64,000 nt of DNA from an uncultured Ohtaekwangia sp. (GCA_964549855.1 CAZJWV010000002.1:55762-119761); one strand, 5' to 3'. Positions 1 to 64,000 are shown, numbered from the stretch's first letter. Notes: generated by a model from the sequence alone, not told the origin. Numbers and translations are program-made.

Positions 1-3000
1 AGCGGCAGCCTCGACGCCGTTCTCGTTTCCGCTCTTTTTCGGTCCCTTCGGTCTGTCCACCTGGTGATTCTCGATGACAAAGACGAGGCAGCTGGGTTTT
101 TCAGCGACCTGCAAACGCTGGTCGGGGATGCGGATACGCTTTTCTTCCCCATGTCGTACAAGCGCCCCTATGAATACGACGAAACGGAGAACGCAAACGT
201 TTTGATGCGCGCTGAAACCCTCAATGCAGTATCGTCGAAGCCCGGGCACCTGTTGATCGTTGCCTACCCGGAAGCACTTTCGGAAAAAGTGATCACGAAG
301 AGTTCCTTGTCAAAAAATACTTTTACGGTTGAAGTCAAATCGAAACTAAACAGGGAGTTCCTGGAAGAATTTCTTTTCTCCTGTGACTTTGAAAAAACGG
401 ACTTTGTCTTCGAGGCCGGCCAGTTTGCCGTCCGTGGAGGCATTATTGATGTTTTCTCCTTCGCGCATGATCTTCCCTACCGCATCGAATTGTCTGGCGA
501 CGAAGTGGAGAGCATTCGCAGTTTCGAACCGGGTTCACAATTGTCCGTTACCGTCGTCGACCGGGTCAACTTGATGCCCAACATCCAGACGCGATTGGTG
601 ATGGAGGGTCGCGAATCCCTCCTTTCATTCCTGCCGGAAAACACGCGCGTGTGGATCAAGGATGTGGAGCGTACCGCAGACATCCTGGAAACCTGCTTCA
701 ACAAGGCAAGTGCTGGATTCGACAAGATCGTTCGCAGCAGCGGGGGAGCAACTCTCGCACTGGAACCGGAACATTTGGTTCTCACCCACACCCAATTCCT
801 TAAGGAGCTCAGGGATCACACCGTGATCGAAATCGGCAGCCGGTCTTCCTTTCCGTCGGCCCAGGCATTTGAATTCCGGTCTTCACCACAGCCCTCCTTT
901 AACAAGAACTTCGAGCTCCTGGCAAAGAACCTTGTCGATCACCAAATGCAGGGATACTCAAACTTTGTCGCCGCTGAACAAGGTCGGCAGCTCGATCGGC
1001 TTCATGGTGTTTTCGAAGAAATCGAGCCTTCCCTGACCTTCCAGAACCTCGATTTTCCCCTCTGCCGCGGGTTTGTGGACCATTCGCTTAAGCTGGTCAG
1101 CTATACCGATCACGAGATCTTTGACCGGTTTCATCGCTACCGGACCAAGGAAAAATACACCAAGTCAAAAGCCCTCACCTTCCGGGACCTGCAGAGCCTT
1201 CAACCCGGCGATTTTGTTACGCACATCGACTACGGCATCGCAAAATTTGCTGGCTTGGAGAAGAAGGAAGTGAATGGCCGCGAACAAGAAGCGGTGCGAC
1301 TGGTCTTTCGCGACAACGATCTCCTATATGTAAGCGTCCACTCGCTTCACAAGATTTCGAAATACTCCGGTCGCGAAGGCGCGCCGCCGGTAATCAGCAA
1401 GCTGGGATCAGATGAATGGGAAAACAAGAAAGCGCGAGTCCGCAAGCAGGTAAAAGATATTGCGCGTGACCTCATCAACTTGTATGCAAAGCGAAAGGGT
1501 TCACCCGGTTTTGCCTTCTCTCACGACAGTTTTCTGCAGGCCGAACTCGAATCGTCATTCATCTACGAAGACACCCCTGACCAGGCCAAGGCCACTGAGG
1601 ATGTAAAAAAGGACATGGAGTCGCCTCATCCCATGGATCGCCTCGTCTGCGGAGACGTGGGCTTCGGCAAAACGGAAGTTGCCGTGCGGGCTGCCTTCAA
1701 AGCAACGGCCGACGGTAAGCAGGTAGCAGTACTGGTTCCTACTACGATCCTCGCCATGCAACACTTCCGAACTTTTTCTGAACGCCTCGCCAACTTCCCC
1801 GTCAGGATTGAATACATCTCACGCTTCAAGAGCGAGCGGCAGATCAAACAAATCGTTCAAGAGGTAAATGAGGGACAAGTGAACATTCTCATCGGCACTC
1901 ACCGGCTCATCAGCAAAGACATTTCATTCAAGAATCTCGGGCTGCTCGTCATTGACGAGGAACAAAAATTCGGCGTTAAGGCGAAAGACCGGCTGAAAGA
2001 ACTGCGCGTTAGTGTCGACGTACTTACCCTCACGGCGACGCCGATCCCACGCACACTCCACTTCTCGCTCATGGGTGCCCGTGACCTCAGCATTATTTCC
2101 ACTGCGCCACCCAATCGTCAACCCGTCACCACCGAGCTGCACACGTACAACGAAGAAATTATCCGCGATGCGGTGCGCTTCGAGCTGCGCCGCAACGGCC
2201 AGGTCTTTTTTGTGCACAACCGGGTGAGCGACATCGACGGCATTGCAAACATGATCTTCAAGCTTGTTCCCGACGCCCGTATCGGAATTGCGCACGGCCA
2301 GATGGACGGCGACAAACTGGAGAAAGTGATGGTCCGCTTCATTGAAGGTGAGTACGACGTGCTGGTATCGACGAATATCATCGAGTCGGGCCTCGACATT
2401 CCCAATGCCAATACCATCATTATCAACCAGGCCCACATGTTTGGTTTGAGTGATCTCCACCAGATGCGCGGACGCGTCGGTCGCTCCAACAAGAAGGCAT
2501 TCTGTTACCTGCTTACTCCGCCGACTGCGGTCCTCACGTCCGACTCGCGTAAACGTCTCACGGCAGTTGAAGAATTCTCGGAACTCGGCGATGGATTCAA
2601 AGTCGCGATGCGCGACCTTGATATTCGCGGAGCCGGCAATTTGTTGGGCGCAGAACAAAGCGGCTTTATCAATGACCTTGGATTTGAAACGTATCACAAG
2701 ATTCTTGATGATGCCATCCAGGAGCTCAAGGAAAGTGAGTTCAAAGAATTGTTTGCCGAAGAGCTCCTCGAAAAAGCAAAGTTGATCGCGGCTGATTGTG
2801 TAATCGAAACTGACCTGGAGATTCTCATCCCCGAAACTTACGTTGCAAGTACGCGGGAACGACTTCAACTGTACTCTACGCTTGACGACATCGGGAACGA
2901 ATCCGAACTGCAAACATTCATCAACGGCTTGCGGGATCGCTTCGGAGAGTGTCCTCCATCCGTGATGCAGCTGGTCGACACGGTACGATTGCGGTGGTTG

Positions 3001-3270
3001 AGCGAGCGTCTAGGTTTTGAAAAGGTTGTTCTGAAGAGCGGAAGGATGCGCGCCACCTTCGTGAACTCCGACGATTACTTCCGTTCAGAGATTTTTGGCC
3101 GCTTGATTGCGTTTATCCAGGCAAATCCCCGAAGGTGTCGCGTGAAAGACCAGGTCGGTCGTCCAAGTTTTACGGTCGACGACATCACGTCGGTCGAGTC
3201 GGCGCTGCAGTTTCTGCAACCCGTCGAAATGACGGCAATATTAAGTACGAATTATCCCCCTCGCGGGTAA
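1..3270 (+). CDS. mfd: Transcription-repair coupling factor Mfd (5' end cut by window edge)
   Basis: Frame 1 is open from nt 1 (SGSLDAVLVSALF... precedes the track's GTG at 64). SF2 helicase motifs are present: GDVGFGKTEVA, VIDEEQKFG, LTATPIPRTL, QMRGRVGR. Length is about 1.1 kaa with a C-terminal TRCF-like region. Confidence 0.95.
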   Translation, partial: SGSLDAVLVSALFRSLRSVHLVILDDKDEAAGFFSDLQTLVGDADTLFFPMSYKRPYEYDETENANVLMRAETLNAVSSKPGHLLIVAYPEALSEKVITKSSLSKNTFTVEVKSKLNREFLEEFLFSCDFEKTDFVFEAGQFAVRGGIIDVFSFAHDLPYRIELSGDEVESIRSFEPGSQLSVTVVDRVNLMPNIQTRLVMEGRESLLSFLPENTRVWIKDVERTADILETCFNKASAGFDKIVRSSGGATLALEPEHLVLTHTQFLKELRDHTVIEIGSRSSFPSAQAFEFRSSPQPSFNKNFELLAKNLVDHQMQGYSNFVAAEQGRQLDRLHGVFEEIEPSLTFQNLDFPLCRGFVDHSLKLVSYTDHEIFDRFHRYRTKEKYTKSKALTFRDLQSLQPGDFVTHIDYGIAKFAGLEKKEVNGREQEAVRLVFRDNDLLYVSVHSLHKISKYSGREGAPPVISKLGSDEWENKKARVRKQVKDIARDLINLYAKRKGSPGFAFSHDSFLQAELESSFIYEDTPDQAKATEDVKKDMESPHPMDRLVCGDVGFGKTEVAVRAAFKATADGKQVAVLVPTTILAMQHFRTFSERLANFPVRIEYISRFKSERQIKQIVQEVNEGQVNILIGTHRLISKDISFKNLGLLVIDEEQKFGVKAKDRLKELRVSVDVLTLTATPIPRTLHFSLMGARDLSIISTAPPNRQPVTTELHTYNEEIIRDAVRFELRRNGQVFFVHNRVSDIDGIANMIFKLVPDARIGIAHGQMDGDKLEKVMVRFIEGEYDVLVSTNIIESGLDIPNANTIIINQAHMFGLSDLHQMRGRVGRSNKKAFCYLLTPPTAVLTSDSRKRLTAVEEFSELGDGFKVAMRDLDIRGAGNLLGAEQSGFINDLGFETYHKILDDAIQELKESEFKELFAEELLEKAKLIAADCVIETDLEILIPETYVASTRERLQLYSTLDDIGNESELQTFINGLRDRFGECPPSVMQLVDTVRLRWLSERLGFEKVVLKSGRMRATFVNSDDYFRSEIFGRLIAFIQANPRRCRVKDQVGRPSFTVDDITSVESALQFLQPVEMTAILSTNYPPRG

Positions 3271-3410
3271 CAATAGGGCAGCGGAAGGGACGTTATGCGC
3301 AGGGTCGGGACCACCTGCACCAATGATGCGGCAAAAAAACGCTACGCCTTGGAAAACACCGAATTATCTATTTATATTAGCGGTTGCTTTAGTCTCAAAC
3401 ACCCGATACA

Positions 3411-4655
3411 ATGAAGCAGAGAAAGAGTGTATTTGTTTTGGCTGGCGTAAGTCTACTGGCGGCGTCGTGTTCGCTGCTCCCATTTGGGAATAAGAACTCA
3501 AAGCCGACGTCCGAGAACCCCGGCCAAATGAGTACGGCTACTAACCTGAAATACAACGACGAGGAGACCGCCGGCTTCAAAGTGAACCCATTCGAAGGTC
3601 AACCGGATGCTCCTAATACGGTCTTTATCGAAGGTGGTCGGGCCGTCATGGGATCCTTCGAAGAGGATGTGATGTCTTATCGCGACAACATCGAACGGAC
3701 GGTTTCAGTAGCCTCTTTTTATATGGACGAGACAGAAATCGCCAATATTCACTGGCTGGAATACATGTTCTACCTGGCCAAGGACTCTACCCAGGAAGTG
3801 TATGCAGCCGCCCTCCCGGATACAACGGTGTGGGTTGGCAAACTTGCCTTCAACGATCCTTACGTCGACCACTACCTCCGCTATCCTGGTTTCCGCTATT
3901 TCCCGGTCGTCGGCGTCAGCTGGAAGCAAGCCACCAACTACGCGAAGTGGCGCACCAGCGCAGTCAACCAACAACTCTTAAGAGCTTCAGGTCAGGAATT
4001 GCCTGAAGTTCCTGCTGGCGGTCGGATTCCCCTCGAGTCCGGTATTGTCATTCCTGCCTATCGTCTCCCAACAGAAGCAGAGTGGGAATATGCCGCACAA
4101 GCCCTCATTGGAACTCAGTGGCTCGAAGAAATGCAAACCCACCAGCGCATTTATCCCTGGGATGGTCACGCGCTGCGTAACCCCTATGGAAAACAGATGG
4201 GCTTCTTCCTGGCAAACTTCAAACGGGGCCGTGGTGACTATGCCGGTATCGCTGGCCGCCTGAACGATGGCGCGCTCATCACTTCTTACATCTATGAGTT
4301 CCCGCCCAATGATTTTGGATTGTACAACATGGCCGGCAACGTGAGCGAGTGGGTGATGGACGTTTACCGTCCTCTCTCCTACCAGGACTTTGACGACCTC
4401 AACCCGATTCGCCGCGATGGTTTCCTTGATGGTGCCACCGGAAACGGACGCGAGAACCTCTACAACAACATTGAGAAAGACCCTGCTGCCTTTACGTCGC
4501 TGATTACCGACAAGGCACGCGTTTACAAAGGTGGTTCCTGGAAAGACGTCGCTTATTGGATGTCGCCGGGTACACGTCGCTTCCTGGATGAGGATTCTGC
4601 AACCGCCACCATCGGGTTCCGTTGCGCGATGATACGCGCAGGGGCCAATTACTAA
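3411..4655 (+). CDS. gldJ: GldJ-like gliding-motility lipoprotein (SUMF1/FGE-type sulfatase-modifying-factor domain)
   Basis: Lipoprotein signal (LLAASC). The N-terminal pattern NLKYNDEETAGFKVN...VFIEGGRAVMGSFEEDV...VSVASFYMDETEIAN matches my recollection of GldJ. FGE-type C-terminal motifs are present (GLYNMAGNVSEWV, YKGGSW, GFRC). It is shorter than the F. johnsoniae GldJ I recall, so it may be a GldJ paralogue. Confidence 0.6.
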   Translation: MKQRKSVFVLAGVSLLAASCSLLPFGNKNSKPTSENPGQMSTATNLKYNDEETAGFKVNPFEGQPDAPNTVFIEGGRAVMGSFEEDVMSYRDNIERTVSVASFYMDETEIANIHWLEYMFYLAKDSTQEVYAAALPDTTVWVGKLAFNDPYVDHYLRYPGFRYFPVVGVSWKQATNYAKWRTSAVNQQLLRASGQELPEVPAGGRIPLESGIVIPAYRLPTEAEWEYAAQALIGTQWLEEMQTHQRIYPWDGHALRNPYGKQMGFFLANFKRGRGDYAGIAGRLNDGALITSYIYEFPPNDFGLYNMAGNVSEWVMDVYRPLSYQDFDDLNPIRRDGFLDGATGNGRENLYNNIEKDPAAFTSLITDKARVYKGGSWKDVAYWMSPGTRRFLDEDSATATIGFRCAMIRAGANY

Positions 4656-4706
4656 GCCGGCCTTCGGGGGCTTCGAGAAACCTCAGCCACCTTTCCTAGA
4701 TACATC

Positions 4707-4736
4707 AAGAAACCCTTCCTCACCGAAGGGTTTCTT
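4707..4736. terminator. Bidirectional stem-loop between convergent genes
   Basis: Perfect 12-bp stem aagaaacccttc / gaagggtttctt with a 6-nt loop (ctcacc), followed by a T-run. It lies between the gldJ-like stop and the comF-like stop. Confidence 0.55.
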
Positions 4737-4738
4737 CT

Positions 4739-5431
4739 TTACTGCGCATCCGCGATACAGGCGACGCTGATTGATGTACAGCCACAGTCGAGCAGGTGCT
4801 GGCCGCAAGCTTCGAGCGTTGCCCCCGTAGTGATCACATCATCGACGAGAAGAATTCGCTTCTGCTCAACCGTGCTGTTGCCCCGCACCGAAAAAACTTG
4901 GCGCACGTTTTCCCATCGGTCGGCGCGTGATTTCCGCGTCTGCGTGGCCGATGCTTGTGTCCGAATAGAGATGGTCTCATCCCAGTCGACATTCAGCGCT
5001 TCACTCAATCCCTTGGCAAAATGTGCGCTCTGGTTGTATCCGCGGTGTCGAAGCCGGGCCCGGTGAAGAGGAACCGGAACGATGAGGTCAAACTCCCGAT
5101 GAAACATTTCAACAGACAGCTCCCTACCATACGCTTTCCCAAGGCGCTCACCGATCTCCGGGCAGTTGTTGTACTTCAGTTGATGAAGGAGGTGCTGTAC
5201 GACACCGCCTTTTTGAAATTTCAGAAATGCCCACCCATGCCGGATGGGCAACCGGCCGGCCAACCGATTGATCACCGGATTTCCTTCGCGGTGATGGTAG
5301 TAGGTTTTGGGAAGGCCCGCCAGGCAGCGTGTGCAGAGGATGTCTTCCCCCTTTATCATGGCCTGTGAGCAACCCAGGCAAAAGCGCGGGAAGAAAAGTG
5401 AAAGGAAATCGTCTGTGATCGAGGTTTGCAT
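4739..5431 (-). CDS. ComF family protein (phosphoribosyltransferase domain)
   Basis: N-terminal Cys pairs (CLGC...CTRC) and the PRTase motif ILLVDDVITTGATLEAC near the C-terminus. Length is 230 aa. Confidence 0.85.
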   Translation of the reverse strand: MQTSITDDFLSLFFPRFCLGCSQAMIKGEDILCTRCLAGLPKTYYHHREGNPVINRLAGRLPIRHGWAFLKFQKGGVVQHLLHQLKYNNCPEIGERLGKAYGRELSVEMFHREFDLIVPVPLHRARLRHRGYNQSAHFAKGLSEALNVDWDETISIRTQASATQTRKSRADRWENVRQVFSVRGNSTVEQKRILLVDDVITTGATLEACGQHLLDCGCTSISVACIADAQ

Positions 5432-5476
5432 TGGTTCTGCCGCCGGGTACCTTTGACGTAATCAACTTAGTACCCG

Positions 5477-5818
5477 ATGGAAATCGTAAGCCAATTTAAC
5501 GAGTACCGGCAGCGCATGAATGACAAGATTGCCGCTGCAGACAATTTAGTCCTGAAAAGAATATTCAATCTTGACACGAATGCCTATGCGCCGGGAGCCC
5601 TTGACGTGAAAACAAAGGAATTGATAGGCCTGACCACTTCCCTCGTGCTGAGGTGCGACGACTGTGTCAAGTATCACCTCGGGAAATGCAAGGAGGTCGG
5701 ATTCTCAACAGAGGAAGTAAACGAAGCCATGGGAGTAGCCACACTGGTGGGTGGCACCATTGTCATCCCTCACCTGCGCAGGGCGTTTGAATATTGGGAA
5801 GCCCTCCATCATGCTTAA
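5477..5818 (+). CDS. Carboxymuconolactone decarboxylase / AhpD-like family protein
   Basis: 113-aa protein with the CxxC-type motif LRCDDCVKYH typical of the AhpD/CMD core. Confidence 0.75.
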   Translation: MEIVSQFNEYRQRMNDKIAAADNLVLKRIFNLDTNAYAPGALDVKTKELIGLTTSLVLRCDDCVKYHLGKCKEVGFSTEEVNEAMGVATLVGGTIVIPHLRRAFEYWEALHHA

Positions 5819-6191
5819 GCGCGACCTATCGCTCGAACGAAACTGGCAGGCGCTAATGCAGGAAATTGAGCGAATGCTTGGGCAAAAACCCAAAGACCTC
5901 AATGGGACTTTGTTCCTCATCGGCGTGCAGGAGCTCGGCAAAGGGCACCAGCTATTTACTAAGGAGCAGAAGCAAGACCTGATGCATATTGCGATCTGCA
6001 AAGTGCTCAGCTATGCGGGCTTTTATGAGTTGGAAGGCCTGGACGAAGAGGGTTGGCCCCACTGGAAATTGGTCAAGAAAGTACCCCATGTCGACCTCCT
6101 CGAACAGGAGAAACTCCTCAAGATGCAGGTGATCGAATACTTTGAGCGGGAATTCGACTGGGCACCTCCCGCAGAACCGGGGAATTCCTAG
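5811..6191 (+). CDS. Hypothetical protein (126 aa)
   Basis: The ATG at 5811 overlaps the upstream stop (ATGCTTAA). The track's 5751 start would overlap the CMD gene by 68 nt. No motif recognised. Confidence 0.55.
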   Translation: MLKRDLSLERNWQALMQEIERMLGQKPKDLNGTLFLIGVQELGKGHQLFTKEQKQDLMHIAICKVLSYAGFYELEGLDEEGWPHWKLVKKVPHVDLLEQEKLLKMQVIEYFEREFDWAPPAEPGNS

Positions 6192-6280
6192 TCTCGCGTT
6201 CGTCTCGCGCCTATTTCTGGCTCGGGTTACTATCTTTATTGGTTCATAACTTAGGTTAGGCAACCAACGTTGTAATTCTG

Positions 6281-9200
6281 ATGGGCAGCAGACTGGAGCG
6301 GGTCTCGGATAATATTTCTTCATTCCGGAGGAAGTACTATCTAAATCTGTTTTTACGCGGCAGCATTCTTACTGCCTCGCTCCTCCTTGCCTACTATCTG
6401 CTCGCCAATCTCCTTGAATACAACCTCTGGCTTAGCCGGGGCGCCCGCCTGACACTGTTCGTGCTGTTTATCCTAACCGCAGCGTACTGCGTATACCGGT
6501 ACCTGCGTAACCCGATTCGTTGGTGGTTTTCCGGGCGCGGCCTGGGAAACGAGGACAGTGCCCGACTTATCGGAAATCACTTCCCGGCCATCCAGGATCG
6601 GCTCTTGAATTTTTTGCAACTGGCAGGTACCCGGCAGCATAAAGGCCCGCTTTTGGAGGCCAGCCTTGAGCAAAAAGCGATTCTGTTCGAAGGGTTCTCA
6701 TTCGACAGTATGGTTGATCTCAGTGAGAACCGGCGGTACTTGAAATACCTGGCAATCCCTTTCATCGCTTTCGCCGCCATTTTCATGATCAATCAACGGA
6801 TCATCACTCAAGGCACCGAACGCCTCGTGAATTTTGACCGTGAGTATGCTCCGCAGGCCCCTTTTCAATTTGTTGTTGAGCATGAAAAGTTGGTGACGTT
6901 TCCCAATGAAGATTTTGAACTTCGTATACGACTGGTGGGTGAAGCCATTCCCGATGCAGCCTATTTACTCATCGGGCAGCAGCGGGTGAAGATGGAGAAC
7001 GCAAAGGCCGGATTCTTCACCTACATCCTTGAGAAGCCGCAGCAGGACGTGACCTTCCGGGTGGAAGCAGCCGGATTCATCTCCGATACTTATTTGCTGC
7101 GAATTGTCAACCGGCCCGAGCTTCTTGCACTGTCGGTTGACCTTAGCTATCCTCGATATATTGGTCGTCAGTCACAGTTGTTGAAGAACATCGGCAACCT
7201 GGAAGTGCCTGAAGGAACCCGCGTGCGGTGGCGCATCACTACGGCAAACACCGAAAAAGCATCTATTTTCTTTTCTTCTGACAAGGCTCCAATCTCAATG
7301 CAACAATCTGATAATCAGATATTTGACTTTGGTAAGAACTTCTACAACCCCGACGGCTATTCCATTGCCCTGGACAACGAACACAGTCGCAACAAGGACC
7401 AGATTACGTATCGTGTCGAAGTATTCAAGGACCAGTATCCACAGTTGGTTGTGGAACACATTCGTGACTCAATTCTATACACATCCATCATGCTGGCCGG
7501 AGCGATTCGTGACGACTACGGGCTGTCGCGCCTGGAGCTTCACTATGAACTCACCGGCAAGAATCGCGAACCACTGTCGGAAATTATCGCGCTGGAAATT
7601 TCGACACAGCCTCAACAGAATTTCTTCTATCGTTGGGACCTCGACTCTCTGCATCTGAATGCCGGCGACAAGGTTCATTATTTCATTGAGGTGTGGGACA
7701 ACGATGGAGTTCATGGCGCCAAGTCTACCAAATCCGCTGCATTTCAGTTTGAGCTCCCAGGGGATGAGGCGTTCAAGGCAGAGATCAAACGGTCACAATC
7801 AGCCACGGAAAATGATTTCCAGCGAAGCCTGTCAAAGGCAAAGTCTTTAAAGGAGTCTATTGAAGAGGCAGAACAGCGATTGAAGGGCAAGCAATCATTG
7901 GATTGGCAGGACCGCAAAATGCTGGAAGACCTGATCCAACAGAAAAAGGATCTCGACAAGATGATTGAGGACCTCAAGTCGCAAAACAAAATGCTTGAGG
8001 AGAAGAAGGGTGCCTACTCGGAACAGAACGAACGCATTCGCGAAAAATCGGAACAGTTGCAGAAACTGATGAACGAACTCCTCGATGAGGAGACCAAGAA
8101 ACTTTTCCAGGAGCTGGAGAAGATGCTTCGCGAAAACCAGGATCCATCGCAAATCGAAAAAATGCTGGAGAAGATGGACCGCCAGGAGATAAACCTGGAG
8201 AAGGAACTCGAGCGCACGCTCGAAATCTTCAAGAGCCTGCAATACGAATACAAGGTTGAGCAGGCGATAAAAGACCTTGCCAAGCAGATTGAGGACCAAC
8301 AGAAACTGCTGGATCGCACCGAAGAGCTAACGGGGGACAAGAAGTCAAAGGAGGGGCAAAACAAGGAAGGAGAGGAGAAAACCGGCGAAAAGGCTGATGA
8401 AAAGGCCGGAGACAAGGCACAGGACACCCCAGAAGAACTCGCCAAAGAGCAGGAAGAGTTAGAAAAGCAATCAGAGGCTTTCGAAAAGTCCATTGAAGAG
8501 CTCAATAAACTGGGAGAAGAGTTGGACAAGGAAGAGAACACTCCTTCGGAAGAACAGATGAATGAGATCCAGGAAAACCAAAAGCAGAGCAAGGAATCAC
8601 TTCAGCAAAATAGCCCGTCAAAATCCACCGCGCCGCAGAAGAAGTCCATCCAACAAATGAAAGAGATGAAAGAGCAGATGGAGGGGATGGAGAGTTCGAT
8701 GGAGATGGAGATTGACCAGCAGAATCTTGAATCGCTCCGTCAGATCATTCACGGCCTCATCAAGTTATCGTTCGACCAGGAGGGCTTGATCAAGGAATTC
8801 AATGCGGTTCAGCAGAGCGACCCCGCCTACATTCGTTTGTCCCAGAATCAACTAAAAATAAAAGATGATGCTAAAGTGCTGGAAGACAGCCTGTTAGCTC
8901 TTGCCAAGAAGGATCCTTTCCTCGGATCCGTCGTCACGCGCGAAGTTGGCGAGTTGAATGAGCACCTGGACAAGTCGAGCCTCAACATCAAGGAAAGAAG
9001 AAAAAGCAACGCCAGTGCGGACATGCAGTTGTCGATGACGAGCATAAATAATCTCGCACTGATGCTTAACGATCATTTCGACATGATGATGCAAATGATG
9101 CAGAACGCGATGCCGTCCATGAAGGGCAAGAAGTCGAAAGGGAAGAAGAGCCTGAGTGAAATGCAGATGAAGTTGAACGAGCAGATGGAGGAGATTCGCA

Positions 9201-9649
9201 AGAGTGGAAAGGGCGGCCGACAGTTGTCAGAGGAGTTGGCGCGAATGGCCGCGGAGCAAGAGCGGATCAGGCGAGCGCTTCAAGAGATGCAGGAGCAGAT
9301 GAAGAAGGAGGGGGGCCAGCCAGCAGGAAACGACTTGCCTTCAAAAATGGAACAGACGGAGTTGGATCTCGTTAATAAGCAACTGACCGAGCAAACCATA
9401 CGCCGGCAGAAAGAAATCATGACACGTTTGTTGGAATCCGAGAAGTCGATGAGGGAACAGGAGCTTGACCAGGAGCGCAAGGGGGAAACGGCAAAAGATT
9501 ACCAAAAGGAAATCCCTAAGGTTTTTGAAGAGTATTTACGCTTAAAGGAAAAAGAGGTAGAATTGCTCAAGACCGTACCTCCTAAACTATACCCATACTA
9601 CAAGAATGAGGTCAATGAGTACTTCAAGCGGCTCGGCAACCCCAGGTAA
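6281..9649 (+). CDS. Large membrane-anchored coiled-coil protein (DUF4175-like)
   Basis: 1122 aa. Two N-terminal hydrophobic helices are followed by a beta-rich region, then several hundred residues of E/K/Q-rich heptad-like sequence. The DUF4175 assignment is from memory of similarly sized Bacteroidota proteins and is not verified. Confidence 0.7.
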   Translation: MGSRLERVSDNISSFRRKYYLNLFLRGSILTASLLLAYYLLANLLEYNLWLSRGARLTLFVLFILTAAYCVYRYLRNPIRWWFSGRGLGNEDSARLIGNHFPAIQDRLLNFLQLAGTRQHKGPLLEASLEQKAILFEGFSFDSMVDLSENRRYLKYLAIPFIAFAAIFMINQRIITQGTERLVNFDREYAPQAPFQFVVEHEKLVTFPNEDFELRIRLVGEAIPDAAYLLIGQQRVKMENAKAGFFTYILEKPQQDVTFRVEAAGFISDTYLLRIVNRPELLALSVDLSYPRYIGRQSQLLKNIGNLEVPEGTRVRWRITTANTEKASIFFSSDKAPISMQQSDNQIFDFGKNFYNPDGYSIALDNEHSRNKDQITYRVEVFKDQYPQLVVEHIRDSILYTSIMLAGAIRDDYGLSRLELHYELTGKNREPLSEIIALEISTQPQQNFFYRWDLDSLHLNAGDKVHYFIEVWDNDGVHGAKSTKSAAFQFELPGDEAFKAEIKRSQSATENDFQRSLSKAKSLKESIEEAEQRLKGKQSLDWQDRKMLEDLIQQKKDLDKMIEDLKSQNKMLEEKKGAYSEQNERIREKSEQLQKLMNELLDEETKKLFQELEKMLRENQDPSQIEKMLEKMDRQEINLEKELERTLEIFKSLQYEYKVEQAIKDLAKQIEDQQKLLDRTEELTGDKKSKEGQNKEGEEKTGEKADEKAGDKAQDTPEELAKEQEELEKQSEAFEKSIEELNKLGEELDKEENTPSEEQMNEIQENQKQSKESLQQNSPSKSTAPQKKSIQQMKEMKEQMEGMESSMEMEIDQQNLESLRQIIHGLIKLSFDQEGLIKEFNAVQQSDPAYIRLSQNQLKIKDDAKVLEDSLLALAKKDPFLGSVVTREVGELNEHLDKSSLNIKERRKSNASADMQLSMTSINNLALMLNDHFDMMMQMMQNAMPSMKGKKSKGKKSLSEMQMKLNEQMEEIRKSGKGGRQLSEELARMAAEQERIRRALQEMQEQMKKEGGQPAGNDLPSKMEQTELDLVNKQLTEQTIRRQKEIMTRLLESEKSMREQELDQERKGETAKDYQKEIPKVFEEYLRLKEKEVELLKTVPPKLYPYYKNEVNEYFKRLGNPR

Positions 9650-9652
9650 CGT

Positions 9653-10057
9653 ATGAATGCGATCCGGATTGAAGTGCCTGCCCTGACGGAGAACATCAGG
9701 ATGATTGAGAGCTTTATTGACAACGCCAGGGAGAAGTTCAAGCTGGACGACGATATCTATGGCAACATCATGATTGCCGTTACCGAGGCCGTCAATAATG
9801 CGATCAAGCACGGAAGCAGCAGCGATTCTTCCAAGAATGTGAATCTCTCACTACTTGTTGACGGCAGTACTCTCAAATTCCGGGTGGAGGATGCGGGCCG
9901 CGGATTTGATTACATGCATTTGCCCGACCCCACTGCCCCCGAAAACCTTGAAAAACCGGGTGGAAGAGGCATTTTTCTGATGAAACACCTGGCTGATGAT
10001 GTCGCCTTTCTGGAAGGCGGTCGCGTGGTTGAACTAAGCTTTTATATGAATGCCTGA
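9653..10057 (+). CDS. HATPase_c anti-sigma-factor-type serine kinase (RsbW/SpoIIAB-like ATP-binding protein)
   Basis: N-box EAVNNAIKHG, G1 box DAGRGFD and G2 box GGRGIFLM. 134 aa. Starts 4 nt after the upstream stop. Confidence 0.8.
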   Translation: MNAIRIEVPALTENIRMIESFIDNAREKFKLDDDIYGNIMIAVTEAVNNAIKHGSSSDSSKNVNLSLLVDGSTLKFRVEDAGRGFDYMHLPDPTAPENLEKPGGRGIFLMKHLADDVAFLEGGRVVELSFYMNA

Positions 10058-10469
10058 GGTTGCGTTCCTGAAAAAGGGGATCGCGTTTAAGTTTACACAG
10101 GCCAGGAGGACATCAAAATGGCTGCAGCGAGTTGCTGCTGCAGAAGGCCGCAAGATCGAGTCGCTATCCTACGTGTTTGCCTCGGATCCATTTGTGGCCA
10201 GCCTTAATCGCAAATTTCTTCGCCACAACACGTACACCGACATCCTCACATTCGACTATTCTGAAAATGGCCCCTTGACAGCGGAGATCTACATCAGCAT
10301 TGCCAGGGTGCGTGAAAATGCAAAAGAGTTTGGTGAGCCATTTTCCCGGGAATTGAGGCGCGTAATTGTCCACGGACTTCTTCACCTCCTCGGATACGAT
10401 GACACCACGCCGCGGGAGGCAGTACGCATGCGACGGAAAGAAGAAGCCTGCCTATCTTTGTGGTCCTAG
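10050..10469 (+). CDS. ybeY: rRNA maturation endoribonuclease YbeY
   Basis: Zinc motif HGLLHLLGYDD. 139 aa. Overlaps the upstream gene by 8 nt. Confidence 0.9.
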   Translation: MPEVAFLKKGIAFKFTQARRTSKWLQRVAAAEGRKIESLSYVFASDPFVASLNRKFLRHNTYTDILTFDYSENGPLTAEIYISIARVRENAKEFGEPFSRELRRVIVHGLLHLLGYDDTTPREAVRMRRKEEACLSLWS

Positions 10470-10519
10470 TTCCACGTGAAACACCCCTGAGTAGCTGTTT
10501 CCGGGGGTTCCACGTGGAA
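10470..10519 (+). terminator. Stem-loop between ybeY and mnmG (two CACGTG-containing arms)
   Basis: ttccacgtg (10470-10478) pairs perfectly with cacgtggaa (10511-10519). There is an inner cccc/gggg stem. A short T-run follows. It could be a terminator or a regulatory hairpin. Confidence 0.35.
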
Positions 10520-10533
10520 CTTTGGGCTTCAAG

Positions 10534-12399
10534 ATGTTCCCAGAATACGATGTCATAGTTGTTGGTGCTGGCCATGCGGGCTGCGAAGCGGCTGCAGCAG
10601 CTGCCAATATGGGCTCCAGGGTCCTCCTGGTGACCATGAATATGACCACCATTGGTCAGATGTCTTGCAATCCAGCCATGGGCGGGGTGGCAAAGGGGCA
10701 AATTGTGCGCGAAATTGATGCTCTTGGTGGGTACTCCGGAATCGTGTCGGACAGAACCATGATTCAGTTTCGTATGCTGAATCGGTCAAAAGGGCCCGCC
10801 ATGTGGAGTCCCCGCACGCAAAACGACAGGGCACTCTTCTCACAAGAATGGCGCTCCATGCTCGAAAAGACTCCAAACCTCGATTTCTGGCAGGAAATGG
10901 TGACCGGAGTAATCGTAGAAGGAGGGAAGGCCACTGGTGTTAAAACCGCACTAGGGCTCGAAATCAAAGGCAGGGCAGTTATTCTAACCAATGGCACCTT
11001 TCTGAATGGCAAGATCCATATCGGAGAAAAGAATTTTGGTGGCGGAAGAACTGCAGAAAAGGCAGCAACGGGCCTTACTGAAAACCTGGAGAGCCTCGGA
11101 TTTGAATCCGGACGGATGAAAACCGGAACGCCTCCCAGGGTGGATGGCCGCTCGCTGGACTATTCCAAGATGGAAGAACAGCCCGGGGACGAGATGCCTG
11201 GCAAGTTTTCCTTCCTGGACAGTACCTCACCGCCAAACAAGCAGCTGTCCTGTTGGATTACCTACACGAATGAAGTTGTCCACAGGGAGCTTGAAAAGGG
11301 ATTTGACAAGTCTCCAATGTTCCAAGGCCGTATTGAGGGATTGGGGCCGCGATACTGTCCTTCCATCGAAGACAAGATCAATCGATTCGCAGAGCGCGAT
11401 CGGCACCAGATTTTTGTAGAACCTGAAGGTTGGAACACGGTAGAAATCTATGTCAATGGCTTTTCTACCTCACTTCCTGAGGACGTGCAGCACAAAGCCC
11501 TCACAAAAATTGCGGGGTTTGAAAACGCCCGAATGTTCCGCCCTGGGTACGCAATTGAGTACGACTTCTTTCCGCCTACCCAACTGAAGCTTACGCTTGA
11601 AACGCAACTAGTTGATAGTCTGTACTTTGCGGGACAAATAAACGGAACCACCGGCTACGAAGAAGCGGCTGGCCAAGGGCTCGTAGCCGGAATAAATGCG
11701 CACAATAAAGTGGCCAGCAAGGAACCTCTAATCCTCAAACGTTCGGAGGCCTACATCGGAGTGCTTATCGATGATCTCGTCAACAAGGGCACGCAAGAAC
11801 CTTACCGCATGTTCACTTCACGCGCGGAGTACCGCATCCTCCTTCGCCAGGACAATGCAGACATGCGGCTTACTGAAAAGGGATTTGAACTCGGACTTGC
11901 TTCTCAAGACCGATACAACGCGCTGCTGGAAAAGAAGAAAGCACTCGAAGGCGTCGTCACCGATCTGAATGAAACAAAAGTTCAGCCCGATGACATCAAC
12001 ACTGGATTGCTGGCGTTGGAATCTTCACCTATTCGGGAAAAGACAAGCATGGCAAGTCTGCTTCGGCGACCTGAAATCTCTATCTCTGAATTGCGCACCC
12101 TCCATTCGACAGCATCAGAACTGCTGAACCGCTATCGGCCGCAAGTAGCCGAACAGGCCGAAATCTTGCTGAAGTATGAGCCATACATCGATCGCGAGCA
12201 AAAAATGGCAGAGAAGATCGAAAGCCTGGACGAGTACCGGATCCAGGACAACTTTGATTACGACCGCGTCAAGGCACTCAGTTCTGAGGCGCGGGAGAAA
12301 CTGAAGCGCATCCGCCCATCGACAATTGGACAGATGTCGCGCATCAGTGGAGTCTCTCCTTCCGATGTTTCCATCATGACCATCTACCTCGGCAAGTGA
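10534..12399 (+). CDS. mnmG: tRNA uridine-5-carboxymethylaminomethyl modification enzyme MnmG (GidA)
   Basis: FAD-binding N-terminus YDVIVVGAGHAGCEAA. About 620 aa. Typical C-terminal ...SRISGVSPSDV. ATG at 10534 preferred over TTG at 10522. Confidence 0.95.
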   Translation: MFPEYDVIVVGAGHAGCEAAAAAANMGSRVLLVTMNMTTIGQMSCNPAMGGVAKGQIVREIDALGGYSGIVSDRTMIQFRMLNRSKGPAMWSPRTQNDRALFSQEWRSMLEKTPNLDFWQEMVTGVIVEGGKATGVKTALGLEIKGRAVILTNGTFLNGKIHIGEKNFGGGRTAEKAATGLTENLESLGFESGRMKTGTPPRVDGRSLDYSKMEEQPGDEMPGKFSFLDSTSPPNKQLSCWITYTNEVVHRELEKGFDKSPMFQGRIEGLGPRYCPSIEDKINRFAERDRHQIFVEPEGWNTVEIYVNGFSTSLPEDVQHKALTKIAGFENARMFRPGYAIEYDFFPPTQLKLTLETQLVDSLYFAGQINGTTGYEEAAGQGLVAGINAHNKVASKEPLILKRSEAYIGVLIDDLVNKGTQEPYRMFTSRAEYRILLRQDNADMRLTEKGFELGLASQDRYNALLEKKKALEGVVTDLNETKVQPDDINTGLLALESSPIREKTSMASLLRRPEISISELRTLHSTASELLNRYRPQVAEQAEILLKYEPYIDREQKMAEKIESLDEYRIQDNFDYDRVKALSSEAREKLKRIRPSTIGQMSRISGVSPSDVSIMTIYLGK

Positions 12400-13280
12400 T
12401 GGCCCAGGAAGAGGTAGCTCATTGCCCTGTCTGCAACGGGACAGACTTTTCTCCTCAAGTGACATGCAAGGACTCCACATCAAGTGGCGAAACGTTTCAT
12501 GTGAAACACTGCAACACCTGTGGACTTGGAATCACTTCTCCCCGACCAGTTGAATCAGACTCATCTCGCTACTATGCCTCCGATGCGTACATCTCGCATG
12601 CGGCGTCATCAAAGGGTATAATTGATCGTATCTACTTGATTATCAGGTCTTTCACGGTGCGCTGGAAGTATTCCCTCGTTAAACCATTCCAAAATGGCGC
12701 AGGAGTGCTTGACTACGGATGCGGAACCGGCGCATTCCTCAAGGAAGTCCATCGACACAATCTGAAAGCGGTAGGAGTGGAGCCTTCGGAAATTGCGAGG
12801 GCTCAAGCAGCACCAGGTGTGACCACCTATTCGAAGCTATCGGAACTTCCCCCGGACCGCTTCGATGTGATAACCCTGTGGCATGTACTCGAACATGTCT
12901 ACGACCTTCGCGCAACACTCCGCACGCTCACCGCCCACCTGACTGACCGCGGAGCAATGCTTATTGCAGTGCCTAATCACCTTTCGCCAGATGCGCTCAG
13001 GTATCGGGATCAATGGGCCGCCTATGATGTTCCGCGCCACCTTTGGCATTTCACTCCTTCCAGCATGGCAATGTTTTTGCAACAGGAGGGATTGCGAATA
13101 CAAAAGATCGTGCCCATGAAGCTTGACGCCTACTATGTAAGTCTCCTCAGTGAGAGTAACAGGCGAGGCAAACAGAATCTCGCCGGCCTGGTGGCCGCCT
13201 TGATCAACGGGTTGGGATCAAATCTGCGCGCACGCAAGGAAACCAATTACTCAAGCCTGATTTTCATCGTTCAGAAATGA
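12399..13280 (+). CDS. Class I SAM-dependent methyltransferase with N-terminal Zn-ribbon
   Basis: CPVCNG...HCNTCG ribbon and SAM motif I VLDYGCGTGAFL. The start overlaps the mnmG stop (TGATG). Confidence 0.8.
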   Translation: MAQEEVAHCPVCNGTDFSPQVTCKDSTSSGETFHVKHCNTCGLGITSPRPVESDSSRYYASDAYISHAASSKGIIDRIYLIIRSFTVRWKYSLVKPFQNGAGVLDYGCGTGAFLKEVHRHNLKAVGVEPSEIARAQAAPGVTTYSKLSELPPDRFDVITLWHVLEHVYDLRATLRTLTAHLTDRGAMLIAVPNHLSPDALRYRDQWAAYDVPRHLWHFTPSSMAMFLQQEGLRIQKIVPMKLDAYYVSLLSESNRRGKQNLAGLVAALINGLGSNLRARKETNYSSLIFIVQK

Positions 13281-14905
13281 AGCTCTTGTCCCCTTTCAGG
13301 CTGGCGCCTGCAGTTCTCCTGCTTGCCTTGTTCGGTTGTGCGAACATTCAATCTCCCACCGGCGGGCCCAAAGACAAGACTCCTCCCAAACTGGTTTCCT
13401 CCATTCCGCCACCCAACCAGGTCAACTTCCACGGCCTGCAGGTCTACCTTGAATTCGATGAATCAGTAAAGTTGAACAACGCGAAGGAGGAGATCATTAT
13501 CAGCCCTTCGTTGGGATCTGATGTTGAGTTCACCGTCAAGAACAACCGGGTATTCATCACGCCTAAGGAAAAATGGCGCGACAGCACGACCTACAGCATT
13601 CTCTTCCGGGAAGGCATCCAGGACATCACCGAAAGCAACAGTCCTCCAAATCTGAAACTGGCCTTCAGTACAGCGCCCTTCATAGACTCATTGGTCCTGA
13701 GTGGCCATGTCAGTGACCTGCTTACGGGGCTCCCTATGGATAAAATCACCATCGCCCTCTACAGCGCGGATACCTTCGATATCTTCAAACATACTCCCTC
13801 CTATTTCACAAAGAGCGACAAGCGTGGATCGTTTTCGCTGGAGAACCTTCGGGCCGACACCTATCACATCTATGCATTCGACGACAAGAACAAAAACCTG
13901 AAAGTGGAGAGCCGCTCAGAGATGTTCGCCTTTCTCTCAAACGTTATCCCTCTCACAAAAAATGTAGACACTGTCGCCCTTGGTCTCGTCCAGCTTGACT
14001 CCCGGCCGCTGAAAGTATCGGCCATTCGGAATGTTGGAAACATTACGCGCTTGCGTTTCTCCAAGCAAACGATCGACTACAAGCTGGAATCCTCACAGGA
14101 ACTTGTGCACTCCTATGGCACCAACTCGGGGGAGGTGCTCGTGTGGAACCCAAAGCAGCCCGACAGCCTTAAGGTCCGCATCATTGCAAAAGATAGTCTT
14201 CAGAACACCGCCGACTCAACCTTCTTCATCAAGTTCACCGACGTGAAGCCTGTTGTCGAAAAGTTTACGTGGTCGCCTGGATCTCCATCCATCAATCCAG
14301 AGAATGCACGCCTGGTTACTACCATCAAATTTTCCAAACCATGGAAAACGCTGCGTCTTGACAGTCTTTACATCCAGGTGGACACATCGTCGCGCATTCC
14401 ACTAACCAGGGAAAACTTTGTATTAATTCCTCAGCACAAGGAAATCACAGTTTCCAAAGATTTGCCAAAGAAGATGTTTGCTGAAGATCAAGACCCAATC
14501 CTCATCCTTAAGACTCCTGCGGGATTTGCTATTTCCATGGACGACGACACCACAAAGGCAGTCGCCGTTGCCATCGACATCTACTGGCCTGAAGAAAACG
14601 GGACAGTGCTCGTCCAGGCCACCACGCTGAAAAAGAAGTACGTCATTCAACTTCTTGATAAATCGTCGCGAAAAATTGTTGCAGAAGCCGTCAACACACC
14701 TCGTCTCACGGCTCGCAATATTCCACCATCCGAATACCAGTTACGGGCCATCATCGACAGCAATGGAAACGGCAAATGGGATCCGGGAAACATTCTCCGC
14801 GGCATCGAGCCGGAGCGAATCGTGTATTATACCGCATCCAACGGGAAGCCCTCCTTCCCAATCCGCGCAAATTGGGAAATCGGCCCGCTGGCATTTAGCT
14901 TCTGA
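13277..14905 (+). CDS. Ig-like domain-containing lipoprotein
   Basis: Lipobox LFGC followed by ANIQSPTGGPKDKTPPKLV, a pattern I associate with SbsA/Big_5-type Ig-like Bacteroidota lipoproteins. ATGA overlap with the upstream gene. Confidence 0.65.
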   Translation: MKLLSPFRLAPAVLLLALFGCANIQSPTGGPKDKTPPKLVSSIPPPNQVNFHGLQVYLEFDESVKLNNAKEEIIISPSLGSDVEFTVKNNRVFITPKEKWRDSTTYSILFREGIQDITESNSPPNLKLAFSTAPFIDSLVLSGHVSDLLTGLPMDKITIALYSADTFDIFKHTPSYFTKSDKRGSFSLENLRADTYHIYAFDDKNKNLKVESRSEMFAFLSNVIPLTKNVDTVALGLVQLDSRPLKVSAIRNVGNITRLRFSKQTIDYKLESSQELVHSYGTNSGEVLVWNPKQPDSLKVRIIAKDSLQNTADSTFFIKFTDVKPVVEKFTWSPGSPSINPENARLVTTIKFSKPWKTLRLDSLYIQVDTSSRIPLTRENFVLIPQHKEITVSKDLPKKMFAEDQDPILILKTPAGFAISMDDDTTKAVAVAIDIYWPEENGTVLVQATTLKKKYVIQLLDKSSRKIVAEAVNTPRLTARNIPPSEYQLRAIIDSNGNGKWDPGNILRGIEPERIVYYTASNGKPSFPIRANWEIGPLAFSF

Positions 14906-15148
14906 TAGTTTGTGGACAGCTTTTCAAATACCCACGTTAGTGATCTCTGGCATTCCTTTCACCCAATTTCATGGCCCTTGGCCACATGCTATGCACAACT
15001 TGTGCCCTGTGGATACGTTCTTCCACATAACAAGCCACTTTGTGGATCAAGCACCATTTACCTCCACTCAACCGCGCATTTCGGCTTATCGTAACCTGCG
15101 GGAGGCACAAAGGTTCCACAATCAGTAACTTGCAGGCGTTATCCACCT
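14906..15148. promoter_or_regulatory. Non-coding gap with a cluster of DnaA-box-like 9-mers
   Basis: Matches to TTATCCACA / TGTGGATAA:
- 14911 TGTGGACAG (7/9)
- 14978 TTGGCCACA (7/9)
- 15008 TGTGGATAC (8/9)
- 15019 TCTTCCACA (7/9)
- 15041 TGTGGATCA (8/9)
- 15112 GGTTCCACA (6/9)
- 15139 TTATCCACC (8/9)
The function (oriC-like, DnaA-regulated promoter, or another operator) is not established. Confidence 0.35.
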
Positions 15149-17179
15149 ATGCACACCTCTTACGATTACTATTATTCCTTTATAAAAGACAATAGAATAA
15201 TACTATCGTGTGTGTTGTGGGTAATCACCTCGTTGCCCGCGTTCGCCCAGGACCAGGACCTGCGCATTGCCAATGAGTACTTTTTAAAAGGCGAAAAAGA
15301 AAAGGCGCTGGCGATGTATCAGACGCTCAGCAAGAGCCCGGAGAACATTCCCACCTTGCACAGCAATTATCTCAGCCTTCTGTTGGAGCTTGGGAAATAC
15401 AAGGAGGCGGAAGATTATGTCGAGCGAGTGATTCGCAAAGTGGAAGACCGGCCGGCCTACCGGGTTGACCTTGGCATTGTCTACCTCCGCAGTGGTGACT
15501 TATCGAAAGCCGACAAGTATTTCAAAGGACTCATCAAGAGTACACTTCCCGATGTGTACCGGACAAAGTCTGTTGCTGATTACCTGGCAGCACAGAACCT
15601 TCCCGATTATGCGGTTTACGCTTTGCAAGAAGTTCGCAAATCGATGGGGAATCCGACCGTTTTCACTCTTGAAATGGCCAACCTCTACCGTCAACAGGGG
15701 AAGCGGGATGAAATGGTCGAGGAGTATTTGCACTACATCACCCAGTCGCCGGGTAACCTGAATTATGTCAAGAACCTGCTGCAGCTCTTTCTCAACAAGC
15801 CGGATGAGCTGGAAAGCCTGGAACGCATGCTCACGGACAAGGTGCAGCAATCGCCGGATTCTGAAGTCTATGCTGACCTGCTCATTTGGGTAAACCTCCA
15901 ACAGAAGAATTTCTACGGTGCTTACATCCAGGCACGCGCATACGACAAGCGCTTCAAGAAGGAGTCATCGAAAACCCTGGAGATCGCACAAATCGCACTG
16001 AACAACAAAGACTACGAGAATGCCGATCGCGCATACTCCCATGTAATTAAGGAATTTGTCAATACCGACAACTACCTCCCGGCACGCCTGGGACTTATTC
16101 GCGCACGCGAGGCCAAGGTGAAAAGAAAATTCCCGGTTAACCTGGATTCGGTGCGGTACCTCACGCGCGAATACCAGTCATTCATCGCCAAGTATCCCGA
16201 CAATGCAAACAGCTACGAGGCCACGCTGAACGAAGCGCTCCTCCACGCCTACTACCTGGATGAAAAGGACAGTGCGATCGCGAAGCTGGAGGCCCTTGCC
16301 CTAAGCCCGAGAGTTCCCGCTCACCTCAAGGCGAAATCCAAACTCGAGCTGGGAGACATTCACATTCTGAAGCAGGAGCCATGGGAAGCAACGCTGTTGT
16401 ATTCGCAAGTCGAAAAGAACCAGCGCGATGCACCCCTCGGTTACGAAGCGAAACTCCGAAACGCAAAGCTCTCTTACTACAAAGGAGATTTCCTCCTGGC
16501 CCAGGAACACCTCGACATTCTCAAGCAAGCCACGACCCGTGAGATTGCCAACGATGCGATGGATCTGAGTATCCGGATCAAGGAAAACACAGCATATGAT
16601 ACTGCGGGAACGGCACTAAAAGAGTACGCGGCGATCGAACTGCTGTTGGTTCAGAACAAGACTGATGAGGCAATACAAAGGCTTCACGTATTCCAACAAG
16701 GCAAACCTGTGAAGATGAGCAAGTGGGACGCCTTTTTGCAAAACTTATGGCCATCGAAAAACTCCAGTGAAATGACACCGGAGGAAAAGAAAGAACTTGA
16801 GAGCTGGGTAGCCACAATGCGGAAAAAGACGGATAAGAGCGGCGACTCGATCGTAGTATCGTACAATCAATCACTGCTCACCAGGAGCATCCTCGACGAT
16901 GTGTACTGGTTGGAGGCAAACCTCCGAATGAAGCGAGGTGAATTTGAAGCTACCCTCAACTTACTTTCAAAAATAGTCGCTGAATTCGGAGACGACATCC
17001 TTGCAGATGATGCTTACTTCACTCAGGGTGACATCTACGAAAACCAGCTCCACAACAAAGAGAAAGCGATGGAGATCTACCGCGACTTTCTCGACAAATT
17101 TCCGGGCAGTGTTTATTCTGCTGAAGCCCGAAAGCGATTCCGCACCTTACGCGGTGACTTCCAGGAGAAGGTAAACTGA
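15149..17179 (+). CDS. Tetratricopeptide-repeat protein, secreted
   Basis: Signal-like segment LSCVLWVITSLPAFAQ, then repeated A/Y/L TPR-type helices across 676 aa. Confidence 0.75.
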   Translation: MHTSYDYYYSFIKDNRIILSCVLWVITSLPAFAQDQDLRIANEYFLKGEKEKALAMYQTLSKSPENIPTLHSNYLSLLLELGKYKEAEDYVERVIRKVEDRPAYRVDLGIVYLRSGDLSKADKYFKGLIKSTLPDVYRTKSVADYLAAQNLPDYAVYALQEVRKSMGNPTVFTLEMANLYRQQGKRDEMVEEYLHYITQSPGNLNYVKNLLQLFLNKPDELESLERMLTDKVQQSPDSEVYADLLIWVNLQQKNFYGAYIQARAYDKRFKKESSKTLEIAQIALNNKDYENADRAYSHVIKEFVNTDNYLPARLGLIRAREAKVKRKFPVNLDSVRYLTREYQSFIAKYPDNANSYEATLNEALLHAYYLDEKDSAIAKLEALALSPRVPAHLKAKSKLELGDIHILKQEPWEATLLYSQVEKNQRDAPLGYEAKLRNAKLSYYKGDFLLAQEHLDILKQATTREIANDAMDLSIRIKENTAYDTAGTALKEYAAIELLLVQNKTDEAIQRLHVFQQGKPVKMSKWDAFLQNLWPSKNSSEMTPEEKKELESWVATMRKKTDKSGDSIVVSYNQSLLTRSILDDVYWLEANLRMKRGEFEATLNLLSKIVAEFGDDILADDAYFTQGDIYENQLHNKEKAMEIYRDFLDKFPGSVYSAEARKRFRTLRGDFQEKVN

Positions 17180-17262
17180 CCCATCAACTCGGCTTCCGCC
17201 TACACAAAAGCATTCGGCAGGCAAGCAGGATTTTTCTACTTTCCCTGCCTAAACCTAACCCC

Positions 17263-18588
17263 ATGCGCCTCATCACCCTCCTTTGCCTTCTGGCAATATC
17301 TCTTCCCGGGGTTGGCCAAATCAAAGCCCTTGTCGGCGGCACCCTCATCGATGGATTCGGCGGTAAGCCGCTTCAAAACAGCGTGATCATCATTGAGAAT
17401 GAGCGCATCAAGACCGTTGGGCAGGTGGGGAGGACCGAGATCCCGAAAGGCGCAGAGATCATCTCTACGGAAGGCATGAGTGTATTGCCGGGCCTGTGGG
17501 ACATGCACGTGCATCTCTACATCAACGGACACTCTGACTACACCCATTGGGACAAGAAGTACCTGAAAGTATCAGAGAGCGTCATCATGCCGGCGTCGGC
17601 GCACCAGCTGCTCATGGCCGGCGTTACCAGCGCACGTGACCTCGGCGGTCCGCTAGAAGCGAGTATCAACGTCCGTGATCGCATCAACAAGGGTGAGATT
17701 CCCGGCCCGACGATGTACATGTCAGGACCATTCATCCAACACGCACCATATCCGGGAACGGAGGCGTTCCGCTGGGGAGTGAAGGGAGTTCCCGATGCGC
17801 GGGCCAAGGTTCAGCAACTGGCAAAGGCTGGTGTTAACTGCATCAAACTCATCGACCAGGACCAGATGACGATGGAAGAAGTAATGGCTGTTGTAGACGA
17901 GGCACACAAGAACAAACTGAAAGTGGTCGGCCACTCACATCGCCCGGAAGAGATCCGCCGCGGGATGAAAGCGGGCGTTGACTGCTTCGAGCACACGGGA
18001 TTGGCAGCCGCGCCTGAGTACCCGGAGGACATCATTGCGATGATCAAAGAACGGACTGCGCAAATGAGTTTGGGTCCTCTCTTCTGGACACCCACTGTGG
18101 AAGGTCTCTACAATTTTGAATACACCCGCGACAACCCGGAGGCGCTTGACAATACCTCCTGGCACCTTGGATTGCCGGACTCTATCATCGCCGACATCAA
18201 GCAATCGATACAGAAACCGGGGCAACTGAGCTACTTTCAGCTGAATCCTATCAGGAAACCGACGCTAGAAAGAAAGATCAAGCAACTGAAAGAGGCTGGC
18301 GTTGTGCTCCTCGTCGGCACAGACAGCGGTATCCCGATGAAATTCCATGTCCAAAGTACCTGGAACGAGTTGGACGTATGGGTCAACCGTTTTGGCTTTG
18401 ACCCGATGTACACCATTCGCGCGGCCACTTACTGGCCTTCAGTAGCGATGGGAGTCGACAAGGACTTTGGAACCGTGACCGAGGGCAAGTATGCCGACAT
18501 CATTGCCGTGAAGGGCGACGTGCTGCGGCACATTGACCTTTTGCAACGTGTTGATATTGTGGTGAAGAAAGGGAAGCGCTACAAGTAG
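17263..18588 (+). CDS. Amidohydrolase family protein (metal-dependent hydrolase), secreted
   Basis: Signal peptide. Metal ligands WDMHVHL, VVGHSH and LLVGTDSG. C-terminal ADIIAVKGD typical of the amidohydrolase fold. Confidence 0.85.
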   Translation: MRLITLLCLLAISLPGVGQIKALVGGTLIDGFGGKPLQNSVIIIENERIKTVGQVGRTEIPKGAEIISTEGMSVLPGLWDMHVHLYINGHSDYTHWDKKYLKVSESVIMPASAHQLLMAGVTSARDLGGPLEASINVRDRINKGEIPGPTMYMSGPFIQHAPYPGTEAFRWGVKGVPDARAKVQQLAKAGVNCIKLIDQDQMTMEEVMAVVDEAHKNKLKVVGHSHRPEEIRRGMKAGVDCFEHTGLAAAPEYPEDIIAMIKERTAQMSLGPLFWTPTVEGLYNFEYTRDNPEALDNTSWHLGLPDSIIADIKQSIQKPGQLSYFQLNPIRKPTLERKIKQLKEAGVVLLVGTDSGIPMKFHVQSTWNELDVWVNRFGFDPMYTIRAATYWPSVAMGVDKDFGTVTEGKYADIIAVKGDVLRHIDLLQRVDIVVKKGKRYK

Positions 18589-18915
18589 TCAAGCCTTCAG
18601 GTACGCTTCGCGCTTGTAGAGAAAAAGCGGAAGCGGCCCGGCCAGTCCAAAAAGCAAAGTAAGGACGACGTACATCCAGTAGCTCTTCATTCCCAGCCGC
18701 CTGCATTCGAAATACATCCAGATTAGCGCAGCCAGCACGACGCACAGCAAGTCCAGCACAAAAGCGGCGGCAATCCGGTTTCCGAACATTCCATTCATTG
18801 TTGCAGCCGGATCGAGCCACAACAGAATGTTTCCCGTTTCAAAAGACTCGATGCCAACAAGGATGTTGGGAGTAATGAAACCAACAACAGCAAGAAAGGC
18901 GTAGATGTTCTTCAT
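18589..18915 (-). CDS. Small multi-pass membrane protein (DUF2834-like)
   Basis: 108 aa with 3-4 hydrophobic helices. The family name is from memory only. Confidence 0.55.
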   Translation of the reverse strand: MKNIYAFLAVVGFITPNILVGIESFETGNILLWLDPAATMNGMFGNRIAAAFVLDLLCVVLAALIWMYFECRRLGMKSYWMYVVLTLLFGLAGPLPLFLYKREAYLKA

Positions 18916-18963
18916 GGCGTTGAAATGTTATAGTTGAAGATAACACTTGAGCGGCACTGTCAT

Positions 18964-21654
18964 TTACTCACTTCGCAGCGATCGCACCGGGTCCGCCGTT
19001 GCGGCCCTGAATGATTGGTACCCCATGGTGAGCCACGCGATGACAAAGGCGAGTACGCCGGCGAGCACATAAATCAACACACTGATCGTGACGCGGTATG
19101 TGTACGTGTCGAGCCACTGCGATATTCCAAACCAGGCAAGCGGCACAGCAAGCACAAACGCGATGATGATCAGTTTGCCAAATTCGCGTGACAACAGGAA
19201 GACGATGCTGGTGACAGAGGCACCCATCACCTTGCGAATGCCAATTTCCTTGGTGCGTTGTTCGGCTGTGAAAGCCGTTAGGGCGAAGAGCCCCAGGCTG
19301 GCGATGACGATGGCAAGCCCGGCGAACAGCAAGAAGATCTTGCCAAGACGCTGTTCCGCGGTGTACATCCGTTGAAAATCTTCGTCAAGGAAAGAGTAAG
19401 CGAATGGCAGTCCAGGTGCCATCTTTGCCCAGGTGGATTGGATGTTCTCTATGACCTCCTTCGTATGCTGAGCCTCGAACCGGAAGGAAATCAGGCCAAT
19501 GCTCTTGTCGAGGAAAAAGGCCAGCGGGGATATTGATTGACGCATTGATTCGAAGTGGAAGTTTTCCACAACGCCGACTATCGTGTAACGCCGCGGGCTT
19601 TTAGAATCGGGATTGTTGTTATCCCCGTTCCAGGTGCTAATCCGCTTGCCAACCGGGTTCTCAGTAATGCCAAAGAGACTTAACGCTGCCTCATTGAGAA
19701 TGACTCCAGAAGAATCTGAAGGGAAGTCCAGTGAAAAATCGCGACCATCTTTGATTTTCATTCCCAAAGTCTTCACATAGTCCTCGTCAATTCGCCAGCA
19801 TTGGATACTGACGAGATTCTCCTGGTTAGGCTGAACGCCGTCGGGCCAGAAGGTATTGTCGTTCCGACTGGTGCCCGCTACGGGAAGGAAACTACTCATA
19901 GTCCCGCTGATGATCCGGGAATCTTTCAGCACTTCCGTCTTGAAAGCTTTGAGTTGGTCCCCCATGCCGTAAGCGTCTTTGATTACAATCACCTGGTCCT
20001 TGTTGAAACCGATTTTCTTTTGTTGGATAAAAGTCAGCTGCTGATTGACGGCGATGGTCCCGATGATTAGGGCGATGGAAACCAGAAATTGGAAGACGAC
20101 CAGGGTGCTTCGCACAAGCCCGCTTTTCATTCCTAACGACAGGTTCCCCTTCAACACATTGGCGGGGTTGAAAGCGGAGAGGAAGAAGGAGGGGTAGAGC
20201 CCCGCGAGGACACCCACCACTACTGCCGCTGCTCCCAACTCCAGCCACGCGAGCCCATTGCTCCACGGAAGCGTGAGTGTGATACCGGCAAGATCATTGA
20301 AATAGGGAAGTGCAAGCCATACGAGTCCCAGCGCGAGCACGAAGGAGAAAGCACTTAGTAAAATAGACTCTGTGAGGAATTGGCGAATCAAGTGTGGCCG
20401 GAGTGACCCCATCACCTTCCGAACACCCACCTCTTTCGCCCGGTTCGCAGAGCGTGCCGTGCTGAGGTTCATGAAGTTGATGCAAGCGATAATGAGAATG
20501 AACAAGGCAATTGCGCCGAAAAGATAGATGTACGTGATGTCACTGTTAATCCCGATCTCCCCGATTCGGTCCGAGTGAAGATGAATGTCTTTGAGGGGGC
20601 GCAACGTCCATTCCAGCTTGTTGCCCGAGGCACGGAACTTATCCATCGTAAATTCATCGCCAAGAGCCGCCCGGGCCTGGGGACCGGCGTACTTATCCAC
20701 CATGGCAGGGAATTTGGCTACCAGTTGCTCTACCGACACCCCTTTGCGGAGTTTCACATACGTCGAGAAGTTGTTGCTCAACCATTGCGGATCCCTGTTG
20801 TAGGGGACTGTGACCAGGGCAAGCATGAAATCGAACCGAAAGTGCCCCGCCGTAGGCATGTCTGCGTAAATGCCGACGATCTTAAAGTTGTCGCGATTCT
20901 CCACGATCAACGATTGACCTATTGCGCTTTCACCCGGAAAATACTTTTCCGCGGTTGTGCGACTGATCACCATCGTATTCGGATCGCGCAATGCCGTCGC
21001 GGGATTCCCTTCAAGGAAAGGAATGTCGAAGACGCTGAAGATTGAACTGTCGGCGTAGATGGCTCGCGTTTCCTTAAAATTTTGATCCGTGCGCTTGATC
21101 AGCAGAGAGCCATCACTCCAGAAACGGCCTATGGCTTCCACTTCTGCTAAGTCGTTTCGAAACGCTTCAGCAAGCGGCCCAGGTGAAACCGCAAGCATAA
21201 GGTGGTTGGGGCCAAACTTAATTTCCGACTCCACGCGGTAAATGCGGTCAGCGTCCTTGTAGTGCGCATCATAACTCGTTTCATGAAGGATATAACCAAC
21301 GATGAGCAAACACGCGGAGATCCCCACGGCGAGACCAAGAACATTGATCAGCGTGTAGAAACTGTGTTTTCGAAGGTTTCGAAATGCGATGGTGAAGTAG
21401 TTGCGTAACATGAGTGAAGTCGATTTGTTATCTGATTGAATAATTTGGCGCTGAGTAAGTTGAAGGCCACTGTCGTTACCGAAGGCCTGGATAACGTCGG
21501 CGTAGGCTTCCGCGAATCGCATACCTGCCGTCATTCGTTCCTCAACAGCGGTACACACGTGGTCGATCAATTCATCTTTCACCCCTTCGACAACGAGCCC
21601 GCGGGAGTGCAGGTCCTTTAAGATATGGCTGATATGTTCCTGGGTGAGCGTCAT
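18964..21654 (-). CDS. FtsX/MacB-type ABC transporter permease with N-terminal helical prefix domain
   Basis: 896 aa. About 85 soluble N-terminal residues (ELIDHVCTAVEERMTAGMRFAEAYADVIQAFGN) are followed by two 4-TM FtsX-type modules separated by large periplasmic domains. It lies 5 nt downstream of padR. Confidence 0.85.
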   Translation of the reverse strand: MTLTQEHISHILKDLHSRGLVVEGVKDELIDHVCTAVEERMTAGMRFAEAYADVIQAFGNDSGLQLTQRQIIQSDNKSTSLMLRNYFTIAFRNLRKHSFYTLINVLGLAVGISACLLIVGYILHETSYDAHYKDADRIYRVESEIKFGPNHLMLAVSPGPLAEAFRNDLAEVEAIGRFWSDGSLLIKRTDQNFKETRAIYADSSIFSVFDIPFLEGNPATALRDPNTMVISRTTAEKYFPGESAIGQSLIVENRDNFKIVGIYADMPTAGHFRFDFMLALVTVPYNRDPQWLSNNFSTYVKLRKGVSVEQLVAKFPAMVDKYAGPQARAALGDEFTMDKFRASGNKLEWTLRPLKDIHLHSDRIGEIGINSDITYIYLFGAIALFILIIACINFMNLSTARSANRAKEVGVRKVMGSLRPHLIRQFLTESILLSAFSFVLALGLVWLALPYFNDLAGITLTLPWSNGLAWLELGAAAVVVGVLAGLYPSFFLSAFNPANVLKGNLSLGMKSGLVRSTLVVFQFLVSIALIIGTIAVNQQLTFIQQKKIGFNKDQVIVIKDAYGMGDQLKAFKTEVLKDSRIISGTMSSFLPVAGTSRNDNTFWPDGVQPNQENLVSIQCWRIDEDYVKTLGMKIKDGRDFSLDFPSDSSGVILNEAALSLFGITENPVGKRISTWNGDNNNPDSKSPRRYTIVGVVENFHFESMRQSISPLAFFLDKSIGLISFRFEAQHTKEVIENIQSTWAKMAPGLPFAYSFLDEDFQRMYTAEQRLGKIFLLFAGLAIVIASLGLFALTAFTAEQRTKEIGIRKVMGASVTSIVFLLSREFGKLIIIAFVLAVPLAWFGISQWLDTYTYRVTISVLIYVLAGVLAFVIAWLTMGYQSFRAATADPVRSLRSE

Positions 21655-21659
21655 GGCCC

Positions 21660-21992
21660 CTAAGCCAATTGCACTTGCAATACGTTCGACATGGTCCGGA
21701 TGAAGTCCATGAACTCTACCACGCGTTCCTGTGCAGAGCGTTGTCCAACGGGGGTAAGCGTGTAGTACTTTCTCATTCGCTTGCCGAGCGTGACCAGTTC
21801 AGTTTTCACAAGGCCGTCAGCTTCAAGTTTGTGAAGCGTGGGGTAGAGCGCACCTTCGGTGAGGAGCAACCGTCCCTCAGAAAGCCCCTTGACGCGTTGC
21901 GTGATTTCATAACCGTACATCCTGCCCTGGTCTCTGAGCAGTTTCAGGATGATGGTCTGGAGGGTGCCTTTGAGCAATTCGGGAGAATGCAT
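21660..21992 (-). CDS. PadR family transcriptional regulator
   Basis: Winged-helix signature YGYEITQRV...GALYPTLHKLEADGLV. 110 aa. Confidence 0.9.
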   Translation of the reverse strand: MHSPELLKGTLQTIILKLLRDQGRMYGYEITQRVKGLSEGRLLLTEGALYPTLHKLEADGLVKTELVTLGKRMRKYYTLTPVGQRSAQERVVEFMDFIRTMSNVLQVQLA

Positions 21993-22099
21993 GGTTACCT
22001 AAGTCAGTTATGCTTAAGACGCTGATGTAGGCCCCGGGGTTGCACCTTTCGCTGATTTTGGGCCTGAGGGGGCCAAAATCACTAACTTCAAGAAACTTC

Positions 22100-22894
22100 A
22101 TGCGAGCCGCTTACGCACTTCTGGGGCTTTTTCTTCTACTCGGACTATTTTTTTCCCGGTGGTACCTCTGCACCGTGCGGCATCTCTGCCAGGGATGGGC
22201 CATGGTGGAAATCGGTGTGATGATACTCACCGCAGTCATTGTTGGTTTTGTTGCAGCGTGGCTGATCGGCGAAGGCGCGTTTCGCCTCCTGCGCCAACAA
22301 CTGGGTGGTTTGCAAAAGGAAAAGACGGTCCTTCACGATCAACTCCGTCTCCTCGAGCGCGAGAATCAATCGGCCAGGAAGCATGTGGCTGAGTGGCAGC
22401 AACAGGGATCCTTGCTCACAGAAGTAAAGAAGGTGACCGAACCGATCCTTGAGCAGGCCAAACTGCAAGTTGAAAACCTCCAGCGTGAATTGCACCAATA
22501 TCAGCAACGGTATGATGGACTCATGGAGGAGACAGAGACGATGCGCAGGACGGCCGAACAACTGCGAACAGAATTGGCTGCTGAAAGGGCAAGTGAAGGC
22601 GTGTTGCGCGAAGCCGTCGAGCAGAAACGCGAACAGGAAAGCACAAAGCTGGAGAAAGGAAGATCACGGTTTACTCCTTCCAGCTGGGAGGCCAAGGACG
22701 ACCTCACACTCATCAGCGGTATTGGCCCCGTGATTCAGAAGAAGCTCCATCAACTCGGCATTTATTCTTTTTCACAGATTGCCGCGTTTACACCGGATGA
22801 CATTGAAGTAGTCACCAAGACGTTGAAAGTCTTCAAAGGTCGGATCGGCCGCGACAACTGGATCGGACAGGCTGCGGCACTAAGCCATCGGTGA
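22100..22894 (+). CDS. Hypothetical membrane-anchored coiled-coil protein with C-terminal helix-hairpin-helix-like domain
   Basis: ATG at 22100 preferred over TTG at 22040. Two N-terminal TM helices, then a Q/E/R-rich coiled coil. The C-terminus DDLTLISGIGPVIQKKLHQLGIYSFSQIA...GRIGRDNWIGQA resembles the HhH module found at C-termini of some NuoE-type proteins. Confidence 0.6.
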   Translation: MRAAYALLGLFLLLGLFFSRWYLCTVRHLCQGWAMVEIGVMILTAVIVGFVAAWLIGEGAFRLLRQQLGGLQKEKTVLHDQLRLLERENQSARKHVAEWQQQGSLLTEVKKVTEPILEQAKLQVENLQRELHQYQQRYDGLMEETETMRRTAEQLRTELAAERASEGVLREAVEQKREQESTKLEKGRSRFTPSSWEAKDDLTLISGIGPVIQKKLHQLGIYSFSQIAAFTPDDIEVVTKTLKVFKGRIGRDNWIGQAAALSHR

Positions 22895-22897
22895 AAC

Positions 22898-24427
22898 TCA
22901 ATAGCGTTCTATCCGATAGAGCTTCCTGGTCTTGTCGTAGTATCCGAAGTAGCAGGCGCCTTTAATCCAGATTATCGTTGCGCCCCAATTCTTGTTCAGT
23001 TTTCGCGCTGCAATTTTCTCCATGGCATTTAACTCTGCCATCGCCGAAACAGATTCCAATGTTGTGGGGTTCAGCAGTCCCTTTAAGTAGATCGCCCTTT
23101 CACTGGTAATCGAGAACGAAGCTGTCGTTGCGTTGGGGTTGTAATAAAAGGACCGCGAGCCCCCCGGACTGTTGATCATTCCAAACCGGGTTGTCAGTTC
23201 TTTGAACGAGCCCAAAGTAAACTCGATGTTACCGGAGGGGAGCCGATTCAGGCAAATACCCGTTCCTGCCTTGGTATCGCCGATCGCGTTGAGGAATTTG
23301 CGGGTATTCTCATGTGCTTTCTTCTTCGACCCATCGAATCGCCCTCCTTCCTGGATGATCGGTGTATTCTTGAAAGAGATGGTGTCTTCGCTGGTTGCCC
23401 TGAACTCGCGGATCACCTCATTGGATCCGAACTTCTTTGCGATGATGACAAGTTCCTTGTCGCACGCGACCACCTGGAACAATTTGTCTTCGAAGATGAA
23501 AGAGTTCGATCCGAATTCTGAGCAGTTGACGGTTGGAATCTTGATGAGCTCGACCAACGCATCACCCACTACAAGATCAAGTGTGATGAGGCGTGTGTGG
23601 AGATTCGTATAAACATCGCGGTCATCAATGGTGATGTAAATCTTGTCGGGTGTGAAGTAAATCTTTCTTCGATCGGCCGCCGCGGGCAGGCTTTGCATGC
23701 TACCGTAGTAGATTGGAGAAATGGCGATGGCCGCTTCAGCTCGGTTGGTGAGCAGTGAATAGTAGAGCTCACGATTCACGGAGGAGAACACGTGCGACCT
23801 CATGTCGAACGAAAGTGACTTGACTTTCGGGGCATCGTCAAAAATGTGAACCTTTACTGTCGAAGTTCCTTTGACAATGGTGGCCAGGTAGAACTTGTTG
23901 CCGATGGCCTGCGCGTCAAGGATATCTTCTTTGTCAAGCTCTAGAAGGATTTTTGTATGGTGTGTGAACGTTTGGGTTTTCCAGTCATACTGAAGGGCGC
24001 CATATTTCTTGTTGCTTCCGTTGCTTAAAAAAAGGGTTGTTATTCCATTAGATGAAATCGACCCTGTGATTTCGTTGAAGTCATCAAATACATTTCCCTC
24101 CTCCTTGCTCCGGGGGATAGTGGCCGCGTTGACCTGTTCAAAATTTGTATTGAATGTGACTGCGCTCACCGATCCCTTGTCAAGAAGCAGCAGGTTCAGG
24201 AATGACTGCTCGTCCACGGAGGGAACAACATCCACGTCATTTGCTGATCCCAAAGGCCCATAACCTACGCCCCCTGAGGGATCCTTAAATTCATTTCGTG
24301 GTGCCGGGGCCATGAAAGTCCAGCCTCCATTTTTCAACACGACCGGAAACTCAACAACGAGTGTGCCATCCTGGGCGCTAAGAACCAGCGCGCTAAGGAG
24401 TAGCCCAAAGGAAAGAATGTACCTCAT
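22898..24427 (-). CDS. Hypothetical secreted protein (509 aa)
   Basis: Signal peptide MRYILSFGLLLSALVLSAQ. Beta-rich. No motif recognised. Confidence 0.6.
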   Translation of the reverse strand: MRYILSFGLLLSALVLSAQDGTLVVEFPVVLKNGGWTFMAPAPRNEFKDPSGGVGYGPLGSANDVDVVPSVDEQSFLNLLLLDKGSVSAVTFNTNFEQVNAATIPRSKEEGNVFDDFNEITGSISSNGITTLFLSNGSNKKYGALQYDWKTQTFTHHTKILLELDKEDILDAQAIGNKFYLATIVKGTSTVKVHIFDDAPKVKSLSFDMRSHVFSSVNRELYYSLLTNRAEAAIAISPIYYGSMQSLPAAADRRKIYFTPDKIYITIDDRDVYTNLHTRLITLDLVVGDALVELIKIPTVNCSEFGSNSFIFEDKLFQVVACDKELVIIAKKFGSNEVIREFRATSEDTISFKNTPIIQEGGRFDGSKKKAHENTRKFLNAIGDTKAGTGICLNRLPSGNIEFTLGSFKELTTRFGMINSPGGSRSFYYNPNATTASFSITSERAIYLKGLLNPTTLESVSAMAELNAMEKIAARKLNKNWGATIIWIKGACYFGYYDKTRKLYRIERY

Positions 24428-24588
24428 GTGGCGGGGGTTAAGGTCTGAAATGGGCGAATTTGAATCGAAATATCACAATCCACCCAGCAGGTTGCAACTA
24501 TTTCGGGGTTGAGCCAGTCCATAAACAGACGTTCCAACTGACAAGCCTGTAACCATCCAGGCAACCCCCGGTACCCATTCCATCCGCT

Positions 24589-26955
24589 ATGCTGAAAAAC
24601 TACCTGCTCGTTGCCCTTCGAAACCTTCGGAAAAACGTCACCTACTCATTCATCAACATTGCCGGCTTGTCGATCGGCATTGTGTGCACCCTGCTCATCA
24701 TGCTTTGGGTGTTTGATGAGCTTTCATTCGACAAGTTCCAACCCAAGGCTGATCGACTTTACCAGGTCTACGTAAATGCCGACTTCGACGGCAAAATAAA
24801 TACCTGGAATTCGGTTCCCCAGCCCACCCATGAGGCGCTCAAGACAGAAGACAGCAACATCGCCAACACGTGTATCTCCGATTGGGGCGGTGATCACCTC
24901 TACACCGTCGGGGAGACCCGAATGAACAAGAAGGCTTATTACGTAAGCGAAGAATTCCTGGAGATGTTCCGGTTTCCCATGATCAAGGGAGACCCGGCCA
25001 CGGCCCTTGACGACCCTAGTTCAATTGTGATCAGCGAATCGTTTGCAAAAATTCTCTTCGGTGACGAAGACCCGATCAACCAGACGATTCGGGTGAACAA
25101 CTCCCGCGATTTGAAGGTGACCGGCGTCCTCAAGGACGTTCCAAAAAACTCCACGTTCCAGTTCGACTGCCTCATGACCTGGAAAATGAAGATCGAGATG
25201 GAGGATTGGGTAAAGCGATCGATGACGCAGTGGGGAAACTACTCCTTCCAGGTTTATGTGGAATTGAACGACCCGGCTAACGAAGAACGGGTAGAGTCTG
25301 CCATCAAGGATCTCCTGACCAGGAAGGGCGAGGTTGACATCAAGCGCGAATTCTTCTTACACCCGATGCTCCGGTGGAGACTCCACTCGACGTTTGAAGG
25401 CGGAAAGGAATCGGGCGGGATGGTCGATTATGTGAACATGTTCACCATCATCGCCGCTTTTGTGCTGGTGATCGCCTGCATCAATTTCATGAACCTTGCT
25501 ACTGCCCGCTCGGAGCGCAGAGCGCGTGAGGTGGGCATCAGAAAAAGTGTCGGCTCACGCCGCTACGAGTTGATCGCACAATTCATGGGCGAATCTGTGT
25601 TTCTCGCGCTGTTGGCTTTTGCCATTGCCATTCTATTCACACAGTTGTTGCTTCCTGCATACAATCAACTCGTGGACAAGCAACTGTTCATCGACTACAG
25701 TTCTCCGGTATTCTGGGCCTTTGCCGTGGGACTTGTGACATTTACCGGCGTTGTTTCGGGTAGTTACCCAGCGCTTTACCTTTCTTCCTTCCGCCCCGTC
25801 CAGGTGCTGAAGGGAAAAGTTTCCATTGGAAAGAATGCAAGCACGCCACGGAAAGTACTTGTGACGCTCCAATTCGGTTTTTCCATTTTACTGATCATCG
25901 GTACGATCGTCATCTACTGGCAGATAAATTTTGTCAAAGGGAGAGACCTTGGGTACAACCAGGAGAACCTCATCACCGTCGACTATACTGCCGAAGTCAG
26001 CAGGAACTACAGGACCATTAAGCAGGAGTTGCTCGCCACCGGCGTTGTCAATTCGGTCTGCAAATCAAATAGCCCCATCACTGAAATTTGGTCTAACAAT
26101 TTCATGGGATGGCCAGGAAAACCGGAAGAGCTGAAAGTAATCTTCACAACAATCTCCACCGAGTACGATTACACGAAGACGATGGGGATACAAATTCTGG
26201 AAGGCAGGGACTTCTCAGAGGACTTCAAGAGCGACACATCTGCCATCATCGTCAACAAAGCAGCGCTCGACATCATGGGGCTGAAGGATCCGATTGGTCA
26301 GCAATTGGATCTGTGGGGTTCGAAGCGAGAGTTAATCGGGGTCGTTGGCAACGTGTTGATGGGTTCGCCCTACCAGCCCGTGAAACCGATGTTCATGGTG
26401 CTGATCCCCGAATGGGCCAGCTCGGTGACCATCCGGCTTGAGAAGACCGATGATCTACAGGCTTCCGTCAAAAAGGTGGAGGAGGTCTTTAAGAAATACA
26501 ACCCGGCTTACCCGTTCGAGTATTCGTTCGCCGATGTGGAGTTTGGGAAGAAATTTACCACCATCAACATGATCAGCCGGCTTGCGAGCTTGTTTGCATC
26601 CCTGGCGATTGTGATCACCGGCCTGGGATTGTTCGGGCTAGCCGCCTTCATGGCCGAACAACGGACGAAGGAAATTGGTATTCGCAAAGTGATGGGCGCC
26701 TCGGTATCGAGCCTTATCGCGTTAATGTCAAAAGATTTTTCGCGCCTGGTATTTATCGCCTTCCTGATCTCCTCACCGATTGCCTGGTGGTTGCTCAACC
26801 AGTTCCTGCTGCGCTACCCTATCCGGGTGTCGATTCCATGGTGGGTGTTTCCACTGACAGGGTTGGTGGCACTTCTTTACGCGACATTGATTGTGAGCAC
26901 GCAAGCGTTTCGCGCCGCGCGGGCAAACCCGGCTGACTCCTTGCGAAATGAATAA
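24589..26955 (+). CDS. FtsX/MacB-type ABC transporter permease
   Basis: 788 aa. Same two-module FtsX architecture as 18964-21654 (NFMNLATARS..., EIGIRKVMGAS...) but without the helical prefix. Confidence 0.85.
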   Translation: MLKNYLLVALRNLRKNVTYSFINIAGLSIGIVCTLLIMLWVFDELSFDKFQPKADRLYQVYVNADFDGKINTWNSVPQPTHEALKTEDSNIANTCISDWGGDHLYTVGETRMNKKAYYVSEEFLEMFRFPMIKGDPATALDDPSSIVISESFAKILFGDEDPINQTIRVNNSRDLKVTGVLKDVPKNSTFQFDCLMTWKMKIEMEDWVKRSMTQWGNYSFQVYVELNDPANEERVESAIKDLLTRKGEVDIKREFFLHPMLRWRLHSTFEGGKESGGMVDYVNMFTIIAAFVLVIACINFMNLATARSERRAREVGIRKSVGSRRYELIAQFMGESVFLALLAFAIAILFTQLLLPAYNQLVDKQLFIDYSSPVFWAFAVGLVTFTGVVSGSYPALYLSSFRPVQVLKGKVSIGKNASTPRKVLVTLQFGFSILLIIGTIVIYWQINFVKGRDLGYNQENLITVDYTAEVSRNYRTIKQELLATGVVNSVCKSNSPITEIWSNNFMGWPGKPEELKVIFTTISTEYDYTKTMGIQILEGRDFSEDFKSDTSAIIVNKAALDIMGLKDPIGQQLDLWGSKRELIGVVGNVLMGSPYQPVKPMFMVLIPEWASSVTIRLEKTDDLQASVKKVEEVFKKYNPAYPFEYSFADVEFGKKFTTINMISRLASLFASLAIVITGLGLFGLAAFMAEQRTKEIGIRKVMGASVSSLIALMSKDFSRLVFIAFLISSPIAWWLLNQFLLRYPIRVSIPWWVFPLTGLVALLYATLIVSTQAFRAARANPADSLRNE

Positions 26956-27948
26956 ATGGATTGGATACAACTAACAATAAGAAAAATGAAAAACCGCATT
27001 ACAGGGATTCTCATCATGGTGGGGATCATTGCCGCGCAAACCCTCTTCGCACAGAGTGAATCAACCAAAACGTTTACGGGTATAAAGAAGATCCGTCTGT
27101 CAACGTCGTCTGGCTCTTGCAAAATTGTCAAGGGTTCGGATGACAAAGTGACGGTGGCTATCCGACATAACTTTGAGAAGGATTTCTACCGCCCGGAACT
27201 TACGCAGGACGGTGATCGGCTTGAACTTCGGGAAGACTTCAACTCCGGCAGATCAAGCTACAGCGGTAGCGGTCCGCTTTGGACGCTGACCATTCCGGAG
27301 AGTGTTGAGCTTAAGTTTAAGTCGGGCTCCGGAGACCTTGATGCCGCGAACATGAAACTGAACCTTGACATCAACACTGGATCTGGAAGCATCACACTCA
27401 GCAAAGTGACTGGAGAGATCACAGCCACTACGGGATCAGGAGATGTTGAGTTGACGGACTTTGATGGCATGATAGAAGCCAGCACCGGGTCGGGAACAGC
27501 TCGTGTGGCCAACAGCAAAGGAGAAATAAGACTAAGCTGTGGTTCGGGGAACATCCGTCTTGCTGACAGCCAGGCTGAATTCAAGGCAAGCTCGGGGAGT
27601 GGCAGCGTGATGGCACGGAATCTTCTATTGCAAGGTTCGAGTCGTTTCAGTTCGGGTTCCGGTGATGCCGAAGTCATTCTTGGCGGCGCTCCGAAGTTTG
27701 ATATTTCCGTCGGGAGCGGTTCTGGAAATGCAACGCTGGACTTCAATGGCAACGCGATCAATGGGGAGATTGTAATGACAGCGAGCAAATCCAGGGGAAG
27801 CATTGTCGCTCCCTTTGATTTCGAAAAAGTGGAAGAGATCAAGGAGTATGGCGACCAGGTGGTCTTGAAAAAAACGGTGGTGAAAGGAACGGCCACACCA
27901 AGGGTGATGGTCAGCACAGGTTCTGGTCAGGCGACGATCAGCAAATAG
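26956..27948 (+). CDS. DUF4097-like beta-helix repeat protein (putative adhesin / LiaG-LiaF C-terminal type)
   Basis: Signal or anchor helix, then about 10 repeats of the (S/T)GSG(D/N/S) motif at roughly 20-aa spacing. The start abuts the permease stop (TAAATG). Confidence 0.75.
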   Translation: MDWIQLTIRKMKNRITGILIMVGIIAAQTLFAQSESTKTFTGIKKIRLSTSSGSCKIVKGSDDKVTVAIRHNFEKDFYRPELTQDGDRLELREDFNSGRSSYSGSGPLWTLTIPESVELKFKSGSGDLDAANMKLNLDINTGSGSITLSKVTGEITATTGSGDVELTDFDGMIEASTGSGTARVANSKGEIRLSCGSGNIRLADSQAEFKASSGSGSVMARNLLLQGSSRFSSGSGDAEVILGGAPKFDISVGSGSGNATLDFNGNAINGEIVMTASKSRGSIVAPFDFEKVEEIKEYGDQVVLKKTVVKGTATPRVMVSTGSGQATISK

Positions 27949-27955
27949 TCTTCTC

Positions 27956-28423
27956 CTACTTCGCTGCGGACCGGGTATTCTTCTTCTTTTTCCGGAAGGA
28001 GTCGTCGAGCATCTCTGCTTCGTAGAGAAATGCGCGGATAAGCGGCTCGTCAATGTCTGAGAGAGTCTTGAAGTACATGCAATAGACCTGCTTACGGCCC
28101 TCTTTGAGAAGCGCACCCTCGTCATTCGACATCAGGTTGCCTTGGTTGAAGCCTAGTGTGACGCCCTTCTCCAGGTGACCCCGGTTGTCCTTGGGTCCCC
28201 AGGAAATGGAGGGTGGCCAAATGAAACAGATCAGGCGGTTGTGACGATAGAAGGGCACTCCCATGCCATAGTACCCATGCTCTTCCGCCCTTGGAAGACA
28301 TTCGCGGACAATCGCCCTCAGCCTCTCGACCACCACCCGCTCTTCCTTTGGGATGCCTTGCAACGCGTCTTCGACTGACTTTCCTTTCCTATTGGAGCTC
28401 ATTGGCAGTTTTTGGGGTTCCAA
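27956..28423 (-). CDS. DUF1801 (YdhG-like) domain protein
   Basis: Pattern RLRAIVRECLPRAEE...YGMGVPFYRHNRLICFIW resembles the YdhG/DUF1801 family. 155 aa. Confidence 0.6.
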   Translation of the reverse strand: MEPQKLPMSSNRKGKSVEDALQGIPKEERVVVERLRAIVRECLPRAEEHGYYGMGVPFYRHNRLICFIWPPSISWGPKDNRGHLEKGVTLGFNQGNLMSNDEGALLKEGRKQVYCMYFKTLSDIDEPLIRAFLYEAEMLDDSFRKKKKNTRSAAK

Positions 28424-28526
28424 GGGTGAAATTAGTCCGGGGCTGTGACAAGCCTATGTCACCAGTTCTTTCCGGCCTCACAAAAAACCGCCATATACTC
28501 GGCATGCATACTACTTTGTTGTTACC

Positions 28527-29009
28527 TTGTTCTCCTTGAAACGCGAGGAAACCATAGATCACAACATCAAGACAGCCTGGCACGCCATTTCCCGCATGTA
28601 CAACCAGCAAGCGCTGAAATACGGGGGTACGATGTCCATCGGGTTCGCTTTACTCAACATCCACAGCGACGAGGGTACGCCGGCGACGAAGATCGGGCCG
28701 ATGATGGGGCTGGAGGCGAGAAGTCTTACGCGCCTTTTGAAATCGATGGAAGAGAAAGGGTTAATTTTCAGGAAGGCCGATGAAGCAGACAAACGGTCGG
28801 TACGGATCCTGCTGACAAAGGAGGGCAAGAAAAGAAGGGATAAGGCCAGGGATACGGTGCTGCGCTTCAACGAAGCCGTCAGGGAAGAGATATCGAATCA
28901 AAAACTGGATGTCTTTTTTGAAGTTGTGCAGGACATTCACCGTTTGATCGAGAGAAATAGCATTTACGAAAAAGCACCCCTTGCCCCTGAAGGGGTAAGA
29001 CAGCCTTAA
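28527..29009 (+). CDS. MarR family transcriptional regulator
   Basis: wHTH region LLNIHSDEGTPATKIGPMMGLEARSLTRLLKSMEEKGLIFRKADEADKRSVRILLT. TTG start (no in-frame ATG upstream). Heads the beta-oxidation genes. Confidence 0.85.
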   Translation: MFSLKREETIDHNIKTAWHAISRMYNQQALKYGGTMSIGFALLNIHSDEGTPATKIGPMMGLEARSLTRLLKSMEEKGLIFRKADEADKRSVRILLTKEGKKRRDKARDTVLRFNEAVREEISNQKLDVFFEVVQDIHRLIERNSIYEKAPLAPEGVRQP

Positions 29010-29033
29010 CCCGAACCTCAATATCTACCATCC

Positions 29034-31433
29034 ATGAATCGAACTATTCGAAAAGTAGCCATCCTCGGATCCGGAGTCATGGGATCCCGCATCGCCTGCC
29101 ACTTCGCCAACATCGGATGCGACGTGTTGCTGCTGGACATCGCACCTCGTGAACTCAATGATGAGGAAAAAACCAAAGGACTTGCACTCGATCATCCGGC
29201 GGTGAAGAACCGCATTGTGAAGTCAGCGTTTGATTCGGCGCTGAAGTCCAACCCGGCGCCACTGTTCAGCAAAAAATTTGGCTCGCGTGTGCGCCTCGGC
29301 AACTTCACCGACGACATGGCGAAGATCAAGGATTGCGATTGGACGATCGAAGTCGTTGTCGAGAATCTCGATATCAAAAAGAAAGTATACGAAGAGGTCG
29401 AAAAACACCGCACCCCAGGAACCCTGATCACTTCTAATACATCCGGTATTCCCATTCACCTGATGGCTGAAGGACGCTCGTCGGATTTTCAAAAGCATTT
29501 TGCCGGAACGCACTTCTTCAACCCGCCACGTTACCTGCGCCTCCTGGAAATCATTCCGACTTCAAGCACGGATCCGGAAGTCACCAAGTTCCTCATGCTG
29601 TACGGCGACCTGTTCCTTGGGAAGACTACCGTTCTTTGCAAAGACACGCCGGCCTTTATCGGAAACCGGGTAGGCATCTACGGCTTGCTGAAGGCGATTG
29701 ACTCCATGCGGAAGTTTGACCTCAACGTAGATGAAATCGATCGGCTCACCGGATCGGTGATAGGCCGGCCCAAGTCGGCGACATTCCGCACATCCGACGT
29801 GGTTGGCCTGGATACCCTCGTGAAAGTGGCTAACAACCTGTACGAGGGCCTGGTGAATGACGAAGCTCGCGAAATGTTCAAGCTCCCGGACGTAGTTAAC
29901 CAACTTGAAAAGAACAAGTGGCTGGGCGACAAAACGAAACAAGGATTCTACAAGAAGACCAAGAACGCGAAGGGTGAGACTGAAATTCTGACTCTCGACC
30001 TGAAGACGCTGGAATACAAGTCGAAGGTGAAAGCAAAGTTCGCTACACTTGACGCAGCGAAGCAGGTTGATAGCCTTCGCGACCGCTTCAAGGTATTGCT
30101 CAGCGGAACCGACAAAGCCGGCGATTTTTATCGCGACGCATTTTTTGGATTGTTCCAATACGTCACGAATCGTATCCCGGAAATCAGCGACGAGTTGTTC
30201 CGCATCGACGATGCCGTATGCGGCGGCTTCGGTTGGGACCTGGGTCCGTTTGAGACCTGGGACGCCGTGGGACTCGAGCAGACCATCCCGCAGATGGAAG
30301 CAGCCGGTTACAAACCGGCAGCGTGGGTGTACGACATGCTCAGTTCTGGTAACAAGTCTTTTTACAAAAGCGAAGACGGCCAGAAAAAGTACTACGACAT
30401 CAGGTCGAAGAGTTATCAATCAATCCCTGGCCGCGAGAGCTTCATCATCCTGGAGAACAAAAAGGAGAGTGTCGTGTGGAGCAATGCCGATTCGAAAATC
30501 TACGACCTGGGAGACGGCGTACTGAACTTCGCATGGCACAGCAAGAGCTACACACTGGGTAGTGCTGTGATCGAAGGGATGAACAAGGCCATCGACATGG
30601 CAGAAAAAGATTACCGAGGATTGGTCATCGGCCACCAAGGACCTGACTTTTCGCTGGGCGCGAACCTCGGGTTGGTTTTCATGTATGCCATAGAGCAAGA
30701 CTACGACGAGATCGATTTCATGATCAAGGCGTTCCAGAATTCAGTGATGCGAATCCGCTATTCGGGTGTGCCCGTGGCCGTGTGCCCGCAGGGAAGAACA
30801 CTGGGCGGAGGATGTGAAATGACCATGCACGCCGACATCGCGCAAGCAGCCGCAGAGACTTACATCGGCCTTGTGGAGGTAGGGGTAGGACTTATACCCG
30901 GCGGTGGAGGAACCAAGGAGTTCACGAAACGTGTTAGTGATGCAACGGAGGAGGGCGACGTAGAGTTGAACGCCCTGCAAAACGCGTTTATGACAATTGC
31001 CACCGCCAAAGTGGCTACCTCTGCGGAGGAAGCCCGCGAAATTGGAGTACTCAAGAAAGTAGACCGGGTCTCCATGAACCGCGATCGCCAAATCGCCGAT
31101 GCAAAGGCAGCGGTGTTGGAATTGGCCGACGCGGGATACACCATGCCCCAGCAGGCGCGCAACATTCGCGTCCAGGGCCGCACTGGCCAGGCACTTTTCC
31201 TCGCAGGACTTCAGGGCATGCTCATGGGACGATACATCTCCGAACATGACGCAAAGGTGTCGCGGTGGATTGCCAACGTGATGTGCGGAGGGGACCTCAC
31301 TTCACCGCAAGAGGTGAGTGAACAATACCTGTTGGATTTAGAACGCGAAGCTTTCTTGTCCCTCACGGGAGAGAAGAAGACGTTGGAACGGATACAAGCG
31401 ATACTAACTGGCGGGAAACCGCTTAGAAACTAG
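29034..31433 (+). CDS. 3-hydroxyacyl-CoA dehydrogenase / enoyl-CoA hydratase fusion (FadN-type)
   Basis: N-terminal NAD fold VAILGSGVMGSRIA. C-terminal crotonase-like GGGCEMTMH. 799 aa. Confidence 0.9.
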   Translation: MNRTIRKVAILGSGVMGSRIACHFANIGCDVLLLDIAPRELNDEEKTKGLALDHPAVKNRIVKSAFDSALKSNPAPLFSKKFGSRVRLGNFTDDMAKIKDCDWTIEVVVENLDIKKKVYEEVEKHRTPGTLITSNTSGIPIHLMAEGRSSDFQKHFAGTHFFNPPRYLRLLEIIPTSSTDPEVTKFLMLYGDLFLGKTTVLCKDTPAFIGNRVGIYGLLKAIDSMRKFDLNVDEIDRLTGSVIGRPKSATFRTSDVVGLDTLVKVANNLYEGLVNDEAREMFKLPDVVNQLEKNKWLGDKTKQGFYKKTKNAKGETEILTLDLKTLEYKSKVKAKFATLDAAKQVDSLRDRFKVLLSGTDKAGDFYRDAFFGLFQYVTNRIPEISDELFRIDDAVCGGFGWDLGPFETWDAVGLEQTIPQMEAAGYKPAAWVYDMLSSGNKSFYKSEDGQKKYYDIRSKSYQSIPGRESFIILENKKESVVWSNADSKIYDLGDGVLNFAWHSKSYTLGSAVIEGMNKAIDMAEKDYRGLVIGHQGPDFSLGANLGLVFMYAIEQDYDEIDFMIKAFQNSVMRIRYSGVPVAVCPQGRTLGGGCEMTMHADIAQAAAETYIGLVEVGVGLIPGGGGTKEFTKRVSDATEEGDVELNALQNAFMTIATAKVATSAEEAREIGVLKKVDRVSMNRDRQIADAKAAVLELADAGYTMPQQARNIRVQGRTGQALFLAGLQGMLMGRYISEHDAKVSRWIANVMCGGDLTSPQEVSEQYLLDLEREAFLSLTGEKKTLERIQAILTGGKPLRN

Positions 31434-31499
31434 GGAGTGCTTGCTCAGCGGGATTGCTTCGCTGCGCTCGCAATTATGGATGAACTAAAAATGTAGAAT

Positions 31500-32675
31500 A
31501 TGGATGCATACATCGTAGCTGGATACCGCACGGCGGTGGGAAAAGCAAAAAAAGGAGGATTCCGGTTTACGCGGCCGGACGACCTGGCTTCGGATGTGAT
31601 CAAGTACATGGTGAAGAACATTCCCGGCCTTGATAACAAAATGGTTGACGACTTGATTGTCGGTAACGCGGTTCCTGAGGCGGAGCAAGGGATGCAGATC
31701 GGCCGGATGATCGCGCTCATGGCGCTGGGTACCGATGTGCCCGGGCTGGTGATCAACCGGTACTGTGGTTCGGGCGTGGAAGCCATCGCCATGGCTAGTA
31801 CCCGTATTCATGCCGGCCAGGCCGATGTGATTATTGCCGGCGGCACTGAGTCTATGTCACTCGTTCCAGTGATGGGATTCAAGACTGCGTTGAACTATGC
31901 CATTGCCAAGGACAACCCGACGTACTACACAAGCATGGGCTTGACTGCCGAGGAAGTGTCGAAGCAATTCAAGATTTCGCGCGAAGAGCAAGATCAGTTT
32001 GCTTATGAGTCGCACGTGAAAGCGGCCAAGGCGTGGAAGGACGGAAAGTTTAAGGATGAAGTCGTACCCATTTCTGTGAAAGAGGTGTACGTGGATGAAA
32101 ACATGAAGAAAAAAACACGTGAGTTCATCGTCGACAAGGATGAAGGCATCCGGGCTGATACCACAGTTGAAGGTTTATCCAAGCTTAAACCTGTTTTCGC
32201 CGCTGGGGGCACGGTAACTGCAGGGAACTCATCTCAAACTTCTGACGGCGCGGCGTTCGTTACCGTAATGAGCGAACAGATGGTTAAGCAACTCAATCTT
32301 AAACCAATAGCACGCATGCTAAGTTATGCAACTGCAGGCGTGGATCCTCGGATTATGGGCATTGGCCCGGTAAAGGCGATTCCCAAAGCATTAAAAATTG
32401 CTGGCAAGAAGCTTGACGATATTGATGTGATTGAATTGAATGAAGCATTCGCAGCGCAATCGCTTGCCGTTGTCAAAGAACTAGGCATTGACCGGTCGAA
32501 GCTAAATCCCAATGGTGGCGCAATTGCCGTAGGGCACCCCCTCGGCTCTTCTGGTGCGAGACTTAGCGTTCAACTTTTCAATGAAATGAGGAGACAGAAA
32601 AAGAAATATGGTATGGTAACTGCGTGCGTTGGCGGAGGCCAGGGCGTCGCTGGCATTTATGAATTGTTAAACTGA
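31500..32675 (+). CDS. Acetyl-CoA C-acyltransferase (thiolase)
   Basis: Thiolase motifs [31 protein letters not shown] and CVGGGQG. Confidence 0.93.
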
Positions 32676-32693
32676 TAAAATCTGATCTTGAGT

Positions 32694-34496
32694 ATGGCAA
32701 CGATGGCGATGGAGAAGAAGGCGATTAAAGGCGGAGAGTTTTTGATTCGCGAGACTCAGGCAAGCGAGGTCTTCATTCCTGAAGATTTCAATGAAGAACA
32801 GAAGATGATAAAGCAGCAGTGCAAAGATTTCCTGGCTAAGGAGGTTTTTTCCCGGCTCGATGAGATTGATTCCATGAAGGATCCGAAGCTCATGCCTTCC
32901 CTGTTGGACAAAGCAGGAGAGCTGGGTTTGTTGGGAACCTCAGTTCCGCAAGACTTGGGCGGATTCGGAATGGACTTTAACACAACGATGCTTGTGGCGG
33001 AGGCGATCGGCGCTGGTCACAGCGTCGCTGTCGCCATTTCGGCCCATACGGGCATTGGAACGCTTCCCATCCTCTACTACGGCAATGAGGATCAGAAGAA
33101 GAAATACATCCCAAAGTTGGCCACGGGAGAATGGAAGGCGGCTTATTGCCTCACGGAACCAGACTCCGGATCCGACGCGAACTCAGGGAAAACGAAAGCG
33201 GTGCCGACTAAAGACGGAAAGCACTACGTGATCACGGGGCAAAAGATGTGGATCACGAACGGGGGCTTTGCGGATATCTACATAGTGTTCGCGAAGATAG
33301 AGAGCGACAAGAATCTTAGTGCATTTATTGTTGAGCGTTCATTCGGCGGGATCACGATGAATGAAGAGGAAAAGAAGATGGGGATTAAGGGATCCTCCAC
33401 CCGGCAAATTTTTTTCAACGACTGCAAAGTGCCGGCGGAGAACCTGTTGAGTGAACGAGAGAACGGCTTCAAGATCGCAGTGAATATCCTTAACGTTGGG
33501 CGAATCAAACTAGGAATTGCGGCGCTCGGCGGCAGCAAGATGGCTATCGGCAAGGCGATCGTTTATGCAAAGGAGCGTAAGCAATTCGGTGTTCCGATCG
33601 CTTCGTTTGGCGCGATCAAGCACAAGATTGCCGATGTGGTCACGAAGATCTTCGCCAGCGAGTCGGCGCACTATCGTGCCTCGCAGAATATTGACGATGC
33701 TTACAACGCCCTGGTGGCAGGCGGAATGGAATCCGCGAAAGCCCGGTTGAAGTCACTGGAAGAATTTGCCATCGAGTGCGCCATTCTCAAAGTACATGGC
33801 TCGGAAGTGCTTGACCTGGCCGTCGACGAGGGGGTGCAGATCTATGGTGGCATGGGCTTCTCGGCTGAAGGGCCAATGGATAGAGCTTACCGCGATGCCC
33901 GCATCAACCGAATTTTCGAAGGGACGAACGAAATCAACCGCCTGTTAACGATCGACATGCTGATGAAGCGTGCGATGAAGGGCTCCCTGGACTTGATGAC
34001 GCCGACCATGGCGGTACTGAAAGAACTGACCTCAATCCCGGACTTCGGTGCATCAGATGACTCTGCGGTTTTCGCGAAGGAGAAGAAAGTACTGCAGAAC
34101 CTGAAGAAGGCCGGCCTCATGGTATCGGGGGCGGCGGTGCAGAAATTCATGATGAAGCTTTCCGAAGAACAGGAAATCCTCATGAACCTCGCGGACATGC
34201 TGATTGAAGGTTATGTCGCGGAATCCGTTTTGTTGCGGGTTGAAAAGCTGATTGGCATTCGCGGCGAGAAAGCGTGTGGGATACAAAAGGACATAGCTAT
34301 GATTTACCTGCATGAAGCTGCTGAGAAAGCCGCGAGCGCGGGTCGACAGGCGATCTGCTCGTTTGCGGAAGGAGATGAACTGCGCCTGATGCTGCTTGGC
34401 CTGAAGCGATTCACGAAGATCGAGCCATTCAATCTGAAGGAGGCACGACGTCGGGTCGCTGCACACGTGCTGGATAAGGGCGAGTACCCTTTCTAA
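32694..34496 (+). CDS. Acyl-CoA dehydrogenase (long form, about 600 aa)
   Basis: YCLTEPDSGSDA and YGGMGFSAEGPMDRAYRDARINRIFEGTNEINR. ATG at 32694 preferred over TTG at 32688. Confidence 0.9.
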   Translation: MATMAMEKKAIKGGEFLIRETQASEVFIPEDFNEEQKMIKQQCKDFLAKEVFSRLDEIDSMKDPKLMPSLLDKAGELGLLGTSVPQDLGGFGMDFNTTMLVAEAIGAGHSVAVAISAHTGIGTLPILYYGNEDQKKKYIPKLATGEWKAAYCLTEPDSGSDANSGKTKAVPTKDGKHYVITGQKMWITNGGFADIYIVFAKIESDKNLSAFIVERSFGGITMNEEEKKMGIKGSSTRQIFFNDCKVPAENLLSERENGFKIAVNILNVGRIKLGIAALGGSKMAIGKAIVYAKERKQFGVPIASFGAIKHKIADVVTKIFASESAHYRASQNIDDAYNALVAGGMESAKARLKSLEEFAIECAILKVHGSEVLDLAVDEGVQIYGGMGFSAEGPMDRAYRDARINRIFEGTNEINRLLTIDMLMKRAMKGSLDLMTPTMAVLKELTSIPDFGASDDSAVFAKEKKVLQNLKKAGLMVSGAAVQKFMMKLSEEQEILMNLADMLIEGYVAESVLLRVEKLIGIRGEKACGIQKDIAMIYLHEAAEKAASAGRQAICSFAEGDELRLMLLGLKRFTKIEPFNLKEARRRVAAHVLDKGEYPF

Positions 34497-34569
34497 CCAG
34501 GAAACACCGTCGTTTTTTATTGATTTCCTCTTGAACTTCTGAAACCCTGTTCATTATTTAGCGTTTCAG

Positions 34570-34587
34570 TTTAACTGAATAGTTAAA
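34570..34587. promoter_or_regulatory. Candidate TetR operator palindrome
   Basis: Perfect inverted repeat TTTAACT-gaat-AGTTAAA ending 4 nt before the tetR-family ATG (34592). Confidence 0.4.
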
Positions 34588-34591
34588 TCAG

Positions 34592-35212
34592 ATGGTTAAG
34601 GAAAAGCGCGATTCTGGTGCGGAAAAGGCCATTTTGGAGGCAGCTCACCTTGTTTTTACCCGCAAAGGTTTCGCGGCTGCGCGCATGGATGACATCGCCC
34701 GCGAGGCAGGAATCAACCGCGCTCTTTTGCATTACTACTTCCGCAGCAAGGACAAATTGTTTGACCTTGTTTTCGAACACCGTATTCGACAACTCCTGCA
34801 AGGAATGGCGGGCATCGTGGCGAAGGGCATGCCTGTTCGTGAAACTATCCGCGCCATGGTGGAGCATGACATCGACATGGTTCGCGCCAACCCGGACCTA
34901 CCACTCTTTATTCTCCAGGAGCTTCACCACAATCCTGATCGTCTGGTTTCCCTGGCCACTCAGTCCGGCGGGCCTAGAATGATGCTCAAGTTGCTTCAGG
35001 CTCAAGTGAAATCCGCAGTGGCGAGAGGAGAGATAAAGCCCATAGATGGGGGTCAACTACTGATCAACATCATCTCCATGAGTGTCTATCCTTTTGTAGC
35101 CCGGCCCATGGTGAAAGCTGTGCTGGAGTTGGACGAGGATCAGTTTGACAGGATGGTGAAGAAGCGTAAGAAGGAAGTGGCCGATTTTATTCTTGATGCA
35201 CTAAAGCCTTAG
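34592..35212 (+). CDS. TetR/AcrR family transcriptional regulator
   Basis: N-terminal HTH ARMDDIAREAGINRALLHYYFRSKDKLF. 206 aa. Confidence 0.9.
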   Translation: MVKEKRDSGAEKAILEAAHLVFTRKGFAAARMDDIAREAGINRALLHYYFRSKDKLFDLVFEHRIRQLLQGMAGIVAKGMPVRETIRAMVEHDIDMVRANPDLPLFILQELHHNPDRLVSLATQSGGPRMMLKLLQAQVKSAVARGEIKPIDGGQLLINIISMSVYPFVARPMVKAVLELDEDQFDRMVKKRKKEVADFILDALKP

Positions 35213-35215
35213 CCT

Positions 35216-36484
35216 ATGAATTCATACCGAGCGAAATTCTTTAGTCTTGTTTTGGCAGCGATCCCTTTGTCAACGGTTGCCCAGCAGGCAACACTGACCC
35301 TGGAGGAATGTTCTTCTTTGGCGCGTACCAATCACCCGATGATCCGTCAGCATGACCTGATCACCAAATCGTCGGAATACACGATCTCCAATGCGGGCAA
35401 AGCCTATCTCCCGAACATCAGTGTTACAGGAATCGGGGCCTACATCCTGAATGGATTTCCGAGCATGACCCTTCCAGGAGCTGCACCAAAGGAAGATCAA
35501 AAAACACAGGCCATCGCGATCCTTCAGTTGAATCAGACAATTTGGGACGGGGGGGCCACGAAGGCAAGTAAGGAAATAACGCGGGCAGCCTCAGATGCCG
35601 AAAAAGCCGCCATAGACGTTCAGTTGTTTGGCATTCAGCAGCGCGTGAACGAGGTATACTTTGGTCTCTTGTTGGTCGACGAGCAACTTAACCTGTTGGA
35701 TGTAGCTGAGAAAAACCTGAAGGTCAACTATGATCGCCTGAAACTTTCAACAGAGAGCGGCCTTGGCTACCGGGTGGAGGTTGATGAAGTGGAAGCGGAA
35801 CTACTGAAAGTGGGTCAGCGCCGGACGGAGTTTCAATACACACGAATGGCCTTCTCCGACATGCTCTCGTTGCTGATCGGTAAACCGGTGGCGGGAGCGA
35901 CACTCGCAAAACCAGCGGTGACAGAATCTGTGCTAACCTCATCAAGCAATCGACCCGAATTGATCTGGTTTACAAACCGCACCCGGCTGGTTGAAACACA
36001 ATCGGCGATGAACAAGGTTTCCCTTATGCCCAAGGTGGGCTTGCTTGCGGTAGGCCTGTTGGCAAGCCCGGGCATGCAATTCGGGACATCGTCCATTAGC
36101 AACCTCTCACTGGCTGGCATCAGTGTGTCATGGAATACGGGCGGCCTCTATCGCAATAAGAACCTGCGTGAACTGGACCGGATACAGTTGGATCGGGTCG
36201 GCGTAGAACGGGCTGCGTTCGAGTTCAATCAATCCCTGGAACTCAAGCAATACTCGGCAGACGTCGCCAGGCAAAAAGCCATCCTGGAAGCGGATGGAAA
36301 AATTGTGGAACTGAAAGCACGCATCCACCAATCGCAACAGCTCAAGTTTGACAACGGACTCTGTTCGGCATCGGACCTTATTCTCTCCATCAACAATGAG
36401 CAGGATGCACGGAGCAACCAGCAATTGCACCAGATCCAATTGCTTAAGAGTCTTTATGCTTACAAAACCTCACTCGGAAACTGA
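35216..36484 (+). CDS. TolC-family outer membrane efflux protein
   Basis: Signal peptide. Two-repeat OEP architecture with the LTLEEC...N start typical of Bacteroidota TolC-like proteins. 422 aa. Confidence 0.85.
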   Translation: MNSYRAKFFSLVLAAIPLSTVAQQATLTLEECSSLARTNHPMIRQHDLITKSSEYTISNAGKAYLPNISVTGIGAYILNGFPSMTLPGAAPKEDQKTQAIAILQLNQTIWDGGATKASKEITRAASDAEKAAIDVQLFGIQQRVNEVYFGLLLVDEQLNLLDVAEKNLKVNYDRLKLSTESGLGYRVEVDEVEAELLKVGQRRTEFQYTRMAFSDMLSLLIGKPVAGATLAKPAVTESVLTSSSNRPELIWFTNRTRLVETQSAMNKVSLMPKVGLLAVGLLASPGMQFGTSSISNLSLAGISVSWNTGGLYRNKNLRELDRIQLDRVGVERAAFEFNQSLELKQYSADVARQKAILEADGKIVELKARIHQSQQLKFDNGLCSASDLILSINNEQDARSNQQLHQIQLLKSLYAYKTSLGN

Positions 36485-36485
36485 A

Positions 36486-37394
36486 ATGAAAACACTTACC
36501 TCTATGAAGCGGATCACTATTGCGGCAATTGTCTTGTTAGCCCTTCACAGCTGTCGGACCGAAAGCACAGAAGGCGAAGCGTCTGGAACGTTCGAGGCCA
36601 CTGAGGTCATCGTGTCGTCGGAGGTGAACGGAAAAGTCCTCGCCCTGGATATTGTTGAGGGACAAACGCTCACCCGGGGACAAGTGGTGGGGATGATTGA
36701 TAGCGCCACGCTTTACCTAAACAAGCTTCAATTATTGCAAAACCAGAAGGCGGTTCTGGCGGGTCGACAAGATATCGGCGCGCAGGTCGACGGTTTGCGG
36801 AAGGAGCTTAACAATGCGTTGGCTGACCAAAAGAGAATCGAGAACCTCGTGAAAGGACAAGTAGCCTCGCAAAAGCAACTCGATGATGCCACCCTCCGCG
36901 TGGAAACCTTGCGGGCACGGATCAAGGCGCAGGAAAGTGTGCTTCAAACGCAAAACTCATCGCTGAATGAACAGGGACGCACCATATCAGCCCAACTAAA
37001 CCTTGTGAACGATCAACTTCGCCGTTGCCGCGTCAGCAACCCGGTAGAAGGTACCGTGATGACGAAATACTGCGAGGCCTTCGAGATGACGGCCGTGGGC
37101 AAGCCACTCTATAAAGTAGCGGACCTTTCGGTGCTGAACCTCCGTGCTTACATCAGCAACGATCAACAAGCCAAAGTGAAAGTAGGGCAAGCCGTAAATG
37201 TGATGGTAGACAGTGGCGATGGCGCGATGAAAACCTACCCGGGTGTGGTGCAGTGGATCAACAGCAAAGCTGAGTTTACGCCAAAGACCATCCAGACAAA
37301 GGATGAGCGTGTCAACCTCGTGTACGCCATCAAGGTAGCGGTGAAGAATGACGGGTATCTCAAGATCGGGATGTACGGAGAAGTAGGCTTTTAA
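36486..37394 (+). CDS. HlyD-family periplasmic adaptor (YbhG-like)
   Basis: Lipobox LALHSC. Barrel-sandwich region, coiled-coil hairpin, then beta-barrel region. ATG at 36486 lies 1 nt after the TolC stop, and the track's 36348 start is an overlap artefact. Confidence 0.85.
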   Translation: MKTLTSMKRITIAAIVLLALHSCRTESTEGEASGTFEATEVIVSSEVNGKVLALDIVEGQTLTRGQVVGMIDSATLYLNKLQLLQNQKAVLAGRQDIGAQVDGLRKELNNALADQKRIENLVKGQVASQKQLDDATLRVETLRARIKAQESVLQTQNSSLNEQGRTISAQLNLVNDQLRRCRVSNPVEGTVMTKYCEAFEMTAVGKPLYKVADLSVLNLRAYISNDQQAKVKVGQAVNVMVDSGDGAMKTYPGVVQWINSKAEFTPKTIQTKDERVNLVYAIKVAVKNDGYLKIGMYGEVGF

Positions 37395-37403
37395 CTGCTC
37401 TTT

Positions 37404-38327
37404 GTGGCAAAGGCTGTTGATGTTCGAAATGTTTCCAAAGCCTTCACCGTTGGCAAGGGGAAGGTGGAGGCGCTGAAGGGAGTCACGCTTTCCGTCGAAC
37501 CCGGCGAGCGTTTTGGACTCGTGGGTCCGGACGGTGCAGGCAAGACCACCTTGTTCCGGATTCTCACTACCCTCATGCTGGCCAATGAAGGCACGGCATC
37601 GGTTGATGGCTTCGACGTTGTGAAAGATTTTGCCGAGATCCGCAAAAGGGTTGGGTACATGCCTGGGCGATTCTCACTTTACCAGGATCTCACGGTGGCC
37701 GAAAACCTTTCATTCTTCGCTACACTCTTCGACACCACGCTTAAAAAGAATTACGATTTGGTGAAAGTGATCTACCAACAAATCGAGCCGTTTGCGAAGC
37801 GCAGGGCAGGAGCCTTGTCTGGCGGAATGAAACAGAAGTTGGCGCTTTGTTGTGCGCTCATCCATCGGCCCAGTGTGCTCTTTCTTGATGAGCCCACCAC
37901 CGGGGTTGACGCTGTTTCAAGGAAGGAGTTCTGGGAATTGCTGCGTGATCTGCAGAAAACAGGGATTTCGATTGTTGTATCGACGCCATACATGGACGAA
38001 GCAAGCCTGTGCGACCGCGTGGCCCTCATGCAGGAAGGCAAGGTTCTTGAGATAAACACACCATCGGGAATCACCGCCAATTTTGGCAAGCCACTCTTTG
38101 CCGTGCGCGCAAAAAACATGTACGCCCTCATGCAGCGCATTCGGGAAGTGGACGCCGTCGCTTCTTGTTATCCTTTTGGCCAACACCATCATGTAGTCTT
38201 CAAAGACACCCGTCTTGGGCTCGAAGGGGCGCGGAATCTGATTGCACCTCTTGCTGAAGGGGATTTGGAAGTTCGTTCGATCACCGCAGGGATTGAAGAT
38301 TGTTTCATGGACTTGATGCATCAATGA
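37404..38327 (+). CDS. ABC transporter ATP-binding protein (NBD 1)
   Basis: Walker A GPDGAGKTT, signature LSGGMKQK and Walker B LFLDEPT. GTG start. Confidence 0.9.
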   Translation: MAKAVDVRNVSKAFTVGKGKVEALKGVTLSVEPGERFGLVGPDGAGKTTLFRILTTLMLANEGTASVDGFDVVKDFAEIRKRVGYMPGRFSLYQDLTVAENLSFFATLFDTTLKKNYDLVKVIYQQIEPFAKRRAGALSGGMKQKLALCCALIHRPSVLFLDEPTTGVDAVSRKEFWELLRDLQKTGISIVVSTPYMDEASLCDRVALMQEGKVLEINTPSGITANFGKPLFAVRAKNMYALMQRIREVDAVASCYPFGQHHHVVFKDTRLGLEGARNLIAPLAEGDLEVRSITAGIEDCFMDLMHQ

Positions 38328-39070
38328 CCCAGGAACTCGCCATATCCGTACGCGACCTTACGAAACGCTTCGGTGATTTTACCGCGGTGGATGGCGTTAG
38401 TTTCGATGTGCACCAAGGGGAGATATTCGGCTTCCTGGGTGCGAACGGGGCGGGCAAGACAACGGCCATGCGTATGCTCTGCGGCCTTTCATTTCCTACC
38501 AGTGGCGTAGCAAAAGTTGCCGGCCTTGATCTCTCCAGCGAGTCGGAGCGAATCAAGCAGCGCATCGGGTACATGAGTCAGAAGTTCTCGCTTTACGAGG
38601 ATCTCACCATCACGGAAAATATCCGCTTCTACGGCGGCATTTACGGTCTTTCGGATGAGCGGATTCGGGAGAAGACTGCCATTATGCTGCGCCACCTGCA
38701 CTTGGAGGATCATGCCAAGGCCCTTACCCGGTCGCTCCCGCTGGGGTGGAAGCAGAAGATCGCTTTCTCCGTGGCGATGCTGCACGAACCAAAAATTGTC
38801 TTTCTCGACGAACCAACGGGTGGAGTCGATCCGATTACCAGGCGCGAATTCTGGACACTCATCTATGAAGCCGCCCACGCCGGTACCACGGTATTCGTGA
38901 CTACCCATTACATGGACGAAGCCGAGTACTGCGATCGTGTGTCGATCATGGTTGATGGCAAGGTCGAGGCCCTCGACACGCCGACGGAATTAAAGAGGCA
39001 GTTCGAGTCTGAAAGCATGGAAGGTGTTTTTCTCAAACTGGCACGAAAAGCAACCCGCTCGGACGTATGA
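38324..39070 (+). CDS. ABC transporter ATP-binding protein (NBD 2)
   Basis: Walker A GANGAGKTT, degenerate signature LPLGWKQK and Walker B VFLDEPT. ATGA overlap with NBD 1. Confidence 0.9.
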   Translation: MTQELAISVRDLTKRFGDFTAVDGVSFDVHQGEIFGFLGANGAGKTTAMRMLCGLSFPTSGVAKVAGLDLSSESERIKQRIGYMSQKFSLYEDLTITENIRFYGGIYGLSDERIREKTAIMLRHLHLEDHAKALTRSLPLGWKQKIAFSVAMLHEPKIVFLDEPTGGVDPITRREFWTLIYEAAHAGTTVFVTTHYMDEAEYCDRVSIMVDGKVEALDTPTELKRQFESESMEGVFLKLARKATRSDV

Positions 39071-40173
39071 GACAGTTTCTTTTTTTCGTTCAGAAGGAGT
39101 TCTTCCACGTATGGAGGGACAAGCGTACCCTTTTCATACTCTTTGGTATGCCGGTAATGCAAATCCTGATTTTCGGGTTTGCCCTAACCAACGAAGTGAA
39201 AAACTCGCGCATCGTGGTGGTCGACATGGCCCGCGACGATGCGAGCCGCGCCATCATCCAGGAGTTGAATGCGAGCAGGTACTTCGACCTTGATGCGGTG
39301 CTGGATCACGCGAATCAATTGGAGCCGGCGTTTCAGCAGGGAAGGATCAAGTTGGCTGTCGTTTTTCCTGCCGGCTTTGCTAACGAGCTGGAGCATGGCC
39401 ACGCCGCCACCGTTCAGTTAATCGCAGACGCCTCTGATCCGAACGTGGCCACTACGGTTTCAAACTATGCAACGAATATCCTCATGACCTATGCGATGAA
39501 TCGTTATGGCAATACTCCGCCGCCGCTGTCTATCGAAACGGAAATGAGAATGTTGTACAACCCGCAGTTGAAAGGTTCCTACAACTTTGTGCCTGGAGTG
39601 ATGGCCATGGTTCTTATGTTGGTTTGTGCCATGATGACCTCGATTTCAATTGTTAGGGAAAAAGAACTTGGAACAATGGAGGTCATCCTGGTATCACCCA
39701 TTGTGCCGATCCGTGTGATTATCGCCAAGATGGTGCCCTACTTTCTGCTGTCCGCGGTCAACATCGGAAGCATATTGTTATTAAGCGTGTTTGTCCTTGA
39801 TGTACCCATCCAGGGAAACCTCGGACTGCTCGTCACTGAATGTCTCTTATTCACGGTAACGGTGCTCTCGCTGGGATTGCTCATTTCCTCGGCGGCGAAT
39901 TCTCAGCAAGTAGCCATGCTCATCTCGCTCATGGGCCTCTTTCTCCCGACGATGATGTTGAGCGGCTTCATGTTCCCCGTCGAGAACATGCCGGTCCCCC
40001 TTCAAGTCATTTCCAACCTGGTACCAGCCAAATGGTTTTACTACATCATGAGGGATGTGATGATCAAGGGCCTGAGTTTTGACTATGTGTGGAAGGAGAC
40101 CCTGATTCTTGGCGGGATGACCCTGTTCTTCATGGTGGTCAGTTTGAAGAAATTCAAAACCCGCCTGGAATGA
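39067..40173 (+). CDS. ABC-2 type transporter permease (YbhS/YbhR-like)
   Basis: One N-terminal TM helix, a large periplasmic loop, then 5 C-terminal TM helices. ATGA overlap upstream. Confidence 0.85.
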   Translation: MRQFLFFVQKEFFHVWRDKRTLFILFGMPVMQILIFGFALTNEVKNSRIVVVDMARDDASRAIIQELNASRYFDLDAVLDHANQLEPAFQQGRIKLAVVFPAGFANELEHGHAATVQLIADASDPNVATTVSNYATNILMTYAMNRYGNTPPPLSIETEMRMLYNPQLKGSYNFVPGVMAMVLMLVCAMMTSISIVREKELGTMEVILVSPIVPIRVIIAKMVPYFLLSAVNIGSILLLSVFVLDVPIQGNLGLLVTECLLFTVTVLSLGLLISSAANSQQVAMLISLMGLFLPTMMLSGFMFPVENMPVPLQVISNLVPAKWFYYIMRDVMIKGLSFDYVWKETLILGGMTLFFMVVSLKKFKTRLE

Positions 40174-41288
40174 GGGTGCTTCGCATTTTACTGGAAAAAG
40201 AGTTCAGGCAGATCTTCCGCAATACGATCATCCTGCGAATCATCTTTATGATGCCGGCCATCCAGTTGATCATTATGCCGCTGGCTGCGGATTACGAAGT
40301 AAAAGAGATCAAGCTTTCAATCGTCGACCTGGATCATTCAACTTATTCGCAACGGCTAATCAGCAAAGTCACCGCCACACATCATTTCAGCCTGGTTGAC
40401 TACGCTGGCTCGTACCGCGAAGGGCTGAGGGCGGTGGAGAATGACGAAGCCGACTTGTTGCTTCAGATCCCGTCAGGATTTGAGCGCTCGCTCGTCAGGG
40501 AAAACAGGGGGCAGTTGTACATGGCCATCAACGCGATCAACGGTGTGAAGGCCGGCCTGGGTGGCGCCTACCTGGGTACAATTATCCAGGACTTCAATGG
40601 TGAAATCCGTACGGATTGGATTACACCAACCCGAATGAATCCTTCGCCGGTGATCCGCGCGGAGGCGATCAACTGGTACAACCCTTTAATGAACTATAAA
40701 GTCTTTATGGTTCCGGGAATTCTTGTGATCCTCGTGACCATGGTCGGCGGATTTCTCTCAGCGCTGAACATCGTCAATGAGAAAGAGACGGGGACCATCG
40801 AGCAGATCAACGTCACTCCGATCCGGAAGTATCAATTCATACTCGGCAAGTTGATCCCGTTCTGGATACTCGGCCTCGTGGTGCTCACGATTGGGCTAAC
40901 GATCGCGCGGGTGATTTACGGGATCTACCCGGTGGGAAGTTTCCTTACCATCTACACATTTGCCGCCATCTACCTGCTGGCTGTGCTCGGCCTGGGTCTG
41001 CTTATATCGACTTTGGCAAACAATCAACAGCAAGCCATGTTGTTGTCCTTCTTCATGATGATGGTGTTTATTTTGCTAGGTGGATTGTTTTCTTCCGTCG
41101 AGAGCATGCCTCGCTGGGCGCAGGTGTTCACCTGGTTCAACCCGGTCGCTTATTTCATCGAAGTCATGCGGATGGTGATATTGAAAGGCAGCTCGCTGGG
41201 CGACATAAGGAATCATCTTGGCATCGTGTTCCTGATGGCCGTGGTTCTTAACTCACTTGCCGTTCTTAACTACCGGAAGCGGTCGTAG
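40170..41288 (+). CDS. ABC-2 type transporter permease (YbhS/YbhR-like), paralogue
   Basis: Same architecture as 39067-40173. The ATG at 40170 overlaps the upstream stop (ATGA). Confidence 0.85.
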   Translation: MRVLRILLEKEFRQIFRNTIILRIIFMMPAIQLIIMPLAADYEVKEIKLSIVDLDHSTYSQRLISKVTATHHFSLVDYAGSYREGLRAVENDEADLLLQIPSGFERSLVRENRGQLYMAINAINGVKAGLGGAYLGTIIQDFNGEIRTDWITPTRMNPSPVIRAEAINWYNPLMNYKVFMVPGILVILVTMVGGFLSALNIVNEKETGTIEQINVTPIRKYQFILGKLIPFWILGLVVLTIGLTIARVIYGIYPVGSFLTIYTFAAIYLLAVLGLGLLISTLANNQQQAMLLSFFMMMVFILLGGLFSSVESMPRWAQVFTWFNPVAYFIEVMRMVILKGSSLGDIRNHLGIVFLMAVVLNSLAVLNYRKRS

Positions 41289-41308
41289 TTCTTTTTCTAT
41301 GAAACGTC

Positions 41309-41338
41309 GTACCGGTGCGCGTCTCGCGATACCGGTAC
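41309..41338 (+). terminator. Stem-loop after the efflux operon
   Basis: gtaccggt / accggtac 8-bp stem with an inner cgcg/cgcg stem. There is no clear T-run, so a terminator function is uncertain. Confidence 0.3.
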
Positions 41339-41591
41339 CCTTTGGATTACGCGCGCACCCTACTATCGTTCACACTCAAGCGTGGTTCGCATTTCATAGA
41401 AGGTCGTGCACCTTGATTTCCCAGGTAGGACATTTCATAGATAAAATCAGACTGTCCGACGTCGCACCCACCACTGTTCATTTTTCAACACTCGGGCACC
41501 AGGCAACTAGCTGAATCATTGAAATCGATGCGAAAAAGGAGGTTGACCAGAAGAAGAATGGTTTTTGCGGCAAAAGACAGAAAATTAGCCA

Positions 41592-41888
41592 ATGCAAGCG
41601 CGCAGCACGTCAACAACCATCCTGATGATCCTGATCCTGGTCCTAACGGCCCCGATATGGCTTACCGTGTGCGGAGTATTTCTTGGGATTCTCGGCGGAA
41701 TTTTCGGTGCGATCTTCGGAGTCTTTGGAGCCATTTTCGGAGGCCTCATGGAGTTGATCACTCTCCCCTTCCGCATCCTATTCGATTGGCCGGACTGGCA
41801 TTGGGGCTTTCATTTCCCTGGAAGAGGGATCATGATCGTTTTCTTTATTGCGTTGTTGATTGCGGTAACGCGTCGTCAGCGCGCCTGA
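41592..41888 (+). CDS. Small glycine-zipper membrane protein (98 aa)
   Basis: Hydrophobic N-terminal helix, then GILGGIFGAIFGVFGAIFGG (GxxxG repeats) and a second TM helix at the C-terminus. Preferred over the overlapping Arg-rich 127-aa frame (41519-41902). Confidence 0.45.
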   Translation: MQARSTSTTILMILILVLTAPIWLTVCGVFLGILGGIFGAIFGVFGAIFGGLMELITLPFRILFDWPDWHWGFHFPGRGIMIVFFIALLIAVTRRQRA

Positions 41889-41965
41889 AGTTTTCGCCTT
41901 AGTTCTTAACTTGGTTACGGAGACGATCGCACGATCGCCTCACTGGCATTTGAACATACGTAACC

Positions 41966-43687
41966 ATGAGAGCATTACCCCTGATTCTTGCATCCGGACT
42001 GATCGCGATCGCATGTAACACAAGCAAGAGAGAAACCACAGGCTCTACTGCGCCGATATCTGTATGCGGCACACCGGAATCAGCCGCCGTTTTGAAACAG
42101 CTCGATACGACACGGCAGATTGCTCCGCTGCTAACCAACCTTGGTTCATACGGATTTGTTGTCACCACGGCTAGTCCTGAAGCCCAGTCATTTTTCAACC
42201 AGGGATTGAATCTGTATTATGGATTCAACCACCTGGAAGCCTACCGCTCCTTCCGCGAGGCCGCCCGACTGGATCCCTCGTGTGCAATGTGCTGGTGGGG
42301 CCAGGCTCTTTCGTTGGGGCCGAACATCAACGCGCCGATGGATCCTTCCGACGCAGGTCTTGTGTACAAAGCCGTTCGGCGCGCACAGGTGAATGCACCG
42401 AACACGACTCCGTTGGAGCAAGGTTTGATTGAGGCGATTGCGAAGCGGTACGTCGCCGAAGCACCAATGGATCGTTCACCACTGGACAGGGCTTATGCGG
42501 AGGCTATGCGAGAGGTGCAATCGAAATTTCCGGATGTTGACGAAGTAACAACACTCACCTCAGAGTCGCTGATGGATCTCCACCCCTGGGATTACTGGCT
42601 CCGGGATGGCAAACCGCAACCCTGGACGCCGGAAATCCTCGCACTCATGGAGAAGGTGATGACACGGTCCCCACGCCATCCGGGCGCGAACCATCTCTAC
42701 ATCCACATCAACGAAGCATCTTCCAATCCGGGCAAGGCATCGGCAAGCGCAGATTTGCTGCGTGATCTCGTACCAGGCGCCGGACACCTCGTGCACATGC
42801 CTTCGCACATCTACATCCGGACCGGGCGCTATGCAGAAGGGATCACGGCGAATGAAAAGGCTGTGCTTGCCGATGAAGACTATATCAGCACTTGCCGCGC
42901 GCAGGGAATCTACCCGCTCGCCTATTACCCTCACAACTATCACTTCTATTGGGCGTGCGCCCAAATGTCCGGTCGCGGCAAACTCGCATTGGAGGTTGCA
43001 AGAAAGTTAGTGTCGAAATTGTCGGTGACGAAAATGGCGGAGCCTGACTGGGTCACCCTGCAACACTATTATGTGACGCCTTGGTATTCGATGGTTCGGT
43101 TTCATCAGTGGGACGAACTTTCGCGCGAGCCGGCTCCACCGGATTCTCTGCTTTACGCCAGCGCCATTTGGTCTTACGCACAAGGCATGGCGGCGGCGAA
43201 AACAGGAAAAGTAAAGCAAGCCCGGTCGCACCTTGATAAGGTACGGACTGTGTTGGCAGCACCCGCCTTGGCGGACCAGCGCATCTGGGGGATTAATAGC
43301 TTTAAGGATGTTATTGACATTGCTGCGGGGGTACTGGAGAGTGAATGCCGGGCGGCAGAAGGAAAGTATGATTATGCACTTCAGTCGATCGACATCACAA
43401 TGGCAGACGAGGACAAATTGCTTTACCAGGAGCCACCAGATTGGTTCTTCCCGGTGCGCGAAACGTATGGGATGATTCTCCTTAAGGCAAGAAGGTTCAA
43501 ACAGTCAGAGGCCCGATTCCGGGAGGACTTGAAGAGTTACCCGGAAAATGGCTGGTCGCTGGCGGGACTCTACCGGTCGTTGAAAGCGCAAGGCAAGGAA
43601 AAAGAGGCTGCTGAAGTGAGGAAACGCTTTGACAAAGCGTTTGCAGATGCGGATGAAACGCTCAAAGACCCGATGGCGATCAATTGA
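41966..43687 (+). CDS. TPR-like lipoprotein, function unknown
   Basis: Lipobox LIAIAC. Helical repeats (FNHLEAYRSFREAARLDP...). 573 aa. Confidence 0.7.
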   Translation: MRALPLILASGLIAIACNTSKRETTGSTAPISVCGTPESAAVLKQLDTTRQIAPLLTNLGSYGFVVTTASPEAQSFFNQGLNLYYGFNHLEAYRSFREAARLDPSCAMCWWGQALSLGPNINAPMDPSDAGLVYKAVRRAQVNAPNTTPLEQGLIEAIAKRYVAEAPMDRSPLDRAYAEAMREVQSKFPDVDEVTTLTSESLMDLHPWDYWLRDGKPQPWTPEILALMEKVMTRSPRHPGANHLYIHINEASSNPGKASASADLLRDLVPGAGHLVHMPSHIYIRTGRYAEGITANEKAVLADEDYISTCRAQGIYPLAYYPHNYHFYWACAQMSGRGKLALEVARKLVSKLSVTKMAEPDWVTLQHYYVTPWYSMVRFHQWDELSREPAPPDSLLYASAIWSYAQGMAAAKTGKVKQARSHLDKVRTVLAAPALADQRIWGINSFKDVIDIAAGVLESECRAAEGKYDYALQSIDITMADEDKLLYQEPPDWFFPVRETYGMILLKARRFKQSEARFREDLKSYPENGWSLAGLYRSLKAQGKEKEAAEVRKRFDKAFADADETLKDPMAIN

Positions 43688-43772
43688 GCTTGGTACGGAC
43701 GAGAATTTGAAAAGCAGCAGGAACTAGTGATATTAAAAATCAAGAAATCCTTCAATCCTTTCATCAAGGTCA

Positions 43773-44753
43773 TCAATTAATCTTGGCTTCTTGCTTGAAC
43801 CCGAGAACGTGATTCCGAAGTGCATCCAGCCATTGGATGTCAGCGTCCCACTTGGTCCCAAGGAAAATATTTCCGTTATCGATGTGGCGGAAGTAGAATT
43901 TGTAAACAACCTCTTCCTTTGGCAGCACCTTTAGCTGAAGCTGTCCGTCCGGATAGGCAATAGACGCAAAGCTCTTCTCATTCTTGCTGAGGTCGTAGTC
44001 AAGCACTTCCTTGGCGGCCTCTGCCCGTGTGTGAACGTAGCAAAGTACATAGGTGAATCCCTTGCTGCGCATATCTTGTTCAGAAGTGCCGGCATCGAAT
44101 AACTTGTATTTGAGAGGATAATTCTTTTCAAAGAATCTTTCCAGCACGGTATCCATCGCCACGTTGCCGAACTTTGGCACGGCGAGGTTGTCTACTTTAA
44201 GATCGATGGCATAGAATTCCTGGCGGCGGCCCTTGACGATGTCGACCGAAAGATCCAGTTCGGGTTTTTCATTCACGAGGTAGTTCGCTTTTTTCTGTGC
44301 GCGCCACGAATCCTGCAGGAGTGTTGTCATCAGGTCGTTCAACTTTACCCTGGAGACCTGCCAGGCTGGCTTCGACACATCGAATAAGGCGGGCTTCACG
44401 GTGAAAGGCGTGGCAGTTAGCCGGAATCCGTCGCCGCCTTTGTCTGCAAATAGGATAAATGCAACCTGTCTTTCTGTGAAATAGGCAGAGTACGCCTTGA
44501 TTGCATCCTCGCCGGCCATCACTACATCGATGGGGAACCAGGCGATGGCATCCAACCCGATGCGCTGAAAGCCCTTTTGATATTCGTTTATTTCAGCCGT
44601 GGAAAGGCGGTAATCATAAAGCGCGACGGCACGGCTGCTCAGCAAATTCGGTGGTGGATACGAAGAAGGTGGAAATGGCGGCGTTAAGGACTGCGCACCA
44701 CAAAAGGAAGCGGACAGTGCAAAAAGCAGGGCGCAAAGGCAAGTGCGGGTCAT
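43773..44753 (-). CDS. Hypothetical secreted protein
   Basis: Starting at M11 gives the clean signal peptide MTRTCLCALLFALSASFCGAQ. The maximal ORF start is 44783. No motif recognised. Confidence 0.6.
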   Translation of the reverse strand: MTRTCLCALLFALSASFCGAQSLTPPFPPSSYPPPNLLSSRAVALYDYRLSTAEINEYQKGFQRIGLDAIAWFPIDVVMAGEDAIKAYSAYFTERQVAFILFADKGGDGFRLTATPFTVKPALFDVSKPAWQVSRVKLNDLMTTLLQDSWRAQKKANYLVNEKPELDLSVDIVKGRRQEFYAIDLKVDNLAVPKFGNVAMDTVLERFFEKNYPLKYKLFDAGTSEQDMRSKGFTYVLCYVHTRAEAAKEVLDYDLSKNEKSFASIAYPDGQLQLKVLPKEEVVYKFYFRHIDNGNIFLGTKWDADIQWLDALRNHVLGFKQEAKIN

Positions 44754-44798
44754 GGGATGCCTAATAACGCTGAATCCGGTCATCTATTTTGGATGCCG

Positions 44799-45116
44799 TC
44801 ACACGGCAATGAACACGCCGGCCTCATCGACCCGCGTGGGAAACGTTTCAAGATCATCGTCCTGTTCACTGGCGCGACCTGTCACAAGGTTGAACCGGTG
44901 CCCATGCCAGGGGCAGACTACTTCGCCAAGGTAATTCACTTCTCCCCGGCTCAGCGATTCACCGTTGTGCGGACAGCGATCGGCAACAGCAAGAAGCCGG
45001 TCAGCCGTGCGCACCAGGCAGATGCGTTTTCCGCTCACGAGCAACAACCGGGGCCGGTTAATCACCAGTGATGATTCCATTTGACCTGTGGAGGAAAAGA
45101 TCTGCACCCAGTTCAC
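44799..45116 (-). CDS. Rieske (2Fe-2S) domain protein
   Basis: Cluster ligands CPHNG...CPWHGHRF. The maximal ORF (start 45188) would overlap the divergent M20 start by 15 nt. GTG at 45116 gives a typical roughly 105-aa protein (xNWVQIF...). ATG at 45080 is also possible. Confidence 0.75.
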   Translation of the reverse strand: MNWVQIFSSTGQMESSLVINRPRLLLVSGKRICLVRTADRLLAVADRCPHNGESLSRGEVNYLGEVVCPWHGHRFNLVTGRASEQDDDLETFPTRVDEAGVFIAV

Positions 45117-45173
45117 GGCTTTGTTTTGGGAAGGAGTACTTTTTTCTACCTTACTTTCTTCCGCCCGACAAAG

Positions 45174-46472
45174 ATGAAAAAAATTCAACTGAGCCTACTT
45201 TGCCTTTTTGCATCATTGAGCCTAAGTGCGCAGGTCTCGTTCAAGATGCTTCAACAAGCTGATGCACTTGAACCGAAACTCATCGAATGGCGCAGGCACT
45301 TTCACCAGTTTCCGGAACTCTCTAATCGCGAAACGAAAACCGGTGCACGCATTGCCGAGATGTTGCGCGGCATGGGCATCGAGGTGCAACACCCTGTGGC
45401 AAAGACAGGCGTAATCGGAATTTTGCGTGGCGGGAAGCCAGGTCCGGTTATTGGTATTCGTGCCGACATTGACGCTCTGCCCGTGACGGAGCGCAGCAGC
45501 TTGCCGTTTGTCTCACGCGAGAAGAGCACGTTCAACGGAATTGAGACAGGCGTCATGCATGCGTGCGGACATGACGGGCACATGGCCATCCTCCTTGGCG
45601 TTGCCGACATCCTGAGCAGGAACAAGAGTGAGCTGAGAGGAACAATCAAATTCATTTTCCAGCCTGCCGAGGAAGGAGCGCCTCCGGGTGAGGAAGGCGG
45701 CGCGTTCCTGATGATCAAGGAGGGAGTGATGGACAATCCGAAAGTGGACGTTGTATTCGGCCTCCATATTCAATCGCTTGTGCCACTCGGCTCGGTGGCC
45801 TACCGGGCCGAAGGCCTGATGGCTTCCGTGGACAATCTTAATATTAAAGTGAAAGGGCGCGGTGCACATGGCGCGACTCCCTGGGACAGTGTGGATCCCA
45901 TCGTCGTAGCAAGCCAGATTGTTTTGGGGCTACAGACCATCGTAAGCCGCCAAACGGAATTGACCAAGGCTGCAGCAGTAATCACCGTGGGAAGTTTTCA
46001 CGGAGGCATTCGCCGCAACATCATCCCTGAAGAGGCTACCCTGGAGGGCACGATCCGCACCTTCGATGCAGACATGCAGAAGATCGTTCATGAAAAAATC
46101 CGGACGACGGCCACACGAATCGCCGAGAGTGCAGGGGCAACGGCAGAGGTGGGAATAGATATACTCTACCCCGTCACCTACAACGACGTTGCGCTCACCC
46201 GCCAAATGGCGCCGACACTGGAACGGGTGGTGGGGAAAGAGAAAGCAAGGGTCATTCCCCCGGTAACTATGGCGGAAGACTTTTCATTCTATCAGCAGAA
46301 GGTGCCGGGCTTCTTTTTCTTTGTCGGGGCATACCCGGCAGACTTGAAACCCACCGCACAACCAACGCACCACACGGCCGACTTCATGATTGATGAGCGA
46401 TGTCTAGTGATCGGTGTGAAGTCTCTCCTTTCTCTTGCGACCGACTATGCTTCAACTTCGAAACCCAAATAA
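45174..46472 (+). CDS. M20/M20D family amidohydrolase (N-acyl-amino-acid amidohydrolase-like), secreted, copy 1
   Basis: Signal peptide MKKIQLSLLCLFASLSLSAQ. Motifs EWRRHFHQFPELS, GVMHACGHDGH and FIFQPAEEG. Confidence 0.9.
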   Translation: MKKIQLSLLCLFASLSLSAQVSFKMLQQADALEPKLIEWRRHFHQFPELSNRETKTGARIAEMLRGMGIEVQHPVAKTGVIGILRGGKPGPVIGIRADIDALPVTERSSLPFVSREKSTFNGIETGVMHACGHDGHMAILLGVADILSRNKSELRGTIKFIFQPAEEGAPPGEEGGAFLMIKEGVMDNPKVDVVFGLHIQSLVPLGSVAYRAEGLMASVDNLNIKVKGRGAHGATPWDSVDPIVVASQIVLGLQTIVSRQTELTKAAAVITVGSFHGGIRRNIIPEEATLEGTIRTFDADMQKIVHEKIRTTATRIAESAGATAEVGIDILYPVTYNDVALTRQMAPTLERVVGKEKARVIPPVTMAEDFSFYQQKVPGFFFFVGAYPADLKPTAQPTHHTADFMIDERCLVIGVKSLLSLATDYASTSKPK

Positions 46473-46473
46473 C

Positions 46474-47793
46474 ATGAGATCCCTTATCGTTCTCCTCTTC
46501 ATTGTTGCAGTCGCGACGGCGGCTGCACAGACAAATCCGAAACTACAGGCTAAACTTGACGCACAGGCTGCGGAAATGGAAGCGAAAGTGATCGAGTGGC
46601 GGCGGCATTTTCATCAATACCCTGAACTATCCAACCGGGAGACGAAGACGGGTGCCTACATCGCCGAGTATTTGAAAACGCTCGGGCTTGAAGTCAAATA
46701 CCCTGTTGCAAAGACCGGCGTGGTGGCCACCCTGCAAACCGGCAAGCCTGGTCCCGTGATTGCCCTGCGTGCCGACATTGACGCATTGCCGGTGACGGAG
46801 CGAAACAGCCTTCCTTTCGCCTCGAAGGAGAAAGCGATGTTCAACGGTCAGGAAACAGGGGTGATGCACGCCTGTGGACACGATTCGCACATCGCGATCC
46901 TCATGGGCGTGGCGACCATTCTTTCGAAAAACAAGAGTGACCTGAAAGGAACCATCAAGTTTTTCTTCCAACCCGCAGAAGAGGGAGCGCCGGCCGGGGA
47001 AGAAGGCGGAGCTGCGTTGATGATCAAGGAAGGCGTGTTGGACAACCCGAAAGTGGAGGTGGCGTTCGGGCTGCACATCAGTTCGATGACCCCGGTAGGC
47101 ATGATTACCTATCGCCCCGGGGGATTGCTCGCCGCGTCCGACACATGGTCGATTACTGTGAAGGGACGGCAAGCACATGGTTCGGCGCCGTGGATGGGCG
47201 TGGACCCGATCGTCGTGTCGGCCCAGATTATCAATGGACTTCAAACCATTATCAGCCGGCAGAGTGAATTGACTAAAGAAGCAGCAGTGATCACGGTGGG
47301 CAGGTTCCAGTCGGGCATTCGCGAGAACATTATCCCGGAAGAGGCTTTCATGGCCGGAACGATCCGGACACTGGATGCAGGAATGCAGGACAAGATTCAT
47401 GAGAAGATCAAACTAACAGCGACGAAGATTGCTGAAAGCGCTGGAGCCACGGCTGTGGTAGACATTCGCAGGGGTTACCCCATCACGTATAACAATCCTG
47501 CCTTGACGGAGAAGATGGCACCAAGCCTGGAGCGTGCGGCCGGCAAGGACAAAGCGCAGCGCATCAATGCGTCCACGGGGGCGGAGGATTTCTCATTCTT
47601 TCAGCAGCAGGTGCCGGGCTTGTTCTTTTTTGTCGGGGGCATGACACAGGGTTTGGATGCAGGCAAAGTTCCGTCCCACCACACACCTGATTTTATGATC
47701 GACGAAAAGGGATTCATCACCGGGATCAAGGCGATGCTGAATGTGACGACGGATTATATATATATGCCGACCAAGACTGGAATCAAGAAGTAA
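46474..47793 (+). CDS. M20/M20D family amidohydrolase, secreted, copy 2 (tandem paralogue)
   Basis: Signal peptide MRSLIVLLFIVAVATAAAQ. Motifs EWRRHFHQYPELS, GVMHACGHDSH and FFFQPAEEG. Starts 1 nt after the copy 1 stop. Confidence 0.9.
   Translation: MRSLIVLLFIVAVATAAAQTNPKLQAKLDAQAAEMEAKVIEWRRHFHQYPELSNRETKTGAYIAEYLKTLGLEVKYPVAKTGVVATLQTGKPGPVIALRADIDALPVTERNSLPFASKEKAMFNGQETGVMHACGHDSHIAILMGVATILSKNKSDLKGTIKFFFQPAEEGAPAGEEGGAALMIKEGVLDNPKVEVAFGLHISSMTPVGMITYRPGGLLAASDTWSITVKGRQAHGSAPWMGVDPIVVSAQIINGLQTIISRQSELTKEAAVITVGRFQSGIRENIIPEEAFMAGTIRTLDAGMQDKIHEKIKLTATKIAESAGATAVVDIRRGYPITYNNPALTEKMAPSLERAAGKDKAQRINASTGAEDFSFFQQQVPGLFFFVGGMTQGLDAGKVPSHHTPDFMIDEKGFITGIKAMLNVTTDYIYMPTKTGIKK
47698..47793 (+). 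repeat. Direct-repeat copy A (3' end of M20 copy 2), partner at 51428-51520
   Basis: 68/75 nt identical to 51428-51502 when aligned codon by codon. Confidence 0.8.
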
Positions 47794-47794
47794 A

Positions 47795-50770
47795 TTAATG
47801 TACCACCTGAACATGCTTTGAGACACTCATTCCCTCGGCACTGGTAACTCTCAGGACATAGAGGCCCGATTTCAATGATTCGGTGTTAATCTTGATCTTT
47901 TGCTTCTCAGTCGAGCCCTTGAAAACAGTCATCCCGGAAATGTCATAAAGGGCCACCTCATAGGGACCATGAAATTCTTTTTTCTCCGACAGATCTTCGA
48001 TTGAAACGAACAGTTCGTCACTCGAAGGATTGGGATAGGGTGTAACGATCTGGCAAGGATTGCAGCCGCCCTCTGTGGTGATGGTGACAGGCAGGGAGGA
48101 GGAGGTAGTACCGCAGCCGTTGGTTGACAGAAGGTTTACAGTACCTTCCGTCCCTTGTCCGCTCCAGTAGACCTGAACGGTAGGCTGTGTGTCACTCCAG
48201 CCGAAGTTCCATCCACTGCCCCCAATAGACCACTGGAAGGCATAAGGATTACCGTTATCCCCTGCCTGGTAAGTGTAAATCTGGTCAGGATAGACCTGAG
48301 TCGGACCGTTGATCACACCGGGGGGTGGGCCCACCCAGATATTTGTACTAATATTTAGAACGGGCTGACACAGCCCCAACACCTGATAACCGATTGAGAC
48401 CGGCCCAGTGTAGGATGAATTGATAATGTTTAGTGAAGCCGTCCGGCCCGTTCCCGAGCTTGAGCTGAAGTAAGAGGCCGGGGAAGCGGACCAAGTGATC
48501 GTAGCCGAGGCGGGGAATGTACCGTTCAGCACAGCGTTCTGTGGAATGGCATGGCATAGAAAAAAAGGCGGTGTGATTACAGCACCATAGTCAGGTTGAC
48601 ACGCGGAAGAGCAATAGTTATTATTTGGAGTGTTCTGAATTTCCCTGAACATCCATTCTGCATTTCGTGCTGTAAAGACTGCTGAATGGGACGCATTGTA
48701 TTCAACCGGATTGCCAAAAGCCTCTTGAGCAATGAAATTAGAAACACGCGCCTGATAGGTATTACTAACACCGCCAACATAGGTAGCGGTGGTAGCCCCT
48801 GCGTTTATTAGCGTCATGTCAAGGGCACTAACCAAGGGTACAAATGTAAAACCACCTGGGTTTACATAGGCTCCTGCATTGTAGTAGAAAAATGGCGATA
48901 ATCCACCACTAGAAGTGACGGCGCTCGCACCGAGGTATTTAGAGATATTAAATGTGCCACCCGGAATTCCGTCCCAAGGCAGGAGGTTGGTTGGTGAATT
49001 GAAGGTGTCATTTGTCAAGTTCTCTTCGACCTCGATAAAGAACAAAATGGTATAACTAAACCAGAACCTGACTTTGGAGATTCTCTGGCTGGTGCCCATA
49101 GATGGCAATGAATTGGCTATTATTTCTGAGTGCAAGCCCACACCCGTAACAACAAATGGTATGAAACCGATGCTAGCGCCCGCCTGCAACCGAAGCAATT
49201 CTTGATATGGAGCCAACACCTGATTTCCACATTGTGATCCAAGCGAAGTTGCCTCAACCTTGTACGTCGGCTGAGGGCCTGAAGGAGAGAAGGTAATCAT
49301 GTTGCGATATTCGTTGTCCAGGAATGCATTTGGAGTATATGATCCGGTGCCGTTGGTCGCACGGGTTATAAGCATTTGCTGGGTCGCTGTGGCGTCCAAC
49401 AAGGCATTGGCAACGGCAATCTGTGGAACAAGATCTCGCACATTAATGTCCGAGATAAGCTTGGCTGTGTAGAGGGATCGTGTCATGGCCTGAATACCAA
49501 GCGGGATGTTAGCGCCGCGGTGAGGGCTGTCCAGCGTGAAAAGCAGCCGCGTCCCCGTTGGATCTGGGCCGTTCTTCGTCATATCGGCCAATGCATATCG
49601 GGCAACCAATCCACCCATGCTGATTCCGAGGATGACATTGGGTTCATTGCCACTCACCGTGGCTTTGTTGTCATTTACCCACTTAATTACCTTTTTGAGA
49701 AGGGCAGCATTTCGGCGAATGTCAGCTGTACCAATGTTAAAATTCTAACACCAGATCGTATCCGCCAACTTCGTCAAGCTTTTGATTCAGGTCATATTGA
49801 GTTTCAATTGCTGCCATGAGGTTGATAAAGTCAGTGTAGTTGAAGGCGGATCTCAACTGAGGGGCGATATAGCTAACATCATAGCCCTCTACAACAACTA
49901 GGGGCTTTTTCAACTTTTTGGGATTACTAGTGGTATTTGTAGTGCTATACTTAATATAAGCGGTCCCACCATCGTGAGTGGGCTCAGCCGGAAACACCTG
50001 CGCCGCTGGAGTTCCTATATATCTCTGTTGGCCACCCGAGACATTGGTAACCTCGATAGAGGAGTAGCATTGATAGGTCGAATTGTCGGTGAATACCAGC
50101 TTGATTTTTATTTGTTTTACTCCCTTCGTTGTGTAGGTTCCTGAAATGGGCACATTCCATGATGCGGTAACATAGCCGCCCCCAGTACCAAAGTCTACAC
50201 TAATTGAAGACAAGGTCTTGGTGCTAGAATTGAAGAACAGGTTTTGGCTGAAGACTAAGGATGGACCGCCATGATCAACGTACCCAATAGTCGGGGTAGC
50301 CACAAATGCTGTCTTGGCGATGTACGGAGATAATTGTCGTCCAGAACATCGAAAAGCTGATTATTTTGAATTGTAAACAGGTTAAGATTGAGAGCATCTG
50401 GCCGAATTCTATTGTATTCGCTGAAAAGAACTGCGACCGGTATTGCCCCATTGGCTGCCGATTCAGCGCTGGCGATTGTGGAATTCACTGTGGCCAATGA
50501 GGCCAAAGGATTGGTTCCCTGAATTCGGGAGGACTGAATAGTTCCATACACATGTCGCCATACAGGCGCTGTCACCTTATTGCTGTCAGTAAGCAGACCA
50601 TTGAACGGATGCAGGGAGATGAGCGGTGCGCCAAACTCAGCAAGAAATCCGGTCGTGATTTCTGTTTTGTTGACATTGGCGAACACGTTGTTGAGCTTAT
50701 CACGCAACGGGTCAGTCTGCGCATGGACAGTAACGACGCATAACAGCAGCAAAAGTGTAAAGAGTTTCAT
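47795..50770 (-). pseudogene. T9SS-secreted alpha/beta-hydrolase (lipase/esterase-like) multidomain protein, disrupted by two frameshifts
   Basis: Three consecutive minus-strand ORFs read as one protein of about 990 aa.
- 50255-50770: signal peptide MKLFTLLLLLCVVTVHAQ.
- 49737-50303: Ig-like region, then ...PLVVVEGYD...GGYDLVLEF.
- 47795-49657: the upstream in-frame extension NFNIGTADIRRNAALLKKVIKWVN leads into the GxSxG nucleophile elbow GISMGG, followed by repeats and the T9SS C-terminal sorting domain ...LKSGLYVLRVTSAEGMSVSKHVQVVH.
Frame changes are confined to about 50330-50340 and about 49745. Confidence 0.6.
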
Positions 50771-50788
50771 AATTGTTGTCTTGAAAGT

Positions 50789-51307
50789 CTAATGCAATCT
50801 AATGTCAAACCTTCCCTCTGTTACCGAGATCTCTGTACAGCCTCCAGTCGAGTGGAAAATAAAATCAAATTTCCCCGCAACAATTCCGCTAATCAAGTCA
50901 AGCTTTTCCAAAACGAAGTGTCCGGTGACACTGTCGGCATCCTGATGGTATTCGCATCCAGCTTTGTGATCAAGGAAAACAGCGCCGGGCAGATCGGGTC
51001 CGCTTGCTAGGATGTAGTCTCCGGTAGAACTAATGTTATTTCCTCCAAATGAAATAAACTGATTTGTTGTATTGTTATTCACGTAAGCGCTTATACCTAA
51101 AGATCCACCGTGAAAGGTTGCGTCATAGCTAGCATATGGGTTGTCCAATCCACTGTTGCCGTCTGGGAGCCATATCGCTTCGTTCAATTTAAAGCCAAAC
51201 GTGTTCTTGCCTTCCTGCGTGGCTGGCGGTAAGCTCTTTGGACCAACATCTTGCTTGCAGCCCATCAAAGCCAACAAGAGAATAAATAGCCCCCATGAGA
51301 TTCGCAT
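50789..51307 (-). CDS. Small lipoprotein, paralogue 1 (possibly DUF6252-like)
   Basis: Lipobox LALMGC, then LPPATQEGKNTFGFKLN. 172 aa. Paralogue of 51639-52163. The family name is from memory only. Confidence 0.7.
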   Translation of the reverse strand: MRISWGLFILLLALMGCKQDVGPKSLPPATQEGKNTFGFKLNEAIWLPDGNSGLDNPYASYDATFHGGSLGISAYVNNNTTNQFISFGGNNISSTGDYILASGPDLPGAVFLDHKAGCEYHQDADSVTGHFVLEKLDLISGIVAGKFDFIFHSTGGCTEISVTEGRFDIRLH

Positions 51308-51412
51308 AAGGAAATTTACAAATTCAAAACAGCTTCTTGATTATGCCTCTCTTAAATGACGAAGAACAGGGGATTAAATCTTCAAATCTTCCCTGCATGG
51401 GAGTTACTCCCA

Positions 51413-51520
51413 TGATTTTATTTCATCATCGATGAGAAGGGATTCATCACGGGTATCAAGGCGATGCTCAACGTGACGACGGATTATATGTATATGCCGA
51501 CCCTAGGGTCAAAGAAATAG
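51413..51520 (+). pseudogene. Start-less remnant of an M20 amidohydrolase 3' end
   Basis: Encodes FIIDEKGFITGIKAMLNVTTDYMYMPTLGSKK*, versus FMIDEKGFITGIKAMLNVTTDYIYMPTKTGIKK* at the end of copy 2. There is an in-frame TGA at 51413-51415 and no upstream coding continuation. Confidence 0.75.
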
Positions 51521-51638
51521 CGACCGAGTTCCGTACAAAGCTGCACGAGGAATTACTGGAGAAGTCGGCTGCTTACTTGCTCATCAGGCACTGACGCCGC
51601 GCTGGGAGCGGGCGGCAAGTAAAGATTATGCAGTTGAT

Positions 51639-52163
51639 CTATATTCTTATATCAAACCTTCCCTCTGTGACTGAAATGGTACTGCATCCTGTTTTTGAAA
51701 ATGCAAGTTCAAACGTTCCTGATACGATGCCATTACCAAGATCCAGCTTTGTAATCGTGAAGGAGCCCGAGACGCTGTCCTGCGGCTCATTATAAGTGCA
51801 TCCGACTGAGTTGTCCGAATAGTATGCTCCGGGGGAACCAGAGCCAGGCGGGCCTGTTACGTGATAGGTTCCTAGGGAGGATAAATTAATCGCGCCGAAC
51901 GAAATGAACTGATCAATCTTGTCAGTTCTTACATAGGCATAAATGTCCAAGGTGCCCCCCTGATAGGTTGGGTCATAACTTGCATCAAGGTTTGCAGTTC
52001 CATCAAATCCCGTAGGAATCCAGATCTCTCCATTTAGCCGAAATCCAAAGGTGTTCTTTCCCTCTTGGGTGGCTGGCGGCAATAGTGGGACCGGAGATTT
52101 GCTCAACAGGTTGCAGCCCACCAAAACCAACAAGAAAAAATGCGGTGCCAAAGAGATTCGCAT
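51639..52163 (-). CDS. Small lipoprotein, paralogue 2
   Basis: Lipobox LVLVGC, then LPPATQEGKNTFGFRLN and a C-terminal ISVTEGRFDIRI. 174 aa. Confidence 0.7.
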   Translation of the reverse strand: MRISLAPHFFLLVLVGCNLLSKSPVPLLPPATQEGKNTFGFRLNGEIWIPTGFDGTANLDASYDPTYQGGTLDIYAYVRTDKIDQFISFGAINLSSLGTYHVTGPPGSGSPGAYYSDNSVGCTYNEPQDSVSGSFTITKLDLGNGIVSGTFELAFSKTGCSTISVTEGRFDIRI

Positions 52164-52253
52164 AAGGAAATTTACACAATCAAAAGCCTCTCATATAATT
52201 CTGTGAAGAATCCCCGATTCGTTTGTGTTTCTATACAAGAAAATTCCCCCGCT

Positions 52254-54302
52254 ATGAAAAGGCTGTTTTCTCTTGTAATGGTCCTTGCGGCCACGCTGGC
52301 CCAGGCCCAACACGTGCCCACATTCGAAGAAGTAATCTCCCTACGGGGTGTTGTCGGTGTCACAATTTCTCCCGATGGTAAAGACGTTGCGTTTGGTGTG
52401 GCTAGCACCGACTGGAACGACAACCGATACGACACAGAAATATGGCTCTCACGCAACGGCGGCACGCCATATCAACTCACCAACACGCCGAAAGGCAACA
52501 GCGGCAACCGCGCCTTTTCACCTGACGGCCGCTGGCTCGCTTTTTTGGCCAACCGCGGGAACAAGGATCAAATCCACGTCATCAGGTTGGACGGCGGTGA
52601 GGCGAAGGTGGTAACGAATGAGACTGAAGGGATCTCCTCTTTTGAGTGGCATCCATCCGGGACATCTTTTATTGTACAACGCCAGGAGAAGGAAGACCCT
52701 AACAAGAAAGAACGGGAGAAGCGCTATGGTGGGTTTGAAGCGGATGATGCCGAGTTCACGGTTCAGCACCTCTGGCAAATTCCCTTCGATCTCAATTTTC
52801 GTGATCCATCAGAAATGCCCTGCTATGAAAAGTCCGATTCGCTTAAAGCCAAGGCGGGCTGTCTTGAGTGGCCGAAAGCCATGCGACTGACGGAAGGGAA
52901 GTTTACGGTTACCAATTACTCCACTTCACCGGACGGGACGAAGATTGCCTTTTCCCATCAGCCGAATCCGCTGATCAACACAGGAGTGAAGTCCGATATA
53001 TCGATACTTGAATTGAAGACTAAAGCCGTATCCAAAATCGTGTCCAACGCCAGTGGCGATTCTTTCCAGGATTGGTCACCCGACTCGAAAGAAATCATCT
53101 TTACCACCAGTGGTTCGGATACTTTGTCAAATTTTTACAAAAATGGCCAGGCTTTCGTAATGAACCTGGCTACTAAAGCCACGCGGCCCATTGCCAAGAA
53201 CATTGATGAGGATGTTGGTGGTTTTATTTGGCGCTCCACGGGAATCTTTACAGCGATGCAAGCCAAAACCAAGCGCATCATGTATCGCATCGACCCGGGA
53301 ACCGGCAGCGCTACTCCGGTGATGGGCATGCCTGAACTGGTGGGACAACTTTCTTTCTCCCGGTCAGGCGACCAGTTTGCCATGACAGGGCGCAACGGCA
53401 ACCAGCTGACGGAGGTTTTCATTTCACCGACGGCCGCGCCCGCGCTGAAAAAGATCACCGACATGACCAGTCAACTCAGCAATTGGAAAGTTGGGAGCAG
53501 CGAGGTGATTTCCTGGAAGAGCAAAGACGGCGCAACAATTGAAGGCGTCCTAAGCAAACCGGCAAACTATGACGCCGCGAAAAAGTACCCCCTTCTTGTC
53601 GTGATCCACGGTGGCCCGACGGGAGTGGACACACCAACTCCGGTGCCCGGCAGTGTTTACCCGATTGTACAGTGGCTTGACAAAGGAGCGCTCGTGCTTC
53701 GCGTCAACTACCGCGGCTCTGCAGGCTACGGCGAGGCTTTCCGGTCACTCAATGTGAGGAACCTTGGCGTTGGCGACATGTGGGACGTGATGTCCGGTGT
53801 TGACTATCTCGATTCGAAAAAGATGATCGACCGTTCGAAGATGGGATGCATGGGATGGAGCCAGGGAGGATACATTTCCGCGTTTCTCACCACCAATACC
53901 ACGGATTTCAAAGCCATCTCAGTGGGCGCCGGCATTTCAAACTGGATGACCTACTATGTAAACACCGACATCCACCCCTTTACGCGCCAATATTTGAAGG
54001 CAACCCCGTGGAGTGATGAGGCTATCTACAAGAAGACATCACCAATGACGAACATCAACAACGCTAAAACACCAACGCTCATTCAACACGGTGAGTTCGA
54101 TCGTCGTGTTCCCATCGCGAATGCATACGAACTATTGCAGGGACTCCGCGACAGGAATGTTCCGTGCGAGCTTGTGGTGTACAAGGGCTTCGGTCACGGG
54201 ATCAACAAGCCGAAAGAAAGGCTTGCCGCGAACTGGCATAACTGGCAGTGGTTTGCCAAGTACGTCTGGAACGAGAAGGTAGAGATTCCTATTGGCAAAT
54301 AG
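52254..54302 (+). CDS. S9 family peptidase (TolB-like beta-propeller plus prolyl-oligopeptidase catalytic domain), secreted
   Basis: Signal peptide MKRLFSLVMVLAATLAQAQ (ATG at 52254). PD40-like SPDG repeats. Nucleophile GWSQGGY. Asp/His region HGEFDRRVP...GFGHGI. Confidence 0.9.
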   Translation: MKRLFSLVMVLAATLAQAQHVPTFEEVISLRGVVGVTISPDGKDVAFGVASTDWNDNRYDTEIWLSRNGGTPYQLTNTPKGNSGNRAFSPDGRWLAFLANRGNKDQIHVIRLDGGEAKVVTNETEGISSFEWHPSGTSFIVQRQEKEDPNKKEREKRYGGFEADDAEFTVQHLWQIPFDLNFRDPSEMPCYEKSDSLKAKAGCLEWPKAMRLTEGKFTVTNYSTSPDGTKIAFSHQPNPLINTGVKSDISILELKTKAVSKIVSNASGDSFQDWSPDSKEIIFTTSGSDTLSNFYKNGQAFVMNLATKATRPIAKNIDEDVGGFIWRSTGIFTAMQAKTKRIMYRIDPGTGSATPVMGMPELVGQLSFSRSGDQFAMTGRNGNQLTEVFISPTAAPALKKITDMTSQLSNWKVGSSEVISWKSKDGATIEGVLSKPANYDAAKKYPLLVVIHGGPTGVDTPTPVPGSVYPIVQWLDKGALVLRVNYRGSAGYGEAFRSLNVRNLGVGDMWDVMSGVDYLDSKKMIDRSKMGCMGWSQGGYISAFLTTNTTDFKAISVGAGISNWMTYYVNTDIHPFTRQYLKATPWSDEAIYKKTSPMTNINNAKTPTLIQHGEFDRRVPIANAYELLQGLRDRNVPCELVVYKGFGHGINKPKERLAANWHNWQWFAKYVWNEKVEIPIGK

Positions 54303-54396
54303 GTCCATGGTCCATAGTCGATAGCCCATAGCCGATGAGTTGATAGTACTGAATCTGCTATGTAACATGGACCATCGACCATTAGGTGAGTGAGAT

Positions 54397-55509
54397 CTAC
54401 CATTCAGTCAAGAGGTAATTTGTGCTCCTGCCGCCGGCCGGGTCCTTTATTAAGACCTTTTTCTCCACCAGGTCCTGAATATCCCTTAACGCCGTGTCGT
54501 GAGAGCATTTGGCGATTTTTGCCCACTTGGATGAAGTCAGCTTTCCTTCGAAATGGTCAAGCAATTTGTTCAGCATTAGTTGTTGTCGCGGGTTGAACCG
54601 AGTGGCGGCATGTGAATCCCAGAATTTTGCTTTTTTCATCACGCCTTCCAGGGTCTCACCCGAAGCGGTCAGCGCACGGTCAAGGCACGCAAGGAACCAT
54701 TCAAGCCATTCTGTGATGTCGAGTGTTCTTTTTTGTGTGCTCTCCAGGATGTCGTAGTAATCACTTCGCTCTTTCCTGATCTGGGCGGACATGCTGTAAA
54801 ACCGTTGCGGGCTCTCATCGGAACGGGTAAGCTGCATATCAGCGATCGCTCGCGCAATCCTGCCGTTGCCATCGTCAAACGGGTGAATCGTAACAAACCA
54901 CAGGTGCGCAAGTCCCGCCTTCAGAACGGGATCAATGTCTGCAGTGTGATTGAACCAACCCAGAAATGCGGTCATCTCCTTATCAAGAACTTCCGCCCCG
55001 GGTGCTTCGAAGTGGACACGTTCTTTTCCCATGGGTCCGGAGACCACTTGCATTGGATCTTCTTTCGGATTGTCACGCCATGCCCCGACCTTGATCTTTT
55101 GCAGGCCACTCCGGCCTGTTGGGAACATTGCCGCGTGCCAGGAAAACAATCTCTCAGCGTTTAGTTCTTTTTGATAACTCTGTGTAGCGTCCAGCATCAT
55201 TTCGACAATGCCCTCCACACTTCGGTCGGCGGGGATCAGTCCGGCGATATCCATGCCCAGCCGCCTGGCAATAGAAGAGCGCACCTGGTCCGGGTTCAGC
55301 AGTTCGCCTTCAATCTCACTTGACTTTAGTACGTCCAGTGTTAGGGTTTCCAGCGTGGCTTCATTTCGCAGGTTAAATCCCAACGCCTCCATGCGGCCCG
55401 TGAGCTTTCCTTGCTTGTGTCGCACGGTAGCCAGCATCCTGGAAAGCCTTTCTTGTTGCCAATTGAATTTCGGCCAATCTGGGCGTTGATGTATATATAT
55501 TGTACGCAT
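54397..55509 (-). CDS. Fic family protein (class II, N-terminal inhibitory helix, C-terminal wHTH)
   Basis: Fic motif HPFDDGNGRIARA. Internal inhibitory motif SSEIEG, which fits (S/T)xxxE(G/N). 370 aa. Confidence 0.9.
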   Translation of the reverse strand: MRTIYIHQRPDWPKFNWQQERLSRMLATVRHKQGKLTGRMEALGFNLRNEATLETLTLDVLKSSEIEGELLNPDQVRSSIARRLGMDIAGLIPADRSVEGIVEMMLDATQSYQKELNAERLFSWHAAMFPTGRSGLQKIKVGAWRDNPKEDPMQVVSGPMGKERVHFEAPGAEVLDKEMTAFLGWFNHTADIDPVLKAGLAHLWFVTIHPFDDGNGRIARAIADMQLTRSDESPQRFYSMSAQIRKERSDYYDILESTQKRTLDITEWLEWFLACLDRALTASGETLEGVMKKAKFWDSHAATRFNPRQQLMLNKLLDHFEGKLTSSKWAKIAKCSHDTALRDIQDLVEKKVLIKDPAGGRSTNYLLTEW

Positions 55510-55596
55510 ATTATGCGTCGAATGTAGCCCTTATTCTACGCACTTGCAAAGCATTTAACGCATTTATTGCGTCGAATAGGCGAGCTTATCTACGCA
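55504..55596 (-). promoter_or_regulatory. Two 39-nt direct-repeat units spanning the fic start and leader
   Basis: Units at 55504-55542 and 55558-55596 share ACGCAT..T.TGCGTCGAAT and CTACGCA blocks, and each contains ACGCA/TGCGT inverted repeats. The proximal unit carries the fic ATG. The distal unit carries ATG-CGT-TAA. Confidence 0.4.
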
Positions 55597-55603
55597 AAAC
55601 CCT

Positions 55604-57457
55604 CTAAACTGGCCCAATCATGTGCCAGTAGTACAATTCCCAGAGTATCGCGACGGCCACCAGGGTTAACCAGATATAGTATATCCTGCTGGCTGCCCGG
55701 TGATAACGAACTCCTGCCATGCGAAACACCCACACGAACATGAACAGTGTGAGCAGCATGTTGACGTACGGAAGGTAGAAGAGCGCCTTTAAACCAGTGG
55801 GTAATCCGAAGACGACGGCATCTTCATCCAGGTTCGCTGCGAGTCCGAGGAGGAAGATGAGCAGCACCAAATAATTTATCCACGCGACAAAGCGCGCCCC
55901 AAAGGGCATGGGTTTCGTCATCCTGTGCGACTGATAGCCGATTCTCGACCAGGCCACAAAGGGCCAAAAAACCAGGGCAAGCACCATCGTGAGACCTGCA
56001 AAAATGAGCAGGGTCAAATGCAGCGAAGTGCTTCGCAGACCCGAGACTTTATATAAGGCGACTATGGGCGTTGAACCCTGGAACATCCAGGCGATCTCCC
56101 CTTTCTCGTTTTTTCCGAAGGCCGCTATGCGTGTCTTGTTTTTTTCCCGGAAGGTGAGGCTGTCGATGGGAACCAGGTCGCGCACTACTTCACCGGCACG
56201 AACTCTAATACCGGTGGAATCAAGCAGTGAAACATCGGCATCACCAAATAGAGAAATGATCTCTGTAAAATCCGAGTAGGAGTGGCGGTTCGCCCGGTAC
56301 TTGCCGGTGAACTTTTTCAGGTACTCTTTTCCAAACTTCCTTGCTTCCGGTAAAGTTGCGGCCTTGAAATAGCGGTCGATGAATTCTTCCATGACCGTGC
56401 CGCTTACTCCGCCGCCGGTGTCAGTGTTAAATGAAATAAACAGCCCGGCATTCTGCGACGGGAACAAGGCCATCATCGAATGAAACCAGAACGTATCGCC
56501 GCCATGACCGATCACTTCAACACCACCACGGCTCATGTCGATAAAACCGTGGCGCATGGGATTTACGGCGGGATGATGGCGATGCGCGGGAGTTTTCATC
56601 AGGATCATCGTGGCACTGTCGAGAATCGGTCGCCCGTTCTCCAGGAGCGCCCGCATGAATGGGACCATGTCGGTTGCACTCGAGGCGACGGAGCCTGCGG
56701 GGTAGAGCGGAACAAATTCAAAAGGCTTCTCCACATAAAACCCTCCGCTGTAGCGATACCCCTTTGACATTATCTTCTTCAGGTTGGCGGGCAACGGTTG
56801 GCGAAACGTGGTGCGCGTCATACCCAGCGGCTGGAGAATATTCTTCTCCACGTAGTCGTCGAAAGACATGCCCGAAACCTGTTCGACGATGTAGCCGGCC
56901 ATGCCGGTTCCATGGTTAGAATAGGAAGCATACGTCCCCGGTGGGCGTACACGTTCCGGCAAATCACCGGCAAGAAGAGTACCCAATGGCTGAAGCCGGG
57001 TAGAATCACGCGCAAAGAGAGCGATCACCCGGTCTTCAAAACCGGGGGTGTGTGTCATCAGGTGTTTCAGGGTGATTGGCTCCGGATATGTTGGTGGAAT
57101 CTGAAAATCCTTGAGGTAAGTGTTGACATCTGCATTGAGATCGAGTTTGCCTTGCGCAACGAGCTGCATGACGCTGATCCAGGTGAACATCTTCGAGATC
57201 GAACCAATTCGGAACAGCGTGGAGTCCGCGCTTACCCGTTTTTGCCGGGTGTTGTCAGAGAAGCCGTACCCCTTCGCCAGGAGAATTTTCCCGTCTTTGA
57301 TGATAGACACGGTGGCGCCGACCATGTGCTTGTCGCGGAGGTGTGCGTCGATAACCCCATCCATCCAGGAAGCCAGGGCCACCGTATCTTGAAGTGATTG
57401 CCCGGAGAGCGACGCTGACAATAAGACTGCCAGCGCAAGTGGAAGGAGATTTTTCAT
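55604..57457 (-). CDS. Beta-lactamase-fold serine hydrolase with C-terminal multi-TM domain
   Basis: Signal peptide. SxxK motif (GSISKMF), YxN motif (YSNHG) and HGG(DT) in place of KTG. About 150 C-terminal residues form 4 hydrophobic helices. Confidence 0.85.
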   Translation of the reverse strand: MKNLLPLALAVLLSASLSGQSLQDTVALASWMDGVIDAHLRDKHMVGATVSIIKDGKILLAKGYGFSDNTRQKRVSADSTLFRIGSISKMFTWISVMQLVAQGKLDLNADVNTYLKDFQIPPTYPEPITLKHLMTHTPGFEDRVIALFARDSTRLQPLGTLLAGDLPERVRPPGTYASYSNHGTGMAGYIVEQVSGMSFDDYVEKNILQPLGMTRTTFRQPLPANLKKIMSKGYRYSGGFYVEKPFEFVPLYPAGSVASSATDMVPFMRALLENGRPILDSATMILMKTPAHRHHPAVNPMRHGFIDMSRGGVEVIGHGGDTFWFHSMMALFPSQNAGLFISFNTDTGGGVSGTVMEEFIDRYFKAATLPEARKFGKEYLKKFTGKYRANRHSYSDFTEIISLFGDADVSLLDSTGIRVRAGEVVRDLVPIDSLTFREKNKTRIAAFGKNEKGEIAWMFQGSTPIVALYKVSGLRSTSLHLTLLIFAGLTMVLALVFWPFVAWSRIGYQSHRMTKPMPFGARFVAWINYLVLLIFLLGLAANLDEDAVVFGLPTGLKALFYLPYVNMLLTLFMFVWVFRMAGVRYHRAASRIYYIWLTLVAVAILWELYYWHMIGPV

Positions 57458-57486
57458 GGGTTGGTGGTCGATGCGAGTTGGAAGGA

Positions 57487-58521
57487 TCAGTTGGGTGTGT
57501 GCTTGTCCAGGAATCCGTTCGAGCGATTCGTCCAGGAGTCCATGACGGACTGCCGGCCTTTGTTGTATTCGTTGTTGGCGTTGTTGACTTTGTTAACCCA
57601 CAGGTTGTAATCCTTCACGGCTTTGTTAAAGGCGTCGTTATCTTCCTGGGTCGGGTTCCGCTTCGCATCCATGGCCTTCTTCATCTTTTCGAAATTTTCC
57701 TTCTTGAGCTGAAACTCTACAAACACAGGAAAGTAGGCCGTTGTCGCTTTCTTGTAAAAAGTAAGCACTTGTTGACAGGCCGCTTTCAAGGATCCGTCAC
57801 CGTTGTATGCCGGCTGGGGTCCGACCTTGGTAAGACCCTCATTGACGCTGGCGATGAGGGCGTTGTTTGATTGTTCCATGGCCCCCACGTCGCCCTTGTT
57901 CAAAGCATCCAGGAAATAAACCTCGTCCTTGAAACTCTTAAAGAAAACAAGATAGACCTTGTTGTAATACAGGTTGACCTTTGTCGCTTGCTCCATCTTT
58001 TGTGAGAGTTTGCTCTCGGATTCTACCAGGCGAATGTTGTTGGCGCTTGCAAATGCCTGCACTTCCCTCTCCAGGCGCACTTCAGCGAGATCCAGTTTGT
58101 CATTGGCTTTTTCCTTCGCGAGGAGGTAGGCCTCCATCAGGTCGTAGGATTGCTCGGCGATGTCTTCCATGTTGAGGATTTTTCCATAATCCTCGGTGAC
58201 GACATGCTGGGCGAGACGCAGGAATGCCGTCGTTGAGTCTCGAAGCTTGCTGTCCTTCTGGTAGGGCTTCATGCGCCTAACGTTTAGTTCAGATTGCTTC
58301 ATCTGCTGGATGAGCTCCACGCGTCGCTTGTCAACTTTCCGTGCGCTCTTTCCATGATTCACAGCGCTGATGTAACTCAACATTGCTTTTGAAATGGCGC
58401 GGTGCTGATCGCCAAGGAAGCTGAGGTAGTCACCCGCACTTGTGGATTCCTGCGCGAGTAAGGGCCCGGCGGCCAGGAGTAAGGCAAAGAAGGAGGTGGC
58501 ACGAAGGAAACGCATGTTCAT
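57487..58521 (-). CDS. Hypothetical secreted all-helical protein
   Basis: Signal peptide MNMRFLRATSFFALLLAAGPLLAQ. K/E-rich helical sequence. ATGA overlap with the upstream S41 gene. Confidence 0.6.
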   Translation of the reverse strand: MNMRFLRATSFFALLLAAGPLLAQESTSAGDYLSFLGDQHRAISKAMLSYISAVNHGKSARKVDKRRVELIQQMKQSELNVRRMKPYQKDSKLRDSTTAFLRLAQHVVTEDYGKILNMEDIAEQSYDLMEAYLLAKEKANDKLDLAEVRLEREVQAFASANNIRLVESESKLSQKMEQATKVNLYYNKVYLVFFKSFKDEVYFLDALNKGDVGAMEQSNNALIASVNEGLTKVGPQPAYNGDGSLKAACQQVLTFYKKATTAYFPVFVEFQLKKENFEKMKKAMDAKRNPTQEDNDAFNKAVKDYNLWVNKVNNANNEYNKGRQSVMDSWTNRSNGFLDKHTPN

Positions 58522-60557
58522 TTCTTCATAGGCAACAGGTCATTCAGAATAAAAAAGGCTTCACGAATGTAGTGGCTTTGTTGTATCTCTTTCAATGCTT
58601 CGTTGCTCACGTCACGATGATACGTGTCAACCTGATGGAGCCCCTCCGTGGATGAAATGTGCCTGACCGCGTAGGTCGTTGTCGCCACCCTCTCGGCCAC
58701 CATGTTGCCCTGTTTTTCGACACTGTCAATGTACCTGACGAATGCCTGAACTTCGAGCGGCACGGACCCTTTGAGCAACACTTGAAACTGTTCAATGGAT
58801 TTGAATCCATTCGCTGCGCTTACTCGATCCATACTCCGCTTCCGAAGGTCGTCAACGGGCAGATCCGGCAAGGGTGTGTAGTAAATTTTTCGTGTTAGGT
58901 CGCGGGGCTGAATGGGATTTCGCAACAGCGCCTCGCGCTCGCCCATCACCTCGGTAATCTCCGGCAACCGGATGTCTGGTTGAACGCCCGTCAACTGAAG
59001 GCTCTTCCCCGTGACGCGGTTAATGCGATCGATGGTGACTTTGGCGAACCCGTTTCTGTTCACGCCGGCACCCACGGGAATAATCGTCTGTCCCGTTGCC
59101 TTCCCATACGTGCTACAACCCATGACGACGGCACGATGATAATCCTGTAAGGCAGCCGACACCAGCTCCGATGCCGAGGCACTAAACGCGTTGACCATGA
59201 TAAGCAGTGGCCCATCGTAAGCGCTGCCCCTGCGATCATCACGCAGTGTTAATGGTGGTTCACCACGTCTCTCCATCGACGCCACGGGGCCTGCGTCCAG
59301 AAAGATACCGGCCAATTCAAGCGCCTCCATCACCGATCCGCCCCCGTTAAAGCGCAGGTCCAGGATCAACCCCTGGATTTTTTCCCGCTTGAGCTTGATG
59401 ATTTCCTTCGCGATATCTCCGGCGCATCCGTGGCCCCGTCCTTCATCAGGGCTGGTGTAGAATCCGGGCAGGGCAACATAACCGAATTTCACTTCCCCCT
59501 CGAGAACGAAACTGGAGATCAGGTTCTCGACGTTTTCAATTTTCTCCTTTGTCAGGGATATCGTCTTCCATCGGCCATCTGCCTTCCGGATTTTGAACTC
59601 GGCTTGCTGGATGTCCGGGTTGTCGATTCGGGAAAGGATTTCTTGGATTTCAAGATCAGCAAAATCGACGGTAGATGAGGTGCCGGCCTTCATGCTCACC
59701 AGTACATCCCCCTCTGTCAATTCCTTGGAGCGCCAGGCTGGGCCGCCCGGCAGCATGCGCTGGACAATGGGCTCGCCCATCCGGTTTACGCCGAGGTCAA
59801 TACCAAAAGCAAGCTCCACAGGCCGAATTTCTCTTTCAAAGGCCTCCATTTCGCCGTCAGTGAAATACTCTGTGTGTGGATCGAACGACTGGCATATCGC
59901 CCGTTGAAAGGCAAGGTTCACAAATGTTTCCAGGCCTTTTTCAGAATTCAGCAGCCGATCAGCTGCACTCCAGTATCGCTTCCTCACACTTTGACGTGCA
60001 GGGACTTCGAAAGACAGCAAGCGATTGGCATCGACGTTCCCCTCCTCTGCCCGCGCAAGCCTGGAAGCCTTGCTGAGTATTTCAAACTTCAGTTCTTTCA
60101 GCATCAACTGCCGTTGCGCGGAGCGATTTGTCAACGGCTCTTCCTTGCCCATCACGGCGATGGATTCTGCCACCTTGTAGTTAAGGGGACGGTTAAGCGT
60201 GGAGTCCACATAGCGTTGGGTTGACTGAATCCGTGCACGCAACATTTCTGTGGAAGTCGCAATTATCCGACACGTACCCGAACGGAGTTGGTCGTCAATT
60301 TCGAGCGAGTAAACGGCCAGAACGGTTGAGTCTTCGCGGCTGAGGTATTGCTGTTCCGGGTCAAGCTGGAAGAGGAACTCCCGGAACACGCGGAGTGAAA
60401 ATTCATCGTTGAGGGTTTGGGGCTCGAGGTGGATTTTATTGACTTCCAGGAAAAGATCGTGCGCTGCTACGCATTTCTGCGCAAATACCGGCTGCACGAG
60501 AAAGGAGCCGAACCCCAGGACCAGCCCGTACAACCGTGATTTGACTGTGCAGTTCAT
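58518..60557 (-). CDS. S41 family C-terminal processing peptidase
   Basis: Motifs DLRFNGGGSVMEA and VNAFSASASE. Starting at M18 (60557) gives the signal peptide MNCTVKSRLYGLVLGFGSFLVQPVFAQ. The maximal ORF start is 60608. Confidence 0.85.
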   Translation of the reverse strand: MNCTVKSRLYGLVLGFGSFLVQPVFAQKCVAAHDLFLEVNKIHLEPQTLNDEFSLRVFREFLFQLDPEQQYLSREDSTVLAVYSLEIDDQLRSGTCRIIATSTEMLRARIQSTQRYVDSTLNRPLNYKVAESIAVMGKEEPLTNRSAQRQLMLKELKFEILSKASRLARAEEGNVDANRLLSFEVPARQSVRKRYWSAADRLLNSEKGLETFVNLAFQRAICQSFDPHTEYFTDGEMEAFEREIRPVELAFGIDLGVNRMGEPIVQRMLPGGPAWRSKELTEGDVLVSMKAGTSSTVDFADLEIQEILSRIDNPDIQQAEFKIRKADGRWKTISLTKEKIENVENLISSFVLEGEVKFGYVALPGFYTSPDEGRGHGCAGDIAKEIIKLKREKIQGLILDLRFNGGGSVMEALELAGIFLDAGPVASMERRGEPPLTLRDDRRGSAYDGPLLIMVNAFSASASELVSAALQDYHRAVVMGCSTYGKATGQTIIPVGAGVNRNGFAKVTIDRINRVTGKSLQLTGVQPDIRLPEITEVMGEREALLRNPIQPRDLTRKIYYTPLPDLPVDDLRKRSMDRVSAANGFKSIEQFQVLLKGSVPLEVQAFVRYIDSVEKQGNMVAERVATTTYAVRHISSTEGLHQVDTYHRDVSNEALKEIQQSHYIREAFFILNDLLPMKK

Positions 60558-60643
60558 TTTCCGGGGAATTTCCGCGAGCGGTGGTGTACAATTTACCGAT
60601 TCGTTCAAACTTCGTTACCTATCTCAGCCCAAAATCCACAGGT

Positions 60644-62827
60644 ATGAAAAGAATACTATTTCTCCTTTTCCTTGTTCCGGCGCTCTGCTGGGCCCAATCG
60701 AAAAAACCGATCGTTGCCTCCGACCTGATGAAGATCGTTACAACGAACCAAATCCAGATTTCACCTGACGGCAGCAAGGCTGTCATGGTGGTGAACAGGA
60801 AGGCAGTGAAGAATGACAATGAATACTATTACACGCGTCACCTGTACCTGGTAGACCTGTCGGGGACTACCTCGCCGCTTCAGCTGACTTTTGGCGACCG
60901 CAGCGATGGTCAGCCGCAATGGTCTCCGGACGGAAAACAAATCGCGTTCACCCGTGTTGACGGAGAGCGAGGCCAAATCTGGATCCTTCCCCTTACGGGC
61001 GGAGAGGCACACGCAATCACCAAAGCCGAGCATGGAGCTGGTAGTCCGCGCTGGTCGCCTGATGGAAAAAAGATTCTTTACACGTCAGGCATTCCTTTCT
61101 ATGCCATCGACGGGTCAACACCCTGGGCGTACGAAAGGCCGGGGCGCAAGCAGGGCGACGAGCCCAACTTTAAGAAAATGAAAGCTGATGAGAGGAAAAA
61201 GACCGCCACCGCACCCGACGGCAGCCTCGATGAAATCCGGGCCTGGCTCGCCAAGAATGCCAGCGAGTCGAACCCGCGCGTGCTTAACCGCCAGAATCTG
61301 CAAGGCGAACTGAATCTCCAGCCAGATGAAAACTTTTCACACCTCTTCGTCATTGCCTCCAATGGCGAGGGTGCCGCTACCCAACTCACGAGCGGTTATC
61401 AAGACTTTGACGGCGCCGAGTGGTCGCCCGATGGCAAGAAGATCATCTGCACATCGCGTGTTTATAAGATCCATCCCGATCGCGAGCTCGACAGTGATCT
61501 TTGGATGATTGATGTTGAGACCAAGTCGGCAAAAGAATTTCTAACCTGGAAGGGCTATAGTATTGGCGGAGGAAGTTTCTCTCCAGACGGAACACAGATT
61601 GTCTTCAGTGCTACAAGCGTTGCCAATCGCCACGCGACACAAAACCAATTGGCCGTCATTTCTTCAGCCGGTGGTCAGCCGCTGCTGATCACGGCTTCGT
61701 TGGATCGCGATGCAGGCGGCGAAGTATGGTCGACTGACAGCAAAACGGTTTACTTCGTTGCGCCAGCAGATGGCGACTTCCCATTGTATAGCGTTGCTGC
61801 CAAAGGAGGGACCATTACGAAGATTACCGGTTCGGATACGGGCGTGCGAGATTTTGATGTCAGCGGGGATAAGGTCGTCTATGCGCTTACGGAGACAAAG
61901 AACCCCTGGGAAGTTTACGTCTACAACGCGAAGGACAAGTCTAACAAGATGCTGACCCAATTCAACGATGGCTGGATGAAGGAACGCCTGGTTTCTATTC
62001 CCAAGGAACATTCGATTACGCGACCAGATGGGACCAAAGTACAGTACTGGGTGATGGAGCCCGTTGGGCGTAAGGAGGGCACCAAGTATCCGACCATTCT
62101 CAACATTCACGGAGGCCCGACCGCCATGTGGGGTCCGGGTGAATTCTCCATGTGGCATGAATTCCAATTGGAAAATAGCTGGGGGTATGGCGTGGTGTAT
62201 TGCAACCCGCGCGGGAGCGGCGGCTACGGCGACAAATTCAAGAAAGCCAACTTCAAGGACTGGGGTCCCGATCCGTCCGCCGACATCCTTGCTTCGCTGG
62301 ACGATGCAATCAAGAATTATTCTTGGATCGACAAGGACCAGTTGGTGGTGGAAGGAGGCAGCTACGCCGGCTATATGGTTGCGTGGATCATCGGTCACGA
62401 CAACCGGTTCAAAGCCGCCAATGCGCAGCGCGGCGTGTATGAACTCACAACATTCATGGGAGAAGGCAATGCCTTTTTCCTCGTACCAAACGATTTTGGA
62501 GGCTATCCGTGGGATCCAGAGACCAAGAAACTCCTGGACTCGGAATCTCCGTATAACTATGTGAAGAACATCAACACACCGTTTCTCATCATTCACGGTG
62601 ACCAGGACCTTCGCACGGGCGTGACGCAGTCGGAGATGCTGTATAAGAGTCTAAAAATTCTTAACAAGCCTGTGGAATATGTCCGCTATCCGAAGGAAGG
62701 CCATGAGCTGACGCGTAGCGGCAACCCCGGCCGGATGATGGACCACCTGCTGAGGGTGATTGAGTTCTTCGAGCGGTACGTGAAGCACCCGGAAGCGCCG
62801 GCAGCTACGGTGAAAATTTCTCCCTAG
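60644..62827 (+). CDS. S9 family peptidase (beta-propeller plus catalytic domain), secreted, second copy
   Basis: Signal peptide MKRILFLLFLVPALCWAQ. Repeated WSPDGK blades. Nucleophile GGSYAGY, then HGDQDLR...EGHEL. Confidence 0.9.
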   Translation: MKRILFLLFLVPALCWAQSKKPIVASDLMKIVTTNQIQISPDGSKAVMVVNRKAVKNDNEYYYTRHLYLVDLSGTTSPLQLTFGDRSDGQPQWSPDGKQIAFTRVDGERGQIWILPLTGGEAHAITKAEHGAGSPRWSPDGKKILYTSGIPFYAIDGSTPWAYERPGRKQGDEPNFKKMKADERKKTATAPDGSLDEIRAWLAKNASESNPRVLNRQNLQGELNLQPDENFSHLFVIASNGEGAATQLTSGYQDFDGAEWSPDGKKIICTSRVYKIHPDRELDSDLWMIDVETKSAKEFLTWKGYSIGGGSFSPDGTQIVFSATSVANRHATQNQLAVISSAGGQPLLITASLDRDAGGEVWSTDSKTVYFVAPADGDFPLYSVAAKGGTITKITGSDTGVRDFDVSGDKVVYALTETKNPWEVYVYNAKDKSNKMLTQFNDGWMKERLVSIPKEHSITRPDGTKVQYWVMEPVGRKEGTKYPTILNIHGGPTAMWGPGEFSMWHEFQLENSWGYGVVYCNPRGSGGYGDKFKKANFKDWGPDPSADILASLDDAIKNYSWIDKDQLVVEGGSYAGYMVAWIIGHDNRFKAANAQRGVYELTTFMGEGNAFFLVPNDFGGYPWDPETKKLLDSESPYNYVKNINTPFLIIHGDQDLRTGVTQSEMLYKSLKILNKPVEYVRYPKEGHELTRSGNPGRMMDHLLRVIEFFERYVKHPEAPAATVKISP

Positions 62828-63819
62828 GGAACGACCAAGCTGTGCTCCATCATGTACTCCGCAATCTGAACGGCATTCGTAGCCGCTCCTTTGCGGAGGT
62901 TGTCGGCCACAACCCAGAGGTTGAGGGTGCGTGGTTGTGATTCATCCCGACGAATGCGGCCTACGAAAACTTCGTCGCGCCCCTGCGTGAGGATGGGCAT
63001 GGGGTAGATGTTGTTTTTCACGTCGTCCATCACGATCACACCCGGTGTGCCTTCGAGCAACTCGCGCACTTCGTCGAGCTCGAACTCCTTTTCAAATTCC
63101 ACATTCACCGCCTCCGAGTGACCGCCGATCGTTGGTACGCGCACAGTGGTAGCGGTGACGCCGATGGATGAATCGCCGAGGATCTTTCGGGTTTCATTCA
63201 CCATCTTCATCTCTTCCTTTGTGTAGCCATTGTCCAAAAACACATCGATGTGCGGGAGAGCATTCATATCGATGGGATGTGGATACACCTTGTTTCCACT
63301 AATACCCTGGCGTTCGTCCATGAGTTGTTGAACCGCGTCCTTGCCGGTTCCGGTCACGGATTGGTAGGTAGCTACCACGATGCGGCTAAGCTTGTAACGG
63401 ACATGAAGCGGAGCCAGTACCATCACCATTTGAATGGTTGAGCAATTGGGATTGGCAATGATGCGGTCGTCGATGCGGAGAACGTGCCCGTTGATTTCCG
63501 GAACGATGAGCTTTTTGGCTGGGTCCATTCTCCAGGCCGATGAGTTATCGATAACAATCGTCCCCTTGTCAGCAAACCGTGGCGCCCACTCAAGAGACGT
63601 ACTGCCTCCAGCAGAAAAAATGGCTACGTCAGCGGAAAGATTGCACGCCTCCTCGATGCCGAGGATCGTATGCTTCCTTCCTTTGAATTCAAGTTCCTTG
63701 CCCACGTTACGTGCCGAGGCCACGAGGTAGAGGTCATCGTAAGGGAAATTGCGCTCCTCCATCACCTTCAGGATTTCCTGACCTACCAGACCCGTAGCGC
63801 CCACCACAACTGTTTTCAT
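62824..63819 (-). CDS. asd: Aspartate-semialdehyde dehydrogenase
   Basis: NAD fold VVGATGLVGQE, active-site NPNCSTIQM and GGHSEAV. The ATG at 63819 gives about 331 aa, and the track's 63936 start adds a non-homologous extension. Confidence 0.92.
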   Translation of the reverse strand: MKTVVVGATGLVGQEILKVMEERNFPYDDLYLVASARNVGKELEFKGRKHTILGIEEACNLSADVAIFSAGGSTSLEWAPRFADKGTIVIDNSSAWRMDPAKKLIVPEINGHVLRIDDRIIANPNCSTIQMVMVLAPLHVRYKLSRIVVATYQSVTGTGKDAVQQLMDERQGISGNKVYPHPIDMNALPHIDVFLDNGYTKEEMKMVNETRKILGDSSIGVTATTVRVPTIGGHSEAVNVEFEKEFELDEVRELLEGTPGVIVMDDVKNNIYPMPILTQGRDEVFVGRIRRDESQPRTLNLWVVADNLRKGAATNAVQIAEYMMEHSLVVP

Positions 63820-63873
63820 GACTATCGTTCGGTTAACCGATCGCAAAAGTAATATGAAATGTAGTTTGGCCAG

Positions 63874-64000
63874 ATGTGGCGCTGGAAATACATCTGGTTT
63901 ATCGCAATGCTCCTGGGTCACCCAGCTAGTTCGCAATTCATTGAGGACTTCGCCGACAATGAACTGGCAAACAACCCCGCCTGGCAGGGAGACGCGTCGG
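63874..64000 (+). CDS. 5' end of a secreted protein gene (runs off the window)
   Basis: ATG at 63874 gives MWRWKYIWFIAMLLGHPASSQFIEDFADNELANNPAWQGDAS..., which is signal-peptide-like and open to the window end. Not in the ORF track because it is truncated. Confidence 0.4.
   Translation, partial: MWRWKYIWFIAMLLGHPASSQFIEDFADNELANNPAWQGDAS

What the first reader, a model, noticed from the sequence alone, without database searches (positions are those of the whole stretch)
47698..52200. A 3.6-kb insert bracketed by two diverged copies of an M20 gene 3' end
**The repeat.** The last ~100 nt of M20 copy 2 recur at 51428-51520 as a start-less fragment.
- Over 25 aligned codons (47698-47772 vs 51428-51502) I count 68/75 identical bases.
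- All 7 differences are at third codon positions (6 synonymous, one Ile to Met). This suggests the two copies diverged while each was part of a functional gene.
- Weaker similarity with a 9-nt gap continues ~20 nt upstream (tcccaccacacacctgatttta vs tcccatgatttta).
- An in-frame TGA lies at 51413-51415.
- A perfect hairpin CATGGGAG-tta-CTCCCATG (51396-51414) sits at the fragment's left edge.

**What lies between the copies.** Only minus-strand cargo is present: a frameshifted T9SS hydrolase gene and a lipoprotein. My spot GC counts on single 60-nt lines are as follows.

| Location | Line start | GC |
|---|---|---|
| Insert | 47881 | 45% |
| Insert | 48541 | 45% |
| Insert | 49021 | 38% |
| Insert | 50101 | 37% |
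| Flank | 46981 | 65% |
| Flank | 53581 | 58% |
| Flank | 45601 | 45% |

The insert looks AT-richer, but this needs a proper calculation.

**Interpretation.** To the right of the fragment, 118 nt away and convergent, is the paralogous lipoprotein (51639-52163). The pair 'fragment plus lipoprotein 2' therefore looks like the ancestral junction. The segment 47794-51410 looks like DNA that arrived carrying its own replacement 3' end, as integrative elements targeting gene 3' ends do. No integrase, transposase or tRNA is present. An alternative is a tandem duplication of a ~0.8-kb unit, or loss of a third tandem M20 copy.
Basis: partly seen in the sequence, partly recalled or inferred. Interest (0 to 1): 0.7.

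Follow-up and report, generated by a model that had tools for sequence, protein, structure and literature searches.

The report
Recombination scar in a variable gene slot
A 100-base start-less copy of a peptidase gene's end, still attached to the first codons of its former neighbour gene, is a dead leftover showing that DNA from a related bacterium reshuffled a highly changeable gene slot without any mobile-element enzyme.

Summary
The repeat is real. Positions 47690-47772 and 51420-51502 match at 74 of 83 bases, and all 9 differences in 27 aligned codons are at third positions. The start-less copy is a stub of an M20_2 orthologue, not of a third paralogue.

New here: 16 bases after the stub's stop lies a decayed relic of the first ~16 codons of a DUF2157 gene (51536-51576). 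In the closest relatives, DUF2157 directly follows M20_2.

The interval between M20_2 and the S9 peptidase is hypervariable in relatives. It can be empty, or hold a DUF2157 pair, a lipoprotein, or a hydrolase plus lipoprotein. The DUF6252 lipoprotein plus T9SS hydrolase pair is a conserved operon. In relatives it sits in three different slots of this neighbourhood, twice flanked by stubs of neighbouring genes.

No integrase, transposase or tRNA is present. A single tandem duplication is rejected. The best reading is a scar of recombination with DNA from a related lineage, with at least one illegitimate junction at the base of a conserved palindrome. This resembles the 3'-end displacement known from rhs and T6SS loci.

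Which segment was the incoming one is unresolved. The finding is real but of modest novelty.

The parts
46474..47793 (+). M20_2, full-length M20-family amidohydrolase gene. It carries repeat copy A (47690-47772) in its last 34 codons.
   Evidence: Pfam Peptidase_M20 and M20_dimer. 92% aa identity to orthologues in L086 and L088. The junction with the hydrolase stop, 1 nt away, is orthologous to the one in L088.
47795..50770 (-). T9SS-secreted alpha/beta hydrolase gene (PGAP1-like lipase/esterase region, PKD-like domain, Por_Secre_tail), broken by two frameshifts near 50350 and 49745.
   Evidence: Pfam. tblastn of the intact 1000-aa homologue from L084 gives three collinear pieces in frames -1/-3/-1. 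The frameshift sites were read directly. The deposited record calls only the 620-aa piece (P0241).
50789..51307 (-). Lipoprotein 1 (DUF6252 family), the first gene of the lipoprotein-hydrolase operon.
   Evidence: Homologues carry PF19765. Lipoprotein followed by hydrolase is conserved in at least 13 of 28 distant metagenome loci.
51308..51395 (-). Upstream region of lipoprotein 1. Its first ~25 nt (51308-51331) are a leader conserved in all family members.
   Evidence: Repeat D2. Alignment of upstream regions from seven loci.
51396..51414 (.). Perfect 8-bp palindrome CATGGGAG-TTA-CTCCCATG. It is a conserved element of the lipoprotein upstream region. Its last two bases overlap the start of M20 homology, which is illegitimate junction 1.
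   Evidence: Unique in the window. Folds at -10.6 kcal/mol, z = -2.5. 17/18 match 70 nt upstream of the L006 lipoprotein. Related palindromes occur in L084 and L119, with one G-C to A-T change on both arms.
51413..51520 (+). Start-less stub of an M20_2 orthologue (last ~35 codons plus stop). It has a 5-nt insertion at 51419-51423 and a clean reading frame over 51422-51520.
   Evidence: Its 27 aa are identical to L088's orthologue. It matches M20_2 orthologues far better than M20_1 or third copies.
51536..51576 (+). Relic of the first ~16 codons of a DUF2157 membrane-protein gene. The ATG is lost and there is a 1-nt frameshift. It is the original downstream neighbour of the stub.
   Evidence: Local alignment to DUF2157 5' ends of ten relatives scores 19, against 9.9 +/- 1.4 for shuffles (0 of 3000 as good). 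nhmmer E = 0.047 against the whole window, at the right strand and offset. DUF2157 starts 3-25 nt after M20_2's stop in L120, L121/L122, L117, L002-L005 and L061.
51577..51638 (.). G+C-rich spacer of unassigned origin between the DUF2157 relic and the stop of lipoprotein 2. Illegitimate junction 2 lies at about 51576/51577.
   Evidence: No similarity to DUF2157 or to any fetched locus.
51639..52163 (-). Lipoprotein 2 (DUF6252), an old paralogue or allele of lipoprotein 1.
   Evidence: 53% aa identity to lipoprotein 1. Synonymous sites are saturated, pS = 0.81. Closest homologues are only 59-60% identical (L082, L084).
52254..54302 (+). S9 prolyl-oligopeptidase-family gene, the conserved right flank of the variable slot.
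   Evidence: Pfam. Orthologous in L086, L001-L007, L117 and others.

Best explanation
The stretch 51413-51576 is a non-functional scar. It is the last ~35 codons of an M20_2 orthologue, still joined to the first ~16 codons of the DUF2157 gene that follows M20_2 in the commonest version of this locus.

The M20_2-to-S9 interval is a hypervariable slot, and different relatives carry different cassettes in it. In this genome, at least two versions of the slot, from related but distinct lineages, were joined by recombination. One end was anchored in a conserved flank gene (M20_2 or S9). The other end was joined illegitimately.
- Junction 1 lies at the 3' base of a conserved palindrome upstream of lipoprotein 1 (51412-51414, 2-nt overlap).
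- Junction 2 lies at about 51576/51577.

The order I favour has two steps.
1. An ancestor with M20_2 > DUF2157 lost most of DUF2157 and the genes after it when a lipoprotein-2 segment arrived, anchored in S9.
2. DNA carrying an M20_2 3' part, the hydrolase and lipoprotein 1 then recombined homologously inside M20_2. Its far end joined illegitimately at codon ~417 of the resident gene. This pushed the resident 3' end downstream.

No dedicated mobile-element enzyme is involved, and the stub itself does nothing.

Shown:
- the anatomy;
- the xenologous nature of the stub;
- the variability of the slot;
- the absence of recombinases.

Inferred:
- the recombination mechanism;
- the order of events.
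For: **The stub evolved inside a working gene**
- All 9 differences in 27 codons are at third positions; pS = 0.43, dN = 0.03.
- If the stub had been a pseudogene since an in-genome duplication, the probability of this pattern is about 5e-4. The stub can have been dead for at most ~13% of its lineage's divergence time.
- Its divergence from copy 2 (72/81) is like its divergence from other species' orthologues (L001 70/81, L004 69/81; L088 71/81 from the counts).
- Its 27 aa are identical to L088's orthologue.

**The DUF2157 relic**
- It lies at the right strand and offset after the stub.
- M20_2 > DUF2157 adjacency is seen in L120, L121/L122, L117, L002-L005 and L061.

**The slot is variable**

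| Content between M20_2 and S9 | Loci |
|---|---|
| Empty | L086/L087, L078, L021, L027 |
| DUF2157 pair | L001-L005, L061, L120 |
| DUF2157 pair plus four more genes | L121 (L122 shows the same start) |
| Lipoprotein only, then DUF2157 pair | L082 |
| Hydrolase plus one lipoprotein | L006, L118; L088 at least the hydrolase |
| Hydrolase plus lipoprotein, then DUF2157 pair | L119 |

**Junctions and flanks**
- The M20_2/hydrolase junction is orthologous in the window and L088.
- The palindrome belongs to the lipoprotein upstream region in relatives, so junction 1 is a join of unrelated sequences with only 2 nt shared.

**Parallel scars next to the same operon**
- L117: a 119-nt direct repeat, plus an M20_1 5' stub that resembles L082's allele.
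- L084: pieces of hyp336 on both sides.

**Lipoprotein alleles are decoupled from the species tree**
- L082 vs L117: M20_2 94% identical, lipoprotein 50%.

**Independent support and absence of mobility genes**
- A separately assembled contig (L081) is 100% identical over 51361-52251, which covers both junctions.
- No integrase, transposase or tRNA is present.

**Mechanistic precedent**
Against: - The homologous crossover could not be located. Sliding-window comparison of M20_2 and S9 with in-clade and out-clade relatives shows no chimerism. So the direction, meaning which segment came in, is open.
- No sampled genome is close enough (best ~81% nt identity) to show the immediate precursor haplotypes.
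- The favoured order needs two events.
- The DUF2157 relic is short (41 nt aligned), and its whole-window nhmmer E-value is only 0.047.
- Whether this organism takes up DNA is unknown.
- L081 may come from the same sample as the window. It proves read support, not independent occurrence.
Confidence: 0.62

Rival explanations
1. **Patch capture.** The genome already had a lipoprotein 2 - lipoprotein 1 - hydrolase array. A short (~165 nt) piece of DNA from a related M20_2 > DUF2157 genome was captured as filler during repair of a break next to the palindrome. This would be one event with two illegitimate junctions and no homologous anchor.
For: - Arrays of two tandem DUF6252 lipoprotein genes upstream of the hydrolase exist (L103).
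- Both ends of the relic are illegitimate junctions, and one lies exactly at a palindrome base.
- It needs only one event.
Against: - No close relative shows a lipoprotein-lipoprotein-hydrolase array in this slot.
- Capturing a piece that happens to come from the orthologous position of a related genome would be a coincidence without a homology anchor.
Confidence: 0.15
2. **Trimmed third paralogous block.** A second, functional M20-DUF2157 block once sat between the two lipoprotein genes. It was recently deleted from both sides, leaving the stub and the relic.
For: - The third-position-only pattern only requires that the stub was in a working gene until recently.
- Third tandem M20 copies exist in L039, L040 and L045.
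Against: - None of the 80+ related loci has an M20 gene between lipoprotein genes or any stray M20 3' fragment.
- The third copies in relatives have a different C-terminus (67-77% aa identity to the stub, against 88-93% for close M20_2 orthologues and 27/27 for L088).
- It needs a non-tandem duplication plus two deletions.
Confidence: 0.1
3. **Integrative element.** A site-specific element targets the 3' end of M20_2 and carries a replacement 3' end. The repeats would be attL and attR.
For: - Direct repeats of a gene's 3' end bracket AT-richer cargo.
- Empty-site relatives exist.
Against: - No integrase or other recombinase lies in the unit or within ~12 kb, and there is no tRNA.
- The same hydrolase-lipoprotein pair abuts M20_2 in L006, L088, L118 and L119 with no second repeat.
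- The same operon sits in two other slots, flanked by stubs of different genes.
- The DNA missing at the empty site is 47805-52246, not the repeat-bounded unit.
- The right repeat is followed by a DUF2157 relic, not by the resident downstream gene.
Confidence: 0.04
4. **In-genome tandem duplication.** A 0.8-kb unit (M20 end plus lipoprotein) or the 3.7-kb unit was duplicated, and the copies then diverged in place.
For: - The two lipoprotein genes and the two M20 ends are both in direct orientation, spaced ~850 nt and 3730 nt apart.
Against: - Synonymous divergence differs greatly between the two repeated parts: pS = 0.43 for the M20 ends, and 0.81 (saturated) for the lipoproteins.
- A copy that was dead from birth would not show 9 of 9 third-position differences (P about 5e-4).
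- The DUF2157 relic has no counterpart after copy 2.
Confidence: 0.04
5. **Assembly chimera.** Two co-occurring strains with different slot versions were joined by the assembler.
For: - The window probably comes from a metagenome-assembled genome (P0001, P0008 and P0241 sit on one 142-kb NCBI contig).
Against: - Junction 1 joins sequences that share only 2 nt, which is not what a shared-k-mer misjoin looks like.
- A separate low-coverage contig (L081) spans both junctions identically.
- The left junction is orthologous to the one in L088.
Confidence: 0.03

Closest known systems
3'-end (C-terminal) displacement in rhs, CDI and T6SS effector-immunity arrays, proposed to arise by homology-facilitated illegitimate recombination (Kirchberger et al. 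2017, PMC5361080, read; that paper cites Jackson et al. 2009, which I did not read).
   Same: - A full-length gene is followed downstream by a start-less, diverged copy of its own 3' end, together with that end's former neighbour.
- Incoming DNA is anchored in the conserved part of the gene.
- The other junction is illegitimate.
- No recombinase is needed.
   Different: - The M20 3' ends are conserved housekeeping sequence, not polymorphic toxin domains.
- There is no toxin-immunity logic.
- The displaced neighbour (DUF2157) is itself truncated.
- The cargo lies on the opposite strand.
Homology-facilitated illegitimate recombination during transformation or conjugation (PMC3240628, abstract seen; the original Acinetobacter and Streptococcus studies are recalled from my own knowledge).
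   Same: - One homologous end and one illegitimate end with a few bases of microhomology.
- It adds foreign DNA next to an anchor gene.
   Different: - This is inferred here from a natural scar, not observed.
- The homologous end could not be mapped.
- The route of DNA uptake in this organism is unknown.
Genomic islands and integrative elements that insert into the 3' end of a tRNA or protein gene and restore it with their own copy (own knowledge).
   Same: - Direct repeats of a gene's 3' end bracket AT-richer cargo.
- The gene stays intact.
   Different: - No integrase is present.
- The cargo is present at the same place in relatives without a second repeat.
- The boundaries do not match the empty site.
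- The same cargo sits at other sites, flanked by other gene stubs.
Replacement-type flexible genomic islands: hypervariable slots between conserved genes, exchanged by homologous recombination in the flanks (own knowledge).
   Same: - Flanks are conserved (M20_2, S9).
- At least six different contents occur among relatives.
- The slot genes have lower GC and GC3.
- Lipoprotein alleles are decoupled from the species tree.
   Different: - A clean replacement leaves no scar.
- Here an imperfect (illegitimate) event left a stub that records the earlier content.

Membership tests
Site-specific integrative element targeting a gene 3' end | An integrase or other site-specific recombinase encoded in or next to the element | tested here: not met
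   Only the hydrolase and lipoprotein ORFs lie in 47.8-52.2 kb. No recombinase domain is found in ORFs from 35 to 64 kb. No tRNA.
Site-specific integrative element targeting a gene 3' end | The repeat-bounded unit is absent as a whole from empty-site relatives, and the same cargo is always bounded by the same repeats | tested here: not met
   L086 lacks 47805-52246, which includes the stub, the relic and lipoprotein 2. L006, L088, L118 and L119 have the cargo next to M20_2 with no second repeat.
Site-specific integrative element targeting a gene 3' end | Direct repeats (attL/attR) sharing an identical core | tested here: inconclusive
   The repeats are 83 nt long and 89% identical. By my reading of the repeat alignment, the longest identical run is 17 nt.
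3'-end displacement by homology-anchored illegitimate recombination | A full-length gene followed by a start-less copy of its own 3' end that evolved as part of a functional gene elsewhere | tested here: met
3'-end displacement by homology-anchored illegitimate recombination | The displaced end is still attached to its former downstream neighbour | tested here: met
   A DUF2157 5' relic lies 16 nt after the stub's stop. The adjacency is seen in the closest relatives.
3'-end displacement by homology-anchored illegitimate recombination | One junction illegitimate with little or no microhomology, the other homologous within the anchor gene | tested here: inconclusive
   The illegitimate junction at 51412-51414 has a 2-nt overlap. 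The homologous crossover is not detectable with relatives at ~81% nt identity.
Polymorphic toxin / immunity arrays (rhs, CDI, T6SS) | Variable toxic C-terminal domains, each paired with an immunity gene | tested here: not met
   The M20 C-termini are conserved across species. The neighbours are a lipoprotein, a hydrolase and a membrane protein.
Tandem duplication | All parts of the two units equally diverged, with the truncated copy neutral since birth | tested here: not met
   pS is 0.43 for the M20 ends and 0.81 for the lipoproteins. 9 of 9 differences at third positions has P about 5e-4.
Hypervariable slot (replacement flexible island) | Conserved flanks with different gene content in related genomes, and atypical composition | tested here: met
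   (gene content). (composition, also in L006, L088 and L082).

The most novel reading that the evidence does not exclude
The DUF6252 lipoprotein plus T9SS hydrolase operon behaves as a cassette that moves without a recombinase.
- Among close relatives it occupies three different slots of one conserved 10-kb neighbourhood: after M20_2, between the Rieske gene and M20_1, and after hyp336.
- It always has the same orientation.
- In three genomes it is flanked by stubs of the neighbouring genes. Two of these stubs (the window's M20_2 end and L117's M20_1 start) differ from the resident copy as another lineage's allele would.

This could reflect a systematic process: repeated one-sided-homology integration driven by selection on surface proteins, perhaps seeded at the conserved upstream palindrome. 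The alternative is a set of unrelated accidents.
Probability: 0.2. Interest if true: 0.55.

Novelty: new member of a known kind. Interest (0 to 1): 0.3.

Why it matters
The scar gives a dated, base-level record of how a flexible gene slot in uncultured soil and wastewater Cyclobacteriaceae-like bacteria changes content without mobile-element enzymes. A short stub preserves the previous occupant (DUF2157). It also shows that DNA from another lineage was involved.

It is a caution for annotation. Start-less gene ends next to AT-rich cargo are not by themselves evidence of an integrative element.

If the cassette-hopping pattern is systematic, it would make one-sided-homology recombination a measurable source of surface-protein turnover in Bacteroidota.

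Tried and rejected
- **Leftward extension of the repeat** beyond 51413: not better than shuffles. It is explained by the conserved palindrome.
- **Chimerism scan** along hyp336-M20_1-M20_2 against L086 and L088, and an in-clade versus out-clade contrast along M20_1-M20_2 and S9: no breakpoint, so the direction of transfer is unresolved.
- **Search for other stray M20 3' fragments** in 80+ related loci: none.
- **Metagenome scan with a hydrolase alignment:** only distant homologues (at most 39% identity). It was useful only to show that the operon is conserved.
- **Exact-protein look-ups** of lipoprotein 1 and of P0001: nothing on record.
- **Second half of the spacer (51577-51645)** against DUF2157: no similarity.
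- **The spacer and the lipoprotein upstream regions** against all loci by blastn and tblastx: only the conserved leader and the palindrome match.
- **Low GC as evidence of recent arrival:** rejected. The same offset exists for these genes in L006, L088 and L082.
- **Literature search for DUF6252:** no papers.
- **tRNA and Rfam scans:** nothing.

Full report
**1.

The last part of the second M20 gene (46474-47793, here M20_2) recurs at 51420-51502. The match is 74 of 83 bases, blastn E = 4e-24.
- In codon register, 27 codons (47692-47772 vs 51422-51502) differ at 9 positions, all third positions. Seven are synonymous and two swap Ile and Met.
- The copy has its own stop at 51518-51520, no start, and an in-frame TGA at 51413-51415.
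- The perfect hairpin at 51396-51414 exists and is unique in the window.

Between the copies, on the minus strand, lie two genes.
- A T9SS-secreted alpha/beta hydrolase is split by two frameshifts near 50350 and 49745.
- A DUF6252 lipoprotein, lipoprotein 1, follows.
- Lipoprotein 2 (51639-52163) is 53% identical to lipoprotein 1.

No tRNA, Rfam family, integrase or transposase lies nearby.

One sub-claim fails. The supposed weaker similarity ~20 nt further left is no better than chance.

**2. Composition**

The stretch 47.8-52.2 kb is the lowest-GC part of the window.
- GC is 0.44-0.49 against 0.518 +/- 0.021.
- GC3 is 0.48-0.52 against 0.60-0.65 in the flanks.
- Tetranucleotide deviation reaches z = 3.6.

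The AT-rich stretch includes lipoprotein 2. The same genes are equally AT-shifted in relatives whatever their arrangement (L006, L088, L082). It is therefore a property of these gene families, not a mark of recent arrival here.

**3. What relatives show**

A scan of species-representative genomes returned 80 loci from Cyclobacteriaceae, Ohtaekwangia and Chryseolinea-like MAGs. Most of the closest ones show the conserved order TPR, hyp336, Rieske, M20_1, M20_2 ... S9, beta-lactamase.

The interval between M20_2 and S9 is hypervariable.

| Content of the slot | Loci |
|---|---|
| Empty (in L086, M20_2's stop is 12 nt before the S9 start; window 47805-52246 is absent) | L086/L087, L078, L021, L027 |
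| DUF2157 gene plus a 388-aa gene | L001-L005, L061, L120 |
| The same pair plus four more genes | L121 (L122 shows the same start) |
| A lipoprotein 44 nt after M20_2's stop, then the DUF2157 pair | L082 |
| Hydrolase plus one lipoprotein | L006, L118; L088 at least the hydrolase |
| Hydrolase, lipoprotein, then the DUF2157 pair | L119 |

Further points from the relatives:
- The M20_2/hydrolase junction (1 nt between the stops) is orthologous in the window and L088.
- Hydrolase divergence scales with M20_2 divergence in L088 and L006.
- None of these loci has a stray M20 3' fragment.

**4. What the start-less copy is**

It matches M20_2 orthologues, not M20_1 or the third tandem copies seen in L039, L040 and L045.
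- Its 27 amino acids are identical to L088's orthologue.
- At the nucleotide level it is about as far from the window's own M20_2 (72/81) as from other species' orthologues (69-71/81).
- pS is 0.43, compared with 0.63-0.66 for whole M20_2 genes between the three closest species.
- If the copy had been dead since an in-genome duplication, most differences would have arisen on its own neutral lineage. Nine of nine at third positions then has a probability of about 5e-4. It can have been a pseudogene for at most ~13% of its lineage's divergence time.
- The two lipoprotein genes are saturated at synonymous sites (pS = 0.81). One tandem duplication therefore cannot explain both repeats.

**5. A new piece: the stub's original neighbour**

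The closest M20_2 relative (L120, 93% aa identity) has a DUF2157 gene starting 22 nt after M20_2's stop. Window bases 51536-51576, which begin 16 nt after the stub's stop on the same strand, align to the first ~16 codons of the DUF2157 genes of ten relatives.
- The relic has a lost ATG and a 1-nt frameshift.
- The local alignment score is 19, against 9.9 +/- 1.4 for 3000 shuffles, none as high.
- A profile search of the whole window finds it as the second-best hit, E = 0.047.
- The remaining 62 nt up to lipoprotein 2 match nothing.

So 51413-51576 is a stub of an 'M20_2 > DUF2157' junction. That is the commonest arrangement among the nearest relatives. It is not an ancestral M20/lipoprotein-2 junction.

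**6. The left junction**

The hairpin is not a by-product of the join.
- The same palindrome lies 70 nt upstream of the lipoprotein gene in L006 (17/18 bases).
- Related palindromes occur in L084 and L119, with one G-C to A-T change on both arms.
- It belongs to the lipoprotein-hydrolase promoter region and is most simply an operator-like site. This is an inference.

M20 homology begins at the last two bases of the palindrome (51413/51414, TGATTT). A 5-nt insertion follows before the clean frame starts. Junction 1 therefore joins unrelated sequences with a 2-nt overlap, which is an illegitimate junction.

**7. The cargo is a conserved operon that turns up in several slots**

DUF6252 lipoprotein followed by this hydrolase is conserved in at least 13 of 28 distant metagenome loci. 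One of them (L103) has two tandem lipoproteins. Among close relatives the operon also lies in two other slots.
- In L117 it lies between the Rieske gene and M20_1. There it is flanked by a 119-nt direct repeat (89% identical) and by a ~35-codon stub of M20_1 that resembles L082's allele rather than L117's own gene.
- In L084 it lies downstream of hyp336, between a hyp336 3' end and a frameshifted, 5'-truncated hyp336 piece.

The orientation is the same in all cases. Lipoprotein identity is decoupled from the species tree: L082 vs L117 are 94% identical in M20_2 but 50% in the lipoprotein.

**8. Most likely mechanism**

Two versions of the slot from related but distinct lineages were joined by recombination. 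One end was anchored in a conserved flank gene, and the other was illegitimate. This is what homology-facilitated illegitimate recombination does (abstract of PMC3240628). The same process has been proposed for displaced 3' ends and orphan neighbours in T6SS effector-immunity arrays and rhs loci (PMC5361080).

I favour two steps.
1. A lipoprotein-2 segment anchored in S9 truncated DUF2157.
2. DNA carrying an M20_2 3' part, the hydrolase and lipoprotein 1, anchored in M20_2, joined at resident codon ~417. This pushed the resident 3' end downstream.

The reverse roles are equally compatible with the data. So is capture of a 165-nt foreign patch at a break beside the palindrome. Both flanks keep their in-clade affinity right up to the slot, and no crossover can be seen with relatives at ~81% identity.

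**9. Is the structure real?**

A separately assembled 891-nt contig (L081, ENA ERZ3430527) is 100% identical to 51361-52251 and spans both junctions. The left junction is orthologous to L088's. Junction 1 shares only 2 nt between the joined sequences, unlike a k-mer misjoin. Whether L081 is independent of the window's sample could not be checked.

**10. Verdict**

It is a new example of a known kind of scar. The stub itself has no function. The recurrent stubs around the same operon in relatives are the most interesting lead.

Noticed in passing
window 54397-55509 (-): A DUF4172 + Fic gene lies between S9 and the beta-lactamase-family gene. Relatives (L001-L003, L005, L086, L117) have S9 followed directly by the beta-lactamase gene, so this is a second small insertion in the same neighbourhood.
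   Followed up: partly
window 57458-60691: About 3.2 kb (a 344-aa ORF with no Pfam hit plus an S41 tail-specific protease) has no aligned counterpart in L086. There the sequence goes from the beta-lactamase gene to the next S9-family gene within ~150 nt.
   Followed up: partly
window 7000-10000: This is the only other stretch of the window with a tetranucleotide deviation as strong as the hydrolase region (z up to 4.3, GC 0.49). It overlaps a 1122-aa ORF at 6281-9649.
   Followed up: no
window 51396-51414; L006 14923-14940; upstream of the lipoprotein gene in L084 and L119: A palindrome (A)T(G/A)GGAG-TAA-CTCC(C/T)A(T) is conserved 70-120 nt upstream of the lipoprotein gene in four genomes, with one compensatory change on both arms. 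It is absent upstream of lipoprotein 2. It is a candidate operator or RNA hairpin of the lipoprotein-hydrolase operon.
   Followed up: partly
window 51308-51331 and 52164-52185: A ~25-nt leader just upstream of the start codon (TTGAATTYGTAAATTTCCTTATGCGAAT on the coding strand) is conserved across lipoprotein genes that are otherwise only 40-60% identical.
   Followed up: partly
L117 (reverse complement) 736-852 vs 4747-4864, and 826-940: The lipoprotein-hydrolase operon lies between the Rieske gene and M20_1. It is flanked by a 119-nt direct repeat of the divergent promoter region. The first 58 nt are almost identical and the rest is diverged. There is also a ~35-codon M20_1 5' stub that resembles L082's allele.
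   Followed up: partly
L084 (reverse complement) 1-223 and 4131-4226: The intact operon is bracketed by a frameshifted, 5'-truncated piece of hyp336 (residues ~196-269) and by the 3' end of hyp336 (residues 305-336). The contig ends on both sides, so the full structure is unknown.
   Followed up: partly
L082 2277-2450, 2460-2633, 9538-9706; L117 13034-13095; L122 4744-4881: A ~170-nt sequence seems native to the intergenic region upstream of the 103-aa ORF and the TPR gene. It is present twice in tandem upstream of L082's lipoprotein gene, and 62 nt of it lie right after the hydrolase stop in L117. This is another ectopic copy of neighbourhood sequence at the operon's borders.
   Followed up: partly
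window 49744-49746 and ~50345-50354: The two frameshifts in the hydrolase gene put ~200 codons out of frame. The shifted segment still matches homologues at 52% identity. They are either recent inactivation or sequencing errors. The deposited record calls only the 620-aa piece.
   Followed up: partly
window 51483-51512 (-): An 11/12 match to the sigma-70 promoter consensus lies antisense inside the M20 stub and points toward lipoprotein 1. It is probably irrelevant, because Bacteroidota use a different promoter consensus.
   Followed up: no
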